Source: Bacteroidota bacterium
GTDB taxonomy: Bacteria; Bacteroidota; Ignavibacteria; Kapaibacteriales; UBA2268
Length of the DNA stretch: 64,000 nucleotides
Direction: 5' to 3'
Assembly: GCA_004322215.1 (NCBI GenBank)
Contig: SCSM01000039.1
Coordinates: 96,744 to 160,743 of the forward strand
In this document: positions 1 to 64,000 of the stretch, one piece after another
Layout: every line of letters begins with the position of its first letter
How positions within the stretch are numbered: position 1 is the first letter of the stretch
The notes under the pieces: model-generated
The model's input: the letters and a program-made list of their open reading frames with translations, nothing else
The model's database searches: none
Told to the model about the DNA's origin: nothing
Made by a program: the position numbers and the translations under genes

Positions 1-795
1 GGAGATACAACCTGGTTAAGACGTACAGAAAAGGATTTCTTTGGTGCTTTTGATGTGAAATTTGATTCAGAAAATAATATGTGGTTAGTCGAATACCATT
101 TCGGTTCTGATACACTTAGACACAGAGATAAAGATTTATTTTTTAAAAAGGTAAATGACACCGCATTTCAACATTTCGATTTGAAAGCAAGAAAAATTGT
201 CATTGATAAAGAAGACAATGTCTGGACATCGCAGGGGGATAAAATTGATAAATATGGCAATATTACACACATCAATTTAGAAGGAATTAATGGTGAATGG
301 AATGGATTTTCGGTTGCAATAGACTCATCAGAAGCAATTCTGTTTGGTGGTGCAAGTGTATTAGCAAGACTCGATAAAAATGGTAATATAACTTACCACT
401 ATGTTCCTTATGAATACCATATTGAAAAGATAACTGATATTGCTGTAGATAAAAATAATCGAATTTGGCTTGCATCTGTTTATTTATATAGATTGGACAC
501 TTATGTGAATATTAAAGATGAAACATCAATAAATTCAAATAAAATCATAAATATATTTCCTAACCCATCTAACAACATTGTAACTTTTAGTTATAATCTT
601 CAAAAAGATTGTCAGGTTAAATTGGAGTTGTACAATTTACTTGGGAAAAAAGTAACAACATTAGTAAATGAGTTTCAATTTGCTGGAGAAAAAAATATAA
701 TTTATAATTTAAATAATTCCTCAAATGGCTTACTCTATTATATCATAAAATTAGATGATACAATAGAATCAGGAAAACTCATTCAATGTGATTAA
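1..795 (+). CDS. Partial (5' end outside window) secreted beta-propeller protein with T9SS C-terminal sorting domain
   Basis: Frame is open from nt 1, so the track's GTG start at 55 is not the real start. Reg_prop-like beta-propeller motifs (NNRIWLAS). The C-terminal ~80 aa (NIFPNPSNNIVTFSYNL...KLELYNLLGKKV...GLLYYIIKL) match a Por/T9SS C-terminal domain. Confidence 0.6.
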   Translation, partial: GDTTWLRRTEKDFFGAFDVKFDSENNMWLVEYHFGSDTLRHRDKDLFFKKVNDTAFQHFDLKARKIVIDKEDNVWTSQGDKIDKYGNITHINLEGINGEWNGFSVAIDSSEAILFGGASVLARLDKNGNITYHYVPYEYHIEKITDIAVDKNNRIWLASVYLYRLDTYVNIKDETSINSNKIINIFPNPSNNIVTFSYNLQKDCQVKLELYNLLGKKVTTLVNEFQFAGEKNIIYNLNNSSNGLLYYIIKLDDTIESGKLIQCD

Positions 796-817
796 TTAAA
801 TAAGTATGTAAAACTTC

Positions 818-3052
818 CTACAAATCCTTATACGGATTGGGTCCTACTTCGTCTATCGTTTCGGCGAATTTGTTGAATATATCAGGCAGACGGTCGTACT
901 CGTCAATAGAAAGTGTGTGGATTTCCACGCGTTCCGGCTCCAATACGAGCTGTTTCAATTTCTCCTGAACATTTTCCATCCTGATATTCGCAAGCTCGCT
1001 GCCGCGTATAAAGTGGCACTGGTAATCATCCCCGTATTTACAGCCGATGAGAATCGCACCGTCGAATCCGGCGGCGAGTGCATCATTAATCCAGCTTGTG
1101 CTGACCGAACCGAGACACCTGACGGGAATTACCCTGATGTTCGGTGTGTAAAGCATCCTCTTTCTTGCGGCGATATCGAGAGAAGGATATGCATCGTTTT
1201 CACACATAAAGGCAATGATTCTCGGCTTCTCCTCATCTTCTTCCGGCATGTCAATTGATTTTATCATTGCTGAAATAATCGGCACAGAATAATCCTTGAA
1301 GCTGACAATTCTTTCGGGACATGCGCCCATGCAAATACCACAGCGGCGGCACCTGTTGGGATTCGGCATCGGAGTACCTTTTACGTCTTCTTCCAATGCA
1401 CCAAAGGGACATTCTTCAGTACAACGCTTGCATTGAGTACATCTCTGGAAGAAGAAATCGGGATAAGTCTTATCTCCTGACCTCGGGTGAACTGCAATAC
1501 CTTTCCTGATAGCTTCGAGTGCCTGGATTGCCTTGAGTGATGCACCGAGCGCATCGTTCTTGCATGCAACTGTATCCATCGGGTTTCTCACAGTTCCAGC
1601 CGCATAAATGGCTGTACGCCTTGTTTCGTAAGGGAAGCAAATGTAATGTGAATCGGGGAAACCGTAATGCAGAGTTGGTAAATCTTTCCCCTGGATGTAT
1701 TTCAAATTCAATACCGAATATTCCGGCTCGACTGCTTCATCAGGTTTTTCTTCGGCAGGTTTAGAATCTACTGAGGGATTTTCTGTTTTTTTAACAGTTT
1801 TTATTCTGTCAGCCGCTGAGTTTGGCATCATACCTGCGGCAAGTACAACCATATCTGCCTGAATTTGAATCTTCTCACCGACAAATGTGTTATCAACATC
1901 AACATTAATTGTTCCATTATTAACATTAACTCCTGCAATCTCGCCTTTTGTGAGAAAGATAGTGTCTTCGTTTTGAACCCGCTTTAAGAACAATTCATAA
2001 TTCGCGGGGGTGCGGAAATCCTTATATATGATATATATTTTTGCATTGGGATACTTTTCCTGAACATACAATGCCTGCTTCAATGAAGTCATACAGCATA
2101 TTGAGGAGCAGTAGGGAAGATGTTCCTTATCACGGGAACCTGCACACTGAATAAATACGATGCTGTTAATTGCTCCGTTATCACTTGGTTTCTTTAGATT
2201 ATTATTCTTTGCGAGTTCTTCAAATTCAACATTCGTTACAATGTTTTTGGAAGAACCATAGCCGAGATATGATAGCTTCTCCGGCTCATAAGGTTTCCAG
2301 CCCGTCGCTTGTATGATTGTACCGACAACGAAGTTTTGAGTATCGCCATTAATTTTTGCAGTAACATTGAAAGCTCCCGGCTGTCCTGCAGTCTCTTCCA
2401 GTGTGCAGTTAGTCAAGACTTTGATTTTATCATTAGACATTATCTCAGCAATCAAATCATCGCAGGGATTTGCTTCGAGTTCAGTATAAGGTGCTTTTCG
2501 AGGAGTCAGTTTATAGAGTTTTTTATAATATCCTCCGAGTTCTTTTTCTTTTTCAACAAGAACAACATTATATCCCGCTTTGGCAGATGACAATGCCGCA
2601 TTCATACCCGTTACACCACCACCGACAACCATGACAGTATCATTGATGTCGAGAATCATCGGTTGAGGAATATCTGAATTCTGCATTTTGACTACACCCA
2701 TTTTTAAATAATCTTTTGCGAGTGCATCGGTTTCTTCTTCATTCGGCTTATGTGACCAGCACACGTGTTCCCTTATGTTCACCCTGTCAACAAGGACATT
2801 TTCACCGAACCTGAAAACTTCTGTCATATATCTTGGAGAGCATGCACCTATGACAACCCTGTTGAGTCCTTCTACTTCAATATCTTTTCTGATTTCCTGA
2901 ATTGCGAGGTCTCCGCAAAGGCAGGAGTTGATTTTTGATACAGGGATTTTTGTTTCTTTCTGAACTGTCTCGCAAATCGCCTGGCAATTAATTGAACCAC
3001 CGATTTCACATCCTGAGCATAAGTACATTCCGACTTTAGTTTCTATAGCCAT
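818..3052 (-). CDS. HdrA-family FAD/FeS flavoprotein with C-terminal MvhD-like domain (QmoB-like)
   Basis: 744 aa. N-terminal Cys cluster, GxGxxG FAD fold (VMVVGGGVTGMNAAL), ferredoxin-type CxxCxxCxxxCP motifs, and a C-terminal MvhD-like segment (CENDAYPSLD...VIPVRCLGSVS...ILIGCKYGDDYQCHF). Size and domain order match QmoB (~750 aa). Confidence 0.7.
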   Translation of the reverse strand: MAIETKVGMYLCSGCEIGGSINCQAICETVQKETKIPVSKINSCLCGDLAIQEIRKDIEVEGLNRVVIGACSPRYMTEVFRFGENVLVDRVNIREHVCWSHKPNEEETDALAKDYLKMGVVKMQNSDIPQPMILDINDTVMVVGGGVTGMNAALSSAKAGYNVVLVEKEKELGGYYKKLYKLTPRKAPYTELEANPCDDLIAEIMSNDKIKVLTNCTLEETAGQPGAFNVTAKINGDTQNFVVGTIIQATGWKPYEPEKLSYLGYGSSKNIVTNVEFEELAKNNNLKKPSDNGAINSIVFIQCAGSRDKEHLPYCSSICCMTSLKQALYVQEKYPNAKIYIIYKDFRTPANYELFLKRVQNEDTIFLTKGEIAGVNVNNGTINVDVDNTFVGEKIQIQADMVVLAAGMMPNSAADRIKTVKKTENPSVDSKPAEEKPDEAVEPEYSVLNLKYIQGKDLPTLHYGFPDSHYICFPYETRRTAIYAAGTVRNPMDTVACKNDALGASLKAIQALEAIRKGIAVHPRSGDKTYPDFFFQRCTQCKRCTEECPFGALEEDVKGTPMPNPNRCRRCGICMGACPERIVSFKDYSVPIISAMIKSIDMPEEDEEKPRIIAFMCENDAYPSLDIAARKRMLYTPNIRVIPVRCLGSVSTSWINDALAAGFDGAILIGCKYGDDYQCHFIRGSELANIRMENVQEKLKQLVLEPERVEIHTLSIDEYDRLPDIFNKFAETIDEVGPNPYKDL

Positions 3053-3053
3053 C

Positions 3054-4325
3054 TCAGTTCCCTCCTTTCACAATGTGAATTGCTTTCATCGCAGCACCTG
3101 TTGATTCCTGCACTACAGAAGACACCTCCTTAGGTCCTGTGCATACTCCGCATCCGATAATTGTTTTGTCAACATCTGTTCTTATAAATCCGTTTTCATC
3201 TAAAATTGATTTATCAGGGAATCCATTCCTTGATTTTGTCGGTTGCATTCCTGTTGCCAGCACAACAAGGTCAACTGTATATTGTTTCAAAACAGCATTC
3301 ATTGTATCATCTGCCTCAACTATTAATTGATTTGAATCCGGGTCCTGCATTACCTTTGCAACCTTACCCCTATGAAAAAACACCTTGCTGTCGTTCTGCA
3401 TTTTTGAATAAAAATCTTCAAGTGGTCCCGGTGAACGAATGTCAATATAAAATACATGAATCTCAGTTTCAGGTATCTGCTCTCTAATGTATTGTGCTTG
3501 CTTGAGCGAAGCCATACAGCAGACTGATGAACAATACTCGAGATGGTTCTCATCACGCGAGCCGGCACACTGAACAAATGCAACTTTCTCTATTGGTTTA
3601 TCTGAACCCGGAATCTGGATTTTTCCACCGGTTGGTCCGCTTGGCGAAGCAAGACGTTCGAGCATCATATTTGTAATGACACCCTGCAGCTTGCCGTAAC
3701 CTAATGTTTCCAGCTTCTTTGCATCGTAAGGGTCCCAGCCGGATGCCCACACAATAGCTTTTGCACTTATATTTAATTCTTTTTCTTCTTCATTAAGGTC
3801 TATTGCATTATACTTGCAGGAATCAATAATCAAATTCAGTTCTTCCCGGCTGCAAAGTTTTTTATCGAGAACATATTTCATAGGATAGCAATTATTATAG
3901 GGAAGATAAATCGCCTTTGTTTTGTCCATACCGAAATTGAAATCGTTGCTTCTCTCGACAGTACAAGCAGTGGCACAATCGCCGCAGTTTGTGCATTTAT
4001 TATTCACATATCTCGGATTTACTTTAACATTTACATTGTAATTTCCTGCATCACCTGAAATAGTTTTCACTTCAGAAAGAGTATAAAGAGTGATTCTCGG
4101 ATTGTCTCTCAATCTTCTTATGTTAATTTCCAAACCGCAGGTAGGCGGGCACAATTTTGGGAAGTATTGATTCAGTTGAGCCACTCTACCGCCTATATAA
4201 GGATTCTTTTCAATGAGTGTTACAGTGAATCCGGTTTCTGCCGCTTCTAATGCAGTCGAAATTCCTGAAATTCCTGCTCCAACTACCAGAATGTCAGTAT
4301 CAATAGAACACTTTTCCATAATCAT
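3054..4325 (-). CDS. HdrA-family FAD-dependent flavoprotein (QmoA-like)
   Basis: 423 aa. ILVVGAGISGISTALEAAETG FAD-binding fold. YFPKLCPPTCGLEINIRRL motif typical of QmoA/HdrA. A 2-nt gap to the downstream QmoB-like gene makes a qmoA->qmoB-like operon on the minus strand. Confidence 0.7.
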   Translation of the reverse strand: MIMEKCSIDTDILVVGAGISGISTALEAAETGFTVTLIEKNPYIGGRVAQLNQYFPKLCPPTCGLEINIRRLRDNPRITLYTLSEVKTISGDAGNYNVNVKVNPRYVNNKCTNCGDCATACTVERSNDFNFGMDKTKAIYLPYNNCYPMKYVLDKKLCSREELNLIIDSCKYNAIDLNEEEKELNISAKAIVWASGWDPYDAKKLETLGYGKLQGVITNMMLERLASPSGPTGGKIQIPGSDKPIEKVAFVQCAGSRDENHLEYCSSVCCMASLKQAQYIREQIPETEIHVFYIDIRSPGPLEDFYSKMQNDSKVFFHRGKVAKVMQDPDSNQLIVEADDTMNAVLKQYTVDLVVLATGMQPTKSRNGFPDKSILDENGFIRTDVDKTIIGCGVCTGPKEVSSVVQESTGAAMKAIHIVKGGN

Positions 4326-4602
4326 TTCTTTCTATATTATTTATCATTTTTGATGTTTCAATTGCAAGAGGTATGAGGTTAAAATTCCATCTATATCTCT
4401 GTCATCCAATAATCATAAATCATTATTGTTTCTAAATTAAATTACTTAGTCAGCTATTACAAGTGTACAAATCTTATTGTAATCTGAGTGTGGTGAAATG
4501 CGGGATAAATTTATATATTTGAAATTGTGATAATGACATAACTAAAAGTTTTAAATAATTAGGAATATAATTCCTCTTAATTCCAAATTATTAATATGAA
4601 TA

Positions 4603-4857
4603 ATGACAGAAAATGCAAAAATTATAACCGATAAACTGAAAACTGCACTGGAATCCGATTCTAATGTGGATTTTGCGGTTACTTTCGGTTCTGTGTTGGA
4701 AAAAGAAAAATTCAGGGATATTGATGTTGCCGTATATTTCGTAAAACCACCCGAAGGTATGGAACTTCTCAATTATATGGCATCACTTGACAGGGCGGTA
4801 GGCGCAGAAGTTGACCTTAACGTGTTAAATTCTGCAGGTCCATTTCTAAGACATTAA
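4603..4857 (+). CDS. MNT-type minimal nucleotidyltransferase (antitoxin of a HepT/MNT TA pair), apparently interrupted by an in-frame TAA
   Basis: GS...D.D nucleotidyltransferase motif (VTFGSVLEKEKFRDIDVAVYF). After the TAA at 4855-4857 the same frame stays open to 4983 and encodes ...GEHLFLRD..., a typical MNT C-terminus, overlapping the HepT start by 11 nt. Confidence 0.6.
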   Translation: MTENAKIITDKLKTALESDSNVDFAVTFGSVLEKEKFRDIDVAVYFVKPPEGMELLNYMASLDRAVGAEVDLNVLNSAGPFLRH

Positions 4858-4972
4858 GTTTTCAAAATAGGGGAGCATTTATTCCTTCGTGATTTCATAA
4901 AATATGCAGATTTCTGTGATAAGACAATTGCAGATTATATGGATTATAAGTACATCACAGGATTGGATAAAT

Positions 4973-5395
4973 ATGATAGATAAAATTCTTGTTGAAAGAA
5001 ATTAAAAAGCCATCGAGGACTTTCTCAGGGAAATTCAGAATAGTCCAGAGGTAAATAAATTTTATGAATTTGAAAATAATGTTCAATTCAAAAGATTCAT
5101 TGAAAGAAACATCGAACTCTGCATTGAGAAGATGATTGATGTTTGCAGGCATATAGTAAGCCATTTGAATCTGAAGGAGCCAGAATCATACAGTGAATGC
5201 TTTGAAATGTTGACTAAGGAAGGAATAATTTCTCAGGAATATCTTACAACAATACAATCAATGATAAAGTTCAGGAATTTACTAATCCATGCTTATGAAA
5301 AAATTGATGACAATATCACTTATGGAATTTACAAAAAACACCTGCCTGATATTAAGCAATTTGTACATGTCATTAGAAAATATAATATAAAGTAG
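4973..5395 (+). pseudogene. HepT (DUF86, HEPN-fold) toxin with an in-frame TAA at 5003-5005; the track reports only the 3' portion (5132-5395)
   Basis: ATG at 4973 gives MIDKILVERN, then TAA, then KAIEDFLREIQ... in the same frame as track ORF 5132-5395. The C-terminal R-x4-H-x-Y HEPN motif is present (FRNLLIHAYEKID). Confidence 0.55.
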
Positions 5396-5419
5396 GGGCA
5401 ATTCCTGAATTACCCCTAC
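5392..5419 (-). terminator. Rho-independent terminator after flgE (the stem also overlaps the HepT stop on the + strand)
   Basis: Perfect 7-bp GC-rich stem GTAGGGG/CCCCTAC with a 14-nt loop, followed on the minus strand by a T-rich tract. It lies 13 nt downstream of the flgE stop. Confidence 0.6.
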
Positions 5420-5432
5420 AATAAAATTAAAA

Positions 5433-6746
5433 TTACCGTCTCAAATTGTTTGTTTCCTGAAGCATCTGGTCGCTTACTGATATCGTTCTGGCTGATGCCT
5501 CGAATGCTCTCTGTGTTGTGATTATATCAGTGAACTCAGTCGTCAAATCCACATTTGATTGCTCCAATGCACCGCTTACCATCGTGGTGGATGGATTATC
5601 CTCACCACCTGTTCCAATGAATGCAGTACCACTGTTTGGTGCAACTTTGAACATGTTAGAACCGTCTTTCAACAAACCTCCCGGATTCGAAAATTTTGCC
5701 ATAACTATTTGACCGAGAACTTCATTCTTGCCGTTTGTAAAAGCACCCCATACTTTACCGGATGTGTCAATCGAAAAGCCAGAAAGCTCGCCTGACTGGA
5801 ATCCATCCTGGTCAATTGCAGTTGCCGTGCTTGAGCCGGCATAGTTTGTCAATCCGTTTCCTGCCTGTCCTGAAAGATTTATTGTAATATCTTCAGGAAA
5901 TAAATTCTGGAAAGTAGGATTAGTGCTAACTGCAACAGTAAGGGTTGATGGTGTATTCAAAGTACCGTCTGCGTTGAAGGTTATTTCGGGAGAAGCTCCA
6001 GCAACAAGGTCGGTTGCATCTCCATCTAATGTTACAGTTACATCAAATTGAGCATCTGCAACTTTTTCGAAAGTAATGTCCAATGTATGAGTGCCGCCTC
6101 GTTGGTCATAAACTACGATAGTCGTTGACCTCGTATTATCAGGAGAAGTTAAAGGCATATTTGCATTTAGATTACCTGTAACTTCCACGTTATGTGATTG
6201 CTGTGGAGGTGAAATCATAGTCGAAGGAATCTGAAGATTTTTTACATTACGGTCGAGAATCGTTGAACCGTCTGTATTTCTTACGAGATTATTACTTGCA
6301 TCCAATTGAACGCTGTAACCTTGTAAGAATGCTCCTGTAGTACTGTCAACGAAGTAACCTTCTTTGTCAAGTGCTATCATGCCTGCTCTTGAGAATAACC
6401 TCTGATTGTTCAAATTATAGACGAAGAATCCTTCCCCCTGTAAAGCTAAGTCCAGTGGTCTGTCAGTATATTCGAGCGAACCCTGTGACATATTATTTGA
6501 AACTGATGCAATTTTTACACCCAATCCGAATTGAAGCGGGTTTATACCGCCGATTGCCCTGGAACCGGCAATTTCCGGCGGACTGCCATAGCCAGTTGTC
6601 TGACTAAAAAGGTCTGCAAAAGTCATCCTGCTGGATTTATATCCAAAGGTATTAACATTTGCAAGATTGTTTGAAATGACATCGAAACGCCGCTGATTAA
6701 TTCTCAAAGAGCTGGCGCTGATTGATAAAGCTCTGCTTAAGCCCAT
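5433..6746 (-). CDS. flgE: Flagellar hook protein FlgE
   Basis: N-terminal rod/hook motif (SNNLANVNTFGYK). Conserved C-terminus (TDIITTQRAFEASARTISVSDQMLQETNNL). 437 aa with a central hook domain. Last gene of the flagellar operon. Confidence 0.9.
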   Translation of the reverse strand: MGLSRALSISASSLRINQRRFDVISNNLANVNTFGYKSSRMTFADLFSQTTGYGSPPEIAGSRAIGGINPLQFGLGVKIASVSNNMSQGSLEYTDRPLDLALQGEGFFVYNLNNQRLFSRAGMIALDKEGYFVDSTTGAFLQGYSVQLDASNNLVRNTDGSTILDRNVKNLQIPSTMISPPQQSHNVEVTGNLNANMPLTSPDNTRSTTIVVYDQRGGTHTLDITFEKVADAQFDVTVTLDGDATDLVAGASPEITFNADGTLNTPSTLTVAVSTNPTFQNLFPEDITINLSGQAGNGLTNYAGSSTATAIDQDGFQSGELSGFSIDTSGKVWGAFTNGKNEVLGQIVMAKFSNPGGLLKDGSNMFKVAPNSGTAFIGTGGEDNPSTTMVSGALEQSNVDLTTEFTDIITTQRAFEASARTISVSDQMLQETNNLRR

Positions 6747-6870
6747 TTATGAACCCTCCTTGGTTTAAAAATATTGTTATTACTTTTTTTTCTTAACTCC
6801 TCAGTCATTCGGAGTTTTCATCATGGGATTTCCTGTCCACTATTGGGAGCGAGGTCCAATCCCTAAATAA

Positions 6871-7266
6871 TTATGCAAATACCACCGAGTCAATATTTGT
6901 AATGACTCTGTCCTCCAAATCATTGCTGTCAACGACTGTAATCACTGTCTTGTTCGGTACGCTTACAATGAAACCTTTTTCATTCAGCATAACCAATGAT
7001 TCCGTAGAACCCTTTTCATCTGCCTTAGCAACTGCACTCGAAAGCCGGGTTAAATCCTCTTCTCCGAGGTCAATTTCCCTGCTTGTCAGTCTCGATTGAG
7101 CATGAGACGAGAATTTCAGCTTATCGAGCTCCTGCCTGAAGATTTCCTCAAACGATGTATTCATCCGGTTCTGAGTCGGCTGAAGTGTTTGTTTCTTCAG
7201 TTCGCTTATACCTCCTGCCGGAAGAAAAGGCAGCATCACTCCGTTAATTTCTGGCAAATTATTCAC
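6871..7266 (-). CDS. Small flagellar-operon protein of unknown function (flgD-flgE intergenic family, TIGR02530-like)
   Basis: 131-aa ORF sitting between flgD and flgE, as in spirochaete and Thermotoga operons. No recognisable catalytic motif. Confidence 0.4.
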   Translation of the reverse strand: MNNLPEINGVMLPFLPAGGISELKKQTLQPTQNRMNTSFEEIFRQELDKLKFSSHAQSRLTSREIDLGEEDLTRLSSAVAKADEKGSTESLVMLNEKGFIVSVPNKTVITVVDSNDLEDRVITNIDSVVFA

Positions 7267-7418
7267 CCCCTATAATCCATTCGTTAAACATATTTATAAT
7301 TTAATTCAAATTTTAATTTATAATTTTAAATTTTCAATGAATTTTTTAAAATTTAATTTTTAAACATTTTTCTTTGTTTTATCATTTTTAATTTTTTATT
7401 TTAAATTTTAATTCTAAA

Positions 7419-8108
7419 CTAACTTTCTGTTGAAATATCCGTAACATTTTCAAGCGGCACCTCCAATCCATTGATTACGAGCATCGTCCCTTCGGATTTG
7501 AACCTGACTGCCTCTATTACACCATAAGTGTAACAATCGGGATTATAAGATGTTCCGGCTTTGTCCTTAGCAGTCACACTGAATGTATATTGTCCGGATG
7601 CAAGCTGATTGCCGTTTCCGTCTTTTCCATCCCAGTTAATCGTGTGGTCGCCGCTTTCGAGGTCTGAACCGGAAAGTTCAATTGTTCTGACTACCTTACC
7701 GGTAGAATCTTTTATTTGCAGTTCTCCACTTGCTGCAGTTATATCGAGCTTATATCCAAGTTTGACGGAGCTGTTTCCGTCATACGTGGCTGTATTTGAA
7801 ATTGCTTTTGCATTTTTACCCAACAATCCCGGCAAAGCCGAATTTGAGATTGTTTTGGTCAGCAGCAAGTTTGAATTTACCTGCCCTTCAATTAATGAGC
7901 GTATGTCTGTTAAAGTTTCAAGTTGTGAGAATTGTGCAAGCTGCGATGCAAATTCCTGGTTGTCATACGGCTTCAAAGGATTTTGAGATTTAAGCTGATA
8001 AGTCAACAGTTTTAAGAACTGGTCCTTACCAATCTCACCTGGTTTCTTAGTTTGCTGAGAGTAGCTACTGCTTGCTGATGATGCAGTATTTGATATACTT
8101 TCTGTCAT
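7419..8108 (-). CDS. flgD: Flagellar hook assembly/capping protein FlgD
   Basis: N-terminal FlgD signature (KDQFLKLLTYQLKSQNPLKP). Position between fliK and flgE. Confidence 0.85.
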   Translation of the reverse strand: MTESISNTASSASSSYSQQTKKPGEIGKDQFLKLLTYQLKSQNPLKPYDNQEFASQLAQFSQLETLTDIRSLIEGQVNSNLLLTKTISNSALPGLLGKNAKAISNTATYDGNSSVKLGYKLDITAASGELQIKDSTGKVVRTIELSGSDLESGDHTINWDGKDGNGNQLASGQYTFSVTAKDKAGTSYNPDCYTYGVIEAVRFKSEGTMLVINGLEVPLENVTDISTES

Positions 8109-8132
8109 TAGTGCATGCTCCTTTAATTAATG

Positions 8133-9785
8133 TTATAAAATACTCGTATTTATTAATAATCCTTCTTCAAAACCATCGCCTGCTGCAACAAGTTCATCTT
8201 CTTCCCTGCTTAATTGATTCAGAGTTCCGATGAATTCCCTGTTAGCTTTTCCGTCCTTATGGCGTGCATTGCTACCCTCAAAGAATGCATGCTTGTCGTT
8301 GAGGTCGTTTTCAACATTGCGTATTTCGATTTTGATGGATTCTGTTTTAATTCCCTGTTGATTTAATTTATCCTTTAATTGTATTAACTGATTCTCAAGA
8401 TTTTTTGCAACTTCCCTGCTGTCTGTTTTCATCACAAGTTTTGCAATATCATCTTTCATTGTAATTTCGATTGATACAGTACCGAGTGATGGTGGATTCA
8501 GATTGAGCCGCGCTGTGTACGTTGTATTATTTTGTAAATTCTTAGCAACCTGTAATGTCTTGTCAGCAATTTCTTCCAACCTGAATCTTGTCAATCCAAC
8601 AGTATTTGTAAGGTCAATTTCTTTCGCAGAAATTTTTGGCATATTATAAATCTTATCTGTTATACCTGTTCTGCTTAAATTAAAATTTGACTGTGAGTTA
8701 TAATCTGCTGAAAATTTTGCTGACGGTATCTGAACTTTCTCTTCCTTTGGCAAAATGTTGTTTTCAGACAAATTAGCATTATTTTTCAAATTTTCTGCAA
8801 TTTTTTCTTTTCCTATATTATTTAAATTCGGTGCAATACTATCAACTTTATTCAAAACCTGATTTTTGCTTACTGCTTCATTCTGCTTAATGAACAATCC
8901 TGTAATATCCTTATTATTAAGTATATTTTGCTCAATTGTTTTAATTGAAGCATCTGCTTGTTTTATTTCCTGCATTACTTCAGTTGAATTAGTAATGATT
9001 CCCGGCTGAATTTTTAGATTATTTGATTCGGTTTTTTCAATTCCAGTATTTAACTTTAATGTAGTTGCATCAGTCGCAGCTTTCAATTTTTCGCTCAATT
9101 TCATATTTTTTTGAACAGAAATGTCAACAGTTTTTCTGTTAATAATAAGATTGGAAATATTTGTTTTTCCATCTTTCAATATTTGCAATTCACCGGAAAA
9201 AGATTTTTGGTTTACCATCATTTTTGCAGCAACATCATCGTGAATTTTCACATTTTGTTTCTGTTCAGCCATGCTTTCTGGCTTGACATCTACCTGTTTA
9301 GAATTAATCTTTTGGTTATTATTCGCAGTCAGTTCCTCCGATTTTTTTACTGTTTGTGTTCCGTTTTTAGACGCATCAATTTTTTGCGTATTGCCACTCA
9401 CTGAATTTTTATCTGCTATATCTTTGTCCGTCAGAACCTTTGAACCGGAGCCATTTCCGGAGCTTTTATCATCCTCGTATCTATAATCTTTTTCAGAATA
9501 TGATGTATTATAATCATTTCTTTCATAATGATTGTAATTATTCGCGGAATAGCTCAGCGGCTGGTTATTCAGTGTATTGTCCGCATAATTATCAGTTAAG
9601 GGGGATGAATTTGCAGAATCATAGTCGTTAATTCTTTCTTTAAGACTACGTTCAAAGTAATCGCCTACGGTTTTATCAATTTGCAATGACGGACGTTGGA
9701 TGACGCCGGGTTTGAGCGAGCCCTTCAGAATTGAGATTGAATCAGCCATTTGGTGCCTCCTGCACTTTCTTAAATTGAACAACAC
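8133..9785 (-). CDS. fliK: Flagellar hook-length control protein FliK (N/S/K-rich low-complexity N-terminal region)
   Basis: C-terminal FliK domain (NPPSLGTVSIEITMKDDIAKLVMKTDSREVAKNLENQLIQLK). Operon position between ylxF-like and flgD. The true start is probably at MADSISIL, a few codons in. Confidence 0.75.
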   Translation of the reverse strand: MLFNLRKCRRHQMADSISILKGSLKPGVIQRPSLQIDKTVGDYFERSLKERINDYDSANSSPLTDNYADNTLNNQPLSYSANNYNHYERNDYNTSYSEKDYRYEDDKSSGNGSGSKVLTDKDIADKNSVSGNTQKIDASKNGTQTVKKSEELTANNNQKINSKQVDVKPESMAEQKQNVKIHDDVAAKMMVNQKSFSGELQILKDGKTNISNLIINRKTVDISVQKNMKLSEKLKAATDATTLKLNTGIEKTESNNLKIQPGIITNSTEVMQEIKQADASIKTIEQNILNNKDITGLFIKQNEAVSKNQVLNKVDSIAPNLNNIGKEKIAENLKNNANLSENNILPKEEKVQIPSAKFSADYNSQSNFNLSRTGITDKIYNMPKISAKEIDLTNTVGLTRFRLEEIADKTLQVAKNLQNNTTYTARLNLNPPSLGTVSIEITMKDDIAKLVMKTDSREVAKNLENQLIQLKDKLNQQGIKTESIKIEIRNVENDLNDKHAFFEGSNARHKDGKANREFIGTLNQLSREEDELVAAGDGFEEGLLINTSIL

Positions 9786-9831
9786 ATCCTATTTGTTCAA
9801 TTAATATTAAATGTTAATTATTAATAGTTAA

Positions 9832-10641
9832 TTATCTCTGGCTACCCTGCCGCATAATCTCTGCGGCTCTTTCGGTAGAAATTGCCTCAAGAACCTTGCC
9901 AGCTTTTTTCTTTGACATAAGCTTGAGAATTTTGGAGGCATCTTTGGAATCTATTTTTTCGAGAATTTTTGCAACATCTTTTGGCTCTGAGTTATCATAA
10001 ATTTTTGCAAAATCGGACAGATTTTTATTCTTAATGGAATCGAGTTGTCCAAGCAGTAGTTTCTCTTTTTCCTGTGATGTTTTTGTTATTCTATCAATGT
10101 CTGATAAAACCTGCTTGTAAAGTAATGTTACTTTTTGAAGGGAGTCCCTCAATTTTGCATATATACCGTGAATTTTTGCTATTGAGTCGAGCATTTTCGG
10201 GTATGATGTTTTACCTGTTGATAAAAGTTCATTCTTTTTCGATAATGAATCTGCGAGATTTTTCTGATTATTTAATAATTGTTTGTTTTCAGAAACTAAA
10301 ATTTTATTCCTTACAGATTCTCTAATTAATTCATCGAATTCTGTTTTTGAAATGGTAATATTCGGTACATTCTTTTTACTTTTTGACTTTGAGGTCATTG
10401 TTCTTTCCTGATTAGACTTTCTGTCGATTCCAATAAATCCCGGGAAGAACTTATATACTACAATAAATCCGCCTACAACTATTACAAATGCCGTTACAAG
10501 CGAAATTAAAATCATCATTAAAGATTTTGTACTCATCATACCACCGTTTCTTCCATTTATATCGTTTTTTAATCCCGAATCAGGTTCCGGATAAATTCCG
10601 CTTAGCATCTGCTGTTCAAAACCCGGGATTCTCCACAACAC
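9832..10641 (-). CDS. YlxF-like flagellar operon protein (N-terminal TM anchor, coiled coil, MgtE_N-like C-terminus)
   Basis: TM helix (LMMILISLVTAFVIVVGGFIVVY). C-terminal MgtE_N-like repeats (AKILEKIDSKDASKILKLMSKKKAGKVLEAIS). Sits between fliJ and fliK, as B. subtilis ylxF does. The start may be the internal MMSTK. Confidence 0.5.
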   Translation of the reverse strand: MLWRIPGFEQQMLSGIYPEPDSGLKNDINGRNGGMMSTKSLMMILISLVTAFVIVVGGFIVVYKFFPGFIGIDRKSNQERTMTSKSKSKKNVPNITISKTEFDELIRESVRNKILVSENKQLLNNQKNLADSLSKKNELLSTGKTSYPKMLDSIAKIHGIYAKLRDSLQKVTLLYKQVLSDIDRITKTSQEKEKLLLGQLDSIKNKNLSDFAKIYDNSEPKDVAKILEKIDSKDASKILKLMSKKKAGKVLEAISTERAAEIMRQGSQR

Positions 10642-10668
10642 TTCGTTCAGTTCAAATTGAAATTCAAA

Positions 10669-11115
10669 TTATACCTTCAATATATCAACAGTTTGGCTTA
10701 AGTTTCGGGCAATTTCATCGAGCCGAATAACATCTTCTCTTTCCAAATCGTAATTATGAGCCAATAACTGTTTTTCCTTAAGTTTTATTAATATTTTTTT
10801 TTCTTTAAGAACTTCGTTTAATCTATCTCTTTTTTCGGATTCTGTTTCGATTAACTTTAGCTTTTCTTTTGCAAGTTTTTTTAATTCATCTCTAACAAAT
10901 GTTTTATGAAAATGTCCTGCCTGAAGGTCGGATGCCTTTTTGTTACCTGTTTCAGCTCTCAATATTTGTTTTAAATAATTTTCTTTTTCCTCGATTTCTT
11001 CTTCTTTTTTCCGGCGCTTATTGGCAGCATTTCTCAATTCACGCTTCGATTCCTCAACCTTATGCGACCTTAATCTTAATACCGGCTCCAATCTGAACTT
11101 AAAATTTTTAGCCAT
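10669..11115 (-). CDS. fliJ: Flagellar export chaperone FliJ
   Basis: 148-aa coiled-coil protein with a FliJ N-terminus (FRLEPVLRLRSHKVEESKRELRNA). Directly follows fliI. Confidence 0.8.
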   Translation of the reverse strand: MAKNFKFRLEPVLRLRSHKVEESKRELRNAANKRRKKEEEIEEKENYLKQILRAETGNKKASDLQAGHFHKTFVRDELKKLAKEKLKLIETESEKRDRLNEVLKEKKILIKLKEKQLLAHNYDLEREDVIRLDEIARNLSQTVDILKV

Positions 11116-11181
11116 AATTCATATAATTCGTATACTTATATTACGATAATTCATATTTATTTTTTTTGATAATTTCCCTGC

Positions 11182-12504
11182 TTAACTTAACGAAATCCCT
11201 TTCAACTGTTCAATAGCATCTTCATATTCTGTTGTTTCATAAACACCTTGTTTAAGAAATCCGTTAATCCTGTCATTCAAAGCAATTGACTTGTCAATCA
11301 CCGGATTAGTTCCTTTCTGATAAGCACCTACACTAATCAAATCCTCGGCTTCGCTATAAGCAGCCATCAGTTCCTGTACTTTCAATATAGCATTAAAATG
11401 TTCCTTGCTGATTACATCGTTTCTTACCCTGCTTATACTTTGCAGTACATCAATAGCAGGGTAGTGACTCATATTTGCAAGCCGTCTTGTTAACACAATG
11501 TGTCCGTCCAAAATACCTCTCGAGGCATCTGATATCGGCTCGTTTATATCATCTCCTTCTACTAAGACTGAATAAAGAGCAGTAATCGAACCGTCAATAG
11601 AAGTTCCTGCTCTCTCCATAGTCCTTTGTAATAATGAAAAGACAGATGGAGTATAGCCCTTTGTTGTCGGCGGTTCTCCTATGGCTAATCCGACCTCACG
11701 CTGAGCCATAGCAAGTCTTGTGGCTGAGTCCATCATAAACATCACATCGAGCCCTTTTTCGCGGAAATATTCAGCGATAGTTGTAGCAACCAGCGCACCT
11801 TTTACCCTGACGAGCGGTGGATTATCACTGGGAGCTATGATAACAACTGAACGCTTCAAGCCCTCCTCCTGCAAATCCTTTTCGAGAAACTCTCTGACTT
11901 CCCTTCCGCGTTCACCAATTAATGCAATGACATTTATATCGGCTGAAGTATTCCTGGCAATCATTCCGATAATAGTAGATTTACCGATTCCCGAACCTGA
12001 GAAAATTCCCATTCTCTGCCCTTTGCCGAGAGTAAGCATAGTGTCAATTGCTCTTATGCCTGTGGCAACCGGCTCGAGAACTCTTTTTCGTTTTAGTGGG
12101 TCTGGAGGTATTGCATAAATTGAGCGTCTTTCACCTCCGATAATATCGCCAAGCCCGTCAATCGGTTCTCCCAATCCTCCCAGGATTCTCCCGAGAAGCC
12201 GGTCTCCAACATTAATGCTCAGTGATTCACCGGATGCAATTATTTCCGTTCCCGGTGAAATTTCTTTTGGTTCTCCGAGAACCATTGATAAAATTTTATT
12301 ATCGCGGAAGCCAACTATTTCGGATTTACATATTTCTTTGCCATTCCTGTCCCTGACAATGCAAACTTCACCGACAGGTGCTTTTGGTCCTTCACTTTCG
12401 AGGATGATTCCAATAACTTTAGTAATTCTGCCGCTCAAAGTAAGAGTATTCTTTGCTCTGACTGCATTACCGACACTTTCTCTTATTGTCTCAGCCGTTA
12501 TCAT
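11182..12504 (-). CDS. fliI: Flagellum-specific ATPase FliI
   Basis: Walker A (GSGIGKST). F1/T3SS-ATPase-like core. 440 aa. Overlaps fliH by 14 nt. Confidence 0.9.
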   Translation of the reverse strand: MITAETIRESVGNAVRAKNTLTLSGRITKVIGIILESEGPKAPVGEVCIVRDRNGKEICKSEIVGFRDNKILSMVLGEPKEISPGTEIIASGESLSINVGDRLLGRILGGLGEPIDGLGDIIGGERRSIYAIPPDPLKRKRVLEPVATGIRAIDTMLTLGKGQRMGIFSGSGIGKSTIIGMIARNTSADINVIALIGERGREVREFLEKDLQEEGLKRSVVIIAPSDNPPLVRVKGALVATTIAEYFREKGLDVMFMMDSATRLAMAQREVGLAIGEPPTTKGYTPSVFSLLQRTMERAGTSIDGSITALYSVLVEGDDINEPISDASRGILDGHIVLTRRLANMSHYPAIDVLQSISRVRNDVISKEHFNAILKVQELMAAYSEAEDLISVGAYQKGTNPVIDKSIALNDRINGFLKQGVYETTEYEDAIEQLKGISLS

Positions 12505-13312
12505 TTGGTGATTCCGATTCTGCTTCCATTTGTTTCAGTAATTCTATGTCTCTGTCGGGTTTGTTCTTTTGGAGTGCATTCTGCAATGCAATTTTAATAA
12601 TTTCGAGTTGTGAGCCACGGCGGGCATCAACGCTGCCTACAGATGTTTCGAGTATGCAGAATCCGGGTTCCACGGAATCGTTCGGCACAAGCTGAACATC
12701 CTGGATTCGCGAGGAATCATCTACGAGTGAGCTTTTTACTTCTTCGAGTATTCTTATATCGGTTGGGTTAAGATGTATCTTGAAGATAAATTCATTATCG
12801 AGAGATTTAATTGACTTCTGGACTTGTTCTATTACGGATTTTGAATTGCCGCTGATTTCTTTTTCAATTATTTTTTCTGCTACCAGTATTGCAAGTTCAG
12901 GTAAAGATTCTTCAAGTAAAGATAGTTCTCCCGAAACCTGAGCCCGTAATTCCCTGATTACATTTTCAATATTTCTTATCCAATGCTGGTAAGATTCAAT
13001 TTCATTTTTATAGACATTAACTGCATAATCCTCCCCTTCGGCAAAGCCGGTCTCATACGATTCCTTTTTTTGTTTATCGGCAACATCCCTCGGAATAAAT
13101 TGTGTCGGCAGTTCTTTTAATGATATTTCAATCGGCTGGTCAGAACCGGAAAAGGCAAATTCCTGTGAAAATACAGCTTTTGAAATAACATCCTGTTGGT
13201 CGGTAACGATATTATTTTTAAAATAGCTTTTTCCTGATGTTGCTATTTCCCCACCAGTCAGGACTTCAAGTCTTGTAAGTTTCTTTGGAATTTTCAGTAC
13301 GAATTTACTCAT
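12491..13312 (-). CDS. fliH: Flagellar assembly protein FliH
   Basis: 273 aa. Position between fliG and fliI. FliH-like central acidic/coiled region. Confidence 0.75.
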   Translation of the reverse strand: MSKFVLKIPKKLTRLEVLTGGEIATSGKSYFKNNIVTDQQDVISKAVFSQEFAFSGSDQPIEISLKELPTQFIPRDVADKQKKESYETGFAEGEDYAVNVYKNEIESYQHWIRNIENVIRELRAQVSGELSLLEESLPELAILVAEKIIEKEISGNSKSVIEQVQKSIKSLDNEFIFKIHLNPTDIRILEEVKSSLVDDSSRIQDVQLVPNDSVEPGFCILETSVGSVDARRGSQLEIIKIALQNALQKNKPDRDIELLKQMEAESESPNDNG

Positions 13313-13405
13313 TATATATAATTATTATTTAAATTTTTTCTTAAATATGTCTCTGCAATCCAACTTAATTATGTGAGGGGGGGGGTACTCCCGGCACTAT
13401 TATCA

Positions 13406-14428
13406 TTAAACAAATACGTCTTCCTTGCCTTTACCGCCAATAGATATTTCTTCCTGGTCTTCGAGTTGTTTGATAATGTCAACAATCCTTATTTGAGCTG
13501 ATTCAACTTCCTTCAATTTAACAGGACCCATGAATTCAAGCTCTTCTTTAACTACTTCAGCAGCACGTTCAGACATATTCTTAAATATTTTCTGCTTGAT
13601 TTTATCGTCCGAAATTTTGAGTGCTAGAGCAAGGTCTCGTTTATCAACATCACGCAAAATTCTTTGTATGCCCCTATCGTCAATTGTAATAATATCTTCA
13701 AAGAGGAACATGAGTCGCTTAATTTGTGTAGCAAGGTCGAAATCTCTTGCTTCTATTGTCTCGAGCATCGCTTTAGCAGAAGCATTAGTACTCCTGTTCA
13801 ATATGTTTGCAACAAGCTGGGCACCTCCGGCAATTGCCATATCCTGCGAAAGAGTTGATTCCGCTATTTCATCTACAACGTGTTCTATTTGTGATAGCAA
13901 AGTCGGTGAAACTTTTCCGAGTTTGGCAATCCTGTGTATCGTATCGCTTTTCAAATCCTCTTTGAATTCATTCAAAACATCTGCCGATTGGTCAGGTGAC
14001 AAATGTGAGAGGATCAGTGCAATTGTCTGAGGATGCTCCTTCGAAAGAAAACTTGCTAACTGCTGCGGGTCTGCTTTTTTAAGTATGTTAAAGCCCCTGA
14101 CAGTCGTTAAAACCCTGATTTTTTCTATAATATCCTTTGCCTTGTCCAAGCCATACGATTTTTCGAGAAGAACCTGTGCAAAATCAATTCCTCCTTCAAT
14201 CATATAACTTTGTGCAGTCATAAGCTGATAGAATTCTTCTATAATTTCCTCGATAACATTTGAGCTTAGGTCTTTCAGATTTGTTATTTCGACCGCAATT
14301 TGCTCAACTTCGTGCATATCGAGTTCCTTGAAAACTTTTGCTGCCACATCTACATCTAATGACATTAACAGGACAGCCGCTTTCTGCCTGCCGGTTAGCT
14401 CGGATGTTGATATTGTTTTCTTTTTCAT
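13406..14428 (-). CDS. fliG: Flagellar motor switch protein FliG
   Basis: 340 aa. FliG-type N-terminus (GRQKAAVLLMSLDVDVAAKVFKEL) and armadillo-like repeats. Confidence 0.9.
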   Translation of the reverse strand: MKKKTISTSELTGRQKAAVLLMSLDVDVAAKVFKELDMHEVEQIAVEITNLKDLSSNVIEEIIEEFYQLMTAQSYMIEGGIDFAQVLLEKSYGLDKAKDIIEKIRVLTTVRGFNILKKADPQQLASFLSKEHPQTIALILSHLSPDQSADVLNEFKEDLKSDTIHRIAKLGKVSPTLLSQIEHVVDEIAESTLSQDMAIAGGAQLVANILNRSTNASAKAMLETIEARDFDLATQIKRLMFLFEDIITIDDRGIQRILRDVDKRDLALALKISDDKIKQKIFKNMSERAAEVVKEELEFMGPVKLKEVESAQIRIVDIIKQLEDQEEISIGGKGKEDVFV

Positions 14429-14547
14429 AAATATTGTATTTTATTAAAGATTTAAATCTTAGTATTTATTAAATTATCAACGTTATAAATAAATTTAATA
14501 TTGCAACGATTTTCCAAATTACTTAATAATTTTTTTCACAAAAAACA

Positions 14548-16335
14548 TTATTTGTTCGTTTTTATTTCTTCTGGCTCCTGGACAAGCATCATTCTTATCA
14601 TTCTGACAGCATCCTGAGTTTGTCCCTCGATGTATTCCTGAACTTTATTTTTTAATTCCATCTTCAGCATGACATCTTCGGTGAAACCGGATAATTCATC
14701 TTTTTCGAGTCTCGCTCTTGCCATCGATGCCAATGCTTCTTTGTCGAGCGGCTTACCGAATTCTTCATCATCATAAGCATCGAGTTCAGCTCCTCTTTCG
14801 CCCTCGAGAAGAAGTTGTTCGGGTAGTTCACCGGGTGTTAAGAGTAATTGTTCTTCTCCCATGGCTATTTCCTCCAGTCTTTCTGCCTGTTCCTGGACTT
14901 CTTCCTCTTCTTCTTCTACTGAAATTTTCTCAGGTAATGAGAATGCAATTCTTAATCTTTCTTTTATCTGCTTGGATTGCAACAGACGGTACATTAAGAA
15001 CATTGTAATGACAATTGCTGCAAGCAGGAAAATGATTTTATAATCGGGATTGTTATACCATTTAACATCCTCTGCAGTACCTGTTTCCTCGATTGGGGTA
15101 GTGTCGAACCTGACATTTAGTACCGATACCTGGTCGTTTCTCATGGGGTCATATCCCACTGCTTTCTTGACTATATTATCGAGGTTAAGCATCACACTGT
15201 CTGACCTGGGATTATAAATTGTCGTGTCTCTTCCGCTTATATTTTTTTTGTCATACGTGCCATTTATAAGTGCAGCAACTGATAACCTTTTTATATTACC
15301 GACTTCTTTTATTATTCTTGCTATTGTTTCAGGTATCTCATAATTAGAAATTGTATTAGACTTAGAACGAGTATTGCTCGAACTTGGAGATACATATGAT
15401 ATTAATGAATCACTTCGAGTTGACGAATCCGCTGATGAACTCGATTCGCTCACCGATTGCTCGCTTCGTACTACCTGCTTTTCAGGGTCATAAGTTTTTA
15501 CAGTACTGTCAATCTGGTCGAAATTCAGTTCTGCATTTACTCTCACTTCAGAATTTCCTTCTCCAAGTACTCCATCCAGCATAGATTGTACTTTATCGGC
15601 AAGGTAATGCTCCACTTTCATCTGCTGCTGGTATTGAGTGGCTGTCATCCCAGCAATCGAAGCAGATTCCTGAGGTGATTCCGACAGGATTTTTCCTCTT
15701 TGGTCAACTACAATTACATCTTCCGGTTTCATTCCTTCGATACTTCCCGAAACGAGATTCTGTATTCCTTCAATGCTTGTTTTTGCGAGTCCGCGGTTTC
15801 CTTTTAAATGTAATGACACGGAAGCTGTTGGCGGTTTCTGGTCTTTATCGAACAATGCTTTTTCCGGTATAACGATATGCACCCTTGCTTTGTTAACATC
15901 TTCGATTGAAGAAATTGTTTTGGCAAGTTCACCTTCCAAAGCTCTGCGATAGTTTAATTTTTGAACAAATTCCGACATCCCGAGGTTGGTCTTATCGAAA
16001 AGTTCATATCCAATCATTCCGGATTCTGGAAGTCCTTCGCTTGCCAGGGATAGCCGTGTGTCATATACCTTATCTTTTTCAATCAAAATTGTTGAGCCAT
16101 TTTCCTGCAAGTCATATTCAATCTTATCATCCTTCAGTTTCTGTACTATTTTGGACGCTTCTTTTTCATCGAGACCTGTGAAAAGAACCGACTTTTCTTT
16201 GGCTGTAACCGATGAAACTATTAAATACATACCTGATATTACAGCGATAAAGACTATTCCAATCATGATTCTTTGCATGATAGTCAGCCGGTTGAAGAAA
16301 TTTCTAATCTGTGTTCCTACGTCAAGTTTTGCCAT
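14548..16335 (-). CDS. fliF: Flagellar MS-ring protein FliF
   Basis: 595 aa. Two TM segments flanking a large periplasmic region. FliF N-terminus (FFNRLTIMQRIMIGIVFIAV). Confidence 0.9.
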   Translation of the reverse strand: MAKLDVGTQIRNFFNRLTIMQRIMIGIVFIAVISGMYLIVSSVTAKEKSVLFTGLDEKEASKIVQKLKDDKIEYDLQENGSTILIEKDKVYDTRLSLASEGLPESGMIGYELFDKTNLGMSEFVQKLNYRRALEGELAKTISSIEDVNKARVHIVIPEKALFDKDQKPPTASVSLHLKGNRGLAKTSIEGIQNLVSGSIEGMKPEDVIVVDQRGKILSESPQESASIAGMTATQYQQQMKVEHYLADKVQSMLDGVLGEGNSEVRVNAELNFDQIDSTVKTYDPEKQVVRSEQSVSESSSSADSSTRSDSLISYVSPSSSNTRSKSNTISNYEIPETIARIIKEVGNIKRLSVAALINGTYDKKNISGRDTTIYNPRSDSVMLNLDNIVKKAVGYDPMRNDQVSVLNVRFDTTPIEETGTAEDVKWYNNPDYKIIFLLAAIVITMFLMYRLLQSKQIKERLRIAFSLPEKISVEEEEEEVQEQAERLEEIAMGEEQLLLTPGELPEQLLLEGERGAELDAYDDEEFGKPLDKEALASMARARLEKDELSGFTEDVMLKMELKNKVQEYIEGQTQDAVRMIRMMLVQEPEEIKTNK

Positions 16336-16380
16336 ATAAATCTATATTTATTTATTTAATTTCAACATTATTAATATATA

Positions 16381-16689
16381 TTAAGTCTGCATACGCGAAA
16401 TTTCGCGGTACATATCCAGAAATCTGTTACGGATTTCCATTAATAACTGGAATGAAGTTTTTGCTTTTTCAGAGGCAATCATCACATCATGTATATCAAC
16501 CGGTTCGCCTTTAATCATTCTTTCGGTTAAATCGGCTGACTGAACCTGCAATGTGTTTGTATCATCGATAAGTTCTTTGAGTGTATCTGAGAATTTTTCA
16601 CCCTGTGAAGCACCGGGTGCTTGTCCTTTTGCCTGCTGTTCGACAAGCGGCAGATATTGTTTTGCTCTGTCTAATTCATTAATTATCAT
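16381..16689 (-). CDS. fliE: Flagellar hook-basal body protein FliE
   Basis: 102 aa. FliE-like conserved C-terminus (MIASEKAKTSFQLLMEIRNRFLDMYREI). Confidence 0.8.
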   Translation of the reverse strand: MIINELDRAKQYLPLVEQQAKGQAPGASQGEKFSDTLKELIDDTNTLQVQSADLTERMIKGEPVDIHDVMIASEKAKTSFQLLMEIRNRFLDMYREISRMQT

Positions 16690-16817
16690 TTGTGAATCCC
16701 TTCAAATTTTTCTTCGTCCCTGAATTTTGTCATTCATTGTGTCTCAAGAATCTCCTTATTATATGGAAAGATCCTTCATTCCGCTTTGCTAAATTCAGAA
16801 TGAAAATCTTAAAGTTA

Positions 16818-17102
16818 TTAAGCTATACCGTCGAACAATGTGCCCTTGCTTGTAGCAGGTGTTTCGAGTTTTCCGTGCCTGTTGAAGAGTACATGTTTTT
16901 TGATTAGCTCGGAGTTTTCGGGAAACAGATTGGCAAAGAACTCGCGTTCATTAGAAGACAATGTAACGGTATCACCATGGAATGGCTTACCATTGAGATT
17001 TTTATCCTCAATTTTCAGCTTCGTCGTACCGTCAATCCTGTTTTGCCTTTCTTGTGGCTCAACAATGAAATCACGATATGGATTTACTCCGTTGATTTTC
17101 AT
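16818..17102 (-). CDS. Hypothetical small protein (94 aa) inserted between flgC and fliE
   Basis: Same-strand ORF filling an otherwise unexplained 483-nt gap inside the usually contiguous flgB-flgC-fliE triad. No recognisable motif. The ribosome-binding site is weak and distant (GGGG about 17 nt upstream). Confidence 0.3.
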   Translation of the reverse strand: MKINGVNPYRDFIVEPQERQNRIDGTTKLKIEDKNLNGKPFHGDTVTLSSNEREFFANLFPENSELIKKHVLFNRHGKLETPATSKGTLFDGIA

Positions 17103-17172
17103 TATGTTTCCGAACTACCCCTTTTTTATTAAATCTTCCTGATTTACATTTATTAATATATATAAAAATCAA

Positions 17173-17655
17173 TTAAATATCAAGTGAATCCCTTGCCATG
17201 TTTTTTGCCGACTCAATAACCGAGGCATTTGCTTCGAATCCACGCTGTGCCGAAATCATTTCCACCATTTCTGTGACAATATTAATATTAGGCATAGCGA
17301 CATATCCATCTTCATCTGCATCGGGATGAGATGGGTCATAAATCATTCTCGGGGGAGAATCATCTTTAGCCAAATGTGCCTCCAAAACATTTGAATACGG
17401 ATTTCCTTCTGCATATTCATTTCCGGTATGAATGTTTTCAGAGCCGGTTAAGCTTATTTGGCTATCCAGCTCATCTTCGAAGGAATTATTCTGAACAGCA
17501 TTGACAATCACAATATCACGCTTATACGGCAGTCCATCGGGACCCTTTGTCGTGTTTGCATTCGCAATGTTATTCGCCACGGCATTGAGCCGCATTCTCT
17601 GCAAACTCATACCCTTTCCGCTTATTTCAAATGTTGAAAATATGTTTTCTGACAT
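17173..17655 (-). CDS. flgC: Flagellar basal-body rod protein FlgC
   Basis: 160 aa. Rod-protein N-terminal motif (LNAVANNIANANTT) and FlgC C-terminus. Confidence 0.9.
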   Translation of the reverse strand: MSENIFSTFEISGKGMSLQRMRLNAVANNIANANTTKGPDGLPYKRDIVIVNAVQNNSFEDELDSQISLTGSENIHTGNEYAEGNPYSNVLEAHLAKDDSPPRMIYDPSHPDADEDGYVAMPNINIVTEMVEMISAQRGFEANASVIESAKNMARDSLDI

Positions 17656-17668
17656 ATTCCTTCCTTTT

Positions 17669-18094
17669 TTAGTATTTCAACCCGGTAATTGCATTTTGCA
17701 TACCCTGAAAATAAGACTTTACAGTACGGGCGGCAAACCTGTACCGTATCTGGTTCTGTGCCAGTTCAGCCATCTCCTTATCAATACTGACATGGCTTTC
17801 ACCGGAACTATATAATTCCGGTTGAGGCACTTCAGGTACAGTTACCATCGGATTAACATCATTATCCCCGACATTAGTACCGATTGGAATGTGCTTCTCA
17901 TTCGTTACCTCACCCGTTGTCGAAGTCATTGCCTTATTAAACAACTCCTCGAACTTCACCTTTTCGGGCTTATAGTCCGGTGTCGTTACGTTAGCAATGT
18001 TCTTCGCTATCGTTCTTTGCCGTAAAGCATAGGCATCGAGCCCCCTGTTCAATAAAGGAAGCCGGTTCCTAAACAAATACTGACGGTATATCAA
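17669..18094 (-). CDS. flgB: Flagellar basal-body rod protein FlgB
   Basis: 141 aa. N-terminal rod motif (RTIAKNIANVTTPDYK). First gene of the operon. Confidence 0.85.
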   Translation of the reverse strand: MIYRQYLFRNRLPLLNRGLDAYALRQRTIAKNIANVTTPDYKPEKVKFEELFNKAMTSTTGEVTNEKHIPIGTNVGDNDVNPMVTVPEVPQPELYSSGESHVSIDKEMAELAQNQIRYRFAARTVKSYFQGMQNAITGLKY

Positions 18095-18413
18095 ATTCTC
18101 ACCGCAAATACTGTTACTATATTTAAATTAAAAGTTATTATAACAATTTGAGTGCCAAAACAATGAAATAATATTCATTTAAGTTAATTATATATAATTA
18201 ATAAAGTTAGAAATGTTTCCTGCAATTTTTCTGTTGTATTATTTCTTAATAATAATCAAATAAAAGAATAATCTTCAGTCAGTGGTTTTTTTTAACCAAA
18301 TCAGATAATTTTTAGTTAAGATATGTATTGTGATTTTTGAGTTGCCTGTTAAAATTGGTAACTTGCAAAATATAATTGACCTTAATTGAAATTGTTTTTA
18401 ATAGTATTTATTA

Positions 18414-19355
18414 ATGAGAATTGTTGCGAAAACCAAACAAAGTGAAATAGCATCTGTATATATTGCTGAACTAAAACCTGATACATTAATAGAATTTACC
18501 GAATCTGTATATCCTAACATCCCAAGAATTAAAAAATGGATTATAACTGTATCTACTTTAGACGGATGCCCTGTAGCTTGTAAATTTTGCGATGCCGGCT
18601 TTTATTATAAAGGAAAATTGTCAAAAGATGACATACTTTCTCAAATATTATATCTGGTTGACACATTTTATTCAAACAGAAATGTTCCAGTCGAAAAATT
18701 CAAAATTCAGTTTGCCAGGATGGGAGAACCGACTTTAAATTACAATGTTATAAATGTTTTAAAGGATTTGCCAACTCTTATTAATGCACCCGGATTAATG
18801 CCATCTTTATCAACTGTTGCACCTAAAGGTTGTGAACGATTCCTAGATGAGTTGATTGAAATTAAAAATAATTATTACAAATCGAGTTTTCAGCTTCAGT
18901 TTTCAATTCATTCAACTAACCAGGAACAAAGGAATAATATAATCCCTATACAAAAATGGGATTTTGATAAAATCGTTTCTTACTCAGAAAATTTTTTCCA
19001 GAAAGGTGCGAGAAAAATTTCATTAAATTTTGCTTTAGATAAATATTCAGAATTAAATGTTGATGTTCTTTCCCAATATTTTAGTCCTGATATTTTCCTG
19101 ATTAAATTCACTCCTATTAATCCTACTTTTTCTGCTGAAATAAACAAATTATCCTCTTTATTTACCTTAGACAATTCAAATAAGGAATTAATAAAAAAAA
19201 TTGAGGATGCAGGTTATGAAGTTATTCTTAGCTTTGGTGAGCAGATGGAAAACCGGATTGGCAGTAATTGTGGCCAGCATATATTGAATTTCCTGAAATC
19301 CGGTGAAAATTTGAAGGATTCATATACTTTTGATTTAATTAGATATGAAACCTAA
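18414..19355 (+). CDS. Radical SAM domain protein
   Basis: CxxxCxxC cluster motif (DGCPVACKFCDAG) near residue 52. 313 aa. No further family assignment possible by eye. Confidence 0.6.
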   Translation: MRIVAKTKQSEIASVYIAELKPDTLIEFTESVYPNIPRIKKWIITVSTLDGCPVACKFCDAGFYYKGKLSKDDILSQILYLVDTFYSNRNVPVEKFKIQFARMGEPTLNYNVINVLKDLPTLINAPGLMPSLSTVAPKGCERFLDELIEIKNNYYKSSFQLQFSIHSTNQEQRNNIIPIQKWDFDKIVSYSENFFQKGARKISLNFALDKYSELNVDVLSQYFSPDIFLIKFTPINPTFSAEINKLSSLFTLDNSNKELIKKIEDAGYEVILSFGEQMENRIGSNCGQHILNFLKSGENLKDSYTFDLIRYET

Positions 19356-20229
19356 AATAGCTGTCATAGGAGCAGGCCCGGCAGGGGTTGCCTGCTCAGT
19401 ACAACTTGCGAGATTCGGTTATAAGCCGGTTCTATTTGAAAAAGATGAAATAGGAGGTTTAATGAGAAATGCAAATTGTATTAATAATTATCCCGGATTC
19501 CCGGATGGCATCTCAGGTTTGAATTTTTCAAAACTGCTTCATAGACATCTAATAAATTATGACATAAGAATTATTAAAAAAGAAATTCACAGTATATCAT
19601 TCGTCAACAATCTTTTTTGTATTCAATTGAAAAAAATTGTACTGAATTTCAATTACCTTATTATTTCAACAGGGACAAAACCAATAAAACCGGATGGATT
19701 CTCAAGGGAGAAAATGGAGCTGTTCAGTTATGACATTGTTAAGCATTTAAATGAGAAAAACAAAACTTTTGTAATCGTTGGTGCAGGAGATGCTGCATTC
19801 GATTATGCTTTAACATTATCTACTACAAACGAAGTGACAATTTTGAATCGTAGTAAGAAAATAAACTCAATTAATGAACTTAAGAAGAAGGTAATTAATA
19901 ATAAGAAAATCAAATATCTTGATAATACATCTATTATTGATATTACAGGAGATGAATCATCAATTATTATAAATGCGATTAAAAATGGAAGAGAAAAGTT
20001 AGAAATTATATGTAACAATTTAATTTATGCAATCGGGAGAGAACCAAATCTTGACTTCTTAGACAAATCAATCAAATCAAAAATGGATAAACTTAAACAA
20101 AGTAGAAGATTATTTATCATAGGTGATGCATCCGGGGACAAATTCAGACAAATTTCTATAAGCTCCGGTTCTGCTATAAAATCTGCTATGGAACTTCATT
20201 CTTATTTATTAAATTCACAAGCTGAATAA
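19345..20229 (+). CDS. FAD/NAD(P)-binding oxidoreductase (thioredoxin-reductase-like fold, no CxxC redox pair)
   Basis: Two Rossmann motifs (IAVIGAGPAGVACS and FVIVGAGDAAFDYAL). Overlaps the radical SAM gene by 11 nt. Confidence 0.6.
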   Translation: MKPKIAVIGAGPAGVACSVQLARFGYKPVLFEKDEIGGLMRNANCINNYPGFPDGISGLNFSKLLHRHLINYDIRIIKKEIHSISFVNNLFCIQLKKIVLNFNYLIISTGTKPIKPDGFSREKMELFSYDIVKHLNEKNKTFVIVGAGDAAFDYALTLSTTNEVTILNRSKKINSINELKKKVINNKKIKYLDNTSIIDITGDESSIIINAIKNGREKLEIICNNLIYAIGREPNLDFLDKSIKSKMDKLKQSRRLFIIGDASGDKFRQISISSGSAIKSAMELHSYLLNSQAE

Positions 20230-20301
20230 TAGTAATTATTTTCAACTAACTTTATTATCTGAAAAAAAAGAAGTTCTCAATAAACAATCGAAAGGGGAAA
20301 T

Positions 20302-21165
20302 ATGAAATATTTCATTTTTACAATTCTTATATTATTTAACTACTGTGTTTACGCACAAACAGAAACAACTACTGCACCAACTGATACTACGGTTAAAAGC
20401 AATTGGACACCTGTCGGCACAGTCGGACTTAATGCCAGCCAGATTGCTTTCAGCGATTGGTCACAGGGAGGAGATAATTCGGTTGCATGGTCTTTTTTGG
20501 GGAATTTCGGATTTAAATATGAATCAAATCCTTGGCTCTTATCAAATTCTCTTAAACTTGCTTATGGAATGACAAAACTTGGTCAAACTGATTTCAGGAG
20601 TACTGATAATGAAATTTATCTTGAAACAGTTCTCTCCCATAAAATAGGATGGGTTGTTGACCCTTATATAAGCAATACAATCAGAACCGTAATAACTGAC
20701 GGTTATGATTATAAAGTTACTCCCGAAGTTCAGACTGCTGCATTTTTTGACCCGGGTTATGTCACTCAGAGCTTGGGTTTTACTTTTAATAAGGAAAAAT
20801 TCCTTTCAACACGGCTTGGTGTAGCTTTTCAGGAAGTTTTCACAAACAAGATGACGCAATATACTGATGATGCTGATACTCCGAATGAAATAGAATCATT
20901 CAAATTTGAAACCGGTATTGAATCTGTTTCCGAATCGGAATATTCAATTGAAGATAATGTCCTTTATCAGGGTAAACTAAGACTGTTTACACGTTTCAAG
21001 CATCTCGACACCTGGGATGTAAGATGGGATAATATTATTACAGCAAAAGTCAGCAAGTATTTCAATGTCAATCTCATGGTTCAGGTTGTATACGAGAAAC
21101 AGCAGTCATTGAGAACCCAGGTAAAAGAGGCATTGCAATTAGGTGTAACATTCAGTATTTTCTAA
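20302..21165 (+). CDS. Putative outer-membrane beta-barrel protein (DUF3078-like)
   Basis: Signal peptide. Alternating beta-strand pattern. C-terminal aromatic residue (…GVTFSIF). Confidence 0.4.
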   Translation: MKYFIFTILILFNYCVYAQTETTTAPTDTTVKSNWTPVGTVGLNASQIAFSDWSQGGDNSVAWSFLGNFGFKYESNPWLLSNSLKLAYGMTKLGQTDFRSTDNEIYLETVLSHKIGWVVDPYISNTIRTVITDGYDYKVTPEVQTAAFFDPGYVTQSLGFTFNKEKFLSTRLGVAFQEVFTNKMTQYTDDADTPNEIESFKFETGIESVSESEYSIEDNVLYQGKLRLFTRFKHLDTWDVRWDNIITAKVSKYFNVNLMVQVVYEKQQSLRTQVKEALQLGVTFSIF

Positions 21166-21186
21166 AAACTTAAAGGAGTAAACAAA

Positions 21187-21588
21187 ATGGGATTAATTAA
21201 AGAATTCAAAGAATTTGCTATGCGGGGCAATGTGCTCGACCTCGCAATCGGTGTGATTATTGGAGCTGCATTCGGAAAAATAGTAACTTCACTTGTTAAT
21301 GATGTGCTAATGCCGCCTATCGGTTTGTTAATCGGTAATCTCGACTTCAGCAGTTTTGTGATTACATTGAAAGAAGCAGTTGACAAAACTCCTGCAATCA
21401 CTCTTAAGTACGGGATTTTCATAAATCATATTATTGATTTCACTATCGTAGCGTTTACGATTTTCATATTAATCAAAGGAGTTAATAAATTCAAGAGAAA
21501 AGCAGAAGAAAAGCCAGCAGTTCCTACAGAACCGACAAAAGAGGAAATCCTTTTGACAGAGATAAGAGATATATTAAAAACGAAATAA
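21187..21588 (+). CDS. mscL: Large-conductance mechanosensitive channel MscL
   Basis: Very strong N-terminal match ([47 protein letters not shown]). Confidence 0.9.
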
Positions 21589-21728
21589 TTTTAAATTTTA
21601 ATTCTAAATTTTGAATTAATACTTTAAATTGTTAATGATTATTTTTCAAAGATTTTACTAAAATAATTTATTCCTAAATTGTGTTTGTTTATGCAAAATA
21701 TTAATTTGCATTATGTTTAATCAAAGGT

Positions 21729-22055
21729 TTGACTATGCAATACATTAAATTAAATGAAGTGGATGAAAAAGAATTAATTCCGGGTTATCATGTCAAGTTT
21801 GTCAACTCCGATTCAATGACATTCGCTCATTGGCGGATTGAGCAATCGGCTGAATTCCCGGAACATTCCCATCCGAACGAACAGGTAATAAACATGCTCG
21901 AGGGGGATTTCATAATAAGAATCGGGAATGAAGAATATAAGTTAAGCAAGGACGATGTTTTCATTATTCCTGCAGGTATTCCTCATTCAGGAAAGGCAAT
22001 TACCGAATGTAGAACTATTGATGTATTCTATCCGAAAAGGGCAGAGTATCAATGA
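21729..22055 (+). CDS. Cupin-2 domain protein
   Basis: Cupin His motifs (HSHPNEQV...G and IPAGIPHSG). 108 aa. Confidence 0.6.
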   Translation: MTMQYIKLNEVDEKELIPGYHVKFVNSDSMTFAHWRIEQSAEFPEHSHPNEQVINMLEGDFIIRIGNEEYKLSKDDVFIIPAGIPHSGKAITECRTIDVFYPKRAEYQ

Positions 22056-22642
22056 AAAAAATCAATTTGATTTTGTTTATTTTATTTTTTGGATGTTTCT
22101 TTAATAGTTTATTTGCTATTGATGTTTCTCTTGACTCGTTAATTTCGGATATCAAATCAGCACTCAATAATGAATTTAATATTGAGCAATCCGGTTCTGG
22201 AAATGTAGATATGCTAAAATATTCTGCCGCAGTTTTCAGGAATAATAAATCGCTTTCATCGAGTGAAGAATATTGTTACAGGAGCAAGAAATTCGGTTAT
22301 GCAGCAGGAGCAGGTAAATATTATAGGAGGATTGGCTTTGGGATTTATAATTTTAAAGATTCGAATGACTTAAAGAAAATTATGTTTTCATTTTTGGAAG
22401 GACATGAGGTAAATCCGCAGAAATTCTATAAGGAAGGTAAACAACCCGCACTATCTCCTCCGTTTTTAATATTGATAAAAGACAATATATTGCTGTTTTT
22501 TTATGCAAAATGCGAAGATATACCAAAAAAGAAAGATTGGGATAAATTTACTGAGCCATTTATCCTGATGGCCGGTAACCGATTAACTCATACAGAGGTA
22601 ATGCGATGCTATTGCGGAGGACCTGTTTATATAATCAGGTAA
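22052..22642 (+). CDS. Hypothetical secreted protein
   Basis: Signal peptide (MKKINLILFILFFGCFFNSLFA). ATGA overlap with the cupin gene. Confidence 0.4.
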   Translation: MKKINLILFILFFGCFFNSLFAIDVSLDSLISDIKSALNNEFNIEQSGSGNVDMLKYSAAVFRNNKSLSSSEEYCYRSKKFGYAAGAGKYYRRIGFGIYNFKDSNDLKKIMFSFLEGHEVNPQKFYKEGKQPALSPPFLILIKDNILLFFYAKCEDIPKKKDWDKFTEPFILMAGNRLTHTEVMRCYCGGPVYIIR

Positions 22643-22729
22643 AATATGCACTTTTTCAAAATAATTTTGATAATTTCCTCATTTACGCTTAATTTTGTAA
22701 TCTTATTAAAACTGAAAGGAATATAAAAG

Positions 22730-22909
22730 ATGGCAAAAAAAGAAGCGCGCCAGATAGTAATACTTGAGTGTACGGAAGCCAAAAAGGAAGGCAAGCCGGC
22801 TTCGCGATATTCAACTACAAAGAATAAGCATAACACACCCGACCGGCTCGAGATGATGAAATACAATCTATTCCTGCGCCGCCACACACTGCATAAAGAA
22901 GTAAAATAA
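22730..22909 (+). CDS. rpmG: 50S ribosomal protein L33 (59 aa; below the ORF-track length cutoff)
   Basis: Hand translation gives [59 protein letters not shown], which carries the L33 core motif (TTKNKxNTPxRLE…KY…R.HT.HKE.K). Good ribosome-binding site (AAAGGAA). A terminator follows. Confidence 0.8.
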
Positions 22910-22934
22910 AGCGATTAATATTATTTTTATAAAA

Positions 22935-22968
22935 AGGACTGAAACGATTAATTTCAGTCCTTTTTTTA
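22935..22968 (+). terminator. Rho-independent terminator downstream of rpmG
   Basis: AGGACTGAAA / TTTCAGTCCT 10-bp stem followed by a run of 7 T. Confidence 0.75.
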
Positions 22969-23062
22969 TTCAATGGAACTATTAATTATTTGCTTAAGTA
23001 TATTGCATTTAATTCGGGATTTGCATAATTTAAAAAAAAAACACATTCAAGGAGAACCAAAT

Positions 23063-24337
23063 ATGAAACAGCATTTTATTTTACTCGCTTTATTGTTATC
23101 AATAATTCAAATCCAAGCTCAGCCGGTACCACAAAATGATACAGATACTTTGTGGATGAGAAGAACACACGATAGTTATACTCTAAATTTTTCACCAGAT
23201 TCAAAATATCTGATGAGTTGGGGTGATTCTCCAACAATAAAAATATTTGAGACAGAAACGGGAAATATTGTTAATACGATTCCGGCAATGAGGAACCCTG
23301 TTTTTGATTTGGATAACAAACATGTTTATGGTAATAATAACAATTTTATTAGCAAATATGATTTAGACACGAAAAGTATAACCTCTTCATTGGATAAAGA
23401 AAGCACAGATGAATATGGTTTTAATGATTTGTCAGGTGATGGAAAATATTTTGTGGCAACATATCAAAAAGGTTTCAAAATATGGGAAACAAATACTGGT
23501 AAACTAATTAAAACAAAAATTTTTGAGAATGAATCCAATTTACAAGATATTAGTTTTATTCACATTAGGTTTAATTGCGATAATAGTAAAATAATATGTG
23601 CGATTAAAAAAGAATATACAAATCCTAATGGACCTGATCCAATTATTTGGGGTGGATTTATTGAATTTGATATTAATACTCTTGATAGTATTAGAGATTT
23701 AGGAAATGCTAATGATTGGGTATTATCGCCAAATTGTAATTATATAGCATACAAATATTTTTTAAAGGATAATGGAGTTCGAGTATTCAATCTTAATTCA
23801 ATGGAATTATACCGAATAATAAATACAAATGGGCCAAGTATAACAGGAATGGTTTTTACATCTGATGAAAAATATTTAATAATATCACATGACGGAGGGG
23901 GTGATAGAATTGAGGTATGGGATTTAGAAAATAATTCTATTGTTTACACTTATAGTACTGGCGGCCCAATAAGTGCTTTAGGTCTTTCAAAGGATGACAG
24001 ATATTTGGCAGCTAGTACTTATGAGAGACTATATATGTATAAAACATTTTATAATTCCGTTAATGAAAATAAAAATTTTATTAATAATATTAATTCATAT
24101 CCTAATCCCACAAATTCAAATATTATTTTAGAATTTAGCGTTATAAAATCCGGTAATATCAACATTGAATTTGTCAATGAAATTGGACAACCATTGAATC
24201 CAATTAAAAATGAATTTTATATTGAAGGTGATTATTCATTAAATATTGATACGCAAAATATAATATCAGGATTTTATTTTATAAAATTCAAACAAAATAA
24301 TAATACTCAATTATTTAAAATACAAATTGTCAAATAA
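23063..24337 (+). CDS. WD40-like beta-propeller repeat protein with T9SS C-terminal sorting domain
   Basis: The track ORF starts at 22973, but the likely true start is MKQHFILLALLLSIIQIQAQ (signal peptide). WD40-like repeats. C-terminal T9SS domain (SYPNPTNSNIILEF...GFYFIKF...KIQIVK). Confidence 0.6.
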   Translation: MKQHFILLALLLSIIQIQAQPVPQNDTDTLWMRRTHDSYTLNFSPDSKYLMSWGDSPTIKIFETETGNIVNTIPAMRNPVFDLDNKHVYGNNNNFISKYDLDTKSITSSLDKESTDEYGFNDLSGDGKYFVATYQKGFKIWETNTGKLIKTKIFENESNLQDISFIHIRFNCDNSKIICAIKKEYTNPNGPDPIIWGGFIEFDINTLDSIRDLGNANDWVLSPNCNYIAYKYFLKDNGVRVFNLNSMELYRIINTNGPSITGMVFTSDEKYLIISHDGGGDRIEVWDLENNSIVYTYSTGGPISALGLSKDDRYLAASTYERLYMYKTFYNSVNENKNFINNINSYPNPTNSNIILEFSVIKSGNINIEFVNEIGQPLNPIKNEFYIEGDYSLNIDTQNIISGFYFIKFKQNNNTQLFKIQIVK

Positions 24338-24575
24338 TGAAAGAGAATAAAAATGAAAATAATAATTTTAATTCTGATTGTCATTGGCGGCAATTTATTC
24401 GCACAAGATATAATTGAACCACCTAAACTTCAGGATTATACTGATACTACAATTTTTGACTGAGATTTCGGACAAAACCATTTTATTAAAGAATGGAACT
24501 GGGGGGCATGTCGCGAAAGATTTAGATGAAGTTTTGAATATGAATTATAACCAATACAAATTTAAAATAACTAAA

Positions 24576-24603
24576 AGGGGTTTTGCCTGCAAGCAAAGCC
24601 CCT
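24576..24603 (-). terminator. Rho-independent terminator after the 95-aa minus-strand ORF
   Basis: 11-bp stem (AAGGGGTTTTGC / GCAAAGCCCCT) with a 6-nt loop, followed on the minus strand by a T-rich tract. Confidence 0.5.
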
Positions 24604-24638
24604 CAATAACTAATTCATATCAAAACAATAATTGGGAA

Positions 24639-24926
24639 TTATGAATGTGTTACAAGCAATTCCTTTTTTGGCGTCAAAATCGAGAGAAAGCTGTCTAAAA
24701 ATTTATAATCCAGCACTTCCTTGTTCTCTTTTTCGTTTATCTTCACCGTTTCTTTCTTGCCGTAGCTAACCGTAAAGCTCTCACTCGAAATTGGTGCTAA
24801 CCAGGAAATTTCTTGGCTGTTTTTATTTTCTTCCTCTTGCTCCGGCTCTTTTCTTTTAATTTTGCTGAATGCAAAGGAAGCGTATTCAAACTCGTTTATG
24901 TATGTGTAATCATCAAATATTTTCAT
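24639..24926 (-). CDS. Hypothetical protein (95 aa)
   Basis: ORF bracketed by a downstream terminator and an upstream structured inverted repeat. No recognisable domain. Confidence 0.3.
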   Translation of the reverse strand: MKIFDDYTYINEFEYASFAFSKIKRKEPEQEEENKNSQEISWLAPISSESFTVSYGKKETVKINEKENKEVLDYKFLDSFLSILTPKKELLVTHS

Positions 24927-25334
24927 TTTCTTACCTTTTTTTCCCTTTTTTAAAATAAATGCCTGGAATTTGGGGTTAGGTTATTTATATGATCTGTTAA
25001 TCAAGGGTTTTTGAGGACAATCCCAGGCATCTAAATTTCAAAAGTACAATTCTATTATCAATCACAAAGAAAATTGTATAATTTTCTAAAACTAAATAAC
25101 GGATTATTTGAAAAAAAGATTATAGTTGTAAACGTGATTTTTTTGTAGAAAATACGTGAAACTTTTTGTAGGATATTTTGCTCTGACAATGTAGCAATTA
25201 CTACTACAATTTATTATTTTTCAGTTATTTATGTATTCTTTTCCGATAATAAAAATATTCTAATTTTCTTATGATTAGGTGTAAAAATCGAGATATTTTA
25301 ATAATATCAATTTCAAATAATAATCCTAATAAAA

Positions 25335-27962
25335 TCAATAGATTAAAATTTTACCGGTCTTGTAATAACTATTTATGTTTATAAAATAAAAATATACACC
25401 GATTTCTAATTTTGAGCAATCTATAATAGTTATATTATTCCTTAGGTTTTTAGTCAATACTTTCCTTCCTGTCATGTCGTACATTACGAATTGAAAAATT
25501 AAATTATGAACTCCCGCATTGACGATAATTTTTTTATTTCCGCAATAATTAAATGTGATTCCCTTTTCAAAATCCTGTTCTATACCATTGGGTTTGACGG
25601 TAGTAAATTTCCAGGTATCGGACCAAGCACTTGAATCATTGTTGCCGAATGCTTTTACATGCCAATAATAGGATGTATTAAAAGCTAAATCATTATAGTT
25701 TAATTTAGCGGAATCAATTCCATTAACATTTAAAATATTATTTAGGAAATCGGGATAAATCGATAATTCGACATTATAGCTTGATGCATTCTCAGCATGC
25801 TCCCAAATCAGATAGCCATTCAAGGGTACATTACCAGAATCATTTATTGGTGAAATTAAAACCGGCGATGCAAGCGTCCTTGTTACTTCAGTGGTTAATT
25901 TGAAGGGAACTGACCATTCACTTTCATTATCGAAATTCATAGCTTTAATCCGCCAGAAATAAATCCTGCTGTTTTCAAGAATGGCTTGATTAAAGATTGT
26001 GTCGGTTATACCTGTTTCATCAGTTATTAGTGAGTCGAAATCCGGTGTCTTCGAAATGTTTATTTTATAGTAGGTTGCTCCTTCGACAGAATTCCATATA
26101 AATATTCCTTTAACTGAAAAATCATTATTCTCATCTAATGGATATTTCAACTCAGGAGATTTTAATAAAGTTGTAAAAGACCATGAATCTGACCAATTGC
26201 TTTCATTCTCATCATATAATGATTTCATACGCCAGAAATAAGTCGTATTATTTTTCAGTTGCTGATATTTGAAGGTTGTATCTGATGTAATTAATGAATC
26301 GATTAGAACTTTAGAAAAATCAATATTATTTGATATTTGTAATCTATATGAAACTGCACTGTCAATATTTTTCCAAACAAAATTCGGCGAAACAGTTATT
26401 TTCTTTGAATTATTTACAGGGGAAATCAGTAAGGGTGATTCATAAATTTGGGGCTCAGCAAGTATAAATTCACCGAATGTGCTAATGGATGCTTCGAGTA
26501 AACCTTGCTGAGCATTATAAGTAGTAGGTAATTCCTTGAAGTTCCCCATTCCTTCCTGTTGGCGCCAATAAATTTTATTTTTTTCCGGTGATTTGAGTGA
26601 GTCAATGGCTGATAATCTGAAAATGATTTTTCCTGTGAAGCCGGTAATTCCTTTATTATTTAGAACCCATCTATTGCCGTAAGTAATTAACGGAGGTAGA
26701 TTTTCGTATGAAACATTATGCGGTGAATAGTAATGTCTCTCAGTAGAAACATAACCGGAACCGGTCAGGGACTGAATGTTTAATTCAACGGCTGTATTAT
26801 TATCAGAATCGTTGAAATTAAAGTTACCGGAATTTTGCATAAATAAAATTTTTGATGCCATGATTATAGGATAACGCATAGCCATATAGGATTCCAAGTT
26901 TCTCGCTTCGATAGCTCTTGTACCGTCGGCTCTTACTTCGACAAAAGTCATTTGCTGCAGATTAGTACCCCAGCCGATTAATGTATTTCCATTGGGAAGC
27001 CGCTCAACACTACCTTGAGACATTGTATAAACTGAGGGGAATGGGTTATATTCCCAAACTTTGCGAATTGTTTTATTTACTTCATCTATTTCGTATTCTA
27101 CAGCTCTCGATTGCTGAAGAGGATTCATGTTCCCATTGTCAAACAACAGAATATTGCCGTTTGGCAACCTATGAACAGAGTGCTGATGCGAAAATCCCCA
27201 AAACCCGTCAATTGTATCATTTAAAAATGTAAATTGATTATTCTTGCATTTTTTTCCTCCAAGACGCCAAATAATATTTCCCGATTGCTTTTCTATTTTT
27301 GTTATTTCATCCAGGTTTCTTTCAGATATAAGCAAATTACCGTCTGAATCCACCTCAAAACTATTTATGTGTACCCATGCAATATTTTGTTGGGTCAGAT
27401 CTATATCAGAAGTTGCATCGGTTACCTGTAAATGGTCTAATGCATGCCATTCCCAAACAACATTTTTATTTTCATCCTGTTCCTGTAATGCAAAGGATAT
27501 TAATACGGCATCAGGTTTTCCTCCCGGATAGATTGAACTCATATCAACAGTATCATATTCAATTCCAAGGAGTAAACCATGTCCATTATTCAAAAGTTTA
27601 AAGTCATGGAAATCGGTTTCAAGTCCGTTCTTACATGCGAAACTGTCAAGTAAATCGAGATTACGGTCAACAACATAAAATTTATTTCTGGCAAAATAGC
27701 TTAACTTCACGTTTTCTTGTTGACTAAAACATCTTGCATTGACATTTCTCTCAATTCTTTTTTTAAATGCAATTTTACCCGAATTGTCAATTAATGTGAG
27801 ATAACCCTGCTGGTAAGAATCTAATAACAAATAACCTGGTGCTGGATTATCTAATGTAATTACTGTTAAGTCAAACTGTGAATATGATGGTAAAGTACTT
27901 ATAATTAAAATCAAACAAAAAATAATTACTTTATAAATATCCGATAATTTCTTTATTTTCAA
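25335..27962 (-). CDS. Secreted arylsulfotransferase (ASST)-like beta-propeller protein with 3 Fn3-like repeats and T9SS C-terminal domain (paralog 1)
   Basis: Signal peptide. ~470-aa beta-propeller with NPAPGYLLLD, FWGFSHQHSVHRLPNGNILLFDNGN and LPNGNTLIGWG motifs. Three ~95-aa repeats ending YFWR(M/I)K...WS..W.FTT. C-terminal sorting domain (...KTGKILIY). Confidence 0.5.
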   Translation of the reverse strand: MKIKKLSDIYKVIIFCLILIISTLPSYSQFDLTVITLDNPAPGYLLLDSYQQGYLTLIDNSGKIAFKKRIERNVNARCFSQQENVKLSYFARNKFYVVDRNLDLLDSFACKNGLETDFHDFKLLNNGHGLLLGIEYDTVDMSSIYPGGKPDAVLISFALQEQDENKNVVWEWHALDHLQVTDATSDIDLTQQNIAWVHINSFEVDSDGNLLISERNLDEITKIEKQSGNIIWRLGGKKCKNNQFTFLNDTIDGFWGFSHQHSVHRLPNGNILLFDNGNMNPLQQSRAVEYEIDEVNKTIRKVWEYNPFPSVYTMSQGSVERLPNGNTLIGWGTNLQQMTFVEVRADGTRAIEARNLESYMAMRYPIIMASKILFMQNSGNFNFNDSDNNTAVELNIQSLTGSGYVSTERHYYSPHNVSYENLPPLITYGNRWVLNNKGITGFTGKIIFRLSAIDSLKSPEKNKIYWRQQEGMGNFKELPTTYNAQQGLLEASISTFGEFILAEPQIYESPLLISPVNNSKKITVSPNFVWKNIDSAVSYRLQISNNIDFSKVLIDSLITSDTTFKYQQLKNNTTYFWRMKSLYDENESNWSDSWSFTTLLKSPELKYPLDENNDFSVKGIFIWNSVEGATYYKINISKTPDFDSLITDETGITDTIFNQAILENSRIYFWRIKAMNFDNESEWSVPFKLTTEVTRTLASPVLISPINDSGNVPLNGYLIWEHAENASSYNVELSIYPDFLNNILNVNGIDSAKLNYNDLAFNTSYYWHVKAFGNNDSSAWSDTWKFTTVKPNGIEQDFEKGITFNYCGNKKIIVNAGVHNLIFQFVMYDMTGRKVLTKNLRNNITIIDCSKLEIGVYFYFININSYYKTGKILIY

Positions 27963-28011
27963 TTAATCCACTTATTTTTTAATTTTACAAAATTATTTTT
28001 AATTGATTACC

Positions 28012-30633
28012 TCAATAAATTAATAACTTACCTTTAACGATACTATCGATTTGAATAATTGTATAAAAATAAATACCTCTTTCTAAATTATAACAATCAA
28101 TAATTGTCTTATAATCAGTTAAGATTCTTCTAAGAGTAATTCTCCCGGTAATATCGGCAATTATTAATTCCGTATTATTATTAAGATTTTCAATATTTAT
28201 AAATAATTTGTTATTACTTTCATTATAAATAATAAAATTATTTTCATTATCAGATACAACAGAACCATAATTTTGAGTTCTGAATTTCCACGTCACCGAC
28301 CAGGAACTTGTGTCAAATTGGTTAGAAGCTGCCACATGCCAATAATAAACTGTACTATAATTTAAATCAGAGTAATACATATTGGTTGAATTTATACCAA
28401 TTTGTGATATTTTTTTTACAATAAAATTTGAATCAATTGACAGTTCAATTTTATAAGACATTGCATTTTTAACCTGATACCAATAAAGAAAACCAAATAA
28501 AGGTATGTCTGTTGTATCGTTAGCAGGTGATTGTAAAATCGGTATATTCAGGACTTGATTTATTTCAGTCATGAATATATTTATATTAGACCAGGAACCT
28601 TCATTATTGGAATTTAATGGCTTAACACGCCAGTAATAATATTTGTTGAAATCCAGGGGAGTTAGAGGGCTGAATCTTGTGATAGTTACATCTGATTTAT
28701 TTACAACTATAGAATCGAAATCGGGGTCTAAGGATATATTAATTATGTATTTATCTGCTCCTGGTACTGAATTCCATTCAAATATTCCCTTAACTTGAAA
28801 TTCTGTTTCACGATTGGCTGGTTTAATCAATTCAGGTGTTTTCAACAAAGTAGTAAAAGACCATGGATTTGACCAATTTGTTTCATTACCGTTAGTAACA
28901 GATTTGAGTCTCCAATAATATATTTTATTATTTTCAAGTCCGGTTAATGCTAATGTTGTGTCTGCTGTCAATCCTGTGTCAACAAGGTTTACATTAAAAT
29001 TGATGTCAGTTGAAACCTGGAGTTTGTATGAATCGGCTCCGTTAAATTTATGCCATAATAAATATAAAATTATCGGATTCTTAGTTGAACTGTCTGCCGG
29101 AGATATTAACAATGATGTCTGAGAATCAAGTGGTACTCCTAAAATGAATTCTCCGAATGAAATTATATTAGCTTCGAGTGTCGACTGAGATTGATTATAC
29201 GTTGTCTCCAAAAGTGAAAATTTACCGCTGCCTTCCTGTTTACGCCAATAAATTTTATAATTCTTAAGTGAATCAGTACTGACAATTTCTGATAATTTGA
29301 ATATAATCTTAGCTGTTAATTGGCTTATACCTTTATTGTTTAATACCCATCTGTGTCCGTAAGTTTTTACAGGTGCTAATCCATCATAAGCTATGTTGTG
29401 TGGAACATAATCATGCCTTTCGACTGACACATAACCGGAATCCGTCAAACCATAAATGTCTAATAATACACCTGTTTTGTTACTTGTGTCTGAAAAGTTG
29501 TAAATTCCGGCATTCTGCACCATTATTAGTTTCGAAGCCATAATTATCGGATACCTCATTACCTGATAAGATGAAAAATTCTTTGCCTCCATTGCTTTCG
29601 AGCCGTCAGGCATAACTTCGGTAAAAGTAATCTGTTGAGTATTTGCTCCCCAACCAATAATTGTATTTCCGTTTGGAAGTCTTTGTACACTACCCTGAGT
29701 GATAGAATAAATATCCGGAGAACATCTGTATTCCCAAACTTTTTTTACAGTCTTGTTTACCTCATCGATTTCATATTCAACAGCACGTGAATATTGAATT
29801 GGTTTCAGATTTCCATTATCGAACAGAAGGAGGTTCCCGTTAGGGAGCAGGTGTATTGAGTGCTGGTGCGAAAATCCCCAGAAACCATCAATTGTATCAT
29901 TTAAAAAGGTGAACTGATTGTTCTTACATTCTTTACCGCCAAGACGCCAGATAATCGCACCTGTCTGCCTGTTAATTTTTGTTATTTCATCCAAATCACG
30001 GCTCGAAATGAGGACATTTCCATCATAATCAATTTCAATACTATTAGTATGGACCCATGACACATTTTGCTGAGTTAAGTCAACACTTGAAGTAGCATCG
30101 GTAACCTTATAGTGGTCTAAAGTATTCCATTCCCAAATGACATTTTTATTTTCATCCTGCTCCTGAATAACAGAAGACCTTAGTACAGCATTGGGTTTTC
30201 CCCCAGGAACAATTTCACTCAAATCGACAGTATCATACACATTACCCAGAAAAAATGCATTGCCGTCATTTGTTAGCTTAAAGTCGTGGGGATCAATCAT
30301 TAAAGAGTTTTTTATGACGAAACTATCGATAAGATTAAGACCATTATCAATCGCATAAAATTTTAAATTTGTATAGAATGTTAATAAATCATTCTTCTGA
30401 ATGTAAAGAACATCCCCTTTTTGGAAATTTTTCAATTTATCATTAATAACCGCAAATCCCGAATTATCAGTTATTGATAAATATCCATCCTCGAAGGTAT
30501 CCATTAAGAGATAACCTGGTGCAGGATTGTCGAGTGTTAATACTGTAATTTTATTTTGGGATAAAATTGAATAATTATTAATTATTAATAATAAAATTAT
30601 AAATAAATTAATATTTAAAAGATATTTTTGCAT
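28012..30633 (-). CDS. Secreted ASST-like beta-propeller protein with 3 Fn3-like repeats and T9SS C-terminal domain (paralog 2)
   Basis: Same architecture as paralog 1, with similar but clearly non-identical sequence (NPAPGYLLMD, FWGFSHQHSIHLLPNGNLLLFDNGN). Confidence 0.5.
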   Translation of the reverse strand: MQKYLLNINLFIILLLIINNYSILSQNKITVLTLDNPAPGYLLMDTFEDGYLSITDNSGFAVINDKLKNFQKGDVLYIQKNDLLTFYTNLKFYAIDNGLNLIDSFVIKNSLMIDPHDFKLTNDGNAFFLGNVYDTVDLSEIVPGGKPNAVLRSSVIQEQDENKNVIWEWNTLDHYKVTDATSSVDLTQQNVSWVHTNSIEIDYDGNVLISSRDLDEITKINRQTGAIIWRLGGKECKNNQFTFLNDTIDGFWGFSHQHSIHLLPNGNLLLFDNGNLKPIQYSRAVEYEIDEVNKTVKKVWEYRCSPDIYSITQGSVQRLPNGNTIIGWGANTQQITFTEVMPDGSKAMEAKNFSSYQVMRYPIIMASKLIMVQNAGIYNFSDTSNKTGVLLDIYGLTDSGYVSVERHDYVPHNIAYDGLAPVKTYGHRWVLNNKGISQLTAKIIFKLSEIVSTDSLKNYKIYWRKQEGSGKFSLLETTYNQSQSTLEANIISFGEFILGVPLDSQTSLLISPADSSTKNPIILYLLWHKFNGADSYKLQVSTDINFNVNLVDTGLTADTTLALTGLENNKIYYWRLKSVTNGNETNWSNPWSFTTLLKTPELIKPANRETEFQVKGIFEWNSVPGADKYIINISLDPDFDSIVVNKSDVTITRFSPLTPLDFNKYYYWRVKPLNSNNEGSWSNINIFMTEINQVLNIPILQSPANDTTDIPLFGFLYWYQVKNAMSYKIELSIDSNFIVKKISQIGINSTNMYYSDLNYSTVYYWHVAASNQFDTSSWSVTWKFRTQNYGSVVSDNENNFIIYNESNNKLFINIENLNNNTELIIADITGRITLRRILTDYKTIIDCYNLERGIYFYTIIQIDSIVKGKLLIY

Positions 30634-30776
30634 ATTAATGATTAGTATAAAAAATTTCTAATTTATATTTGATTAGCAAATGAATTCAATATAAAAAAAG
30701 ATTATATATATTTAAATTGATAATCATATATAATAAAATATTTAAAAATTAACTGCTTCATTTATATAGCTATTTA

Positions 30777-32840
30777 TCATCGTAAAATATAAATTTTCCC
30801 ACATACTGTACAATTTGAATATTGCATCCTATAAAAATAAATACCATTATTCAGATTATTAAATTTTATTTCACAAGTGTTTAAGAACGATATATTTATT
30901 GACGAAGCCATTTGTACCGGGTTACCTAAAATATCAAACAATGTGATATTAATTTGACCGGGATTGTTATTAATTTTTAAAATTAATCTGTCTTCATATT
31001 GAAAGACAGAAATATCAGATTGAATTATTTTATCATCAATTGTCGTTAATGGTATTGTGGTAAACATCATTGTTTCAGACCAGGAACTATGTCTCTCATC
31101 ATAAAATGCCATCACACGCCAATAATAAATTCGATTGTAATTCAAAATGACATCGAGATGATTATTGGTAATATTAGATGAATCAATTACTAATTCAGTA
31201 AATTCAGGGTTCAGTGATAGTTGGAGACGAAACTCCGAGGCAAATGAAACCGGCTGCCAAGTAATTTTTGTATTTATACTTACATCCTTTTCATTATTTG
31301 CAGGAGAAATCGTAATAGGTGCCATTATTGAGTCCGTCATTCCGATAATAAACTCACCGGTACTCTTAATTTTTGCTTCCAAGCAATTAAAGTTTGGGTT
31401 GTAAGTTGTCTTTAATTGTTCAAAGTTGCCATCACCTTCTTTTTGCCGGAAAAAGATACTTTCATAATATGATTCACTGGAAGAATAACCATATAGATAA
31501 AATCTGATTAGAGCATCTATATCATTGCCATTATTAGAGGAAAGCACCCATCTGTTATCAAATATCTCTGTAGGGTTTTGTCCTGAAAATATTAAATTAT
31601 GGGGTAAATAATCATGCTTTTCGATTGAAATCAATCTTGCATCTTTTATATTATTAATTTCTAATTTAACATCAGTAATATTAGTATCGGATGAGAAGTC
31701 ATAAATTCCGGGTTTATCGGCAAATAATGTTACAGCATGCATTTTGTATATGTATTTATAAACTGCATAATTCTGATAATCGCTAATTTCCAAAACTTTT
31801 TTCCCATCAGGAGTTACTTCTGTCGCCGTCAGATTGTCAGAATTCAAACCCCATCCAATCAGAGTATTCCCGTTAGGAAGCCGCTGAACATTACCCATAG
31901 AATAAGAATTAAAATCAGGGGATAAAGAATATTCCCACACCTTTTCTATTGTTTTATTTAACTCATCAATTTTGTACTCAACTGCTCTTGTGTAGGGTTT
32001 TGGTTTTAAATCTCCATTATCGAGCATGAGCAGATTCCCGTTTTGTAATCTTAGCACTGAGTGTTGATGCGAAAATCCATAAAATCCGTTTATTGTATCA
32101 TTAAGAAATCGAAATTGATTATTCTTACAAGTTGCACCGCCGAGACGCCAAATAATATTACCGGACTGCCTGTCTATTTTTGTAACTTCATCGAGAGCCC
32201 TGCTTGAAGCAATTATATTGCCATCCGTATCATAAAAAATGGAATTCATGTGACAGGATATAAAAGAATTTTGGTTAGTATCAATTCCCGGGACCATATC
32301 AGACAGTTTGAAATGGTCGAAAGAATTCCAATTAAATATTAAATTTTTATTTTTGTCAAATTCCTGAATGACATTGCCGATTACCTGTATATCTTTGTGT
32401 CCGCCCGGAATAATATTGCTTAAATCCATGAACCTGACTTCACGTCCTAAAATTGCCGTGTTACCGTTTGGTAGAAATTTTATATCATGGAAATCAACTT
32501 CATAATTACCAACACAATTAAAACTATCAATTAATTCATAACTATCATTCATAAGATAATACTTGTCTCTCGAGAAAAAACTAATCATTCCATTGGGTTG
32601 AACTTTAGGATTCAGAAATTCATCGAATTGTCTCAAAGTTTTTTCAAAAACCGGTTTACAGGTGTTATCAACTATATAAAACTTTTGGGAGTAATGAGGA
32701 GTTAAGAAAATATAACCGGGTGATGGATTATTATATAAATCTAACTTATACGGAGGCGTTGTTTGAGCAAATAAATGACAAACCAATATTAAAAACACAA
32801 ATACATGAGAAAAAACTGTCTTCATTTCAAAAAACCTCAA
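30777..32840 (-). CDS. Secreted ASST-like beta-propeller protein with 1 Fn3-like repeat and T9SS C-terminal domain (paralog 3)
   Basis: NNPSPGYIFL, FYGFSHQHSVLRLQNGNLLMLDNGD and LPNGNTLIGWG motifs. The start is probably the internal MKTVFSHVFVFLIL signal peptide. Confidence 0.5.
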   Translation of the reverse strand: MRFFEMKTVFSHVFVFLILVCHLFAQTTPPYKLDLYNNPSPGYIFLTPHYSQKFYIVDNTCKPVFEKTLRQFDEFLNPKVQPNGMISFFSRDKYYLMNDSYELIDSFNCVGNYEVDFHDIKFLPNGNTAILGREVRFMDLSNIIPGGHKDIQVIGNVIQEFDKNKNLIFNWNSFDHFKLSDMVPGIDTNQNSFISCHMNSIFYDTDGNIIASSRALDEVTKIDRQSGNIIWRLGGATCKNNQFRFLNDTINGFYGFSHQHSVLRLQNGNLLMLDNGDLKPKPYTRAVEYKIDELNKTIEKVWEYSLSPDFNSYSMGNVQRLPNGNTLIGWGLNSDNLTATEVTPDGKKVLEISDYQNYAVYKYIYKMHAVTLFADKPGIYDFSSDTNITDVKLEINNIKDARLISIEKHDYLPHNLIFSGQNPTEIFDNRWVLSSNNGNDIDALIRFYLYGYSSSESYYESIFFRQKEGDGNFEQLKTTYNPNFNCLEAKIKSTGEFIIGMTDSIMAPITISPANNEKDVSINTKITWQPVSFASEFRLQLSLNPEFTELVIDSSNITNNHLDVILNYNRIYYWRVMAFYDERHSSWSETMMFTTIPLTTIDDKIIQSDISVFQYEDRLILKINNNPGQINITLFDILGNPVQMASSINISFLNTCEIKFNNLNNGIYFYRMQYSNCTVCGKIYILR

Positions 32841-32960
32841 GCAAAATAATTATGCTTCAATGTAAATATATAATACCTACGTAATCGTTTTTTATATTAT
32901 TACTTCTTACTTATAGTAATAACTGTTTTTTTTCAATTTTGTTACAGAGATTTTTTTCAA

Positions 32961-33497
32961 TTAAATTATTTCATTGTTTTTTAAATAACTTAATACTACC
33001 CTAACGCAATCATCGGGTGACTTATTTTCTGTATTAATCATAATGTCGGGATTCTCCGGCTTTTCATAAATTGAATCGATTCCGGTAAAATCAATAATCT
33101 CTCTGATTCTTGCTTTTTGATAAAATCCTTTCGGGTCTCTTTTTTCGCATACATCAAACGGAGTGTTTACGAAAACTTCAACGAAATGAAAATCAGACAA
33201 TATGCTCCTCGCCGACTGCCTATCCTGTATGAATGGTGAAATTAATGCACAAATGGCATTAACACCTGACAATGCCACAAGTTTTGCCATTTCTGCTGTC
33301 CTGCGAATGTTTTCTTTCCTGTCTTCATCGCTGAAACCCAAATCTTTACTTATTCCTTTACGCATGGTATCACCATCGAATAAAACCGAGGAAACCCCCC
33401 TGGTTAGTAATGCTCTTTTCAAATGCTCGGAAACGGTGGTTTTCCCACTTGCCGAAAGCCCTGTGAACCAAATAACAAATGGTTTTTTATTTTCCAT
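32961..33497 (-). CDS. cysC: Adenylyl-sulfate (APS) kinase
   Basis: 178 aa. P-loop (FTGLSASGKTT). APS-kinase core (DGDTMRKG ... RRTAEMAKL ... ALISPF). Makes PAPS from APS. Confidence 0.85.
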   Translation of the reverse strand: MENKKPFVIWFTGLSASGKTTVSEHLKRALLTRGVSSVLFDGDTMRKGISKDLGFSDEDRKENIRRTAEMAKLVALSGVNAICALISPFIQDRQSARSILSDFHFVEVFVNTPFDVCEKRDPKGFYQKARIREIIDFTGIDSIYEKPENPDIMINTENKSPDDCVRVVLSYLKNNEII

Positions 33498-33500
33498 ATC

Positions 33501-34583
33501 TTAATTTAAAAAAGTGTTATATATATTAGAGTAATCGTTTCTTATTCTTTCTTCAGTCAATCCAAATTGTTCAAGTGAATATTTATGACCGCTTTTGTGA
33601 CTTCTTTGCTTTTCGGCAGTAGAATTTATTTTGTTTAAAAGTTCGGCTGATTCATAAACATTTATAAAATTCAATATTTCATGCATCTCTATTTCGAATT
33701 CATTCATCATCCTGTCGTATCTGACTATTTTAATTTTTTCTTTAGGAAATTTCCCATTAACATAATCATCATGGAAACGAGTACTTAATTCCAGCAATGC
33801 AGAGTAAAGCCGTTCTATATAAAAATCCCTTTTGTTTTTCGGAAGTTTCCAGAATCCGAATCTTCCGTCGAGAACACCAGTTACGAGACTCAAGCCGGAA
33901 GGTACTGTTTCCAGTGGGTCTCTTAATGTATATAATATTTTAGCATCGGGAAAATATTCCAGGAACTTCGGTAATCGCACCCCAAGCGAAAATAATTTAC
34001 CGATAATCTGTTCATGATTTTCGCTTATTAAATTCCGTTTCCAAATTTTTTCAAACCATTTAAAGTCACGTTTGGAAGTATCCCTGATATTTGGGTCAAA
34101 ATATGTACTTAAATCTTCTTTTGCCCAGGCAAGAAAAAAACCGTAAACAAAAAAATCGTCAAAGAAATGGAAAAGCAATGAGGGGTCATCAGTTTCGATT
34201 GCCCTCAGATTTGTTTCGTGTGCAGCATGAGAATGGAATCGTGCGGGACTAATCTTTTCCATTAATGTAACAAATGGCTTGAAAATAAATTGAAGTGTCA
34301 ATGAAGGAAACAACATTTTCCATAGCTGCATTCCGACACCAATTTTTTGGTTAACCAGAAATCTCTGTAAAAAAGTTGTGCCGCTGCGGGGATTTCCGAC
34401 AATGAAAACAGGATTATTGATTTTTTTTCCTGACAATGACGGATAAAATAAATTATCGAGAATCATTCCAACGTTTACAATCAGTCTTAGAAAGAGCAAG
34501 CCGCTATAGGTGAATAAAGGTGCAAACGGTTTATGAAATGTTGAAACGATTGAAAAATATGACCTGAACATATTTCTTAACAT
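33501..34583 (-). CDS. PAPS-dependent sulfotransferase family protein (Sulfotransfer_3-like)
   Basis: 5'-phosphosulfate-binding loop (IVGNPRSGTTFL). 3'-phosphate-binding RDP motif (TLRDPLETVPS). 360 aa, with a hydrophobic N-terminal segment. 3-nt gap to cysC. Confidence 0.7.
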   Translation of the reverse strand: MLRNMFRSYFSIVSTFHKPFAPLFTYSGLLFLRLIVNVGMILDNLFYPSLSGKKINNPVFIVGNPRSGTTFLQRFLVNQKIGVGMQLWKMLFPSLTLQFIFKPFVTLMEKISPARFHSHAAHETNLRAIETDDPSLLFHFFDDFFVYGFFLAWAKEDLSTYFDPNIRDTSKRDFKWFEKIWKRNLISENHEQIIGKLFSLGVRLPKFLEYFPDAKILYTLRDPLETVPSGLSLVTGVLDGRFGFWKLPKNKRDFYIERLYSALLELSTRFHDDYVNGKFPKEKIKIVRYDRMMNEFEIEMHEILNFINVYESAELLNKINSTAEKQRSHKSGHKYSLEQFGLTEERIRNDYSNIYNTFLN

Positions 34584-34595
34584 GTGTGCCTCATT

Positions 34596-35564
34596 TCAAA
34601 ACCTAAATAATGTAAAAGCAACGGACAAACCGGCACCTGTTCCGCCTAAAATGCACAAATCACCACGGTTAATTTTACCAGCTTTATGATAGATAGCCAA
34701 TGTCAACGGAATAGAAGCAGCAATGCAATTTCCATATTCTCTAATAATGTTGGCGACCTTTTCCATCCTGAACCCGTATAATTCTGCAGCTTCCACAGCG
34801 TGGCCTGATGCCTGATGCGGTATAAGCCAGTCAATATCTTTTGCTTTCAATTTATTTCTATCAAATAATTCTTTCAATGATTTTTTCACGCTACCTAAAG
34901 CAAACCTGTACACTTTTGAACCTTGCATCGTGAATAAATTATCTTCTGGTTTGGTTAATGTCGGATGGTCAGGTGGATGCTTAGTACCTCCACCACGAAA
35001 TTCTGTCAATTCAGCACCTTTGGGCCATGTGTTCATTTGCCAATCCAACAAAGCACTCGATTCATCCTTCGGAGTCGGTTCAATAACAACAGCAGCTGCG
35101 GCATCGCCGAAAAGTGATGCACTTTCGGGTTCATTCAAATTTCTCCAATGAGTGCCGGTTTCAGAAGATACAATCAAAATACGTTTGAATGTTCCGCCCT
35201 GAATCAATGCAGCAGCAGTATTCAAAGCGACAACAAATGAAAGGCATGTGGAATGGATTGACCATGAAGGAATTCCTTCATATCCTAATGCTCTTTGTAT
35301 GAAAACCGAACTGTCGGGAATTAATTGCAAGGGTGTAGTTGAGGCGTTAATAATGCAATCAGGAGAAGGACCTCCATTTAATGCCTGACTGGCAGCTTTT
35401 GCTGCTATCACATCCATCGGCTCTTCTGCAATTCTTCTTTCAGATATTCCTGTTCTCGATATAATCCATTCTTCACTTTGACCGATTAATTCAGCGAGGT
35501 CCGCAGATGTCTGAATACGTGGGGGAATATAAAACCCCGTAGAAACTATTTTTATGTTATACAT
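34596..35564 (-). CDS. FabH-like beta-ketoacyl synthase III / thiolase-fold condensing enzyme
   Basis: 322 aa. FabH-type N-terminus (VSTGFYIPPRIQTSADLAELIGQSEEWIISRTGI). Cys-His-Asn triad context (IHSTCLSF; IPHQASGHAVE; YGNCIAASIP). 12-nt gap to the sulfotransferase gene. Confidence 0.7.
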   Translation of the reverse strand: MYNIKIVSTGFYIPPRIQTSADLAELIGQSEEWIISRTGISERRIAEEPMDVIAAKAASQALNGGPSPDCIINASTTPLQLIPDSSVFIQRALGYEGIPSWSIHSTCLSFVVALNTAAALIQGGTFKRILIVSSETGTHWRNLNEPESASLFGDAAAAVVIEPTPKDESSALLDWQMNTWPKGAELTEFRGGGTKHPPDHPTLTKPEDNLFTMQGSKVYRFALGSVKKSLKELFDRNKLKAKDIDWLIPHQASGHAVEAAELYGFRMEKVANIIREYGNCIAASIPLTLAIYHKAGKINRGDLCILGGTGAGLSVAFTLFRF

Positions 35565-35626
35565 TCAATTACACTCTTAGTCAATTTTAAATTATTGTCG
35601 TATGATTACATTATTATCACATTCCG

Positions 35627-38167
35627 TCATTTTATTATTACAATTTTTCCTGTCATTGAATTAATTCCGTAATTTATCCGGTAAATGTAATTACCGCTCT
35701 CAAGTGCTGATGCATCCCATTCAATATTATTATTTCCTGCCGTAAGAAATCCCTTGAAAACCACGGATGATTCCCTGCCGAACATATCATAAATTTTAAT
35801 GGTTGTTTCACAATTTCTATCAATTTTGAATTTGAATTTAATTCTATGATTGGCTGGATTTGGATAATTTATCGTTTCAATATTGTTATCTTTATCATCT
35901 GATTCATTGACTCCGGTAGGAGCTAATTTTATAGTAAAGTCAGAATCGCTTTCCGTATAAAATGAACTGTTTTTAAGACTAATTATCTTAATTCTGTAGG
36001 TTGAATCAACTGGTACATTTTTTGGAATTTTCCATGCATAAGCGTTTGTATAGCTGAATAAAGTATCTTCTATAACAGTCTGTTTTATTCCATTTCTGAA
36101 AAGAGTAATTGAAACTGAATCAGGGAGATTGGTTTTCCATCGAATAATGTTGGACACAGTGTCAATAAACCATGTTTCACCCCCGTTGGGTGTTACGAGT
36201 TCAATTAAAGGTTCTTTCAATGAAAAACTGTGAATATCCGACCAATCACTTGCCAATTCATTATAAATTGTTTTTGTTCTCCAATAGTAAGTTTTATTAC
36301 TCTCAAAATTTTCTTTTACTATTGGTGTTTTGATTTCAGAATTATCAATTATATTTTTTGTGAATAGCGAATCATCTGAAACCTGTAATTGAGATTTATC
36401 ATATCTGCCGGTTGGACTCCAGATAAGTTTAACAGGTTCGCTATCGATTAAAACCTGTTTGTCAATTGGTGACAAAAGAGACGGGGGTAAAATTTCATTC
36501 CCGTTTCTTTTGAAACCGATTACAAATTCACCATGGTCTGATATATTTGCCACAACCTGGTCTGTATTCTCATCGAAGTGTGATGATAGTTCGGTGAAAG
36601 TACCGGATGCTTCAGTTTGTCTATAATATATCTTCAGGTTGTCAGGGTTAAACCGTGGTGGTAGTTCTTTAAAATCAAATCTAATTTCTCCATCGAATGA
36701 TAAAATTTCCTGGATATCAATTACAAATCTGCATGGCATTAAAACCGGAGCTTCACCAAAGAAGTTTACATTAATCGGAGGACAGTCAAACTTTTTCACA
36801 TTAACAGTATTGTATAAAAATCCATTTAACTTATTAAAGTAGATTTCGACCCCTGTCTTTTCGTTGTTATTATCAAATTTATAAGTATTTAATTCCACAA
36901 CTTCAATTTTATCAACATTAGCAACAGCAAGGCATAAAGGGAACTCATATTTTGAAGCTCTGTAACTAAAAGCATCAGATGGCAGAGATAATTCATAAGC
37001 AATTTTATTATCGGGTGTAACTTCAGTAATCGTTCTGTGAAAACCACTAAAAATCAAACCCCAGTTAATTAAAGTATTGCCATTAGAAAGTCTTTGTGCC
37101 GAACCCATAGCATATCCTGATATATCAGGTGTATGCCTGAATTCCCAAACTAATGAAGCGGTCTTATTAGTTTCATCGAGTGAATATTCAACTGCTCTTG
37201 AATACCATGGGATTTTATATGGACCATTATCATAAAACAGGAGATTTCCATTGTCGAGCCGTTTTACATCATGCTGCATGGAAAAATAATCCGGTGCATT
37301 TTCTTCATGTTCACCTGAAATATTAAAATCATTTTTTAGACCGCCCAATCTCCATAAAATTTTTCCTGAGACCATGTCAATTTTAATTATCTCGGCAGTA
37401 GCCACAAGACTTACAATCAGGTTACCATCGGTATCAAGGTAAAGAGAACTAACATGAGCATGTTCAAATGAAGCATTCTTCAGATTATCCCTCGAATCAG
37501 TTATCGGATAATGGTCTAAACTTCTCCATTGGAAAACACAATTTTTATTATTGTCCAATTCCTGGATTACAGTACCTATCACTTTTGCATTAGGATTACC
37601 ACCTTCAATTACTCTGCTCATATCAATATAATTATTATCATAACTTATCAATAAGTAATGACCATTTGGTAACATTTGAAACTCATGAAAATCTGCAAGG
37701 TATCCGTTTTGCATCTGAACAGAATCAATAATAGTGAATGAAGAATCCAAAATATAATTGATTACATTAAAATTTTGAATCATTAATGGTCCTGACTGGG
37801 TACCTGTTCCTATGAAGGAAGGGCTTGCATAAGAGAATAATCCGTTAGGTTCCGGCTTGAAATCAATACCTGCAATTTGTGGCTTGTTATAATAATATGG
37901 ACTACCTGTGCTATCGAGGACTAAAATATAAAAAATTGATTTTGTAACACCGAGGTTTTCCATGAAAATAAGCCCACGTGCCGGATTGTCTGATGTATTT
38001 ACTGTGATTGAAGGGAAGTCTGCTGGTAGTGTATCAGTTGTTGCGGTTAATAAAGATGGTTCTGTCAATCCGTATTTATCAAAATTGTACACTTCTGATT
38101 TTGCATGGAATACTTGTGTACTTAACAGAATTGCAGATAACATCACACACCTGATACTCGTCATCAT
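35627..38167 (-). CDS. Secreted ASST-like beta-propeller protein with 2 Fn3-like repeats and T9SS C-terminal domain (paralog 4, divergent)
   Basis: DNPARGLIFM, SMQHDVKRLDNGNLLFYDNG and LSNGNTLINWG motifs. Fn3-like repeats (YYWRTKTIYN...WS). C-terminal domain (NYPNPANHRIKFKF...KIVIIK). Confidence 0.45.
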   Translation of the reverse strand: MMTSIRCVMLSAILLSTQVFHAKSEVYNFDKYGLTEPSLLTATTDTLPADFPSITVNTSDNPARGLIFMENLGVTKSIFYILVLDSTGSPYYYNKPQIAGIDFKPEPNGLFSYASPSFIGTGTQSGPLMIQNFNVINYILDSSFTIIDSVQMQNGYLADFHEFQMLPNGHYLLISYDNNYIDMSRVIEGGNPNAKVIGTVIQELDNNKNCVFQWRSLDHYPITDSRDNLKNASFEHAHVSSLYLDTDGNLIVSLVATAEIIKIDMVSGKILWRLGGLKNDFNISGEHEENAPDYFSMQHDVKRLDNGNLLFYDNGPYKIPWYSRAVEYSLDETNKTASLVWEFRHTPDISGYAMGSAQRLSNGNTLINWGLIFSGFHRTITEVTPDNKIAYELSLPSDAFSYRASKYEFPLCLAVANVDKIEVVELNTYKFDNNNEKTGVEIYFNKLNGFLYNTVNVKKFDCPPINVNFFGEAPVLMPCRFVIDIQEILSFDGEIRFDFKELPPRFNPDNLKIYYRQTEASGTFTELSSHFDENTDQVVANISDHGEFVIGFKRNGNEILPPSLLSPIDKQVLIDSEPVKLIWSPTGRYDKSQLQVSDDSLFTKNIIDNSEIKTPIVKENFESNKTYYWRTKTIYNELASDWSDIHSFSLKEPLIELVTPNGGETWFIDTVSNIIRWKTNLPDSVSITLFRNGIKQTVIEDTLFSYTNAYAWKIPKNVPVDSTYRIKIISLKNSSFYTESDSDFTIKLAPTGVNESDDKDNNIETINYPNPANHRIKFKFKIDRNCETTIKIYDMFGRESSVVFKGFLTAGNNNIEWDASALESGNYIYRINYGINSMTGKIVIIK

Positions 38168-38209
38168 TTCTTACTCCTCAAAGCTATAAATCTATTTCCA
38201 TTTTTAAAA

Positions 38210-41071
38210 TTATCTGGTTACACTCATTTTTCCAGAATATGTTCTTCCATTCACATTCAATTGGTAAATGTATATACCTGGCTTCAAATTTGAAATATCA
38301 TAATCAATTATGTATGTTCCGTTCAGTAGTTCAAAATTAAATAAATCTTCAATATTTCTACTATTCAAATCGAAAATTAGCAGATTAACTTTTGAAAATT
38401 TATTAAGATAAAATTTGAAAGATGTTTTATAATCAGCCGGATTCGGATAGTTTTGATACAATATGACATCTTCATCATTATATGTTATCTCATTTTCGAC
38501 ATTTAAAACAGGTGATACGGAGAACTTACCGCTTTCACCAAAGATTTGACTATTATATTTACTTGTAATGACAATCGAATAATTCGAATCATAAGGAAGC
38601 GATTGAGGAATCAACCAGGAATAAGCTCCAATCTGACTCAGGAGTGAATCTTTAATGAGCTGGTAATATTTGCCGTTTTTGAATAATTCTAATTTAACTG
38701 TATCATCAATGTTTTTTTTCCAACGAATGATATAATAAAGAGTATCACGATAAATTGCTTCACCTTCTGCCGGATTTGTAATTTCAATGAATGGTGGCGA
38801 AAGAGTAAAGCTCCATGTTTCCGACCATTCGCTCACACCAGCTTCATTAATACATTGGACTTTCCAAAAATATTTTTGACCCTGATTCAGCTTCAAAATA
38901 TTTAATGTGAATACTTTTAAATTTGTATCAATGATAATTCCAGATGAAAATGTTGAATCAGTTCCGACAACTAAATGTGAACTTTTGCTGTAACCTTTTG
39001 TTGTCCAGTTTAATTGAACAGTTGAATTTTGGTTAACACTGTAATTATTCAATGGACTTATTAATTTTGGAGGTAGCGGTTTTTGTGAAAATTCGGGTAT
39101 GCAGAAAATGAAATCGCCGAAATTATCTGTGTTTACAATAAGTTCGTTTGACGATGGGTCATAAAGTGTCGAAAGTTGTTTATAATATATTGATGTATCG
39201 TTTGGTTTATTATAGATAACTAATTCCTGTAACCTGTTCAAATCCGGAAAATCAGCCACATTAAATCTGATTTCACATTCAACCGAATCAATCATAGTAG
39301 TAGTCATCTTTACCCTGTAAGGAAATACAAGCGGTGCTTTATCTTCAAAGACCGGTTTGATAGGCCCACACTCATATCTTTCTGCCTTCAATCCATTATA
39401 AAGAAATCCGACAAGCTTTTTAAATTTTATAATAATGCCGATGTTATCTTCATGCAGTGGATATGTATTGCCTTCGAGGAGCTCATAAATGGTGACCTGG
39501 ATGGGCTCGCATGAAGGCCAGGGATATTTCAGAACTTTCATTGAGTGCTGACCTGATGGAAGTGAAAATTCCATCGCAATAGTATTATCAGGATGAAGTT
39601 CTGTTGCAGTTATTTCTTCATTCTCAGAGTGCTGCCCCCACGAAATCAATTTTCCACCATTTTCAAGTACCTGGAATGAACCATCTGCATAAGAATAAAT
39701 ATCTGGATTATGCCTGTACTCCCAAATAAGTTCACAGGTTTTATCCGATTCATCCAATTTATATTCCACAGCTCTCGAATATTGAATATCGTGCTGTTTC
39801 CCGTTATCAAATAAAGTTATGTCCCCGTTTTGCAATCTTTGTACATGATTCTGGTACGAGAAATAGTTTGGTGCATTTTCTTCGTGTTCACCAGTGAAAG
39901 TAAAATCGTTATTCCTGCCTCCGAGTTTCCACATAATCTCACCGGTTTCCCTGCTCACTTTAATAATATTGCTCAAATTACTATTTGACAAAAGAAGGTT
40001 TCCATCAAAGTCAAGAACAATGTTATCTGTGTGAATATAATCCACAATCTGAGTAGTCAGTGATTCATAGGTTTCAGTTACCGGGATATAATCGTTAGAC
40101 CTCCAATTGAATACAACATTATTATTTTTGTCGAACTCCTGAATAACTGAAAATTGCAAATATCCGTTTGGATTTCCTCCGGGTGTAATCAAGCTAAAAT
40201 CATAAGGTATTATGTTGTAAGATAATAAAATTCTATGGCCATTCGACAAAAGGAGAACATCGGCATTAACAGATGAATTTTTATCGGCACCAACTATACT
40301 ATCAACTGATTGTAAATTATTATTCAGAATAATAACTTTTGTTGAATTATCGTCGAACAACTGATGAACAATCTGACCATTTGTTTCACGCTTGAAATTA
40401 AAAGCAATTCCATTAGTTTGAGCACCAATTTTCTTATAAGCGGCAATTTTACCCGTATTATCAAGTAGTATAAGATAATTTGAATAATTCGATTTGACTC
40501 CATAATCGGGAATATTTGTCAGGTAATAATAACCGGGAGCAGGATTTTCAGAATAATTTGTCTTAATAAAAGGGAAATCTGAAGGCAAAGAATCATCATT
40601 TAATAAAAAAAAGTTCTCCGGTGTAAAGTCTCTATCCCTAATTTCACATTCTTTACTTATATTATCGCAATTGAGAGGCACAGTCAACGGCGAAACAAAA
40701 AAACGAAATGAAAAAGGATCGAGTTCGTTACCCGAAAGTGTCTTCACACCGGAGTTAAAATTAATTACAACAGTTTCACCAGCCGTAAACGGAATATTTG
40801 GTTTGAAAACTATTGTTTTATTGTCGTCAGAAAAATTAAAACCCCCTTCATGTTTACCCGATTTATTTCCAATAACAGAAATGGTATTTATGCTTAGTGT
40901 TTTTAAATCTATTTTTTCTTTGTATCTAAATATTAAATTTGTTTTATTGTAATTATTGCGTGATTCGGGAAGCGGATATAAATATTGATAAGAACAAATT
41001 TCGGAATATAATTTTAATTCAACGAATATTAAAAGAATTAATATTACATTAAATAATTTCATATTGCACAC
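38210..41071 (-). CDS. Secreted ASST-like beta-propeller protein with extra N-terminal Ig-like domain, 2 Fn3-like repeats and T9SS C-terminal domain (paralog 5, divergent)
   Basis: ENPAPGYYYLTN, SYQNHVQRLQNGDITLFDNG and LENGGKLISWG motifs. Additional ~150-aa N-terminal beta-sandwich. C-terminal domain (YQNYPNPADYKTSFKF...KMSVTR). Confidence 0.45.
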   Translation of the reverse strand: MCNMKLFNVILILLIFVELKLYSEICSYQYLYPLPESRNNYNKTNLIFRYKEKIDLKTLSINTISVIGNKSGKHEGGFNFSDDNKTIVFKPNIPFTAGETVVINFNSGVKTLSGNELDPFSFRFFVSPLTVPLNCDNISKECEIRDRDFTPENFFLLNDDSLPSDFPFIKTNYSENPAPGYYYLTNIPDYGVKSNYSNYLILLDNTGKIAAYKKIGAQTNGIAFNFKRETNGQIVHQLFDDNSTKVIILNNNLQSVDSIVGADKNSSVNADVLLLSNGHRILLSYNIIPYDFSLITPGGNPNGYLQFSVIQEFDKNNNVVFNWRSNDYIPVTETYESLTTQIVDYIHTDNIVLDFDGNLLLSNSNLSNIIKVSRETGEIMWKLGGRNNDFTFTGEHEENAPNYFSYQNHVQRLQNGDITLFDNGKQHDIQYSRAVEYKLDESDKTCELIWEYRHNPDIYSYADGSFQVLENGGKLISWGQHSENEEITATELHPDNTIAMEFSLPSGQHSMKVLKYPWPSCEPIQVTIYELLEGNTYPLHEDNIGIIIKFKKLVGFLYNGLKAERYECGPIKPVFEDKAPLVFPYRVKMTTTMIDSVECEIRFNVADFPDLNRLQELVIYNKPNDTSIYYKQLSTLYDPSSNELIVNTDNFGDFIFCIPEFSQKPLPPKLISPLNNYSVNQNSTVQLNWTTKGYSKSSHLVVGTDSTFSSGIIIDTNLKVFTLNILKLNQGQKYFWKVQCINEAGVSEWSETWSFTLSPPFIEITNPAEGEAIYRDTLYYIIRWKKNIDDTVKLELFKNGKYYQLIKDSLLSQIGAYSWLIPQSLPYDSNYSIVITSKYNSQIFGESGKFSVSPVLNVENEITYNDEDVILYQNYPNPADYKTSFKFYLNKFSKVNLLIFDLNSRNIEDLFNFELLNGTYIIDYDISNLKPGIYIYQLNVNGRTYSGKMSVTR

Positions 41072-41350
41072 TCCCTAAAACCATTCTTCATGCTAATGAC
41101 TGTTTATGTTCTTAATAATTGGCAATTAATGAAATATTAACCAGTAATCATATAATTGTTATTGTGATTTTTTTGTAGGATAATATATATTAAATATGTA
41201 ATAGTCAATACTATTAAATATGTAGTAATTCATAATTTTAGATGTAAAGTTAAATACTACATATAAAAATTTTTAAAACATTATTAATTTAAAATATATT
41301 TCTGAAACATTATGTAAATTTTTACGTTTATTGTAAATTTATATTGTTAA

Positions 41351-42718
41351 ATGTTCAAAAGGGTAAAATCACGAATGAAGAATGAATTCAAAATAAGTAT
41401 TTTATTAGCATCGGTTCTATTATTTTTAACTGTCAGTAATTCTTTTTCTGCAAACTTTAATCCGATAAAGTTTGTCAGGGATTCACTGCCAAACGGCTTG
41501 CAGATTATTTATACTGTGGACAAGACAGCCCCAGTGATATCAACAATTTTACATTATCGAGGCGGCTCCCGGGACGAAGTAAAGGGGAAAACCGGCTATG
41601 CCCATTTTTTTGAGCATTTGATGTTCGAAGCAACAAGGGATATTCCACGAGCCACGATTGATAAAATGGTGCAGGAAGCCGGAGGTAAACTTAATGCCCA
41701 TACATCATGGGATGAAACTGTATTTTTTTTCCAGTTACCTGCAAATCAGCTTAAATTGCCTTTGTGGATTGAATCTCAAAGAATGAGAATGTTGAAAATT
41801 GATTCTGTCGGTGTAGCAACACAGAAGGGGGTTGTACGCGAAGAATTGAAAATGAGAACATTAAATCAGCCATATGGTACGCTGATACAGAAAATTTCTG
41901 AGAATATGTTCCCGGGCTCGACATACGGCTGGGCAACTGTGGGATTTGATGAAGACTTAGAAAAAGCGACTATTGATGACTTTAAACAATTCTATGATAA
42001 GTATTACCAGCCAAACAATGCATGTCTCGTTATTGCAGGGGATTTCAATATTGACACAGCAAAGAAATATGTCAGACAATATTTCGGTGCATACCAGAAA
42101 GCAAAAGAATCGGAACACATAGGTTACCAAACGAATCCACTCGAAAAAGATTATAATGAAACAATAAAAGATACAAAAGCACAGGTTCCTGCAGTCTTCA
42201 TTGGCTTCAGAGGTCCAATGCTTGCCGAACCGGATTATTATCCTGTATCCTTATTTATGGATATAATTTCAAGTGGAGAAAGCTCGAGGTTGAATCAACG
42301 GCTTGTGGAAAAAGACAGAATAGCAGTCAATGCCGCCGGCATACAGTTAAGCTTGCAATATACCGGTGCCTTGATCCTGATTGGCATTGGCTTTCCTGAT
42401 AAAGACATTAAAGATGTCGAAGAAACTTTGTTGGATGAAGTGAATGAGGTTATAAGCGATGGCATAACAGATGAAGAATTGCAGAAAGCAAAAAACATCA
42501 AGGAATCGCAATTTGTAGGCGACAAGAAAAATGTCTTACCGAAAGCAGAATCACTTGCCCAGTATTTCAGTTATTATGGAAATCCGTCGCTCATAAATTC
42601 ACAGATAGATAATTATCTTTCTGTTACGAAAGAGCAAGTTATAAAAGCAGCAAAGAAGTATTTCTCATCTGCAAAAAAAGTTGTTTTGACATATATACCC
42701 GATAACGGAACAAAATAA
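41351..42718 (+). CDS. M16 family zinc peptidase (insulinase-like, catalytic)
   Basis: HxxEH inverted zinc motif (GYAHFFEHLMFEATRD). Signal peptide. 455 aa. Confidence 0.75.
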   Translation: MFKRVKSRMKNEFKISILLASVLLFLTVSNSFSANFNPIKFVRDSLPNGLQIIYTVDKTAPVISTILHYRGGSRDEVKGKTGYAHFFEHLMFEATRDIPRATIDKMVQEAGGKLNAHTSWDETVFFFQLPANQLKLPLWIESQRMRMLKIDSVGVATQKGVVREELKMRTLNQPYGTLIQKISENMFPGSTYGWATVGFDEDLEKATIDDFKQFYDKYYQPNNACLVIAGDFNIDTAKKYVRQYFGAYQKAKESEHIGYQTNPLEKDYNETIKDTKAQVPAVFIGFRGPMLAEPDYYPVSLFMDIISSGESSRLNQRLVEKDRIAVNAAGIQLSLQYTGALILIGIGFPDKDIKDVEETLLDEVNEVISDGITDEELQKAKNIKESQFVGDKKNVLPKAESLAQYFSYYGNPSLINSQIDNYLSVTKEQVIKAAKKYFSSAKKVVLTYIPDNGTK

Positions 42719-42754
42719 ACATAAAAATTTGATATTAATTAACAGGAAAGTGAA

Positions 42755-44833
42755 ATGAAAAGAATTTCGATATTTTTAATCTCAGTATTTTTTGGCTTTA
42801 CATCATTACTTGCACTCAATCCTGCGGATTCAGTAAAGAAACCTGAACCATTGGAGGATATAGAATTCAAATTCCCCGAATATAAAAAAGAGACTTTCAA
42901 AAACGGATTGAAGATGTTTTTTATCGAAGATAAGGAACAACCGATAGTATCATTCAGCTTTTTGATTCAGGGTGGTTCACTGGTTGACGGCAGCAAAGCC
43001 GGATTAGCTTCGATAGTAGCCGATTTATTAATTAAAGCCACCGGAAAGATATCATCGAAAGATATTGCTGAGAAAATTGACGGGATGGGAGCAAGTCTTT
43101 CAGCGAGTGCTGATGAAGATGCTATTACAATTACCGGAACATGTCTAAAAAAGCATCTCGATACTTTATTTCATATTGCATCTCAGCTTATATTAAATCC
43201 TTCATTTCCGGAGGATGATTTTGAAAAGTTAGTCCCAAGGATGATTGCATCTTTGAAACAGGAGAAGGCAACCCCAGGCACATTAGCCAGAAACCTTGCG
43301 AGGAAGGTGATATACGGGGATAAGCATCCATACGGAATAAGACCTACAGAGACATCATTGAAAAGCATTGAAATAGGAGATGTGGAAAATTACTATAAAA
43401 CATATTTCAAACCGAATGCAGCTTCAGTAGCAATTTCAGGTGATTTGACACTCAAAGAAGCGAAAGATATAATAGATAAATATTTTGGCAAATGGGTAAA
43501 AGGCGAGATACCTAAAATTGAAATCCCCCAGACAAATCCCGAACCACAGGGGGTTTATTTTATAGCGAGACCTTCATCAGTTCAATCTGCTGTCATAATT
43601 GCAACGAGAGCAATACCGGTCACAAGCGGAGAGTTTGAAGTCCTTGACTTAGCATCAAGCGTTATTGGTTCAGGTTTTGCCGGAAGATTATTCAGAACCA
43701 TCAGGGAAAAATATTCTTATACTTATACACCTTTCGGTCATGTATCTTCACATAAATATGCTAACATTTTTGCTTGTGGTGCTGAAGTTAGAAATACGGT
43801 AACGGATTCTTCTATCAATGTTATCAATGAGCAGTTAAAAGATTTAAGTATAAACCCACCCTCAGAAGAAGAATTATATAGGGTGAAAAACGCCGAAGGA
43901 GGTTCTTACCTAATGTCATTTGAAAATCCGGGATTCGTGCTAAGATTGATACAGTCGGCAGATTTTAATGGCGTACCGATAGAAAGAGTGAAGGAATATT
44001 ATGGTAACCTGATGGCATTCAGCAACTACCAGGTACGCGACATAGCAAGGAAGTATATGAATCCGCAAAATGAATATATTTTTGTCGTTGGAAGTCCCGA
44101 TGTTCGCAAAAAACTCGAGCAGTTCGGTAAAATTTATGAATACAATATGGACCTCGAACCGCAGACAGGTGAAAAGGGAAAATTTGAAGATGTAGGAATG
44201 AATGCATCCGAATTATTGGAAAAATTTGCGCAGGCATTGGGAGGAAAAGAAAATCTGGATAAGATCCAAACAATTATTGATACATGTAAAATCAAGCTCG
44301 AAGCAATGGGCAGAACAATAGACGGCAGTGGAGTTCAAATTCAAAAAGCACCAAATAAAAAATATATGAAATTCGATTTGGTATTTCAAAAACAGGAATC
44401 ATGGTGTGATGGCACAAATGCCTGGTCAGCCGTTATGGGTAAATCCAGAAAAGAAGAAGGCAAAAATCTGGAAGATTTAGTAAGCGATGCTGTTATGTTC
44501 AAAGATACAAAGTACATTGAACTGGGATACAAATGCGATGTGCTTGGCAAACAAAATAATTTCATAATAATGAAACTGTTGTCTCCCATGCAGCAGGAAA
44601 GTTTACTCTATTTCGACCCGGTAACCTATCTGCTCATGAAGGTCGAATCAACCAATGATTCGCCGCAGGGCCCAATTCCTAATACAGTAGAATATTCGAA
44701 TTATACATCGGTCGAAGGTGTGAAATTTCCTATGACATGGAAATCTTCAAATCCGATGTTTACAATCACGTTGGAAAATAATTTCTTACTCAATCAGCCG
44801 GTTGAAGATTCGATTTTTACACCTAATAAATAA
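42755..44833 (+). CDS. M16 family peptidase homolog (second subunit/paralog with C-terminal extension)
   Basis: M16 N- and C-domain-like architecture without a clear HxxEH motif. Signal peptide. 692 aa. Forms a pair with the upstream M16 gene. Confidence 0.55.
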   Translation: MKRISIFLISVFFGFTSLLALNPADSVKKPEPLEDIEFKFPEYKKETFKNGLKMFFIEDKEQPIVSFSFLIQGGSLVDGSKAGLASIVADLLIKATGKISSKDIAEKIDGMGASLSASADEDAITITGTCLKKHLDTLFHIASQLILNPSFPEDDFEKLVPRMIASLKQEKATPGTLARNLARKVIYGDKHPYGIRPTETSLKSIEIGDVENYYKTYFKPNAASVAISGDLTLKEAKDIIDKYFGKWVKGEIPKIEIPQTNPEPQGVYFIARPSSVQSAVIIATRAIPVTSGEFEVLDLASSVIGSGFAGRLFRTIREKYSYTYTPFGHVSSHKYANIFACGAEVRNTVTDSSINVINEQLKDLSINPPSEEELYRVKNAEGGSYLMSFENPGFVLRLIQSADFNGVPIERVKEYYGNLMAFSNYQVRDIARKYMNPQNEYIFVVGSPDVRKKLEQFGKIYEYNMDLEPQTGEKGKFEDVGMNASELLEKFAQALGGKENLDKIQTIIDTCKIKLEAMGRTIDGSGVQIQKAPNKKYMKFDLVFQKQESWCDGTNAWSAVMGKSRKEEGKNLEDLVSDAVMFKDTKYIELGYKCDVLGKQNNFIIMKLLSPMQQESLLYFDPVTYLLMKVESTNDSPQGPIPNTVEYSNYTSVEGVKFPMTWKSSNPMFTITLENNFLLNQPVEDSIFTPNK

Positions 44834-44844
44834 TTTTGATTTTG

Positions 44845-44880
44845 AAGCCCCTTCTGTGTTTCTTACTGGAGGGGTTTATT
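44845..44880 (+). terminator. Rho-independent terminator after the M16 peptidase pair
   Basis: GC-rich stem (AAGCCCCTTC ... GGAGGGGTTT) followed by a T-rich tract. Confidence 0.5.
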
Positions 44881-44980
44881 ATTGAATTTTAAGAAAATAA
44901 AATTTTATCTGTCAATTATTGTCATATACGAAATAGTTCTGTTAAAATAATTCTTATATTATTCAAAATTATTCAGGTGG

Positions 44981-45847
44981 ATGATGTATAAATCACTAAT
45001 TGCAATTCTATTATTATTGGCTGTATCATCATTACAATCTAAAACAATTAAAGGTAAGCTTTATGGTTTTGATGATAAACCAATGCTTCTTGCCCATGTT
45101 AATTATGAGGAAAATGGCAAACAAAAAAAAATTCAGGTAAATAAAGATGGTTCGTTTGAACTAAATGTAAATGAAGATTATTTCCTGGTAATGGAGTTCA
45201 CCGGTGTTAATCATCAAAGTTTTAGTAAGAAAATATTTTTTCCTGACGATAAAAATCCGATTGACATAACTGTTAAACTTACTCCTAATCAAATTCCCAA
45301 AAAATTTGATAAAATAATAGTTGTGGGTAATTTTAATGATTTCAATTGGGAATCAGATTTTCTGGAAATGAAAGAAAATTCCGACAGTATATATGTTGTA
45401 ACAACAAATCCTACATCTGACACACTGCTTTATCAAGTGATTTTCGATACGGGAAAGGATAACAGGAGAAGTTTTAATGGACAGCAATCAGACTTTTACG
45501 TTTATGATGGCGGCGGCGACTACAGGTCGGGAATTCTAACAAGAAACAAGGAAGTAAATCTAACCCTGGATTTAAAACATTATCCACAAGGTAAATTTAA
45601 ATCAGAGGTATCATCAGTAGATAATAAAGTAAATTTATCAATAAAACTCGGGAAACAGCTCGATGATATTAGCTACAGTCATTTAGTTGATGCATCAAAA
45701 GTATTTATGAACAATAAAAATTTTATAAATGCTGACAGTGTTATAACTTCGTTAAAGAAAAAGTATCTCGATTCAATCGAATATATTCTACATTCAATAA
45801 AAGATAAAAATTTAAGATTCTTTTGTTTACTACCTATATGGATATAG
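44981..45847 (+). CDS. Hypothetical secreted protein (possibly the N-terminal part of the downstream TlpA-like protein)
   Basis: Signal peptide (MMYKSLIAILLLLAVSSLQS). Overlaps the next ORF by 25 nt in another frame, next to an A5 run. Confidence 0.4.
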   Translation: MMYKSLIAILLLLAVSSLQSKTIKGKLYGFDDKPMLLAHVNYEENGKQKKIQVNKDGSFELNVNEDYFLVMEFTGVNHQSFSKKIFFPDDKNPIDITVKLTPNQIPKKFDKIIVVGNFNDFNWESDFLEMKENSDSIYVVTTNPTSDTLLYQVIFDTGKDNRRSFNGQQSDFYVYDGGGDYRSGILTRNKEVNLTLDLKHYPQGKFKSEVSSVDNKVNLSIKLGKQLDDISYSHLVDASKVFMNNKNFINADSVITSLKKKYLDSIEYILHSIKDKNLRFFCLLPIWI

Positions 45848-46638
45848 CAAGTGACGGACAAAATGTAGAAGATGTAATTGATGTTGTAAATAAAAATTTA
45901 ATTAAAGAACTTGAATTATATTTGCCTGCTGAATCAAAAATTTTGGATATAGTAAAGTATGGAGATAATCCTCTCTTTATTGCAAGAATATTAGAAAAGG
46001 ATTATTCAAATTCAAAATATTTACAAAATATTATTAATACACATAACTCGGAAGCCACAGCCTGGCTTGTGATATATGCAATCCGATTATCTGACAGATT
46101 GAAAGACTCGGACAATGTAAAAAAATATTATGATATTATGTTTAAAAAATTTCCAAATAGTAAACAGGCAATGTTTGCCCATAATCAATTCGGCAAGGAT
46201 AAAAGAATAGTAGTGGGTAAACAAATTCCTGATTTTAAATTTGCCAATCTCGATAATCCTTCAGATACAATTACACCAGGAGCATTAAAAGGCAAATATG
46301 TATTGTTTGATATTTGGGGAACATGGTGCGGTTCATGTCTTATGGAGATGAAATATCTCGACAGTGCATACAAAACATTTAAAGACAAAAATTTCATTAT
46401 ATACAGTCATGCAGTTGATAATGGAGTCAAGGTAGTTCAAAACTTCAGGAAAAACAAATGGTCCATGCCCTGGCTTCATTCTCTTGCTGATGGTGCATGG
46501 GACAGCGAGCAGGTAAAGTTATTTGAAGTTGTGGGTGTACCGAAAACTTTTTTAGTTGACCCGGACGGGAAAATAATTGAAACGGAGAAATTGAGGCAGG
46601 AAAATTTGCTCGAAACTTTGGGAAAATATCTCAGGTAA
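45823..46638 (+). CDS. TlpA/ResA-like periplasmic thiol-disulfide oxidoreductase (thioredoxin fold)
   Basis: WCGSC active site (DIWGTWCGSCLMEM). AhpC/TSA/TlpA-like fold. The track start is a TTG; the first ATG is at 45838. It has no signal peptide of its own. Confidence 0.6.
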   Translation: MFTTYMDIASDGQNVEDVIDVVNKNLIKELELYLPAESKILDIVKYGDNPLFIARILEKDYSNSKYLQNIINTHNSEATAWLVIYAIRLSDRLKDSDNVKKYYDIMFKKFPNSKQAMFAHNQFGKDKRIVVGKQIPDFKFANLDNPSDTITPGALKGKYVLFDIWGTWCGSCLMEMKYLDSAYKTFKDKNFIIYSHAVDNGVKVVQNFRKNKWSMPWLHSLADGAWDSEQVKLFEVVGVPKTFLVDPDGKIIETEKLRQENLLETLGKYLR

Positions 46639-46649
46639 AATAATAAGAA

Positions 46650-47708
46650 TTATTTTTGTTCTAAATTTCCTTTAATATGCAAATCCCTCTGTGGATAGGG
46701 GATGACAATACCAAGCTCGTTGAATTTTTTGTAAATCTCCTTGCAAATCTGATGAATTGTTAAACCGCGTAATGCCGGCTCTTTTGCCCAGCAAAGAAGC
46801 TCGAAATCGAGACTGGATTCGCCGAATTGACGGAATCTTGCTCTCGGCTCAGGGTCAGGTATTATGTTTTCATTATTTTTTGCAATTTCTATTAGAACAT
46901 TTTCAACCAAATCAATATCGGAACCATAAGCAACTCCAATAGGGACTCGCACCCTGAAATGCTTGACGGGAGCGCTTTCGTTGATGATTTTTGAATTTGC
47001 AATTATTGAATTCGGAATTGAGATTAAAATATCATCTCTTGTCTTAATGCGTGTGCTTCTGATTCCTATTTCAACTACTTCACCTCTTTCTTTTTGGTCA
47101 AGTTCTATATAATCCCCGATTCTGTATGGTTTATCAATGAAAACGCTGACACCACCGAAAAAGTTAGCAAGAGTGTCCTTGGCGGCTAATGCTATAATCA
47201 CACTAACCACACCTGCCGATGCTATAAGAGGAGTAACATCAACCTTCCAGATGATAAATATTACAGTTACTGCACCGACAAAGATTGCAAATTTCAGGAA
47301 GTTCGACAGAAATGGAATTACGTCTTTACTGAGCCCTGTTTCGCTTGATATTTTGCTGATTGAATTTTTAACTATGATAGTTGTAATGCGAATTAATGCA
47401 AAACACCAGATTAATGAAATAACAGAGTATATTATTTTGTTAGTAATGACGAAGAATTCATTTTTAAGATGGAGATCTGCCAGTACGATTATAATTCCTG
47501 CCAAAATCAATGTGAACAAGACCGGCAGATGCAGAGCATCAATTATATGGTCGTCGAATTTTGTTTCAGTACGCTTTGCAAACTGCCTCAGCACTTTATC
47601 GAACAAAAACTGAATAAGAAAGCTTAGTCCGATAAAAATAACAATTGATATTATTGCAATCCAATGAGGAGCAAGAAATATTTCGAATCTTTTGAATAAT
47701 TCTGTCAT
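46650..47708 (-). CDS. MscS-family small-conductance mechanosensitive channel
   Basis: Three N-terminal TM helices and an MscS beta-domain (GGVSVFIDKPYRIGDYIEL...GEVVEIGIRSTRIKTRDD). 352 aa. Confidence 0.75.
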   Translation of the reverse strand: MTELFKRFEIFLAPHWIAIISIVIFIGLSFLIQFLFDKVLRQFAKRTETKFDDHIIDALHLPVLFTLILAGIIIVLADLHLKNEFFVITNKIIYSVISLIWCFALIRITTIIVKNSISKISSETGLSKDVIPFLSNFLKFAIFVGAVTVIFIIWKVDVTPLIASAGVVSVIIALAAKDTLANFFGGVSVFIDKPYRIGDYIELDQKERGEVVEIGIRSTRIKTRDDILISIPNSIIANSKIINESAPVKHFRVRVPIGVAYGSDIDLVENVLIEIAKNNENIIPDPEPRARFRQFGESSLDFELLCWAKEPALRGLTIHQICKEIYKKFNELGIVIPYPQRDLHIKGNLEQK

Positions 47709-47782
47709 AATTTATCCTAACACTTGTTGAAGTTGTTGACAATCCACTAAACCGAACCGGGAGTAACTCCTGATACATTCAT

Positions 47783-50551
47783 TTACAACTTTACAAATTT
47801 AACTGCTTTTGTATAATATTTATTTGAAATAATCAGATAATATGTTCCTGACGAAAGTTCAGAAACATTTATTGATTTTTCATTTGAATTTATATTATCA
47901 ATCGTGATTACTTCTCTTCCGAAAATATCTTTGATTGATATATTGTCAAATATTATATCATTATTCCACTCAATCTTCAATGTTGAATTATCAATTATAG
48001 GATTAGGATATAATTCTATATCGCCAATAATATTTTCATTAATTACTGATGTCGGCAGCACACCGAGTATGTAATATTTATCCTCTCCATAAGGAATTCG
48101 GGTTCTCCAGCCATGATTATCTGTTGCTGTGAAATAATATTTGAGATATTTATTTGAATCGGATAGATTTAATGAAACGGAAACATCTGAATTTATTTTC
48201 AGCTCATAGCTAATGGAATCTTCCTTTCCTGTTCCATCAATATAATGAAGATAGGCAGAAGTCAACTGCCATCCAGAGTCATAAACATCACCATAAATTC
48301 TACATTCAAAATAGAGATTGCCTTGTGGCTTAACGCTGTACAATGGATAATGATAAATATACGGTGCGTGGTTCCAGCAATACTCTGAAAAACCCTTAAG
48401 ATTGCTGTAATCACTTCTCCAGGTAGTGTACATCATGCCTTTGAAGTATTTTGTTTTTTGTGTCCATTCTTTCCAAATACGAATATTGTTAATACCTGCA
48501 TCATAGTAAGGAGCGGAAATTTGAGGGAACCCGCGTGAGGAGAAATATTTAAGACTTAAATCGGCTGAATCAGAATTCCAGTTTGCCATTCCGATAGTAT
48601 TAGGAATTACATTAGCACTGCCTCTCAAATCACCATTGACAAGATAATAATTTCCTGCTTTTGCATTATGAAATTCATCGAACATATCAGTCCATGTCCA
48701 AATGTCAGCATTGGGCTTGTATTTATGTATAATATCAACACACCTGTTGACATTATCGGCAAGAATCTGAGCAGGTGTCAATCCCCTTTCCTGGTCTGCA
48801 TTGTCCCAATTCATAACTCTTATCTCATCATGATTCATAAAGTATGTATCTGCATCGAGAAGACTGTCGAGAGATTTGAAAATCTGCTCCATTATTTCAT
48901 AAACTTTCGGTTCGGACATCGAACACATCACCTGGTCATCATAAATAATTACAGTATGACAATAGGACATAAGAAGAGTATCGCCATTATGAATCGAACC
49001 CGAAGATTTGATTCTGAAAGTTGGTGGAATATGGTATGAAGTATAAACTCCGTTATAAGGCTTTCTTCCACATAAGGTATCAATTAGAGATTCAAAATCC
49101 ACACTTTCAACTATTAATCCATCTTTATAAGGATTATCAACAAACAGAGGTGCGCCCGGTCTTCTGATTAAATTTACAAAAGGAATTTCTTCGAGTATTA
49201 AATCATCCCACCAGATTTTACCGCTTTGTACTCCCCATACTCCCCAGTACACACCGATAGTGTCGTTGTCGAGAGAATTGAATGTAATATCAAATTTTTT
49301 CCATCCATTTGTGTTCCATCCTATACCTGTGTTCTTGAAATTCAGCGTTCTGCCTGTATTACCCAGAACGAGAAACCTGGGGAAATCACCAGCATCGAGA
49401 TTCTCTGTTCTCACCCATGCACCCATGTGATATAATGTGTAGGGCTGGCAAGGGATACGTATATTTATACGTGCATTTTGATTCTTATATTGAGGGAAAA
49501 TCTCGAATCTGATACTTGCATTGCCTGAATGCTTTATTTGAGTATCAACAAAACTCATTTGCCCCGGTCTGTCAATCCAGTTGAATCCGGGGAAATTATT
49601 TCCATTGTAATTTTCAAATCCGGGATTTGAAAGAGTAACATTAACCTGGGGAATTAGTCTTGCAGTATCTGCTTCTATAACAAACTTCTGATTCCTGACA
49701 GGCAGTCCTGCCGCAAGATTCGGGTCATTGAAAAGAAAATCGTTAGAGTAGCCGAAAGAAAAAGTTGCTGGAACTATCTTAAGGTATTTCTCTTTGGCAA
49801 ATTTTTTAACAGACATTAAAGAATCAACATACCTTGGACTGTCAAAATAATTCCAAAGGAAGCTGAATTTGGAATCTGCCAGGAGCAAGCCATTCAGCTT
49901 GTACGATGATGCCTCCTGCCAAATTGTTTTTGCTTTGGTAATATTTGCTCCTACATAATGATTATTGGGATAATAAAACCAGCGAATAGGAAATTCAGGT
50001 GCATCTACGACTCTGCATAAATATATACCATTAGAAACACTCTGTTTATCGAGTAACTGGAAGAATGTGTTTATTCCATAGTGCAAGCCGTTTGTATCGC
50101 ACCCGGCTATAATAGCCTGCTGAGCCATAATATCCAGGATATATCCTTCTTTTCCCGGATAAGTTTCGCTGATTTCCACTTTCTGGTCAGGAATATGATA
50201 AAATAAATTGTTTATAAACGATTCAGTATAACCGAGAACTACACCATTAAGCAAAGTGTCAGCATCTGACCAATAAGAATATTCAAGCGTGTCAATTCCT
50301 CTCAATCTCAATTCCTGATTGAACTCCTGTGCCTGTCTCAGAGCGGGTAGCTGAGGATTCAGATATATCTTTTTAGTTGAATCGAAGAAAAACACGGCAG
50401 AGTAAACCAAACGGACATAAGCCTGACGCGGCTTGGGAACAATCTCCTCAAAAAACTGAGCAAATAAATGAGTTGAAGATATCAATACTAAAGTAAATAT
50501 AAATTTGAACATAATAACCTCAAAACGTACTTTCCTTTTTATTAATAACAA
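47783..50551 (-). CDS. T9SS-secreted putative glycoside hydrolase-like protein (GH20b-like N-domain, CBM4/9-like module, T9SS C-terminal domain)
   Basis: GH20 domain-2-like segment (KEGYILDIMAQQAIIAGCDTNGLHYGINTFFQLLD). CBM-like region (NPGFENYNGNNFPG...). C-terminal sorting domain (IELYPNPIIDNSTLKIE...GTYYLIISNKYYTKAVKFVKL). The likely true start is the internal MFKFIFTLVLISS signal peptide. Confidence 0.4.
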   Translation of the reverse strand: MLLIKRKVRFEVIMFKFIFTLVLISSTHLFAQFFEEIVPKPRQAYVRLVYSAVFFFDSTKKIYLNPQLPALRQAQEFNQELRLRGIDTLEYSYWSDADTLLNGVVLGYTESFINNLFYHIPDQKVEISETYPGKEGYILDIMAQQAIIAGCDTNGLHYGINTFFQLLDKQSVSNGIYLCRVVDAPEFPIRWFYYPNNHYVGANITKAKTIWQEASSYKLNGLLLADSKFSFLWNYFDSPRYVDSLMSVKKFAKEKYLKIVPATFSFGYSNDFLFNDPNLAAGLPVRNQKFVIEADTARLIPQVNVTLSNPGFENYNGNNFPGFNWIDRPGQMSFVDTQIKHSGNASIRFEIFPQYKNQNARINIRIPCQPYTLYHMGAWVRTENLDAGDFPRFLVLGNTGRTLNFKNTGIGWNTNGWKKFDITFNSLDNDTIGVYWGVWGVQSGKIWWDDLILEEIPFVNLIRRPGAPLFVDNPYKDGLIVESVDFESLIDTLCGRKPYNGVYTSYHIPPTFRIKSSGSIHNGDTLLMSYCHTVIIYDDQVMCSMSEPKVYEIMEQIFKSLDSLLDADTYFMNHDEIRVMNWDNADQERGLTPAQILADNVNRCVDIIHKYKPNADIWTWTDMFDEFHNAKAGNYYLVNGDLRGSANVIPNTIGMANWNSDSADLSLKYFSSRGFPQISAPYYDAGINNIRIWKEWTQKTKYFKGMMYTTWRSDYSNLKGFSEYCWNHAPYIYHYPLYSVKPQGNLYFECRIYGDVYDSGWQLTSAYLHYIDGTGKEDSISYELKINSDVSVSLNLSDSNKYLKYYFTATDNHGWRTRIPYGEDKYYILGVLPTSVINENIIGDIELYPNPIIDNSTLKIEWNNDIIFDNISIKDIFGREVITIDNINSNEKSINVSELSSGTYYLIISNKYYTKAVKFVKL

Positions 50552-50664
50552 ATTAAATAAAAAAAGGTTGCAGAATTTAAAATTATTATTTGGTTACAAA
50601 AATTCCCTTTCACTTTTAAATTGAATTACATTTTAATAAGTTTCCATTGTATTAATGGATTTTT

Positions 50665-52356
50665 ATGTCAAATACATCAAAAAATATAGTTATCATAGGC
50701 GGAATGGCATCAGGGTGCAAAACCGCTGCAAGATTGAAGAGAATCAAACCGGATTATAATATTACAATCATTGAAAAGAAACCGTTTGTCTCTTATGGTA
50801 CATGCGGTATGCCTTTCTATGCATCCGGAGAAGTTGATGATTTCTACGATTTGGCAATAACATCATGGGGAACAATCCGCGATGCTGAATATTTCAAAAA
50901 AGCGAAAGATATAAATGTTCTGACTGAAACGGTTGTTAAAAATATAGATTTAGAGAGCAAACAGGTTCACTGTCAGAATTCTAAGGATTACAGCAGGTTT
51001 CCACTTTCTTTCACTAAGCTTGTGATTTGTACGGGGGCAAAGCCGAAGAAGCCACCTTTTTCTGTTCCTCATTCTGAAAAGATTTCAACTTTTCATAATC
51101 CTCTCGATGCAAAAAAATTCAGGGAGTTCGTTCAAAGAGGAAAAATTGGGAAAGCAATTATTATAGGCGGTGGTTTTGTCGGTTGTGAATTAGCTGAATC
51201 ACTTGTAAGTTTATGGGGTATAGAATCACATCTCGTCGAGCTTGAAGAACGGCTTCTGCCAACTTCTTTGGATGAAGAAATGTCACTATTTCTTGAAAAG
51301 ACATTCAAAAATAATGGAATATATCTTCATCTTTCATCGAAAGTTGAGAAATTAGAAATAAATAATGCAGGAAATCCTGAAGTTCATCTTATTAATGGTG
51401 AGAGCATAAACTCAGACTATGTTTTCCTTTGTATTGGAATTGAACCTGAAATTAAGCTTGCCAGTTCAATCGGAGTTAAAACCGGAGTGAATGGTGGAAT
51501 ATTAGTTGATTCTCAGATGAGGACGAATATAGAGAATGTATGGGCTGGAGGAGATTGCGTCGAAGTAAAATCACTCATTACTGGCAAGCATGAACTATTT
51601 CCATTCGGTTCACTCGCAAACAGACAGGGGAGAGTGATTGCTGATTCAATTGCAGGAAAGAAATCCGAATTCAAAGGTGCAGTTGGTGCGATTTCATTAA
51701 AAGTCTTCGGATTAATTGTTGCTGCTTGCGGTCTAACAGAGAAAGAGGCAATTAATAATGATTATAATGCTGGAATAGTTTGGGGTTCCTGGCAGGACAG
51801 ACCTGATTACCATCCTGATTCAAAATTATTGTTTGGTAAATTGCTCTATGAAAAAGGGACTTTGAAACTTCTTGGAATTCAACTTGCAGGTAAAGGAGAA
51901 GTGACAAGATACATTGATGTATTTTCGACTTTAATCTCGAAAGATGCAACTGTTCACGGTTTAATTGATGTCGAGCATTCATATACTCCTCCTCATTCAT
52001 CGCCGATGAATCCACTGAATTCGCTCGGTGCGATGGCTCTATCACAGGAAGAAGATAGTATTATGGCATTGAATCCGCTATTACTCAATAATTACATAGG
52101 TAATGTACTTGATGTAAGAGAATCCACTGAAATCAACAATGAAGGACTTGGAAAAAGAGCAAAAGAATTTCCGGTGATGGAGTACAGAGAAAAATTAAAT
52201 ATATTTGACAAGAATAAACAATTACTTATTGTATGTCAGAAAGGACCGAGGTCTTATGAAGCAGCAAGAACATTTATCAATGAGGGATTCAGGGATGTTA
52301 AATATCTTGGCGGTGGATTGCAGTTCGCTAAAACTGTACTTGATGATGAAGAATAA
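50665..52356 (+). CDS. CoA-disulfide reductase / NADH oxidase family flavoprotein fused to a C-terminal rhodanese domain
   Basis: FAD fold (IVIIGGMASGCKTAARL). Redox Cys (SYGTCGMP). Second Rossmann motif (AIIIGGGFVGCELAE). C-terminal rhodanese with active Cys (LIVCQKGPRSYEAA). Confidence 0.7.
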   Translation: MSNTSKNIVIIGGMASGCKTAARLKRIKPDYNITIIEKKPFVSYGTCGMPFYASGEVDDFYDLAITSWGTIRDAEYFKKAKDINVLTETVVKNIDLESKQVHCQNSKDYSRFPLSFTKLVICTGAKPKKPPFSVPHSEKISTFHNPLDAKKFREFVQRGKIGKAIIIGGGFVGCELAESLVSLWGIESHLVELEERLLPTSLDEEMSLFLEKTFKNNGIYLHLSSKVEKLEINNAGNPEVHLINGESINSDYVFLCIGIEPEIKLASSIGVKTGVNGGILVDSQMRTNIENVWAGGDCVEVKSLITGKHELFPFGSLANRQGRVIADSIAGKKSEFKGAVGAISLKVFGLIVAACGLTEKEAINNDYNAGIVWGSWQDRPDYHPDSKLLFGKLLYEKGTLKLLGIQLAGKGEVTRYIDVFSTLISKDATVHGLIDVEHSYTPPHSSPMNPLNSLGAMALSQEEDSIMALNPLLLNNYIGNVLDVRESTEINNEGLGKRAKEFPVMEYREKLNIFDKNKQLLIVCQKGPRSYEAARTFINEGFRDVKYLGGGLQFAKTVLDDEE

Positions 52357-52392
52357 ATAATGTTATAAATTTGCATAAATAATTTGGAATAA

Positions 52393-53592
52393 ATGGAACA
52401 AAATAAATCATACTTGTATGTAGTTGGTATAAGCCATAAGACTGCTTCAGTTGCGGAAAGAGAGAAATATCAGTTCAGCCGCAAGGAATTGCCAAGAGTA
52501 TTGAAAATGATTTTTGAATTTGAAGGAGTACAGGGTATTGCAATAGTTACAACATGCAATCGGCTCGAATTCTATCTTGTTCTCGATTCGGGAAAAAATC
52601 CTTTCGATATAATCGAGAAATTTTATTTATTTAATAAAGTTGATACAACGAATATTGATAAACTATTTTATACTTATTCTCTGCCTGAAGTTACACGACA
52701 TCTATTTCGTGTGATTTGCGGTTTGGAGTCACTTGTGCTTGGTGAGTATCAGATACTCGGTCAGGTAAGGGAGGCGTACAGTATTGCCTGTGAAGCGAAG
52801 ACCTGCGAAAAGATTTTGCACAAATTATTTCATGCTGCATTCCGCGCCGGTAAAAATGTGAGGAATTCAACTTCACTCGGTTCAGGTAAGCAATCGGTCA
52901 GTGGTGTTGCCTCAAAAATATTAATTGATAATTTGAAAAAGAATGATTCTGTTGCAATTATAGGTGTAAATGAAAACTCAAAAATACTTGCCGGTGAGTT
53001 GAAGAATTCAGGATTTTCAAATTTTTTATTTGTTAACAGGACATTGTATAAGGCAGAAATAATGGCTGAACAATATGGTGGGAAAGTATTCGGTCTCGAT
53101 AAAATTGAGAAAGCATTATCCGAATCAAAAGCAGCTTTCACCAGCACTGGTGCTCCGGGTTATATAATTACAAACGACATTTTCGATAAATTGATTCTTA
53201 AAAAACGATTACCAAAATTGATTGTTGATATGGCAGTACCGCGTGATGTAGATATGTCTCAAATTGCAGATGAAATCAATTATTGGGATTTGAGCCGATT
53301 GCAGGATTATCTCGCGAGGCAAGTTCAGGAGCAGCTTTCTGACTTGCCAATTGCTGAAAGCATAATCGAGGAAGAGGTGCAAATCTTTCAGGCATGGACT
53401 GAAATGCAGAATAATAGTTTGTTGGAACCTTATGCTGAAAAGTTTGAATTGGTAAGGCAGGATTTATTGAAAGAATACAAAGAACAGATGTCTGACAATG
53501 CATTTTTAAATCTCGACCGCTTTTCACGTTCACTCGTACACCGCCTCCAGTCAACTTTTACGAGGGCGCTGATTAATAACAAGGGAAAGTAG
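52393..53592 (+). CDS. hemA: Glutamyl-tRNA reductase
   Basis: GluTR signature (VTTCNRLEFY). NADPH-binding domain. 399 aa. Confidence 0.8.
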   Translation: MEQNKSYLYVVGISHKTASVAEREKYQFSRKELPRVLKMIFEFEGVQGIAIVTTCNRLEFYLVLDSGKNPFDIIEKFYLFNKVDTTNIDKLFYTYSLPEVTRHLFRVICGLESLVLGEYQILGQVREAYSIACEAKTCEKILHKLFHAAFRAGKNVRNSTSLGSGKQSVSGVASKILIDNLKKNDSVAIIGVNENSKILAGELKNSGFSNFLFVNRTLYKAEIMAEQYGGKVFGLDKIEKALSESKAAFTSTGAPGYIITNDIFDKLILKKRLPKLIVDMAVPRDVDMSQIADEINYWDLSRLQDYLARQVQEQLSDLPIAESIIEEEVQIFQAWTEMQNNSLLEPYAEKFELVRQDLLKEYKEQMSDNAFLNLDRFSRSLVHRLQSTFTRALINNKGK

Positions 53593-53705
53593 AATTCATT
53601 CTTAAAACCATGGAAATAAATATTATTTCAAAATTTCTAATTAATCTTTATTTTTGGATTGAAATTTGATTAATAATTTATTTTCAAATACAGTTTTGTT
53701 TTAAA

Positions 53706-54497
53706 ATGGCTTTATCTGTTTCATCAATATCGAATTCATCATATATAAGTTCGGTTTATGAACCGCAACCGGCTTATAGACCGGTAAGTGAAGGAATTAA
53801 AAGTATTGCTCCTATCGATGCAAAAGGTAATCAGCAAATTCCACAAGATAGATTCACACCGTCCAATACACCAGGAAAAAGTACGGATGACAAATCTAAT
53901 GAAACGTATAATTCTTCGGGAATTAAAATAACATTAGCAAAATCAAATAATGTAAATATATTAAATAGAAATCCAACGGATAAACAGCAGGGTGTAAAAG
54001 GTGAACAAAGTCCTGATGTCAAATTGACAATTGCCGATTTAGAAAAAAGAGACCGTGAAGTCAGGGCGCATGAGAATGCACACAAAGTTGTCGGAGGGGG
54101 GCTTGTCAAAGGAGGAACATCTTTCACTTATACGACTGGACCAGATGGTAAACAATATGCCACAGGTGGTGAAGTCCAGATTGACATCTCGCCTGTCAAA
54201 GGTGACCCTGAAGCAACGATTCAGAAGATGAACCAAGTGAGAGCTGCAGCATTAGCTCCGGCTGACCCCTCACCTCAGGACAGAAGCGTAGCTGCACTTG
54301 CTTCGGCAATTGCCGCCAGCGCCAGAGCTGAATTATCGAGTCAAAAATCTGGCAACACAACATCAGGTATAAAACAAAATGAAAAAATTATAAAATCATA
54401 CCTGAATAATGAAATTAATAATAATTCCAGTCACACATATCAACAGTACAGCATTTCAGCCGGCTCAATTGCTTCGCTAAAAAAATTTGAACAATGA
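53706..54497 (+). CDS. HEN-motif putative metal-binding protein (SprA-related family-like)
   Basis: VRAHENAHKVVGGG...YTTGPDGKQYATGGEVQIDIS motif, with a low-complexity N-terminus. Confidence 0.35.
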   Translation: MALSVSSISNSSYISSVYEPQPAYRPVSEGIKSIAPIDAKGNQQIPQDRFTPSNTPGKSTDDKSNETYNSSGIKITLAKSNNVNILNRNPTDKQQGVKGEQSPDVKLTIADLEKRDREVRAHENAHKVVGGGLVKGGTSFTYTTGPDGKQYATGGEVQIDISPVKGDPEATIQKMNQVRAAALAPADPSPQDRSVAALASAIAASARAELSSQKSGNTTSGIKQNEKIIKSYLNNEINNNSSHTYQQYSISAGSIASLKKFEQ

Positions 54498-54604
54498 AAC
54501 TTAGTCATAAATTTCATTTCTTCTTTTAAAAAATAATAAATTCATATTTTCGTATTCGCTTTTTATTCAATTTTAAGAAAAACAATAATTAATCAGGATT
54601 AAGT

Positions 54605-56284
54605 ATGCCGGAAAATAATGAAATTACATTACCATCGAATTTTATAAAGAAAATAATTGATGACGACCTGCTTACAAATAAATGGGGCGGACGTGTTAAC
54701 ACACGTTTCCCTCCTGAGCCAAACGGTTACCTGCATATTGGACATGCAAAATCAATCTGTCTGAATTTTGGACTAGCAAATGAATTTAAAGGATTATGCA
54801 ATCTTCGTTTTGATGACACAAATCCTTCGAAAGAGGAAACTGAATATGTTGAATCAATAATGGAGGATGTCCACTGGCTGGGCTTTGATTGGCAAGACAG
54901 GTGCTATTATGCATCCGATTATTTTGATAAATTATATGATTATGCGGTTCAGTTGATAAAAGATGGAAAAGCGTATGTTTGCGATTTAAGTGCTGATGAA
55001 ATGCGTGAAACGAGAGGTACGTTAACAGAACCTGGGCAGAACAGCCCATTCCGCAACCGTACAGTAGAAGAGAATCTTGATTTATTCGAAAGAATGAAAA
55101 AAGGTGAATTCGAGGATGGTGCAAAAACTTTACGAGCAAAAATTGACATGACATCGGGTAATCTGAATATGCGTGACCCTGTCATATATAGAATACTTAA
55201 AGTTGACCATCACAGAACCGGTGATAAATGGTGTATTTATCCGATGTATGATTTTACTCATTGCCTTTCAGATTCGATTGAACATATAACACATTCGATT
55301 TGTACACTCGAATTTGAAGACCACAGACCTCTCTACGACTGGTTTCTTGATGAATTGGGGGTGTATCACCCACAGCAAATTGAATTTGCAAGATTGAATT
55401 TGTCATATACATTAATGAGCAAACGCAAGCTTCTTGCACTCGTCGAAGAAAAAATCGTTTCCGGCTGGGATGACCCCCGAATGCCTACTATTTGCGGTTT
55501 AAGAAGGAGGGGCTATACACCAGAATCAATCCGTGATTTTGCGGAACGAATCGGTGTTGCAAAAAAAGACAGCACAGTTGATTTTGCATTTCTGGAGCAT
55601 TGCATTCGTGAAGACTTGAATAAACACGTACACCGTGTTATGGGTGTGCTGAATCCACTGAAAGTCGTGATTGACAATTATCCCGATGATTTGATTGAGG
55701 AAGTTGAAGCAATAAACAATCCCGAAGATTTGTCAATGGGAACGCGTATACTTCCTTTCTCTAAAGTTATATACATCGAAAAAGATGATTTTATGATTGA
55801 CCCGCCGAAGAAGTATTACCGTCTTGCTCCGGGAAGAGAAGTGCGTCTCCGATATGCATACTATATCAAATGTGTTGATTTCGTAAAAGATGATGATACA
55901 GGTGAAATCAAAGAAGTTCACTGCACATATGACCCTGAAACAAAGGGCGGCTCTTCTCCTGATGGTAGAAAAGTTCAGGGAACAATTCATTGGGTTTCTG
56001 CCGCTCATTGTGTAGATGCGGAAATCAGATTGTACGACCATTTATTCAATACTGAAAATCCCGGCGAGGGTGATTACAAGCAATATCTTAATCCAAATTC
56101 TCTCGAAGTTGTAGATGCAAAAGTAGAACCGATGCTGGAGAATGCAGAGCCATCAAGCCGCTGGCAATTCGAACGTGTAGGTTATTTCTGTGCTGACAGC
56201 AAAGACACACAGCCGGGAAAGCCTGTTTTTAATCGCACAGTAACACTTAAGGACACCTGGGCGAAAATTGTGAAGAAGGGATGA
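54605..56284 (+). CDS. glnS: Glutaminyl-tRNA synthetase
   Basis: Class I HIGH motif ([14 protein letters not shown]). KMSKS-type motif (LMSKRKL). 559 aa, consistent with GlnRS length and anticodon-binding beta-barrels. Confidence 0.8.
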
Positions 56285-56334
56285 GAAGAATTTTTAATTT
56301 TCAATTTTACAATTTTCAACAAATTTTAAATGAA

Positions 56335-56475
56335 TCAAGTAATATCAGGAAATTCACTTGGTTTCAATCTCACAATTTTTCCGTTCCTGGAGATAATGAG
56401 TTCCTCGTTGTTTTTCCTTTTCTCTTCGAGAAGCCGCTTGTAGTAAAGCTTTAAACCTTCCTCAATTTTAGACAT
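56335..56475 (-). CDS. Small hypothetical protein (46 aa), not in the ORF track
   Basis: MSKIEEGLKLYYKRLLEEKRKNNEELIISRNGKIVRLKPSEFPDIT, preceded by a good SD (CAGGATGATATT-ATG). Lies downstream of and co-oriented with the 291-aa hypothetical gene. Confidence 0.25.
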   Translation of the reverse strand: MSKIEEGLKLYYKRLLEEKRKNNEELIISRNGKIVRLKPSEFPDIT

Positions 56476-56621
56476 AATATCATCCTGTTTGATTTTACTT
56501 TTCAAAATATTCTCGTTACAATTTCTTTACTACAACTATATATTCATTATTCATAGTAGATGCGGTAATACCTGTTTTATTTGTAGGGCTGTTTGCTTTT
56601 GGCATTCGAATTTAAAATTAT

Positions 56622-57497
56622 TTATAATGAATTCACGAATAATATTGATTTATTTAATTCTAGCAAAAGTATGAATCTTATACCCGCGGGTGTAATGTAA
56701 TAAGATTTTGATTTTCTTTCATTAAATCTTGCTAATAGACCTAACTCAATTGCATAATTTGAATACATTGTAAAAGCATCTCTCTGAGCTTTATCTGCCC
56801 ATTCACTTACTTTACCAGTTAATTTTGCAAAGAATCTTCTTCCTTCGTCGAAAGGTACGGGATAATAGTTTTTTGACAAAACAAAGATTGTTTCAACAGC
56901 AGAATAAATACCAAAAACAGCAGGACTGACAAATGGATTTTTTGTTATATATTCTCTTAGTATCTTAGTCTGTTGATCTGATATATAATCAATTGGGTAA
57001 TTAAGTTCTCTTTTTGTCACATATTCTAAACCTAGATTTGTAAGTTTGGCTCTGTATTTTTCAACATAGATTAAACCTAATTCATTAGATAATTTTAAAT
57101 AACTACTTACAGTACTTATTGTTCGGTCTATTTTTTTTGCAATTGATGGAATTAAAGTATCTTTTTTGTAATTGATAGCATATAAAATCTGATTAAGTAA
57201 TTTCAAACTCCAAAGTCCATGGTTTGTTGGTTTTATTTGAATCAATCCCCTTATAGCTTTGATTTTATAATACCAATTTTTTAGTAAGTCATAAGGAGAA
57301 TATTTTATTGGTACTATATCTAATTCTTTACAAAATTGTATATGTTTATTGTCGAATTCAGGGCATAATAAATAAGCAGAAATAGGTAAAATTGGTAATT
57401 CTTCCTGTTTCTGTAATTTTTCTAAATCATGTTTATACTCAATAATCTGTTCACAAAATTTTCTTTCACTCCTTACTGCTTTTAATTCTATTAGCAA
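56622..57497 (-). CDS. Hypothetical protein; possible N-terminally truncated PD-(D/E)xK-type nuclease-fold protein
   Basis: TTG start in the track. The open frame extends upstream to an in-frame TGA at ~57651 and encodes ...GGILDLLFLSNKNLLLIELK (D-x13-ExK pattern) spanning the annotated start. No ATG/GTG is available upstream. Confidence 0.35.
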   Translation of the reverse strand: MLIELKAVRSERKFCEQIIEYKHDLEKLQKQEELPILPISAYLLCPEFDNKHIQFCKELDIVPIKYSPYDLLKNWYYKIKAIRGLIQIKPTNHGLWSLKLLNQILYAINYKKDTLIPSIAKKIDRTISTVSSYLKLSNELGLIYVEKYRAKLTNLGLEYVTKRELNYPIDYISDQQTKILREYITKNPFVSPAVFGIYSAVETIFVLSKNYYPVPFDEGRRFFAKLTGKVSEWADKAQRDAFTMYSNYAIELGLLARFNERKSKSYYITPAGIRFILLLELNKSILFVNSL

Positions 57498-57754
57498 TAA
57501 ATTTTTATTTGATAAAAAAAGTAAATCAAGAATTCCACCTGAAGGTAATTTTTTCTGTCTGCTGACTAAGGAAATACTACTTTCAATAGAAAGTAAATTT
57601 CTAACTTCATCAAGTTGAGTAGCAAATATATCTTCGATTTGAGATTCTCAAATTTGTTTTTTGATAAACGTAATTATAAAAATAAAAATCTTTGAAAGCA
57701 AGATATTTATTTAATAATGTTATTGAAATAGAATAAAATAAATCCTATTCCTTT

Positions 57755-58057
57755 TTAATTCATCACACAACATTCCTCAACACACTTTTCCATCACTTTC
57801 AATACAAAAAACCCCTTCTTTGTAGGTTTAGACCATACACATCGGTTGTAATCGAAAATAGTACCGCGCATATATCCGTTAAGAATCATCTGCCTGGCGC
57901 ATATATTTATTTCCCTTTCACTGTATTTGTTCAGAAACACCTTTCTACCTGCAGCTTCCATTAAAAGCATACCGAAAAGCTCGTCCGAAGACTTCTCTTC
58001 CGGCTCGATGTCCTCAAAAAAGGGCTTATCGAATTTAATATGTATTTTACTCGGCAT
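57755..58057 (-). CDS. Hypothetical protein (100 aa, Cys-rich C-terminus)
   Basis: ORF with no recognisable motifs. Co-oriented with the downstream hypothetical genes. Confidence 0.3.
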   Translation of the reverse strand: MPSKIHIKFDKPFFEDIEPEEKSSDELFGMLLMEAAGRKVFLNKYSEREINICARQMILNGYMRGTIFDYNRCVWSKPTKKGFFVLKVMEKCVEECCVMN

Positions 58058-58149
58058 AATTTTTTTAAATTTACAAATAAATATGATTTTAATAATGATA
58101 AATTCTTTATAAATGTAATCGTCTAAAGATAATTTAAATATAAAATTTT

Positions 58150-58770
58150 ATGCTCAATATTGCAAAACTTATAAATCTCGATAAGCCACTTATTCTTGCT
58201 TCACAGTCGCCGAGAAGACAAAAACTATTAAAAGAGCTTGGATTTGAATTTGAAATCATGCCTGCGTACATAAATGAAGATGATTACTCCGATGGAATTG
58301 ACCCAGTAAAGCATGTCAAAGATTTATCATTGAAAAAAGCTGAATTTATTGCAAAAAATATCGGCAAACCTGCAATAGTTCTCGGTTCAGATACAATTGT
58401 TGTACTGAAAGATAAAATCCTTAATAAACCAATTGATAAACAGGATGCTGTCAGAATGTTGAATTCATTGAGTGGCAGTACACATATAGTATATACCGGA
58501 CTTGCTTTAGTCAATTCCGATACGATGATGAATAAAATTGCTGTTCAAAAAACAGAAGTAACATTCAGAGAACTTGCACAAGATGAAATTGATGCTTATG
58601 TTGAAACGGGGTCACCGCTCGATAAAGCAGGTGCTTATGGAATACAGGATGACTTCGGAGCTGTGTTTGTAAATCACATTAACGGCTGTTATTATAATAT
58701 TGTAGGATTGCCTTTGGAGTTACTATATTCTACATTAAAAGATTTTCTTTGTGAATCAAGGAATGATTAA
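58150..58770 (+). CDS. maf: Maf-like nucleoside-triphosphate pyrophosphatase (septum formation protein Maf)
   Basis: Maf N-terminus (LILASQSPRRQKLLKELGFEFEI) and Maf fold. 206 aa. Confidence 0.8.
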   Translation: MLNIAKLINLDKPLILASQSPRRQKLLKELGFEFEIMPAYINEDDYSDGIDPVKHVKDLSLKKAEFIAKNIGKPAIVLGSDTIVVLKDKILNKPIDKQDAVRMLNSLSGSTHIVYTGLALVNSDTMMNKIAVQKTEVTFRELAQDEIDAYVETGSPLDKAGAYGIQDDFGAVFVNHINGCYYNIVGLPLELLYSTLKDFLCESRND

Positions 58771-59395
58771 CGGAATGGAAATAAAGCTGATATTGGTAAT
58801 TATACTTTCCTATCTCATCGGCTCAATCCCCTGGGCATATATAATTGTGAAGTTGTTTTACAGCGAAGACCTTCGTCAAAAAGGAACGGGTAACATCGGT
58901 GCTATGAACAGCTATGATATAACCGGGAAAAAATGGATTGGCGTAGCTGTTTTCATACTCGATTGCATCAAAGGAATTGTATCTGTGTTACTTGCAAGAA
59001 TAATTTCAAATGATAATATAATTCCTGTTGCAGCTTCAGGATTTTTTGTCATACTCGGACATAACTTCAGTGTGTTTATGAAATTCAAAGGTGGCCGTGG
59101 TTTATCTTCTGCGGTTGGAGTTTCATTGATGATTAATCCTTTACTTTTTATTATATGGGCATTAGTATGGGTTGTTGAATATAAATTAATCAAAAAAGAC
59201 ATTCATATAGCCAATATTTCCGCTACTATTCTATTGCCTGCCTTTCTACTTATTATACCGGGTAATATTTTGGTGATGTTAACTATTATTCCACATTTCA
59301 ACAGGGATATGTTAATTTCATTAAGTATTTCCATCTGTCTTTTGATATTAATAAGGCATTTTAAACCAATATATGATTTAATCAAAAAAACTTAA
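58751..59395 (+). CDS. plsY: Glycerol-3-phosphate acyltransferase PlsY
   Basis: PlsY motifs (GSIPWAY..., GTGNIGAMNS, GGRG). Multi-TM. Overlaps maf by 20 nt. Confidence 0.8.
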   Translation: MNQGMINGMEIKLILVIILSYLIGSIPWAYIIVKLFYSEDLRQKGTGNIGAMNSYDITGKKWIGVAVFILDCIKGIVSVLLARIISNDNIIPVAASGFFVILGHNFSVFMKFKGGRGLSSAVGVSLMINPLLFIIWALVWVVEYKLIKKDIHIANISATILLPAFLLIIPGNILVMLTIIPHFNRDMLISLSISICLLILIRHFKPIYDLIKKT

Positions 59396-59453
59396 TGAAG
59401 CAATAATAATCGCTCAATTAATTTAAAATTACCTATTTCATATTTTAGCATAT

Positions 59454-61874
59454 ATGATTGAAACAAAAAGTTCGATAATGCAAATATGTTATCATTGTGG
59501 TGACGAATGTTCAGATAACACAATAACAAAAGATGAAAAATTCTTTTGCTGCCAGGGTTGTCTTTTCGTTTATGATATACTGAAGGAAAACAAGCTTGAT
59601 AATTTCTATGAATTGTCAGAAGGTAAGGGTTTACAACCGGTTTCATATCAAAAAAATGAATTTGAATTTCTCGATAATGATGAGGTGAAAGAGAAATTTC
59701 TTACCTACTCAATAAATGGCAAATCAAAAGTAGTATTTAATGTACCTCAGATTTATTGCAGTGCGTGTTTATGGCTTTTGGAACACATTTCATTACTTGC
59801 TCATGGAATAATCGAATCACGTGTTAATTTTCTGACCAAAGACATAACGATTTTGTTTAATGAAGAAATTACATCATTAAGAAAAATCGTCGAATTGCTT
59901 ACTACATTGGGCTACAAGCCAAATCTCAATCTTGCTTCGCTTGGAATGAAATTAAAAGGCAATCCGAATAAACCGCTTTATGTTAAGGTCGGACTTGCAG
60001 GATTTGCCTTTGGTAATATTATGCTTTTTTCTCTGCCGGAATATCTCTCGATTGGAGCATTAGACCCAACTCTTAAGCGATTCCTCGCATACCTTGTTTT
60101 AGCATTATCCTTTATATCAATTTATGCCTCGAGGGATTATTTTACTTCGGCATGGAGAAGCATAAAATTGAAACATATTAATCTTGATGTTCCATTAGGG
60201 CTTGGAATAGCTGCCATCTACATAAGAAGCGTATATGAAATATTATCGGGGACAGGTCCGGGTTATTTCGATTCTATGGCTGGTTTGGTTTTCTTTCTTT
60301 TATGTGGCAAAGTTTTTCAAATTAAAACATATCATTCAATTTCATTCGACAGGGATTATAAATCCTATTTCCCTTTATCTGTTATCAAAAAAACAGAAAA
60401 GGAAGAATTTATTCCGGTCAGTTCAATAAAAACAGGAGATTTACTTTTAATCAGGAACAATGAAATCGTTCCGGTTGATTCAGTTCTTATTTCAAGTGAT
60501 GGGACATTGGATTACAGCTTCATAACAGGCGAATCAAATCCTGTATCTTTACAAAAAGGGAATAAAATTTATTCTGGAGCAAGAAATAATGGTAAAGCAA
60601 TTGAAATAATTTCAACAAAGGAATTTAATAAAAGCTACCTAACAGAATTATGGGATAATCACATTAAAACAGTAGATAAAACAAACTACACTTCAAAGAT
60701 TTCCGATGCCGCTGCAAAATATTTTTCAATTATAGTGTTAATTATAGCATTTGGAACATTTCTGTGGTGGCTGCCTTATAGCTATGATAAAGCTATGAGT
60801 GCATTTATTTCTGTACTTGTCGTGGCTTGCCCCTGTGCTTTGGCTTTATCGGTTCCTTTTACTTACGGGACTACACTCAGGTTTTTCGGAAGAAATAATT
60901 TTTATTTGAAAAACGATAAAATAATCGAGAAGCTTTCAAATATCGATTCCATAGTATTCGATAAAACGGGGACATTAACAGATGTATCAAAGAGCCGTGT
61001 AAAATATTATGGAAGGGAATTATCAATAAGGGAAAAGTCTGCAATTAAATCTATAGTAATGAATTCTTCGCACCCGTTAAGTATTATGATTAGTCGTTTT
61101 TTCGATAATATTGAAACGTCAGAACCTGAACAATTTAATGAAATAGCCGGTAAAGGGATTGAAGCAAGAATTTTTGGTATAGATACAAAGATAGGAAGCC
61201 GGGTTTGGCTTTCTAAATTCATCTTTGAAAATAATTCAAATTGTAATTTAATAAATGAAATACCTGAATCAAGTATTTTGGTTATTATTAATGATTCATT
61301 CACCGGGTATTTCTCGTTAGTTTCAGAATATCGTGACAACCTACAGGACATGATGAGTGAATTATGTAAAAAATTCAGAATATCGATAATATCGGGCGAT
61401 AATGAAAACGAGAAAATGATTATTGAGAAAATTATTCCTGATGCAAAGGAAATTAAATTTCATCAATTTCCTGATGATAAGATAAAATATATAGAAGAAA
61501 AGAAAAAAAGTAATGAGAATGTAATGATGGTCGGCGACGGGCTAAATGATGCAGGTGCACTTCTTGTTAGCGATGTCGGAGTTGCTGTTACAGATGACAG
61601 CTCAGGATTTGCTCCGGGTTCTGATGGAATTCTATTTGCAAAACAAATTAATCTGATACCTAAGTTTATGAAATTTGCGAAATCGGGCGTGCGAACAGTT
61701 TATTACAGTTTTGCTCTTTCCATCTTTTATCACAGCATTACATTCGCAATTGCAGCAAGCGGAAATATGAGCCCTGTTATTGCAGCTATCCTGATGCCAA
61801 TCAGTTCAATCAGTGTAGTGATTTTCACTGTCGGTAAAATCAGTTTTCATGCATGGAATCTTTTTAAAAAATAA
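59454..61874 (+). CDS. Heavy-metal (copper) translocating P1B-type ATPase, CcoI/FixI-like
   Basis: N-terminal Cys-rich metal-binding region (CYHCGDEC...FCCQGCLFVYDIL). CPC transport motif (VACPCALALS). DKTGTLT phosphorylation site. GDGLNDAGAL hinge. Confidence 0.8.
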   Translation: MIETKSSIMQICYHCGDECSDNTITKDEKFFCCQGCLFVYDILKENKLDNFYELSEGKGLQPVSYQKNEFEFLDNDEVKEKFLTYSINGKSKVVFNVPQIYCSACLWLLEHISLLAHGIIESRVNFLTKDITILFNEEITSLRKIVELLTTLGYKPNLNLASLGMKLKGNPNKPLYVKVGLAGFAFGNIMLFSLPEYLSIGALDPTLKRFLAYLVLALSFISIYASRDYFTSAWRSIKLKHINLDVPLGLGIAAIYIRSVYEILSGTGPGYFDSMAGLVFFLLCGKVFQIKTYHSISFDRDYKSYFPLSVIKKTEKEEFIPVSSIKTGDLLLIRNNEIVPVDSVLISSDGTLDYSFITGESNPVSLQKGNKIYSGARNNGKAIEIISTKEFNKSYLTELWDNHIKTVDKTNYTSKISDAAAKYFSIIVLIIAFGTFLWWLPYSYDKAMSAFISVLVVACPCALALSVPFTYGTTLRFFGRNNFYLKNDKIIEKLSNIDSIVFDKTGTLTDVSKSRVKYYGRELSIREKSAIKSIVMNSSHPLSIMISRFFDNIETSEPEQFNEIAGKGIEARIFGIDTKIGSRVWLSKFIFENNSNCNLINEIPESSILVIINDSFTGYFSLVSEYRDNLQDMMSELCKKFRISIISGDNENEKMIIEKIIPDAKEIKFHQFPDDKIKYIEEKKKSNENVMMVGDGLNDAGALLVSDVGVAVTDDSSGFAPGSDGILFAKQINLIPKFMKFAKSGVRTVYYSFALSIFYHSITFAIAASGNMSPVIAAILMPISSISVVIFTVGKISFHAWNLFKK

Positions 61875-61989
61875 TAATATTAAATACTTTCAATGAAATT
61901 AGCACATGTTTTATCGAAAGGTTTCAAATTATTCTCTTATCTTTCTTTATTTTTGAAAATCACTTTAATGAATTTTATCAATATAGTTT

Positions 61990-62439
61990 ATGAAAATAAA
62001 AATAACGAGATTATATAATGGATTCGAGGATTTACCTCTTCCAAAATATGCAACCGATGGTTCTGCCGGTATGGATATATTTGCGGCAATAGAAGAGCCG
62101 GTTGAAATAGGTCCCGGTGCTGTGGTACTTGTACCCACTTCACTGGCAATCTCACTTGAACATGGATTTGAATGTCAGGTACGTTCAAGAAGCGGTTTGG
62201 CAATAAAAAATGGTGTGTTCGCACTCAATTCACCCGGTACGATTGACAGCGATTACCGGGGTGAAATAAAAATCATTCTTGCAAATTTCAGCAAAGAACC
62301 ATTTATTATTCATCGGGGAGACAGGATTGCCCAACTCATTGTTGCAAGATACGAAAAGATAGATTGGGAACTTGTTAATGAGCTTCCAAATAGCGAAAGG
62401 GGTGAAGGAGGATTTGGCAGTACAGGGATTAAGAATTAA
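61990..62439 (+). CDS. dut: dUTP diphosphatase
   Basis: dUTPase motifs (GSAGMDI, RSGLA, G.IDSDYRGE, RIAQL). 149 aa. Confidence 0.85.
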   Translation: MKIKITRLYNGFEDLPLPKYATDGSAGMDIFAAIEEPVEIGPGAVVLVPTSLAISLEHGFECQVRSRSGLAIKNGVFALNSPGTIDSDYRGEIKIILANFSKEPFIIHRGDRIAQLIVARYEKIDWELVNELPNSERGEGGFGSTGIKN

Positions 62440-62509
62440 CAATTAATAATTTAATTATTTGTTAATGATTTAAATAATTATATAATAAAGTTTTAAAAAA
62501 CTTTTATTA

Positions 62510-63442
62510 ATGACAAAAGACAAAATAAATATTATCTTCATGGGGACACCCGAATTTGCTGTACCTGCACTTGAGAGACTACATAAAGAATTTTGTGTAA
62601 AATGTGCCGTTACCGTTCCTGATAAACCCCGCGGAAGAGGGCAGGTGCTTGTTCCTTCTGCTGTGAAACAAAAATCTGTTGAATTATCAATACCTGTTCT
62701 TCAGCCCGAATCATTGAAAGATGACAATTTTATTAAAGCGATTTCTGAATTTCAACCGGATATAATAGTTATAATTGCATTCAGGATACTACCTGCTGTA
62801 GTATTCAACTTAGCAAAACTTGGAACTTTCAACATACACGCAAGTCTTCTTCCTAAATACCGGGGAGCTGCACCAATTAACTGGGCAATAATTAATGGGG
62901 AAAATCAAACAGGATTGACATCATTTCTTCTGGATGAAAAAGTTGATACGGGGAAAATTCTTCTTCAAAATTCAATTGACATACCCGATAATGCTACAGC
63001 AGGTGATTTACATGATTTGATGATGCCTTTAGCTGCTGAACTAGCTGTTGAGACATGCAATCTAATAATTGAAGGCAACTATACTCCTCTAATTCAGGAT
63101 AATTCTCTTGCTACACCTGCACCAAAGCTTTTTAGAGAAAATTGTAAAATTAATTTTGCACAGGATTCAGAAAATTTACGAAATTTTATTAATGGTGTTT
63201 CACCTGCACCTGGTGCATGGTTAGATTGGGAAGGGAAAAGATATAAAGTATTAAGAGCAGAATTTTCACCTGAAGGAGAGGGTGAACCCGGTAAATATTT
63301 CATTGAAAATAATAAATTGAATGTATACTGCGGAAATGGAATTATTACATTTCTCGAAATTCAGCCACAGGATAAAAAACCGATGAAGATTGAAGATTTT
63401 ATCCGTGGCTATAGAGGTAATTCAACAGGTTTAATCAGATAG
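62510..63442 (+). CDS. fmt: Methionyl-tRNA formyltransferase
   Basis: Formyltransferase N-domain (IIFMGTPEFAVPALERL; HASLLPKYRGAAPINWAI) and C-terminal Fmt domain. 310 aa. Confidence 0.85.
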   Translation: MTKDKINIIFMGTPEFAVPALERLHKEFCVKCAVTVPDKPRGRGQVLVPSAVKQKSVELSIPVLQPESLKDDNFIKAISEFQPDIIVIIAFRILPAVVFNLAKLGTFNIHASLLPKYRGAAPINWAIINGENQTGLTSFLLDEKVDTGKILLQNSIDIPDNATAGDLHDLMMPLAAELAVETCNLIIEGNYTPLIQDNSLATPAPKLFRENCKINFAQDSENLRNFINGVSPAPGAWLDWEGKRYKVLRAEFSPEGEGEPGKYFIENNKLNVYCGNGIITFLEIQPQDKKPMKIEDFIRGYRGNSTGLIR

Positions 63443-63505
63443 ACATTTTACCTATTAATTAAGCATTTCTTTTTATATATTTGTAAAAAAAAAGAATAAT
63501 TTATT

Positions 63506-63706
63506 ATGATAATAAATCCTGAAAAATGGAAGCAATTTGAGGATGATTACAATGCAAATCATAAGATTGATTTCAGTAAGAATTTAGAGATTTTCGAAAA
63601 AATGCTCGAAATGGCAAGAGAGTTAAAAGTATTTCCCCGAAAAGACCCACTTGAAGGTCTTGAACATAAAATCCGACTCGCTAAAATACTGAACAGCCAT
63701 GGTTGA
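63506..63706 (+). CDS. Hypothetical small protein (66 aa) overlapping the downstream nucleotidyltransferase-like gene
   Basis: ATGGTTGA start/stop overlap with the next ORF. Confidence 0.3.
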   Translation: MIINPEKWKQFEDDYNANHKIDFSKNLEIFEKMLEMARELKVFPRKDPLEGLEHKIRLAKILNSHG

Positions 63707-64000
63707 ATTAATTAAGAAACTGGCTCAAGCTCTTGATAAGAGAAACTTACCATATATGGTTATTGGCGGACAAGCTGCTATGCTTTATCGTTCTCCCAGA
63801 TTTACCAATGATATTGACATTTCTATTGGTATTAATCCTGACAGATTAAATGAACTTTTAAAAGTTATTGATGAAATCAAACTGAAAATCCTTACTGATA
63901 ACCCTATTAAATTTGTTATGGAGAAGATGATTTTACCAACCATTGATGAATCAGGATTCAGAGTAGATTTAATACTTTCTCAAACACAATATGAAAAAGA
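63698..64000 (+). CDS. Partial (3' end outside window) AbiEii/DUF1814-like nucleotidyltransferase
   Basis: MVIGGQAAMLYRSPRFTNDIDISIG resembles the GG.A...Y..R.S.DIDl motif of AbiEii-type nucleotidyltransferases. The ORF runs to the window end. Confidence 0.3.

Follow-up and report, generated by a model that had tools for sequence, protein, structure and literature searches.

A qmoA-qmoB pair located apart from other sulfate-reduction genes in a Kapabacteria genome probably encodes subunits of a canonical type-I Qmo complex

The gene pair lies on the minus strand near the left edge of the window, the 64-kb stretch of DNA analysed here. According to open reading frames, Pfam and NCBIfam, qmoA (4325..3054) encodes a HdrA-like flavoprotein of 423 aa and qmoB (3052..818) a HdrA-like flavoprotein of 744 aa with a C-terminal MvhD-like domain. 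The genes are adjacent and co-oriented, a single base separates the stop of qmoA from the start of qmoB, and the order qmoA-then-qmoB is common to all related loci in our gene-order maps of 83 loci. The initial annotation had matched the pair to QmoA and QmoB in size, domain order and gene order; this match holds, and both reading frames lie where it had placed them. QmoA contains the YFPKLCPPTCGLEIN motif. Pfam detects a FAD Rossmann domain, with its motif at residues 11-50, and one Fer4 motif. Of the CxxCxxCxxxC motifs in the inserted ferredoxin domain, the first is intact and the second degenerate. A CAGSRD...YCSSVCC cluster motif is also present. In QmoB, a N-terminal four-cysteine domain (C12, C15, C46, C71) is followed by a FAD/NAD Rossmann domain (138-257), the FAD-domain cysteines C303/C315/C319/C320, a 2x[4Fe-4S] ferredoxin domain (536-581, cysteines C538-C578) and the FlpD/MvhD domain (612-737, E=1.6e-39). 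The last of these keeps its conserved cysteine ligands, as its assignment as MvhD-like would demand: C617, C646, C671 and C679 are invariant across 80 QmoB sequences. No Fe-S or MvhD cysteine conserved among these 80 sequences is missing from the window QmoB. At NCBI, this protein (TAL67394.1) carries the label 'hydrogenase iron-sulfur subunit'.

Upstream of qmoA, an intergenic region of 277 bp (4326..4602, minus strand) presumably contains the promoter of the two-gene operon. It includes a sigma-70-like match, TTGAAA-16-TAATAT, at 4361..4334. On its own the site carries no weight, because the consensus scan found 13 promoter-like sites versus 13.2 expected from shuffles; the promoter and terminator scan of the locus remained at chance level. 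On the other side, 22 bp separate the qmoB stop from the end of a convergent plus-strand gene. Its 3' end occupies 1..795 (ORF 55..795, cut by the window edge), and the full 722-aa gene is found at 6550-8718 in L084, the sequence that continues about 8 kb past the left edge. The Por_Secre_tail domain identifies it as T9SS cargo, as first proposed, and we regard it as the boundary of the system and not as part of it.

The absence of qmoC, apr and hdrBC from the neighbourhood, pointed out in the initial annotation, extends over all of the sequence that could be read, the 64 kb of the window and about 8 kb more of a 251-kb contig. By tblastn, no homologue of QmoC, AprA, AprB, Sat, DsrAB, DsrMKJOP, DsrC, DsrD or DsrN is found in the whole 64-kb window, and the called genes in the approximately 8 kb past its left edge include no sulfate-reduction gene. 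No hdrBC-like reading frames adjoin the pair, and hdrBC is likewise absent from the window and from the 8 kb past its left edge.

Both proteins are orthologues of QmoA and QmoB encoded in sulfate-reduction loci. QmoA is 50-60% and QmoB 53-62% identical to their counterparts in apr/dsr-linked clusters, in a comparison that took in the proteins encoded at cluster loci. The full-length matches in the range of 50-62% reside in aprBA-qmoABC or dsr(MKJOP)-...-qmoAB-sat-aprBA-...-qmoC clusters of Ignavibacteria, Zixibacteria, Deltaproteobacteria and Archaeoglobus, whose gene identities were confirmed from precomputed Pfam calls. Among the GTDB matches listed, which hold at least 75 loci with a QmoB relative and do not include the GWB2-like species itself (see below), apr, sat, qmoC or dsr lie within 10 kb at 61 of 75 loci. 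In a neighbour-joining tree of the 80 QmoB sequences, the clade with the window protein is the sister group of the cluster-embedded QmoB of Ignavibacteria. The proteins fall among the genuine Qmo of sulfate reducers; a grouping with generic HdrA of fermenters, which would have undone the original assignment, is not observed. Type-II Qmo and generic HdrA were rejected on identity, gene context and scores far below the HdrA model cut-offs.

The pair matches QmoABC of Desulfovibrio (Pires 2003; Ramos 2012, PMC3333476; Duarte 2016) and the type-I Qmo of Archaeoglobus and Chlorobaculum in the order of its domains, in the cysteines that bind cofactors and in the lengths of the subunits, which for type-I Qmo are about 410-425 aa (QmoA) and 740-760 aa (QmoB). 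The proteins encoded in deltaproteobacterial and Archaeoglobus aprBA-qmoABC loci are 50-57% identical to the window pair. In Desulfovibrio, Archaeoglobus and Chlorobaculum, however, qmoABC form one operon that usually adjoins aprBA, whereas in the window qmoC and aprBA are unlinked to qmoAB. Lack of an adjoining qmoC is a feature shared with the QmoAB-HdrBC and QmoAB-HdrD systems of Gram-positive sulfate reducers and some sulfur oxidisers. There, hdrBC or hdrD directly after qmoAB replaces QmoC, and the window pair has neither. We reject this variant: no hdrBC or hdrD is found directly 3' of qmoB, where the T9SS cargo gene stands here and hicAB in the related genome GWB2_35_12, and the gene-order maps show none next to the pair at any isolated-pair locus.

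The pair shares its fold family with methanogen HdrA and MvhD (HdrABC-MvhAGD; PDB 5ODC, 7BKB), as well as the motifs for Fe-S clusters and flavin. The match to methanogen HdrA is partial and much weaker than that to Qmo (224 bits). QmoA aligns to HdrA residues 141-568 of 5ODC only (E=2e-87) and has neither of the ferredoxin domains that HdrA carries at its N- and C-terminus. The C-terminus of QmoB corresponds to MvhD in alignments to 7BKB_F and 5ODC_D, with C-x-x-D in QmoB in place of the C-x-x-C of MvhD. In contrast to the methanogen complex, the window pair is accompanied by neither hdrBC nor mvhAG. The best NCBIfam models for the two proteins, HdrA2/HdrA, score 372 and 410 bits versus a cut-off of 1100 for HdrA2, far too low for the family. 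A HdrABC heterodisulfide reductase of the methanogen or Flx-Hdr type was rejected on these scores and on the missing adjacent hdrB and hdrC.

All isolated qmoAB pairs fall into one clade of the QmoB tree, which comprises the window, GWB2-like genomes, other Kapabacteria and Ignavibacteria MAGs and a 5.46-Mb genome. The isolated pairs trace back to one ancestral relocation. The clade is old and diverse, and the neighbours of its pairs are not conserved, although a conserved 779-aa acidic repeat protein is encoded downstream in six of the loci. Half of the clade (L001, L002, L005, L007, L020, L028, L029) has lost two to four of the four N-terminal cysteines of QmoB; therefore some members may have diverged in function. 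The window QmoB belongs to the cysteine-intact half.

From these features one could argue for a QmoAB/HdrA-like module that is soluble, has no membrane anchor, acts independently of QmoC and AprAB, may bifurcate electrons by a flavin-based mechanism and has unknown partners. No partner gene is present in the 72 kb, the clade is as old, diverse and variable in its surroundings as described, and one of its subclades lacks the N-terminal cluster ligands. The QmoC matches listed also include no traceable counterpart, although lists of such limited length and naming do not count as evidence of absence. With an Ignavibacteriales QmoC and a L086-type QmoC as seeds, none of the best 120 clusters each, which are named by representatives only, could be traced to GWB2_35_12, the window MAG, the 5.46-Mb genome or any other isolated-pair genome. 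The 20 candidate QmoC clusters and six gene contexts that we inspected are all cluster-type loci with qmoAB nearby. Between the QmoB list and the list of the best 120 QmoC clusters, seven contigs are in common as judged by their lengths, none of them a known isolated-pair contig.

The closest relative argues against a soluble module. QmoB of 'Ignavibacteria bacterium GWB2_35_12' (OGU41269.1) is 90.7% identical to the window QmoB, and its QmoA is 89.5% identical. The contig MGZV01000030.1 of this genome is collinear with the window and L084 over FlgD, FlgE, NTase, QmoA, QmoB, HicAB, adk, YebC and VWA-OmpA, at 71-96% amino-acid identity, so that in both genomes qmoAB is placed between flagellar hook genes and adk-yebC. 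HicAB genes stand 3' of qmoB in GWB2_35_12, where the T9SS cargo gene of the window is missing from this position; with about 83% nucleotide identity across the locus, the two organisms are different species. Within 10 kb of the GWB2_35_12 pair on MGZV01000030.1 there are no sulfate-reduction genes, and yet aprAB, sat, qmoABC and dsrABCDJKLMNOPT are all listed as present in this genome (PMC6338057 Table 3, Thiel et al. 2019). The same study describes Ca. Thermonerobacter, in which qmoAB occupies another chromosomal site than sat-aprBA-hyp-hyp-qmoC-dsr and all 20 sulfate-reduction genes, the unlinked qmoAB included, are co-expressed at night (PMC6338057). The separation of qmoAB from qmoC, apr and dsr is thus already published for the closest OPB56/Kapabacteria relatives. 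In two other lineages (L036 with P0259 and L038 with P0266, contigs matched by length), qmoC likewise appears to lie more than 10 kb from qmoAB on the same contig. No qmo accessions are given in the supplements of PMC6338057, and we found no mention of the run and protein accessions in the literature. The window resembles the split Qmo of Ca. Thermonerobacter thiotrophicus and GWB2_35_12 in the separate qmoA-qmoB pair, and its flagellar gene cluster indicates a flagellated organism, as are those with split Qmo (PMC6338057).

The initial annotation had derived a soluble, anchorless and possibly bifurcating module from the missing neighbours. This step is not supported, since the same isolated pair in GWB2_35_12 coexists with a reported qmoC, sat, aprAB and full dsr set elsewhere, and since the window QmoB has kept every canonical ligand; we consider such a module improbable. 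In this lineage, the lack of operon neighbours says little in favour of a new function. We conclude with good confidence that the pair encodes the two cytoplasmic flavoprotein subunits of a canonical type-I Qmo, most likely in a sulfate-reducing, flagellated OPB56/Kapabacteria bacterium in which qmoAB has been relocated and its partners are presumably encoded elsewhere. By analogy to the sister genome, QmoC, sat, aprBA and dsr would be expected at other sites of the window genome. The significance is mostly one of annotation: the window MAG is marked as a probable OPB56/Kapabacteria sulfate reducer.

A broader proposal would be that QmoAB was released from QmoC and AprAB in the isolated-pair clade and, as a soluble module of the HdrA type with a redox or bifurcating role, gained a new partner. 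In that case, the loss of the N-terminal [4Fe-4S] ligands and the 779-aa acidic repeat protein would be traces of the shift. For the window genome this requires the absence of qmoC and apr, unlike in its 91%-identical sister, and we regard a release of this kind as quite improbable. Functional change, if any, is best sought in the part of the clade without a QmoB Fe-S cluster.

In Qmo of Desulfovibrio, QmoC is a dihaem cytochrome b with a HdrC-like Fe-S domain that oxidises menaquinol, and it is established that the electrons travel from there via QmoB and QmoA, with their Fe-S clusters and FADs, to AprAB. A second low-potential input, by confurcation at the HdrA-like flavins, is proposed only and undemonstrated. 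For the window organism, we envisage that qmoAB moved away from the rest of the sulfate-reduction pathway in this lineage with the route preserved: QmoC would oxidise menaquinol, QmoB and QmoA would relay the electrons over their Fe-S clusters and FADs, and AprAB would receive them and reduce APS to sulfite and AMP. The same complex could in principle run oxidatively as in green sulfur bacteria, with AprAB oxidising sulfite to APS and the electrons passing to menaquinone. The window itself gives no indication of the direction; sulfur oxidisers and sulfate reducers have Qmo, Apr and Sat in common, and the Chlorobia are related to the lineage (PMC6338057, PMC10504309). Reductive-type DsrAB together with DsrD in GWB2_35_12 and in UBA2268 Kapabacteria, as well as expression in the anoxic night (PMC6338057, PMC10591310), speak against an oxidative role, which we consider unlikely, and a reductive direction is inferred for the window organism.

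The initial annotation had further linked the pair to an unusual sulfur metabolism, based on an APS kinase, sulfotransferases and a CoADR-rhodanese fusion, all of which are indeed present in the window. The link is tenable in part. The CoADR-rhodanese gene (50665-52356, plus strand) and hemA, encoding glutamyl-tRNA reductase (52393-53592, plus strand), both identified by Pfam, form a unit at 50665..53592 that is possibly associated with the system. In the maps of 83 loci, the same adjacent pair sits between dsrP and qmoA in sulfate-reduction superclusters of related Ignavibacteria, and the window proteins are 51% and 50% identical to a cluster-embedded pair (L013). Because of this position, CoADR-rhodanese is the only one of the window's other sulfur genes that is truly connected to qmoAB.

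In the window, 46 kb separate this unit from qmoAB. Such fragmentation of the ancestral supercluster might suggest an evolutionary relic, with qmoAB remaining, decaying or idle, after loss of the pathway. However, both reading frames are intact with all ligands retained, and dN/dS versus GWB2_35_12 is 0.055 for qmoA and 0.058 for qmoB, about 0.06 over a dS of about 0.9. This signal of purifying selection largely refutes a pseudogene, and a relic is extremely unlikely.

The part of the sulfur link that did not stand concerns the APS kinase (32961-33497, minus strand) and the PAPS-type sulfotransferase (33501-34583, minus strand), which belong to a separate cluster, about 20 kb away, for PAPS/sulfation and secreted ASST. 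The large 'sulfotransferases' belong to the ASST family; all five are secreted proteins, and a T9SS tail is present in four of them.

The gene qmoA (4325..3054, minus strand) encodes 423 aa with an FAD domain and one ferredoxin-type motif in Pfam, while qmoB (3052..818, minus strand) encodes 744 aa in which an FAD Rossmann domain precedes a 2x[4Fe-4S] ferredoxin domain (residues 536-581) and a C-terminal FlpD/MvhD domain (residues 612-737, E=1.6e-39). According to ORF calling, the start of qmoB lies 1 base past the qmoA stop. On the downstream side, the 3' end of a convergent 722-aa T9SS cargo gene is found 22 bp from qmoB. 5' of qmoA, a nucleotidyltransferase (Polbeta)/HepT toxin-antitoxin pair (4603-5395, plus strand; compared with L099, 7053-8436) separates qmoA from a flagellar hook and basal-body cluster. 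A tblastn search of the whole 64 kb with queries from other loci finds no QmoC, AprA/B, Sat, DsrAB, DsrMKJOP, DsrC/D/N or related families. On the left, a Logan contig from this organism reaches ~8 kb past the window edge and adds nothing but HicAB, adk, yebC and a gene for VWA-OmpA. Together with the ORFs, these searches bear out the initial annotation of a qmoAB pair that lacks qmoC and apr neighbours.

The top NCBIfam models for the pair are HdrA2/HdrA, yet their scores of 372 and 410 bits are far below the cut-offs of 1100 or more. Among solved structures, methanogen HdrA and MvhD come closest; the PDB copy searched contains no Qmo structure. In a scan of GTDB species genomes, at least 80 loci encode a QmoB relative with a full-length identity of 51-68%, and those listed span Ignavibacteria, Kryptoniota, Zixibacteria, Deltaproteobacteria, Acidobacteria, Nitrospirota, Gemmatimonadota and Archaeoglobus. 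ORFs were called and clustered in every relative locus. Among the matches listed, apr, sat, qmoC or dsr genes are located within 10 kb of the pair in 61 of the 75 loci with a scorable pair. The typical order is aprB-aprA-x-qmoA-qmoB-qmoC in Deltaproteobacteria and sat-x-aprBA-qmoABC in Archaeoglobus. Many Ignavibacteria carry the supercluster dsrC-dsrT-dsrMKJOP-[CoADR-rhodanese]-[hemA]-[CMP-kinase-like]-qmoA-qmoB-sat-aprB-aprA-(hppA)-hyp-hyp(CxxCxxCC)-qmoC, and in further such loci precomputed Pfam matches (ATP-sulfurylase, APS-reductase_C, NIR_SIR, DsrC, NrfD and others) back the gene identities. The window genes are orthologous to pairs inside these apr/dsr-type clusters, with full-length identities of 50-60% for QmoA and 53-62% for QmoB. 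The proposed identity as QmoA and QmoB is upheld by these values and by the low HdrA scores. Judged by sequence, the pair falls within type-I Qmo, the canonical family as PMC10504309 defines it.

The ligands for the cofactors are in place. In the alignment, C303/C315/C319/C320 of the FAD domain, C472, the eight ferredoxin cysteines (538-578) and the MvhD-domain cysteines 617, 646, 671 and 679 are invariant across 80 QmoB and retained in the window. This answers whether the MvhD-like C-terminus keeps its conserved cysteines, as all four are present. Compared to MvhD of 7BKB and 5ODC, three of these cysteines align, and the C-x-x-C of MvhD is replaced by C-x-x-D in QmoB. QmoA aligns to HdrA residues 141-568; in its inserted ferredoxin domain the first CxxCxxCxxxC is kept and the second motif has two cysteines only. 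The N-terminal cysteines 12, 15, 46 and 71 are all kept in window QmoB.

The window and L084, the Logan contig, are collinear with contig MGZV01000030.1 of the sister genome 'Ignavibacteria bacterium GWB2_35_12'. OGU41269.1 of this genome, which shares a protein cluster with the 91%-identical QmoB match P0002, is 90.7% identical to window QmoB with no gaps. Protein identities across the contig amount to 79% for FlgD, 83% for a flagellar protein, 96% for FlgE and 71% for the nucleotidyltransferase on the flagellar side, 89.5% for QmoA and 90.8% for QmoB, and 91-92% for HicAB, 95% for adk, 87% for YebC and 89% for VWA-OmpA on the far side, at ~83% nucleotide identity of the locus. Here too, no sulfate-reduction genes are found within 10 kb of qmoAB. 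Between the two genomes, dN/dS amounts to 0.058 (dS 0.86) for QmoB and 0.055 (dS 0.99) for QmoA; purifying selection on the two genes is thus strong, and a relic is very unlikely. The spot around qmoAB is a small rearrangement hot spot. Between the flagellar genes and qmoA, GWB2_35_12 retains the Polbeta nucleotidyltransferase, has no HepT gene called, and carries an IS-type transposase (DDE_3 with HTH) and a 723-aa gene; the T9SS cargo gene after qmoB is extra in the window.

According to Thiel et al. 2019 (PMC6338057), who reassign it to the OPB56/Kapabacteria clade, GWB2_35_12 (4.02 Mb, 35% GC) carries the full dsr set together with aprA, aprB, sat, qmoA, qmoB and qmoC. In Ca. Thermonerobacter thiotrophicus, an operon sat-aprBA-hyp-hyp-qmoC is followed by dsr, adjacent qmoA and qmoB occupy another chromosomal location, and all 20 sulfate-reduction genes including qmoAB fall into night and anoxic expression classes (PMC6338057). 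An unlinked qmoAB has thus already been described for the closest relatives. Kadnikov et al. (PMC7509429) and Diao et al. (PMC10591310) also class Kapabacteria of the family UBA2268 as sulfate-reducing bacteria that possess DsrAB of the reductive type, DsrD and DsrL-2. From the sister genome and this literature, we expect qmoC, apr, sat and dsr elsewhere in the window MAG and a pathway running in the reductive direction. The 'hyp-hyp' of Thiel et al. corresponds to two small genes kept between aprA and qmoC in FCB-group clusters (loci L086 8873-9951, L089 8986-10014 and L093 18454-19564), encoding a 70-99-aa protein, in some an Ogr_Delta-like zinc finger, and a 260-306-aa CxxCxxCC (PF03692) protein.

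QmoA and QmoB would form the cytoplasmic part of the Qmo complex. QmoC would oxidise menaquinol and pass electrons via Fe-S clusters and the pair of HdrA-like flavins in QmoA/QmoB to AprAB, which would reduce APS to sulfite. For Desulfovibrio Qmo this route, with menaquinol oxidation at QmoC, is established (Pires 2003; PMC3333476; Duarte 2016); a confurcating second input is so far a proposal. The initial annotation had taken the missing qmoC neighbour as a sign of a soluble, possibly bifurcating module. The sister genome reportedly pairs its isolated qmoAB with a qmoC; that the window qmoAB works without QmoC is very improbable. Among the best 120 cluster representatives listed per QmoC search, the loci examined all have qmoAB nearby and none is traceable to the window MAG or to GWB2_35_12, a result that weighs neither for nor against a qmoC in this genome. 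The window genes are an ordinary qmoAB, and their host is probably a Kapabacteria sulfate reducer.

A neighbour-joining tree of 80 QmoB sequences, a distance tree without support values, places the pairs that lack sulfate-reduction neighbours (window, L001-L008, L010, L011, L020, L028, L029) in one clade, sister to an Ignavibacteria clade with qmoAB inside the supercluster. The neighbours of the isolated pairs vary between loci, and the arrangement fits one old relocation of qmoAB. Separation from qmoC appears recurrent, as L036 (Ignavibacterium sp.) and L038 (Zixibacteria) have no QmoC within 10 kb of qmoAB. QmoC cluster members (P0259 and P0266, respectively) come from contigs exactly as long as those with qmoAB, and by this match qmoC apparently lies on the same contig, >10 kb off; in both loci (contigs of 261,671 and 257,405 bp) dsrAB-dsrD-dsrN-dsrL-dsrC follow qmoAB. 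Within the isolated-pair clade, half of the loci (L001, L002, L005, L007, L020, L028, L029) miss 2-4 of the N-terminal QmoB cysteines C12, C15, C46 and C71, each of which is kept in 97-100% of the 66 QmoB outside it; this loss could mark a functional shift in the subclade. Six isolated-pair loci (L001, 12315-14654; L002, L004, L007, L010, L011) carry a 779-aa acidic repeat protein without Pfam match directly 3' of qmoB, of which the window has no homologue.

The sulfur genes that the initial annotation had associated with the pair divide into two groups. One is a small sulfation cluster, made up of an APS kinase (32961-33497), a PAPS-type sulfotransferase (33501-34583) and a FabH-like gene (34596-35564) and enclosed by five paralogous ASST-family genes (25335-41071, all minus strand), four of which bear a T9SS sorting tail. 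The Qmo and Dsr loci examined contain no counterpart of these genes, the proposed tie finds no support for them, and the cluster resembles a sulfation system that is secreted or located at the cell surface and has no relation to Qmo. A tie is more likely for the CoADR-rhodanese fusion (50665-52356, plus strand), which with hemA (52393-53592, plus strand) matches the supercluster counterparts at 51% and 50% identity, respectively, as expected if an ancestral supercluster has broken up. This persulfide/CoA-type reductase may take part in sulfate reduction in this phylum. In about 20 Ignavibacteria/Kryptoniota superclusters the two genes are adjacent between dsrP and qmoA (e.g. L009 6471-9400; L013 439-3386); in the window they lie 46 kb from qmoAB with no dsrMKJOP alongside.

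Follow-up and report, generated by a model that had tools for sequence, protein, structure and literature searches.

Predicted T9SS-exported arylsulfate sulfotransferase-family paralogs clustered with genes for a candidate sulfate donor pathway in an Ignavibacteria genome

Here we describe five paralogous genes (P1-P5), very probably encoding T9SS-exported proteins of the arylsulfate sulfotransferase (ASST) family, that are found together with three genes encoding a ketosynthase (KS), a PAPS-type sulfotransferase (ST), and an adenylyl-sulfate (APS) kinase (CysC). Judging from gene context only, we lean modestly towards all eight genes belonging to a single sulfation system, a two-step relay that passes a sulfuryl group across the cell envelope. 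In such a relay, CysC would make PAPS in the cytoplasm, the MxnB/CorB-like KS would form a lipid-like enol or phenol, of which a 4-hydroxy-alpha-pyrone is the most plausible, by condensing acyl thioesters, and ST would sulfate this product with PAPS. The resulting activated sulfate ester would get outside the cell, where the ASST paralogs would load the sulfuryl group onto an active-site His and transfer it to differing acceptors there, with glycans as the probable targets. The existence of several paralogs would be accounted for if a single donor supplied a set of diversified acceptor enzymes.

The cluster occupies positions 25335-41071 (minus strand) of the window, by which we mean the whole 64-kb stretch of DNA analyzed. 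The five co-oriented paralogous ORFs encode proteins of 687-953 aa, namely P1 (25335-27962; 875 aa), P2 (28012-30633; 873 aa), P3 (30777-32840; 687 aa), P4 (35627-38167; 846 aa), and P5 (38210-41071; 953 aa). Between P3 and P4 lie three further minus-strand genes (32961-35564), CysC (32961-33497; 178 aa), ST (33501-34583; 360 aa), and KS (34596-35564; 322 aa), and intergenic gaps across the eight genes are 3-143 bp. A scan of 24400-41500 was uninformative, both for promoter-like sites (117 versus 91 +/- 9 in shuffles) and for terminator-like sites (9 versus 8), and operon structure is therefore read solely from orientation and short gaps.

All five paralogs match the ASST profiles far above threshold. 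Bit scores against Arylsulfotrans (PF05935; cutoff 24.2) are 121.5, 119.3, 116.5, 83.3, and 55.8 for P1 through P5, respectively (E-values from 5e-35 to 5e-15), and PF14269 matches each with 61-83 bits (cutoff 27). The beta-propeller fold is closest to solved ASSTs, the closest solved relative being Cpz4 (PDB 9KF4, identified via Foldseek). The sequence-only reading of this DNA had assigned the array to the ASST family and proposed searches with these two models; the assignment held, and none of the three outcomes it had named as contrary (no ASST match, an unrelated propeller fold, or missing catalytic His) arose. ASSTs are PAPS-independent (PMC13426309), and P1-P5 are Cpz4-type members of this family, with enzyme activity predicted from sequence. 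Pairwise identities (P1-P2, 54%; P1 or P2 with P3, 41%; P4-P5, 37%; between the two groups, 31-34%) bear out the suggestion that P1-P3 are mutually close and P4-P5 divergent.

The shared modular architecture proposed for the five co-oriented paralogs is likewise seen in the ORF layout, Pfam matches, and motif counts. P1 comprises a signal-like N-terminus (aa 1-29; 27876-27962), a propeller (aa 30-375; 26838-27875), a beta-sandwich (aa 376-505; 26448-26837), three Fn3-like repeats (aa 506-800; 25563-26447), and a C-terminal sorting domain (CTD; aa 801-875; 25338-25562). The propeller, which had been put at ~470 aa, is thus present but smaller, comprising ~345 aa followed by a separate beta-sandwich of ~130 aa. 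Counts of the motif YYWR..WS..W.F (3, 3, 1, 1, and 1 in P1-P5) agree with the predicted one to three Fn3-like repeats per protein. P5 carries the additional N-terminal Ig-like domain expected for it, a Big_5 domain at aa 33-122 (E 3.9e-5), along with a signal-like N-terminus, a propeller at approximately aa 170-530, one Fn3-like repeat, a Kre9_KNH-like Ig domain, and a CTD at aa 875-949.

Export signals are found at both ends of these proteins. Based on Kyte-Doolittle hydrophobicity in a 15-residue window, which is not a dedicated signal-peptide predictor, P1-P5 have hydrophobic N-termini (maximum means of 1.85-2.65), as compared with 0.49 for KS and 0.84 for CysC; KS, ST, and CysC have no signal peptides. 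CTD scores against PF18962 (cutoff 27) are 42.7 bits for P4, the strongest match, 28.5 for P5, 27.1 for P3, 23.2 for P1, and 18.6 for P2, while those against TIGR04183 (cutoff 23) are 40.7, 27.0, 22.3, 19.3, and 18.4 in the same order. The claim that all five carry a T9SS CTD therefore stands at the Pfam cutoff for P4, P5, and P3 (the last just at threshold), whereas the P1 and P2 tails fall below it but align with the other paralogs over the whole tail, and the P1 tail additionally matches a solved CTD (8glj; E 9e-4). No core T9SS genes were identified within the 64-kb window; three more CTD-bearing proteins encoded there (55-795, 22973-24337, and 47783-50551) suggest that T9SS is in use in this organism. 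Given their Sec-type N-termini and T9SS CTDs, P1-P5 should end up on the cell surface or in the extracellular medium, and we regard their identity as ASST-family proteins with predicted T9SS export as highly probable.

Active-site residues were mapped from the list available for E. coli ASST (PMC13426309). A phmmer search of the PDB with the P1 sequence alone covered just 78 residues of the E. coli enzyme, and a family profile was therefore needed to place the other active-site residues. In the profile alignment, E. coli His252, His356, Asn358, Arg374, and His436 correspond to P1 H119, H198, N200, R215, and H261, respectively. His436, the sulfohistidine, aligns with the second His of FSHQHS in P1 (27177-27194, containing the predicted nucleophile His261), P2 (29857-29874), and P3 (32058-32075), and of FSMQHD in P4 (37268-37285), as anticipated when the His-rich motif was first read as fitting ASST ping-pong chemistry. 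P1-P3 possess all five mapped residues. P4, a 'QHD'-type paralog, keeps the nucleophile and has H, H, S, and V at the four auxiliary positions (in the above order), while P5 has A, H, D, and S, having lost three of the four, with Asn at the nucleophile position (FSYQNH; 39845-39862). The equivalent of Thr501 is unconserved in the paralogs, as it is in Cpz4, in a region where the alignment is uncertain. These losses point to an array of probably three canonical ASSTs, one altered ASST (P4), and one likely inactive member (P5), such that the original count of five sulfotransferases holds for P1-P3, with qualification for P4, and probably fails for P5.

The same losses, absent nucleophile and three auxiliary residues in P5 and two auxiliary residues in P4, taken together with the Ig/Fn3-type modules typical of surface proteins on all five paralogs, could be read as signs of an adhesin family whose propellers serve mainly in surface binding or adhesion, catalysis having been lost. 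We consider this very improbable given the intact active sites of P1-P3. Moreover, among 89 ASST ORFs from related loci, the nucleophile His is present in almost all and the exact five-residue pattern of P1-P3 recurs in 25. With overall identity at 30-50%, this degree of conservation is a sign of selection for catalysis.

The three genes embedded in the array had been described as a PAPS-pathway operon. An APS kinase and a PAPS-type sulfotransferase are indeed present, but the pathway is incomplete, in that the third gene encodes a KAS III-like ketosynthase and no ATP sulfurylase was found among window ORFs of at least 120 aa. APS kinase converts APS to PAPS, and CysC scores 219.5 bits against TIGR00455 (cutoff 138.7). 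ST (Sulfotransfer_3/_1) matches Sulfotransfer_3 with an E-value of 8.8e-18, and its 5'-PSB motif GNPRSGTT (aa 63-70) and 3'-PB motif RDP (aa 221-223) are invariant among orthologues; N-terminal to the catalytic domain lies a hydrophobic stretch (aa 22-45) that is also conserved. Matches of ST to the PDB are marginal and confined to mycobacterial sulfotransferases (E 0.007), and automatic JGI naming of its orthologues points to Stf3. Stf3 sulfates an aliphatic alcohol, and alkyl sulfates would serve ASSTs poorly as donors.

KS matches ACP_syn_III and ACP_syn_III_C, and no chalcone/stilbene synthase (type III PKS) model was reported for it in the Pfam search. Its best solved relatives are MxnB (8.6e-52) and CorB (1.4e-50), with which it shares an insertion (aa 173-212) absent from FabH; the residue-level comparison covered the Cys-His-Asn region. 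Scores against the PDB separate these relatives from ordinary FabH by a modest margin (179 versus 154 bits). We rejected the identification of KS as a housekeeping FabH, as it scores under the NCBIfam FabH cutoffs (PRK07204, 245.2 versus 402; PRK09352, 241.4 versus 249; TIGR00747, 222.8 versus 292.1) and belongs to a separate orthogroup, with orthologues in related loci being 50-84% identical to KS and ordinary FabH-like genes ~30%. DarB-type dialkylresorcinol synthesis was likewise set aside, with only weak partial NCBIfam matches (E 1e-10 and 3e-6) far below cutoffs. MxnB and CorB (of myxopyronin and corallopyronin synthesis) and PpyS/PyrS are FabH-like enzymes whose product, a 4-hydroxy-alpha-pyrone, is assembled from two acyl chains (PMC5724707, PMC5506619, PMC4578411). 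While KS is free-standing, with no PKS assembly line nearby, its best scores and shared insertion lead us to infer that it may form a pyrone.

A precedent for such a relay is the two-step sulfation of caprazamycin in Streptomyces sp. MK730-62F2, in which, as outlined in PMC4257720 and PMC4924298 (citing Tang et al. 2013, Nat Chem Biol 9:610), a pyrone made by the type III PKS Cpz6 is sulfated by the PAPS-dependent sulfotransferase Cpz8 and then serves the ASST Cpz4. In both cases a PAPS-dependent sulfotransferase is encoded together with an ASST, ST here being flanked by ASSTs, and we liken ST to Cpz8 and KS to Cpz6 by described role, not by sequence. Unlike Cpz6, KS is a KAS III (ACP_syn_III) of the MxnB/CorB kind; there are five ASSTs, all multi-domain and bearing Sec and T9SS signals, which means that the relay would need to span the envelope; the surroundings contain neither an antibiotic gene cluster nor a defined acceptor; and, whereas caprazamycin sulfation belongs to one actinomycete pathway, the module is found in many uncultivated phyla. 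By analogy, the arrangement is the caprazamycin logic moved to secreted enzymes with a different ketosynthase class, as read here from the genes. The PAPS genes had also been offered as independent support for the ASST call. Because ASSTs do not use PAPS, this support is chemically indirect and holds only by way of a caprazamycin-type relay.

Linkage of these genes was surveyed in 80 genome loci collected with the ST alignment, which are not phylogenetically independent and of which 66 carry an ASST. When loci with at least 5 kb on both sides are considered, 37 of 44 have an ASST within 10 kb of the ST orthologue, to be compared with a chance expectation that is an estimate rather than a computed control. 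ST-ASST loci span Ignavibacteria, KSB1, Marinimicrobia, Gammaproteobacteria, and one alphaproteobacterium, with varying gene orders, and a matching layout occurs in Ignavibacteria GWB2_35_12 and in KSB1; ST loci labelled Polyangia/Deltaproteobacteria have an ASST in just 1 of 7. KS orthologues are present in 37 loci (directly upstream of ST in 26 of those), a QHD-type ASST, as in P4, lies directly upstream of KS-ST in FCB-group loci, and in the gammaproteobacterium Ketobacter KS-ST adjoins a 419-aa ASST with a lipoprotein-like signal. One locus (L013) encodes KS, ST, CysD, CysN/C, a sulfate-type ABC transporter, and an ASST with a CTD in a single co-oriented run. In Marinimicrobia-type loci there is also an MMPL transporter (27 loci), together with two conserved proteins of exported or outer-membrane appearance; a search of the window for these three found none, nor does the window encode an exporter for the proposed carrier.

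Sampling from the ASST side gives a different picture. None of the six ASST-centred loci sampled from long contigs has ST or KS within 10 kb, and most such ASSTs therefore use another donor or genes elsewhere. We consequently dropped the idea that the whole T9SS-ASST family, P4-like members included, depends on an adjacent donor module. Proteins combining an ASST with a T9SS CTD are very common in public data and often named 'aryl-sulfate sulfotransferase' by NCBI; our literature search found no paper describing them.

These six loci are also among the observations favouring independent functions, whereby the ASSTs would exchange sulfate between aryl sulfates and phenols of the environment, a role put forward for both the periplasmic ASST of E. 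coli and BvASST, a lipoprotein of Phocaeicola vulgatus, and KS, ST, and CysC would make an unrelated sulfated lipid or metabolite, adjacency arising only through common regulation or common use of the cell surface. Characterized ASSTs take many phenolic donors and acceptors, an endogenous donor being known for Cpz4 only (PMC12809581, PMC13426309), and both the Stf3-like label of the ST orthologues and the MMPL transporters, known lipid exporters, that accompany ST would fit a sulfolipid product. We nevertheless consider independent functions rather unlikely, since the 37/44 linkage in many phyla with varied gene order is hard to explain without a functional tie, the L013 run from KS through the sulfate transporter ends in an ASST, and the nearest solved relative is Cpz4, which alone among ASSTs is known to draw on an endogenous donor derived from PAPS.

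Sulfate could also flow in the reverse direction, the KS product being an acceptor loaded outside the cell by the ASSTs with sulfate from environmental sulfated organics, either for sulfur scavenging or as a second source of the sulfated lipid whose intracellular, PAPS-dependent synthesis is carried out by ST. In principle ASST ping-pong transfer can run both ways, and it operates between phenols (PMC13426309); several ASSTs alongside a single carrier could just as well reflect one acceptor charged from many donors. Such salvage appears improbable, as the clusters invest in PAPS synthesis and L013 also in sulfate uptake, which argues for an outward flow of activated sulfate, and scavenging would require neither ST nor CysC.

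The relay, which we continue to prefer, differs from other known systems in several respects. The periplasmic ASST of E. coli CFT073 (AssT; PDB 3ELQ) is encoded with DsbL/DsbI, whereas no Dsb partner genes are found here; it shares only 19% identity, it has an N-terminal beta-sandwich that is absent here (that of P1 comes after the propeller), and it is retained in the periplasm, in contrast to the predicted T9SS export and embedded donor-synthesis trio of the present cluster. BvASST of Phocaeicola (Bacteroides) vulgatus is an ASST from the same superphylum, also targeted outside the cytoplasm, whose sulfohistidine was demonstrated by mass spectrometry (PMC12809581); it is encoded by one gene copy, has a lipoprotein signal but lacks a T9SS CTD, has no reported linkage to KS or ST, and belongs to the E. 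coli-like cluster (PMC13426309). Mycobacterial sulfolipid systems, combining Stf-family enzymes with MmpL exporters, resemble the module in having a Sulfotransfer_3-type enzyme that presumably acts on a lipid and in the MMPL gene adjoining ST orthologues in related loci, but they include no ASST, their similarity to ST is marginal, and no MMPL gene lies in this window.

Several observations count against the relay: the ASST loci devoid of ST and KS, the low Polyangia/Deltaproteobacteria frequency, the Stf3-like name of ST, the missing carrier exporter in the window, the departure of KS from a Cpz6-like type III PKS, and its modest margin over FabH. With respect to acceptors, Cpz4 prefers sugar hydroxyls (PMC13426309) and CBM_4_9 domains occur on KSB1 and Phycisphaerales homologues, which by analogy hints that the acceptors are probably glycans. 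More tentatively still, bacteria of several phyla may use a KAS III and a PAPS sulfotransferase to build a sulfated alkyl-pyrone-like lipid that serves as a dedicated sulfuryl carrier, either permeating the membrane or being exported. By bringing activated sulfate out of the cytoplasm, to which PAPS is confined, it would let secreted or surface ASSTs sulfate glycans or other extracellular molecules. Such a carrier, if real, would provide extracytoplasmic sulfation with a general route and ASST research with its missing natural donor.

According to recent papers on ASSTs, a physiological sulfate donor is known only in the caprazamycin pathway (PMC12809581, PMC13426309). In this cluster and its relatives in many phyla, extracytoplasmic ASSTs are paired with two cytoplasmic genes that could make the donor, a pairing that would render the long-unknown natural donor testable. 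Should the relay prove wrong, what stays is a well-supported but ordinary annotation of a common, uncharacterized enzyme family. Should it prove true, it would explain how bacteria can sulfate extracellular molecules in the absence of PAPS, would be relevant to sulfated polysaccharides and to the cycling of organic sulfur by abundant uncultivated groups, among them Marinimicrobia, Ignavibacteria, and KSB1, and would offer new donor/enzyme pairs for biocatalytic sulfation.

Between positions 25335 and 41071 of the window, eight minus-strand genes are all co-oriented, with intergenic gaps of 3-143 bp in the ORF layout. Five encode paralogs of the aryl-sulfate sulfotransferase (ASST) family, designated P1 (25335-27962), P2 (28012-30633), P3 (30777-32840), P4 (35627-38167) and P5 (38210-41071), and a ketosynthase (KS), a sulfotransferase (ST) and an APS kinase (CysC) lie between P3 and P4. 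P1-P5 all score far above the thresholds of both Pfam ASST models (PF05935 bit scores of 121.5, 119.3, 116.5, 83.3 and 55.8, respectively; cutoff 24.2), in agreement with the family assignment made in the sequence-only reading. Pairwise identities (54% for P1-P2, 41% for either with P3, 37% for P4-P5, and 31-34% from one group to the other) reproduce its division into a close group and a divergent pair. Each protein begins with a hydrophobic, signal-peptide-like segment; Fn3-like repeats ending YYWR..WS..W.F number three in P1 and P2 and one each in P3-P5, and an additional N-terminal Ig domain in P5, as had been noticed, matches Pfam Big_5. Type IX secretion (T9SS) sorting domains (CTDs) are clear at the ends of P4 and P5, at threshold in P3, and sub-threshold but alignable in P1 and P2. 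The proposed tandem array of five paralogs with signal, propeller, Fn3-like repeats and T9SS tail is borne out with two corrections, and its ASST/T9SS interpretation is supported; what had been given as a ~470-aa propeller divides into a propeller of ~345 aa and a beta-sandwich of ~130 aa. P1-P5 are very probably T9SS-exported ASST-family proteins.

The active-site residues of Escherichia coli ASST (His252, His356, Asn358, Arg374 and the sulfohistidine His436; PMC13426309) align with H119, H198, N200, R215 and H261 of P1, and all five are kept in P1-P3. P4 keeps the three histidines, with Ser at the Asn358 and Val at the Arg374 position. In P5 the five positions read Ala, His, Asp, Ser and Asn, so that the nucleophile is missing. 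Of the points on which the earlier interpretation could have failed (ASST models, fold and catalytic histidines), all hold for P1-P4, P5 being the exception. That the whole family consists of non-catalytic adhesins is very improbable given this retention, but P5 is likely to be one. The P5-position paralog is fast-evolving: Asn replaces the nucleophile in the window (AHDSQNHR) and in a second locus (L008, 3949-6372; NNNAQNHR), but His and Arg are retained in a third (L009, 3426-6311; CHNRPHHR), which suggests that catalysis was lost recently in some lineages.

The central genes had been described as a PAPS-pathway operon; they number only three, and no ATP sulfurylase was found among window ORFs of at least 120 aa. 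CysC (32961-33497, minus) is a clear APS kinase. ST (33501-34583, minus) belongs to the PAPS-type sulfotransferases (Sulfotransfer_3, E 8.8e-18); its motifs for binding the 5'-phosphosulfate and the 3'-phosphate do not vary across orthologues, and a conserved hydrophobic stretch lies ahead of its catalytic domain. KS (34596-35564, minus) is a KAS III enzyme that falls under every NCBIfam FabH cutoff; among solved structures it is closest to MxnB (8.6e-52) and CorB (1.4e-50), which form an alpha-pyrone from two acyl chains (PMC5724707, PMC5506619) and share with it an insertion (KS residues 173-212) absent from Aquifex FabH.

A scan with the ST alignment, using one genome per species, returned 80 loci, in which ASSTs were detected by phmmer on six-frame ORFs. 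ST forms a tight orthogroup (52-81% identity across phyla), and an ASST was present in 66 of the 80 loci and in 37 of the 44 that are flanked by 5 kb or more on each side; by our estimate, which is not a computed control, assumes few, randomly placed ASST genes per genome and concerns phylogenetically non-independent loci, chance would place an ASST in a 20-kb window a few percent of the time. By record label, ASSTs occurred at 20/20 Marinimicrobia, 6/7 Gammaproteobacteria/Pseudomonadota and 3/3 KSB1 loci, but at only 1/7 labelled Polyangia/Deltaproteobacteria. KS orthologues (50-84% identical, against ~30% for ordinary FabH) were found in 37 loci, directly upstream of ST in 26 and 2-5 kb downstream in 11. 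Ignavibacteria bacterium GWB2_35_12 has the layout of the window (ASST, KS, ST, CysC, then five ASSTs), and in KSB1 three ASSTs, KS and ST precede two further ASSTs, each of the five ASSTs carrying a CTD. In the gammaproteobacterium Ketobacter, KS and ST are joined by a propeller-only, 419-aa ASST (in one of two loci at L056 11233-12492, minus), whose N-terminus resembles that of a lipoprotein (..LLVGIGGC..) and whose Arg374 position holds Pro (HHNP[SA]HAR); a FAAL-like AMP-binding (acyl-AMP ligase) and ACP protein comes after the three genes.

These data bear on a fairly unlikely, though not negligible, alternative, in which the substrates of the ASSTs are environmental aryl sulfates and the trio produces a sulfolipid unrelated to them. 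The association is one-way, as this alternative would have it: ST or KS lay within 10 kb of none of three ASST genes sampled from long contigs and none of three P4-like homologues (one in a complete Phycisphaerales genome), and most members of the very large T9SS-tailed ASST family (>3,000 matches among the candidates scored, many of which NCBI already names 'aryl-sulfate sulfotransferase') have no adjacent donor module. The automatic label on ST orthologues, Stf3-like, also favours it. Against it stand the span of the ST-ASST association across phyla and one co-oriented gene run (L013, 9019-20083), in which KS, ST, CysD and a CysN/CysC fusion lead into four genes for a sulfate-type ABC transporter (one for the binding protein, two for permeases, one for the ATPase) and finally an 840-aa ASST that bears Kre9_KNH and CTD domains. 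This record and two others (L014, L015) are labelled 'uncultured Hyphomicrobiales', which fits poorly with a T9SS sorting domain and with an ST that is 63-66% identical to that of an Ignavibacteria-like genome; a binning or labelling error is likely. A salvage route with the KS product as acceptor is improbable, PAPS synthesis and sulfate uptake being an investment that argues against it.

The PAPS genes had also been taken as independent support for the ASST assignment; such support is not direct, because ASSTs do not use PAPS (PMC13426309), and the caprazamycin (Cpz) pathway is the documented bridge. According to two papers citing Tang et al. 2013 (PMC4257720, PMC4924298), the type III PKS Cpz6 yields triketide pyrones, PAPS-dependent Cpz8 sulfates them, and the resulting pyrone sulfates are donors for the ASST Cpz4, whose preferred acceptors are sugar hydroxyls (PMC13426309). 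Cpz4 is itself the nearest solved ASST to those of the window, which surround a ketosynthase, a sulfotransferase that uses PAPS and a kinase that makes it. The window module differs in its ketosynthase class, in its extracytoplasmic, multi-copy ASSTs and in being widespread in uncultivated phyla; by analogy, it may represent Cpz logic in changed form.

We lean, with modest confidence, towards a relay in which the trio makes a sulfated donor for the secreted ASSTs. The product of KS would be a lipid-like compound, either an enol or a phenol, for which a 4-hydroxy-alpha-pyrone is the most plausible candidate; ST would sulfate it with PAPS supplied by CysC; the ester would exit the cytoplasm, and the ASSTs would take up the sulfuryl group on their histidine and hand it to acceptors outside the cell. 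A single KS/ST pair alongside five to seven diversified ASSTs agrees with one donor serving many acceptors. The preference of Cpz4 suggests a glycan acceptor, as do the CBM_4_9 modules carried by homologues from KSB1 and Phycisphaerales. A solitary ASST+CTD gene directly upstream of genes for polysaccharide synthesis and export (Wzz, Polysacc_synt flippase; L089, 10001-19631) hints, if weakly, at exopolysaccharide as the target of some members of the family.

A different conserved ST neighbourhood occurs at L068 (5041-17239) and ~40 other loci, mostly Marinimicrobia, in the order MMPL transporter, divergent 507-aa ASST, ST, 195-aa protein (U195, signal-like N-terminus), 516-aa protein (U516, ending ..KYFF, with an outer-membrane-barrel look), KS orthologue, LRR+CTD protein and ASST+CTD. 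By phmmer, MMPL, U195 and U516 occur in 27, 42 and 39 loci, respectively; neither U195 nor U516 has a Pfam match, and the window has no homologue of any of the three. The adjacency to ST of MMPL and two conserved, unannotated, exported-looking proteins suggests that the putative lipid is exported.

Elsewhere in the window, three further genes encode T9SS-type cargo with Por_Secre_tail, making eight in 64 kb: a small protein (55-795, plus), a WD40-like propeller (22973-24337, plus) and a GH20b-domain protein of 922 aa (47783-50551, minus). The WD40 gene and a cupin gene (21729-22055) are syntenic with Ignavibacteria loci L002-L004. A ~1-kb stretch downstream of P1 (24338-25334) lacks any ORF of at least 100 aa and has a very high AT content (GC 0.28 over 24001-26000). 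A heterodisulfide-reductase-like pair (818-4325, minus), comprising a 744-aa FlpD/ferredoxin/FAD protein and a 423-aa FAD oxidoreductase, recurs with the same sizes and order at L088 (1611-5116), ~5 kb from an ASST+CTD gene on an unrelated 618-kb contig, probably through synteny between relatives. A flagellar cluster (5433-18094, minus) encodes FlgE, FlgD, FliK, FliI ATPase, FliH, FliG, FliF and rod proteins, and the ASST cluster finds its nearest relatives among Ignavibacteria; a flagellated Ignavibacteria-like organism fits better than the genome label 'Bacteroidetes bacterium', which is that of the NCBI MAG in which P1-P3 (EPN82_15165 to EPN82_15175) are annotated 'hypothetical protein'.

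A literature search covering a minority of subscription journals turned up nothing on T9SS-tailed ASSTs, on a KAS III-ST-ASST module, or on a sulfuryl carrier other than the Cpz system; an earlier description of any of these is possible. The ASST paralog array as such is common in public data, and the chief interest lies rather in the conserved donor-synthesis trio within it. Physiological ASST donors are still unknown according to two recent papers (PMC12809581, PMC13426309), and the conserved trio makes this question open to a few experiments.

Follow-up and report, generated by a model that had tools for sequence, protein, structure and literature searches.

The two-step sulfation of caprazamycin and liposidomycin, reportedly the subject of Tang et al. 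(2013, Nat Chem Biol 9:610), is the one characterized relay in which a bacterium makes the donor for an aryl sulfate sulfotransferase (ASST) itself. In that pathway, 4-hydroxy-pyrones are the product of Cpz6; Cpz8 sulfates them from PAPS, and Cpz4 then takes the sulfated forms as its donors (PMC4257720, PMC4924298). According to a 2026 review, the natural substrates and roles of bacterial PAPS-independent aryl sulfotransferases are unknown with Cpz4 as the sole exception, and E. coli AssT is not linked to genes for donor synthesis and has an unknown physiological donor (PMC13426309). On the side of the condensing enzymes, the stand-alone ketosynthases MxnB and CorB of the myxopyronin and corallopyronin pathways join two PKS carrier-bound beta-keto chains into alpha-pyrones (PMC5724707), and the stand-alone ketosynthases PpyS and PyrS produce dialkyl-4-hydroxy-alpha-pyrones, photopyrone and pseudopyronine, straight from fatty-acid intermediates (PMC4578411).

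The locus analyzed here shares with the caprazamycin system a clustering of three roles, those of a condensing enzyme, a PAPS sulfotransferase (likened to Cpz8 by role) and a PAPS-independent ASST-type transferase, and Cpz4 is the solved structure closest to its ASST-like proteins. It differs in that the condensing enzyme is an MxnB/CorB-like KAS III where Cpz6 is a type III PKS, and in that its host belongs to the Gram-negative FCB group and is no actinomycete. The module also lies outside any antibiotic gene cluster, is kept in several phyla, and has five transferase paralogs with export signals and T9SS-type tails (below threshold in two) where caprazamycin has a single transferase. We found no description of such a module in the literature searched on ASST with Marinimicrobia, T9SS, KSB1, KAS III and sulfated pyrone.

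Within the window, the whole 64-kb stretch of DNA analyzed, the ORF map bore out the three genes and the spacing given in the first-pass annotation: a KAS III-fold condensing enzyme (34596..35564, 322 aa), a PAPS-dependent sulfotransferase (33501..34583, 360 aa) and an APS kinase, CysC (32961..33497, 178 aa), are tightly packed with gaps of 12 and 3 nt. The trio shares one strand with its ASST-like neighbors as had been claimed, with the correction that this is the minus strand. It is bracketed by ASST-like paralog 3 (30777..32840, 687 aa from a TTG start, 682 aa in the NCBI call) on one side and paralog 4 (35627..38167, 846 aa), directly upstream of the KAS III gene, on the other. With paralogs 1 (25335..27962, 875 aa), 2 (28012..30633, 873 aa) and 5 (38210..41071, 953 aa), these genes form a block of eight co-directional minus-strand genes at 25335-41071, separated by gaps of 3-143 nt. 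The gene arrangement makes the intergenic region 41072..41350, between the block and divergent M16 peptidase genes, the likely promoter region; a scan of 24.3-41.5 kb, uninformative in this AT-rich DNA, returned 121 promoter-like sites (92 expected) and 9 terminator-like ones (7.5 expected). No tRNA genes or Rfam matches were found within the 64-kb window.

The condensing enzyme matched PF08545 (E 5e-18) and PF08541 (E 2.5e-23) and carries the Cys-His-Asn triad earlier described as FabH-type (C107/H250/N279, unvarying in the clade alignment), but its clade turned out to be MxnB/CorB-like, not FabH. It scored below every NCBIfam fabH cut-off (TIGR00747, 222.8 vs 292.1; PRK09352, 241.4 vs 249; PRK07204, 245.2 vs 402), and its top PDB matches were 4v2p (MxnB, E 9e-52) and 4yuc (CorB, E 1e-50). 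In a tree with only five reference sequences (MxnB, CorB and the FabHs of E. coli, Aquifex and Bacillus), the KAS III clade was monophyletic, MxnB/CorB formed its sister and the three FabHs split from it, each in 200/200 bootstraps. The window enzyme shares with MxnB/CorB an insertion, 'GAExxExRGGG...PEDN', and the motifs STCLSF, PHQAS and GNCIAAS. Thr also occupies the position of MxnB T322 at the tunnel junction, which in FabHs is Phe or Met (PMC5724707). Fab genes are absent from the window, unlike the E. coli fabH context (plsX-fabHDG-acpP type), and the sub-cut-off scores, the consistent separation, the MxnB-specific indels and this gene context together led us to reject a housekeeping FabH.

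Identity to MxnB/CorB (4V2P, 4YUC) is nevertheless modest at ~35%, close to the ~33-34% shared with the nearest FabHs, and no PKS or ACP was found within the window. Similarity to OleA is weak (about 44 bits) and that to the type III PKS model DpgA gave only 19 bits; Pfam and NCBIfam identified the condensing enzyme as a KAS III and revealed no type III PKS at the locus. A cassette this minimal would need chemistry like that of PpyS/PyrS, yet PpyS is OleA-like and takes its catalytic Glu from a partner subunit, whereas the window enzyme falls on the MxnB side. KAS III enzymes are functionally plastic and some are acyltransferases, and on sequence the window protein appears MxnB/CorB-like and, at best, a functional analog of Cpz6. 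Intermediate relatives with 39-40% identity (loci L091 and L093) adjoin SDR/epimerase-type reductases without sulfotransferases, so the sulfotransferase-linked clade is narrower than the 'MxnB-like' enzymes at large. At a Ketobacter locus, a FAAL-ACP gene adjoins the cassette.

The second enzyme of the trio matched PF13469 (E 9e-18) and PF00685. As described earlier, it has the PSB loop GNPRSGTTF (residues 63-71) and the RDP 3'-phosphate motif (221-223), both of which are unvarying in 26 family members; across phyla, family members are 53-81% identical to the window protein. Sequence and fold searches placed the mycobacterial PAPS enzymes Stf1 and Stf9 closest, the predicted fold being Stf1-like (TM 0.71, ~16% identity in the structural alignment), and no NCBIfam model matched, glycan/LPS types included. 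The protein thus appears to be a PAPS enzyme of the mycobacterial Stf type and not of the glycan/LPS type. CysC converts APS to PAPS, and the identity of the third gene is supported by PF01583 (E 3e-59), by a score well above the TIGR00455 equivalog cut-off (219.5 vs 138.7 bits) and by a P-loop, GLSASGKTT. The earlier statement that the window holds no ATP sulfurylase also held: none was found by a Pfam scan of 48/54 window ORFs of >=110 aa, the remaining six including overlapping opposite-strand ORFs, and Sat-CysC fusion queries from related loci, compared with every window ORF of >=70 aa, matched cysC alone. In relatives, the sulfotransferase gene is immediately followed by cysD and cysN-cysC, or Sat-CysC fusions lie in the vicinity, and judging from these gene contents PAPS supply seems to belong to the module, as cysC here and as cysD + cysN-cysC or Sat-CysC elsewhere.

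All five flanking genes encode ASST-like proteins, with matches to PF05935 (E 5e-15 to 5e-35) and to PF14269. The top PDB match was Cpz4 (9KF4/9KF6, named as such in the fold-search description, the codes not being found in a full-text literature search), with E 2e-23 by phmmer and 4e-24 by Foldseek, and E. coli ASST was a weaker match (1e-6 and 4e-15, respectively). The AF2 model of paralog 3 (pLDDT 92.6) is a six-bladed Cpz4-like beta-propeller for which Foldseek returned Cpz4 first and E. coli ASST next. Five residues, H118, H176, H197, R214 and H260, are unvarying in 42 family members, and the last three align with H356, R374 and the nucleophile H436 of E. coli ASST. The window proteins resemble E. 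coli AssT (PDB 3ELQ; DsbL/DsbI) in the beta-propeller, in the equivalents of His356/Arg374/His436 (all kept in paralogs 1-3) and in a predicted extracytoplasmic location; they differ in sharing ~17% identity in the structural alignment and in their added Ig/FN3 domains and T9SS-type tails. Mapping the sites by HMM, we found the full HHHRH set in paralogs 1, 2 and 3. Paralog 4 reads HHHVH, keeping the four His with Val at the Arg374 equivalent, and paralog 5 reads AYHSN, with four of the five residues lost. Paralog 5 is probably non-catalytic by this alignment, and not all five paralogs can be ordinary ASSTs, since one lacks the Arg374 equivalent and another is degenerate. In several related loci, too, an ASST-like gene with Arg replaced by V, L or M lies directly upstream of the KAS III gene. 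With Cpz4 as best match and the catalytic set intact in paralogs 1-3, sequence and models favor the earlier view that the ASST-like proteins are real sulfotransferases. That they are non-enzymatic propellers was rejected, as this would hold only for paralog 5.

The proteins of the module divide between two compartments. Signal peptides are absent from the KAS III and sulfotransferase N-termini, both in the window proteins and in three proteins from two other loci. All five ASST-like paralogs, by contrast, have N-terminal signal peptides, and all five C-termini align, with PF18962 T9SS C-terminal domain scores above the cut-off of 27 bits in paralogs 4 (42.7), 5 (28.5) and 3 (27.1) and below it in paralogs 1 (23.2) and 2 (18.6). 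Among the proteins read from other lineages, the ASST-like partners carry lipoprotein signals in Proteobacteria, whereas in Marinimicrobia they combine Sec signals with T9SS- or dockerin-like tails. PAPS is cytoplasmic while the ASST-like partners carry export signals, and a carrier is therefore needed. No exporter was identified within the window. Other lineages have export-type genes beside the module, encoding MMPL, LolA-like/DUF1329, DUF1302 and FadL proteins, a START protein with a signal peptide and an outer-membrane-barrel-like protein ending in YFF; TetR genes also lie near it in Marinimicrobia and other FCB loci. The barrel-like protein, 474 aa long and conserved in Marinimicrobia, gave no Pfam or PDB match and is so named only from its signal peptide and C-terminal YFF. 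The earlier description of the system as self-contained does not fully hold here, as neither an ATP sulfurylase nor an exporter was found in the window.

The partnership recurs well beyond this genome. Among 50 sulfotransferase loci flanked by >=3 kb of sequence on each side, 41 had an ASST-like gene within 10 kb, in 33 of them adjacent (<=300 bp), and nine had none within that distance; a KAS III of the MxnB-like clade was present in 30/50. The loci span Ignavibacteriota, KSB1, Marinimicrobia, Myxococcota and Gamma- and Alphaproteobacteria. As a negative control, we re-used the loci from a reverse search, in which the KAS III alignment was run against metagenome contigs and a generic pattern had let in mostly ordinary FabH. 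None of its 78 FabH-like loci (just under 0.7 Mb) had a sulfotransferase or ASST-like partner, and both loci whose KAS III reached 48% identity or more contained the sulfotransferase (2/2). The pairwise identities of sulfotransferase and KAS III were correlated (r = 0.86). The three-partner linkage is kept across at least five phyla and is not due to chance, given its recurrence across phyla and its absence from the 78 control loci. The module is not special to this organism. Other loci likewise have one cassette inside an array of several ASST-like paralogs, and ASST-like T9SS genes are also found distant from any cassette.

Sequence and structure models suggest that the trio probably synthesizes a small carrier and loads it with sulfate for use in extracellular sulfation, a role made probable by the recurrence of the same partnership across several bacterial phyla. 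In the cytoplasm, the KAS III would condense thioesters derived from fatty acids, and the small lipophilic product would be an enol or phenol, with an alkyl-4-hydroxy-alpha-pyrone the likeliest candidate. CysC would provide PAPS, with which the Stf-type sulfotransferase would sulfate the hydroxyl to give an activated enol or aryl sulfate. This ester would leave the cytoplasm and donate its sulfuryl group to the Cpz4-like PAPS-independent propellers, which Sec would export and the T9SS would display or release. One donor cassette would serve several transferase paralogs. The acceptors may be extracellular or surface molecules, such as glycan hydroxyls or phenolics; Cpz4 sulfates a sugar hydroxyl. 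We consider it reasonably likely, by analogy and from sequences and models, that the locus is a Cpz-like two-compartment donor relay in which an MxnB-like KAS III replaces the type III PKS. The two-step relay had been proposed in the first-pass annotation, and comparison and structure support it: the condensing enzyme does not group with housekeeping FabH, the sulfotransferase does not cluster with glycan/LPS types and the ASST-like proteins look like sulfotransferases. The reading is strengthened by the conservation of the linkage across phyla and by the cytoplasmic/exported split in the proteins read.

A different outcome of the same chemistry would be that the KAS III and the sulfotransferase make a functional sulfated lipid, such as an alkyl pyrone or a beta-keto or hydroxy lipid sulfate serving as an outer-membrane lipid, surfactant or signal, and that the ASST-like proteins only remodel or remove the lipid sulfate or use unrelated substrates. 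In favor of this, and as in mycobacterial Stf/MmpL sulfolipid systems, the closest sulfotransferase structures are Stf enzymes, MMPL genes lie beside the module in many relatives, the N-terminus of the sulfotransferase has hydrophobic helices, and the MMPL, LolA-like, START, barrel, FadL and TetR neighbors in Marinimicrobia/FCB loci resemble lipid export systems. The mycobacterial systems, however, lack an ASST partner, and their pathway ends with the sulfolipid. The export genes would suit an exported donor equally well, and a lipid end product leaves unexplained both the intact, exported PAPS-independent transferases adjacent in 33/50 loci and the placing of one cassette within arrays of several paralogs. 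The only established ASST chemistry, to our knowledge, is sulfuryl transfer from an aryl or enol sulfate donor, which also counts against it, and we regard a sulfolipid end product as rather unlikely.

The direction of sulfate flow could also be reversed, with the exported ASST-like enzymes moving sulfate from environmental aryl sulfates onto a KAS III-derived phenol or pyrone for scavenging or detoxification and the cytoplasmic sulfotransferase providing a parallel PAPS-dependent route. ASSTs are reversible ping-pong enzymes with many phenolic donors (PMC13426309), and ASST-like arrays without a cassette nearby exist. This scheme, however, requires two independent routes to one product and sits poorly with the dedicated PAPS supply genes (cysC; cysD, cysN-cysC) linked to the sulfotransferase, on account of which a flow from PAPS outward is favored; we give it only a slight chance. 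Slighter still is that of the genes being unrelated neighbors, a FabH paralog and a cytoplasmic sulfation of glycan or LPS precursors inserted by accident in an ASST-like array. The canonical triad, a FabH score near the threshold (241 vs 249 bits) and the near-equal identities to FabHs (~33-34%) and MxnB (~35%) would fit such an accident, but it is largely refuted by scores below all fabH cut-offs, separation in 200/200 bootstraps, MxnB-specific indels, the lack of nearby fab genes and a three-partner linkage in at least five phyla against 0/78 controls.

This locus and its relatives suggest that Cpz-type relays are not confined to actinomycetes and may be a general way to sulfate in the PAPS-free extracytoplasm. 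More tentatively, and with less than even confidence, we propose a phylum-spanning sulfate shuttle of diderms, in which a PAPS-charged pyrone-type carrier is exported, via MMPL/LolA-like/START/outer-membrane-barrel machinery where present, and feeds Cpz4-like transferases, secreted or displayed at the surface, that sulfate extracellular glycans or phenolics. If true, this shuttle would provide bacterial aryl sulfotransferases with the physiological donor that has long been sought, and would give abundant uncultured groups such as Marinimicrobia a way to make sulfated extracellular polymers. If confirmed, the relay would also bear on how Marinimicrobia, KSB1 and Ignavibacteriota cycle sulfur and organic matter, on where sulfated extracellular polymers originate, and on biocatalytic sulfation with a biosynthesizable donor. 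As a concrete three-gene cassette and defined transferases are available, the natural-donor question becomes directly testable.

The transferases also vary in their accessory domains. Paralogs 1 and 2 have three FN3/Ig-like repeats each and paralog 3 has an FN3-like domain, while paralog 5 combines an N-terminal Big_5 domain, a Cpz4-like beta-propeller, Ig-like domains and the T9SS C-terminal domain. Some relatives of the ASST-like transferases carry CBM4_9 modules.

The cassette comprises three minus-strand genes, encoding a KAS III (34596-35564, 322 aa), a PAPS-type sulfotransferase (33501-34583, 360 aa) and an APS kinase, cysC (32961-33497, 178 aa), which in the ORF map are separated by gaps of 12 and 3 nt. 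The families of these three genes and of the ASST-like genes around them were confirmed with Pfam, and cysC also scores above the cut-off of TIGR00455. The first-pass annotation had described these three tightly packed genes correctly in position, spacing and family, and the motifs that it had quoted for the condensing enzyme and the sulfotransferase were found and are invariant within each family in our alignments. The cassette is part of an eight-gene co-directional block: of the five ASST-like genes, paralogs 5 (38210-41071) and 4 (35627-38167) lie upstream, and paralogs 3 (30777-32840), 2 (28012-30633) and 1 (25335-27962) downstream, all on the minus strand. The ORFs of the 64-kb window include no ATP sulfurylase, as had been noted before, and no lipid exporter; the remaining genes are flagellar, M16 peptidase and housekeeping genes.

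The condensing enzyme had been labelled FabH-like, and this label did not survive comparison with known enzymes. It scores under all NCBIfam fabH cut-offs, and in a PDB sequence search its best solved relatives were MxnB (4V2P, E = 9e-52) and CorB (4YUC), the stand-alone ketosynthases of myxopyronin and corallopyronin biosynthesis, with the top FabH structure (5e-44) ranking behind both. We computed a neighbour-joining tree from the FabHs of E. coli, Aquifex and Bacillus, MxnB, CorB and all KAS III genes of the related loci. With this small reference set, the sulfotransferase-linked KAS III genes were monophyletic (200/200 bootstraps) and sister to MxnB/CorB (200/200), apart from the three housekeeping FabHs; the second, FabH-like KAS III of some Marinimicrobia loci was placed elsewhere in the tree. 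The clade shares with MxnB/CorB the insertion GAExxExRGGG...PEDN and the motifs STCLSF, PHQAS and GNCIAAS, and has Thr at the position of MxnB T322, where FabHs have Phe or Met. In MxnB, this residue marks the junction of the two substrate tunnels (PMC5724707); like CorB, the enzyme builds alpha-pyrones by joining two acyl chains (PMC5724707, PMC4578411). The window enzyme is only ~35% identical to MxnB, and from its sequence we infer a pyrone-type product. KAS III genes with 39-40% identity to the window enzyme were also seen at L091 2051-2995 and L093 2895-3875, two comparison loci where they are partnered by NAD-dependent epimerase/dehydratase-type reductases, one of them fused to a metallo-beta-lactamase domain, and show no pairing with a sulfotransferase; these pairs seem to represent a separate KAS III system, as yet uncharacterised.

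The sulfotransferase family is strongly conserved: its members in Ignavibacteriota, Kapaibacteria, KSB1, Marinimicrobia, Myxococcota, Gamma- and Alphaproteobacteria and Fibrobacterota-like MAGs share 53-81% identity with the window protein. The folds nearest to the AF2 model (pLDDT 89.7) were those of Stf1 and Stf9 from mycobacteria, and after them came TPSTs and the sulfotransferase domain of CurM. None of the NCBIfam models, those for glycan/LPS types among them, matched the protein. Stf1, Stf9, the TPSTs and the CurM domain all use PAPS.

To describe the linkage, we gathered 80 genomic loci via the sulfotransferase, searched each with the proteins of the window and with an HMM for ASST, and based the counts on the 50 loci whose flanks reach 3 kb or more on both sides. 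An ASST-like gene was found within 10 kb of the sulfotransferase in 41 of the 50 loci and within 300 bp in 33, and an MxnB-like KAS III was present in 30 and adjacent in 20. Three layouts recur. In Ignavibacteriota, KSB1 and other FCB groups, KAS III and then sulfotransferase are flanked by T9SS ASST arrays; in Proteobacteria, the same pair is accompanied by a convergent gene for an ASST-like lipoprotein, and in Ketobacter a FAAL-ACP gene also adjoins. In Marinimicrobia, the order is a divergent ASST-like gene, the sulfotransferase, a secreted START-domain protein of ~200 aa, a 474-aa protein and KAS III, with MMPL, LolA-like/DUF1329 and TetR genes in the vicinity. The 474-aa protein had no match in Pfam or PDB; with its signal peptide and a C-terminus ending in YFF, it looks like an outer-membrane barrel; this arrangement (L048 11683-13107, L066 11076-11678) has equivalents in about 42-44 loci. 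Among 78 metagenome FabH-like loci taken as a control (just under 0.7 Mb), none had a sulfotransferase or ASST-like partner, and in the only two loci of the control scan whose KAS III reaches at least 48% identity, the sulfotransferase is present. The pairwise identities of sulfotransferase and KAS III were correlated (r = 0.86; 0 of 2000 permutations as high), with species history contributing to the signal.

All five window ASST-like proteins have signal peptides, and their T9SS C-terminal domain scored above the Pfam threshold in three and below it in two. For the propeller of paralog 3 (model pLDDT 92.6), the sequence search (E = 2e-23) and the fold search (E = 4e-24) both gave as top PDB matches 9KF4 and 9KF6, structures of Cpz4, the aryl sulfotransferase of caprazamycin two-step sulfation, with E. 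coli ASST ranking next. Across the family alignment (n = 42), H118, H176, H197, R214 and H260 are invariant, the last three being the counterparts of E. coli His356, Arg374 and the nucleophile His436. Paralogs 1, 2 and 3 keep this set intact (HHHRH), which together with the Cpz4 matches upholds the assignment as ASST-like. The two other paralogs have atypical active sites: paralog 4 has Val for Arg at the Arg374 position (HHHVH), and paralog 5 is degenerate, with four of the five conserved residues lost (AYHSN) and a Big_5 domain acquired at the N-terminus. In several FCB-group loci, the gene next upstream of KAS III is an ASST-like one that has Val, Leu or Met in place of the Arg, and in Proteobacteria the ASST-like neighbours have Pro at this position. 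ASST-like transferases are far more numerous than donor cassettes. Four tandem T9SS genes of this type (~584 aa) occupy L089 10001-17273, where neither a KAS III nor a sulfotransferase gene occurs within 10 kb of them, and L088 has a lone one on a 2.2-Mb contig.

The supply of PAPS travels with the module. The only supply gene in the window cassette is cysC; at L009 11137-13934, cysD and a cysN-cysC fusion come right after the KAS III and sulfotransferase genes, as they do after the cassettes of L007 and L011 and further off in L010, and other relatives have Sat-CysC fusions near the sulfotransferase. The full sulfate-activation pathway is a component of the cassette in L009-type relatives; of this pathway, the window keeps cysC only.

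To our knowledge, established ASST chemistry consists solely of ping-pong transfer from an aryl or enol sulfate donor, and its sole established physiological case is the caprazamycin relay. There, PAPS serves to sulfate 3-methyl-4-hydroxy-6-alkyl-alpha-pyrones, which in turn act as donors for Cpz4 (PMC4257720, PMC4924298). At our loci, the two kinds of transfer enzyme differ consistently in location: among the proteins whose N-termini were read, those that depend on PAPS have no signal for export, and those that do not depend on it have one. The most economical reading is a relay in which KAS III would make a lipophilic carrier of 4-hydroxy-pyrone type, the sulfotransferase would charge it with sulfate, and the charged carrier would be exported and used as donor by the ASST-like paralogs. 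By the roles of its genes, the window locus would work as Cpz6/Cpz8/Cpz4 do. The two-step analogy drawn in the first-pass annotation holds by role for the sulfotransferase and the Cpz4-like ASSTs; for the first step, the window locus has a KAS III and no type III PKS, the one defining feature of the caprazamycin system that it lacks. It differs further in host, cellular location, number of paralogs and breadth of conservation. Our literature search found no paper describing a KAS III, sulfotransferase and ASST-like module, and according to a 2026 review it is still unknown which substrates bacterial aryl sulfotransferases use in nature (PMC13426309).

In the metagenome contigs L085 and L086 (ENA), the pair of KAS III and sulfotransferase genes has as neighbours ASST-like T9SS proteins with fused CBM_4_9 carbohydrate-binding modules, and the neighbourhoods also hold TonB-dependent receptor, FadL, DUF1302 and MMPL genes. 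These fusions hint at glycan acceptors. Because the preferred acceptor of Cpz4 is a sugar hydroxyl (PMC13426309) and CBM_4_9 modules occur in some relatives of the window transferases, glycans are as plausible as phenolics.

Elsewhere in the window, the ~1 kb beyond the last ASST-like gene (24338-25334; GC ~28%) has no ORF of more than 95 aa and gave no match in tRNA and Rfam searches. A gene for an HdrA-like flavoprotein with a fused MvhD/FlpD domain lies beside that of another FAD oxidoreductase (818-4325), a CoA-disulfide-reductase-like protein has a C-terminal rhodanese domain (50665-52356), and a 922-aa T9SS protein matches GH20 domain-2 as its sole domain (47783-50551). The source is a MAG filed at NCBI under Bacteroidetes, and its nearest relatives carry the label Ignavibacteriae. 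The minus-strand flagellar cluster (5433-18094) encodes a FlgE-like hook protein, FliK, the FliI ATPase, FliG, FliF and rod proteins, and many proteins of the same genome carry T9SS C-terminal domains; flagella and T9SS together are typical of Ignavibacteriota, not Bacteroidota.
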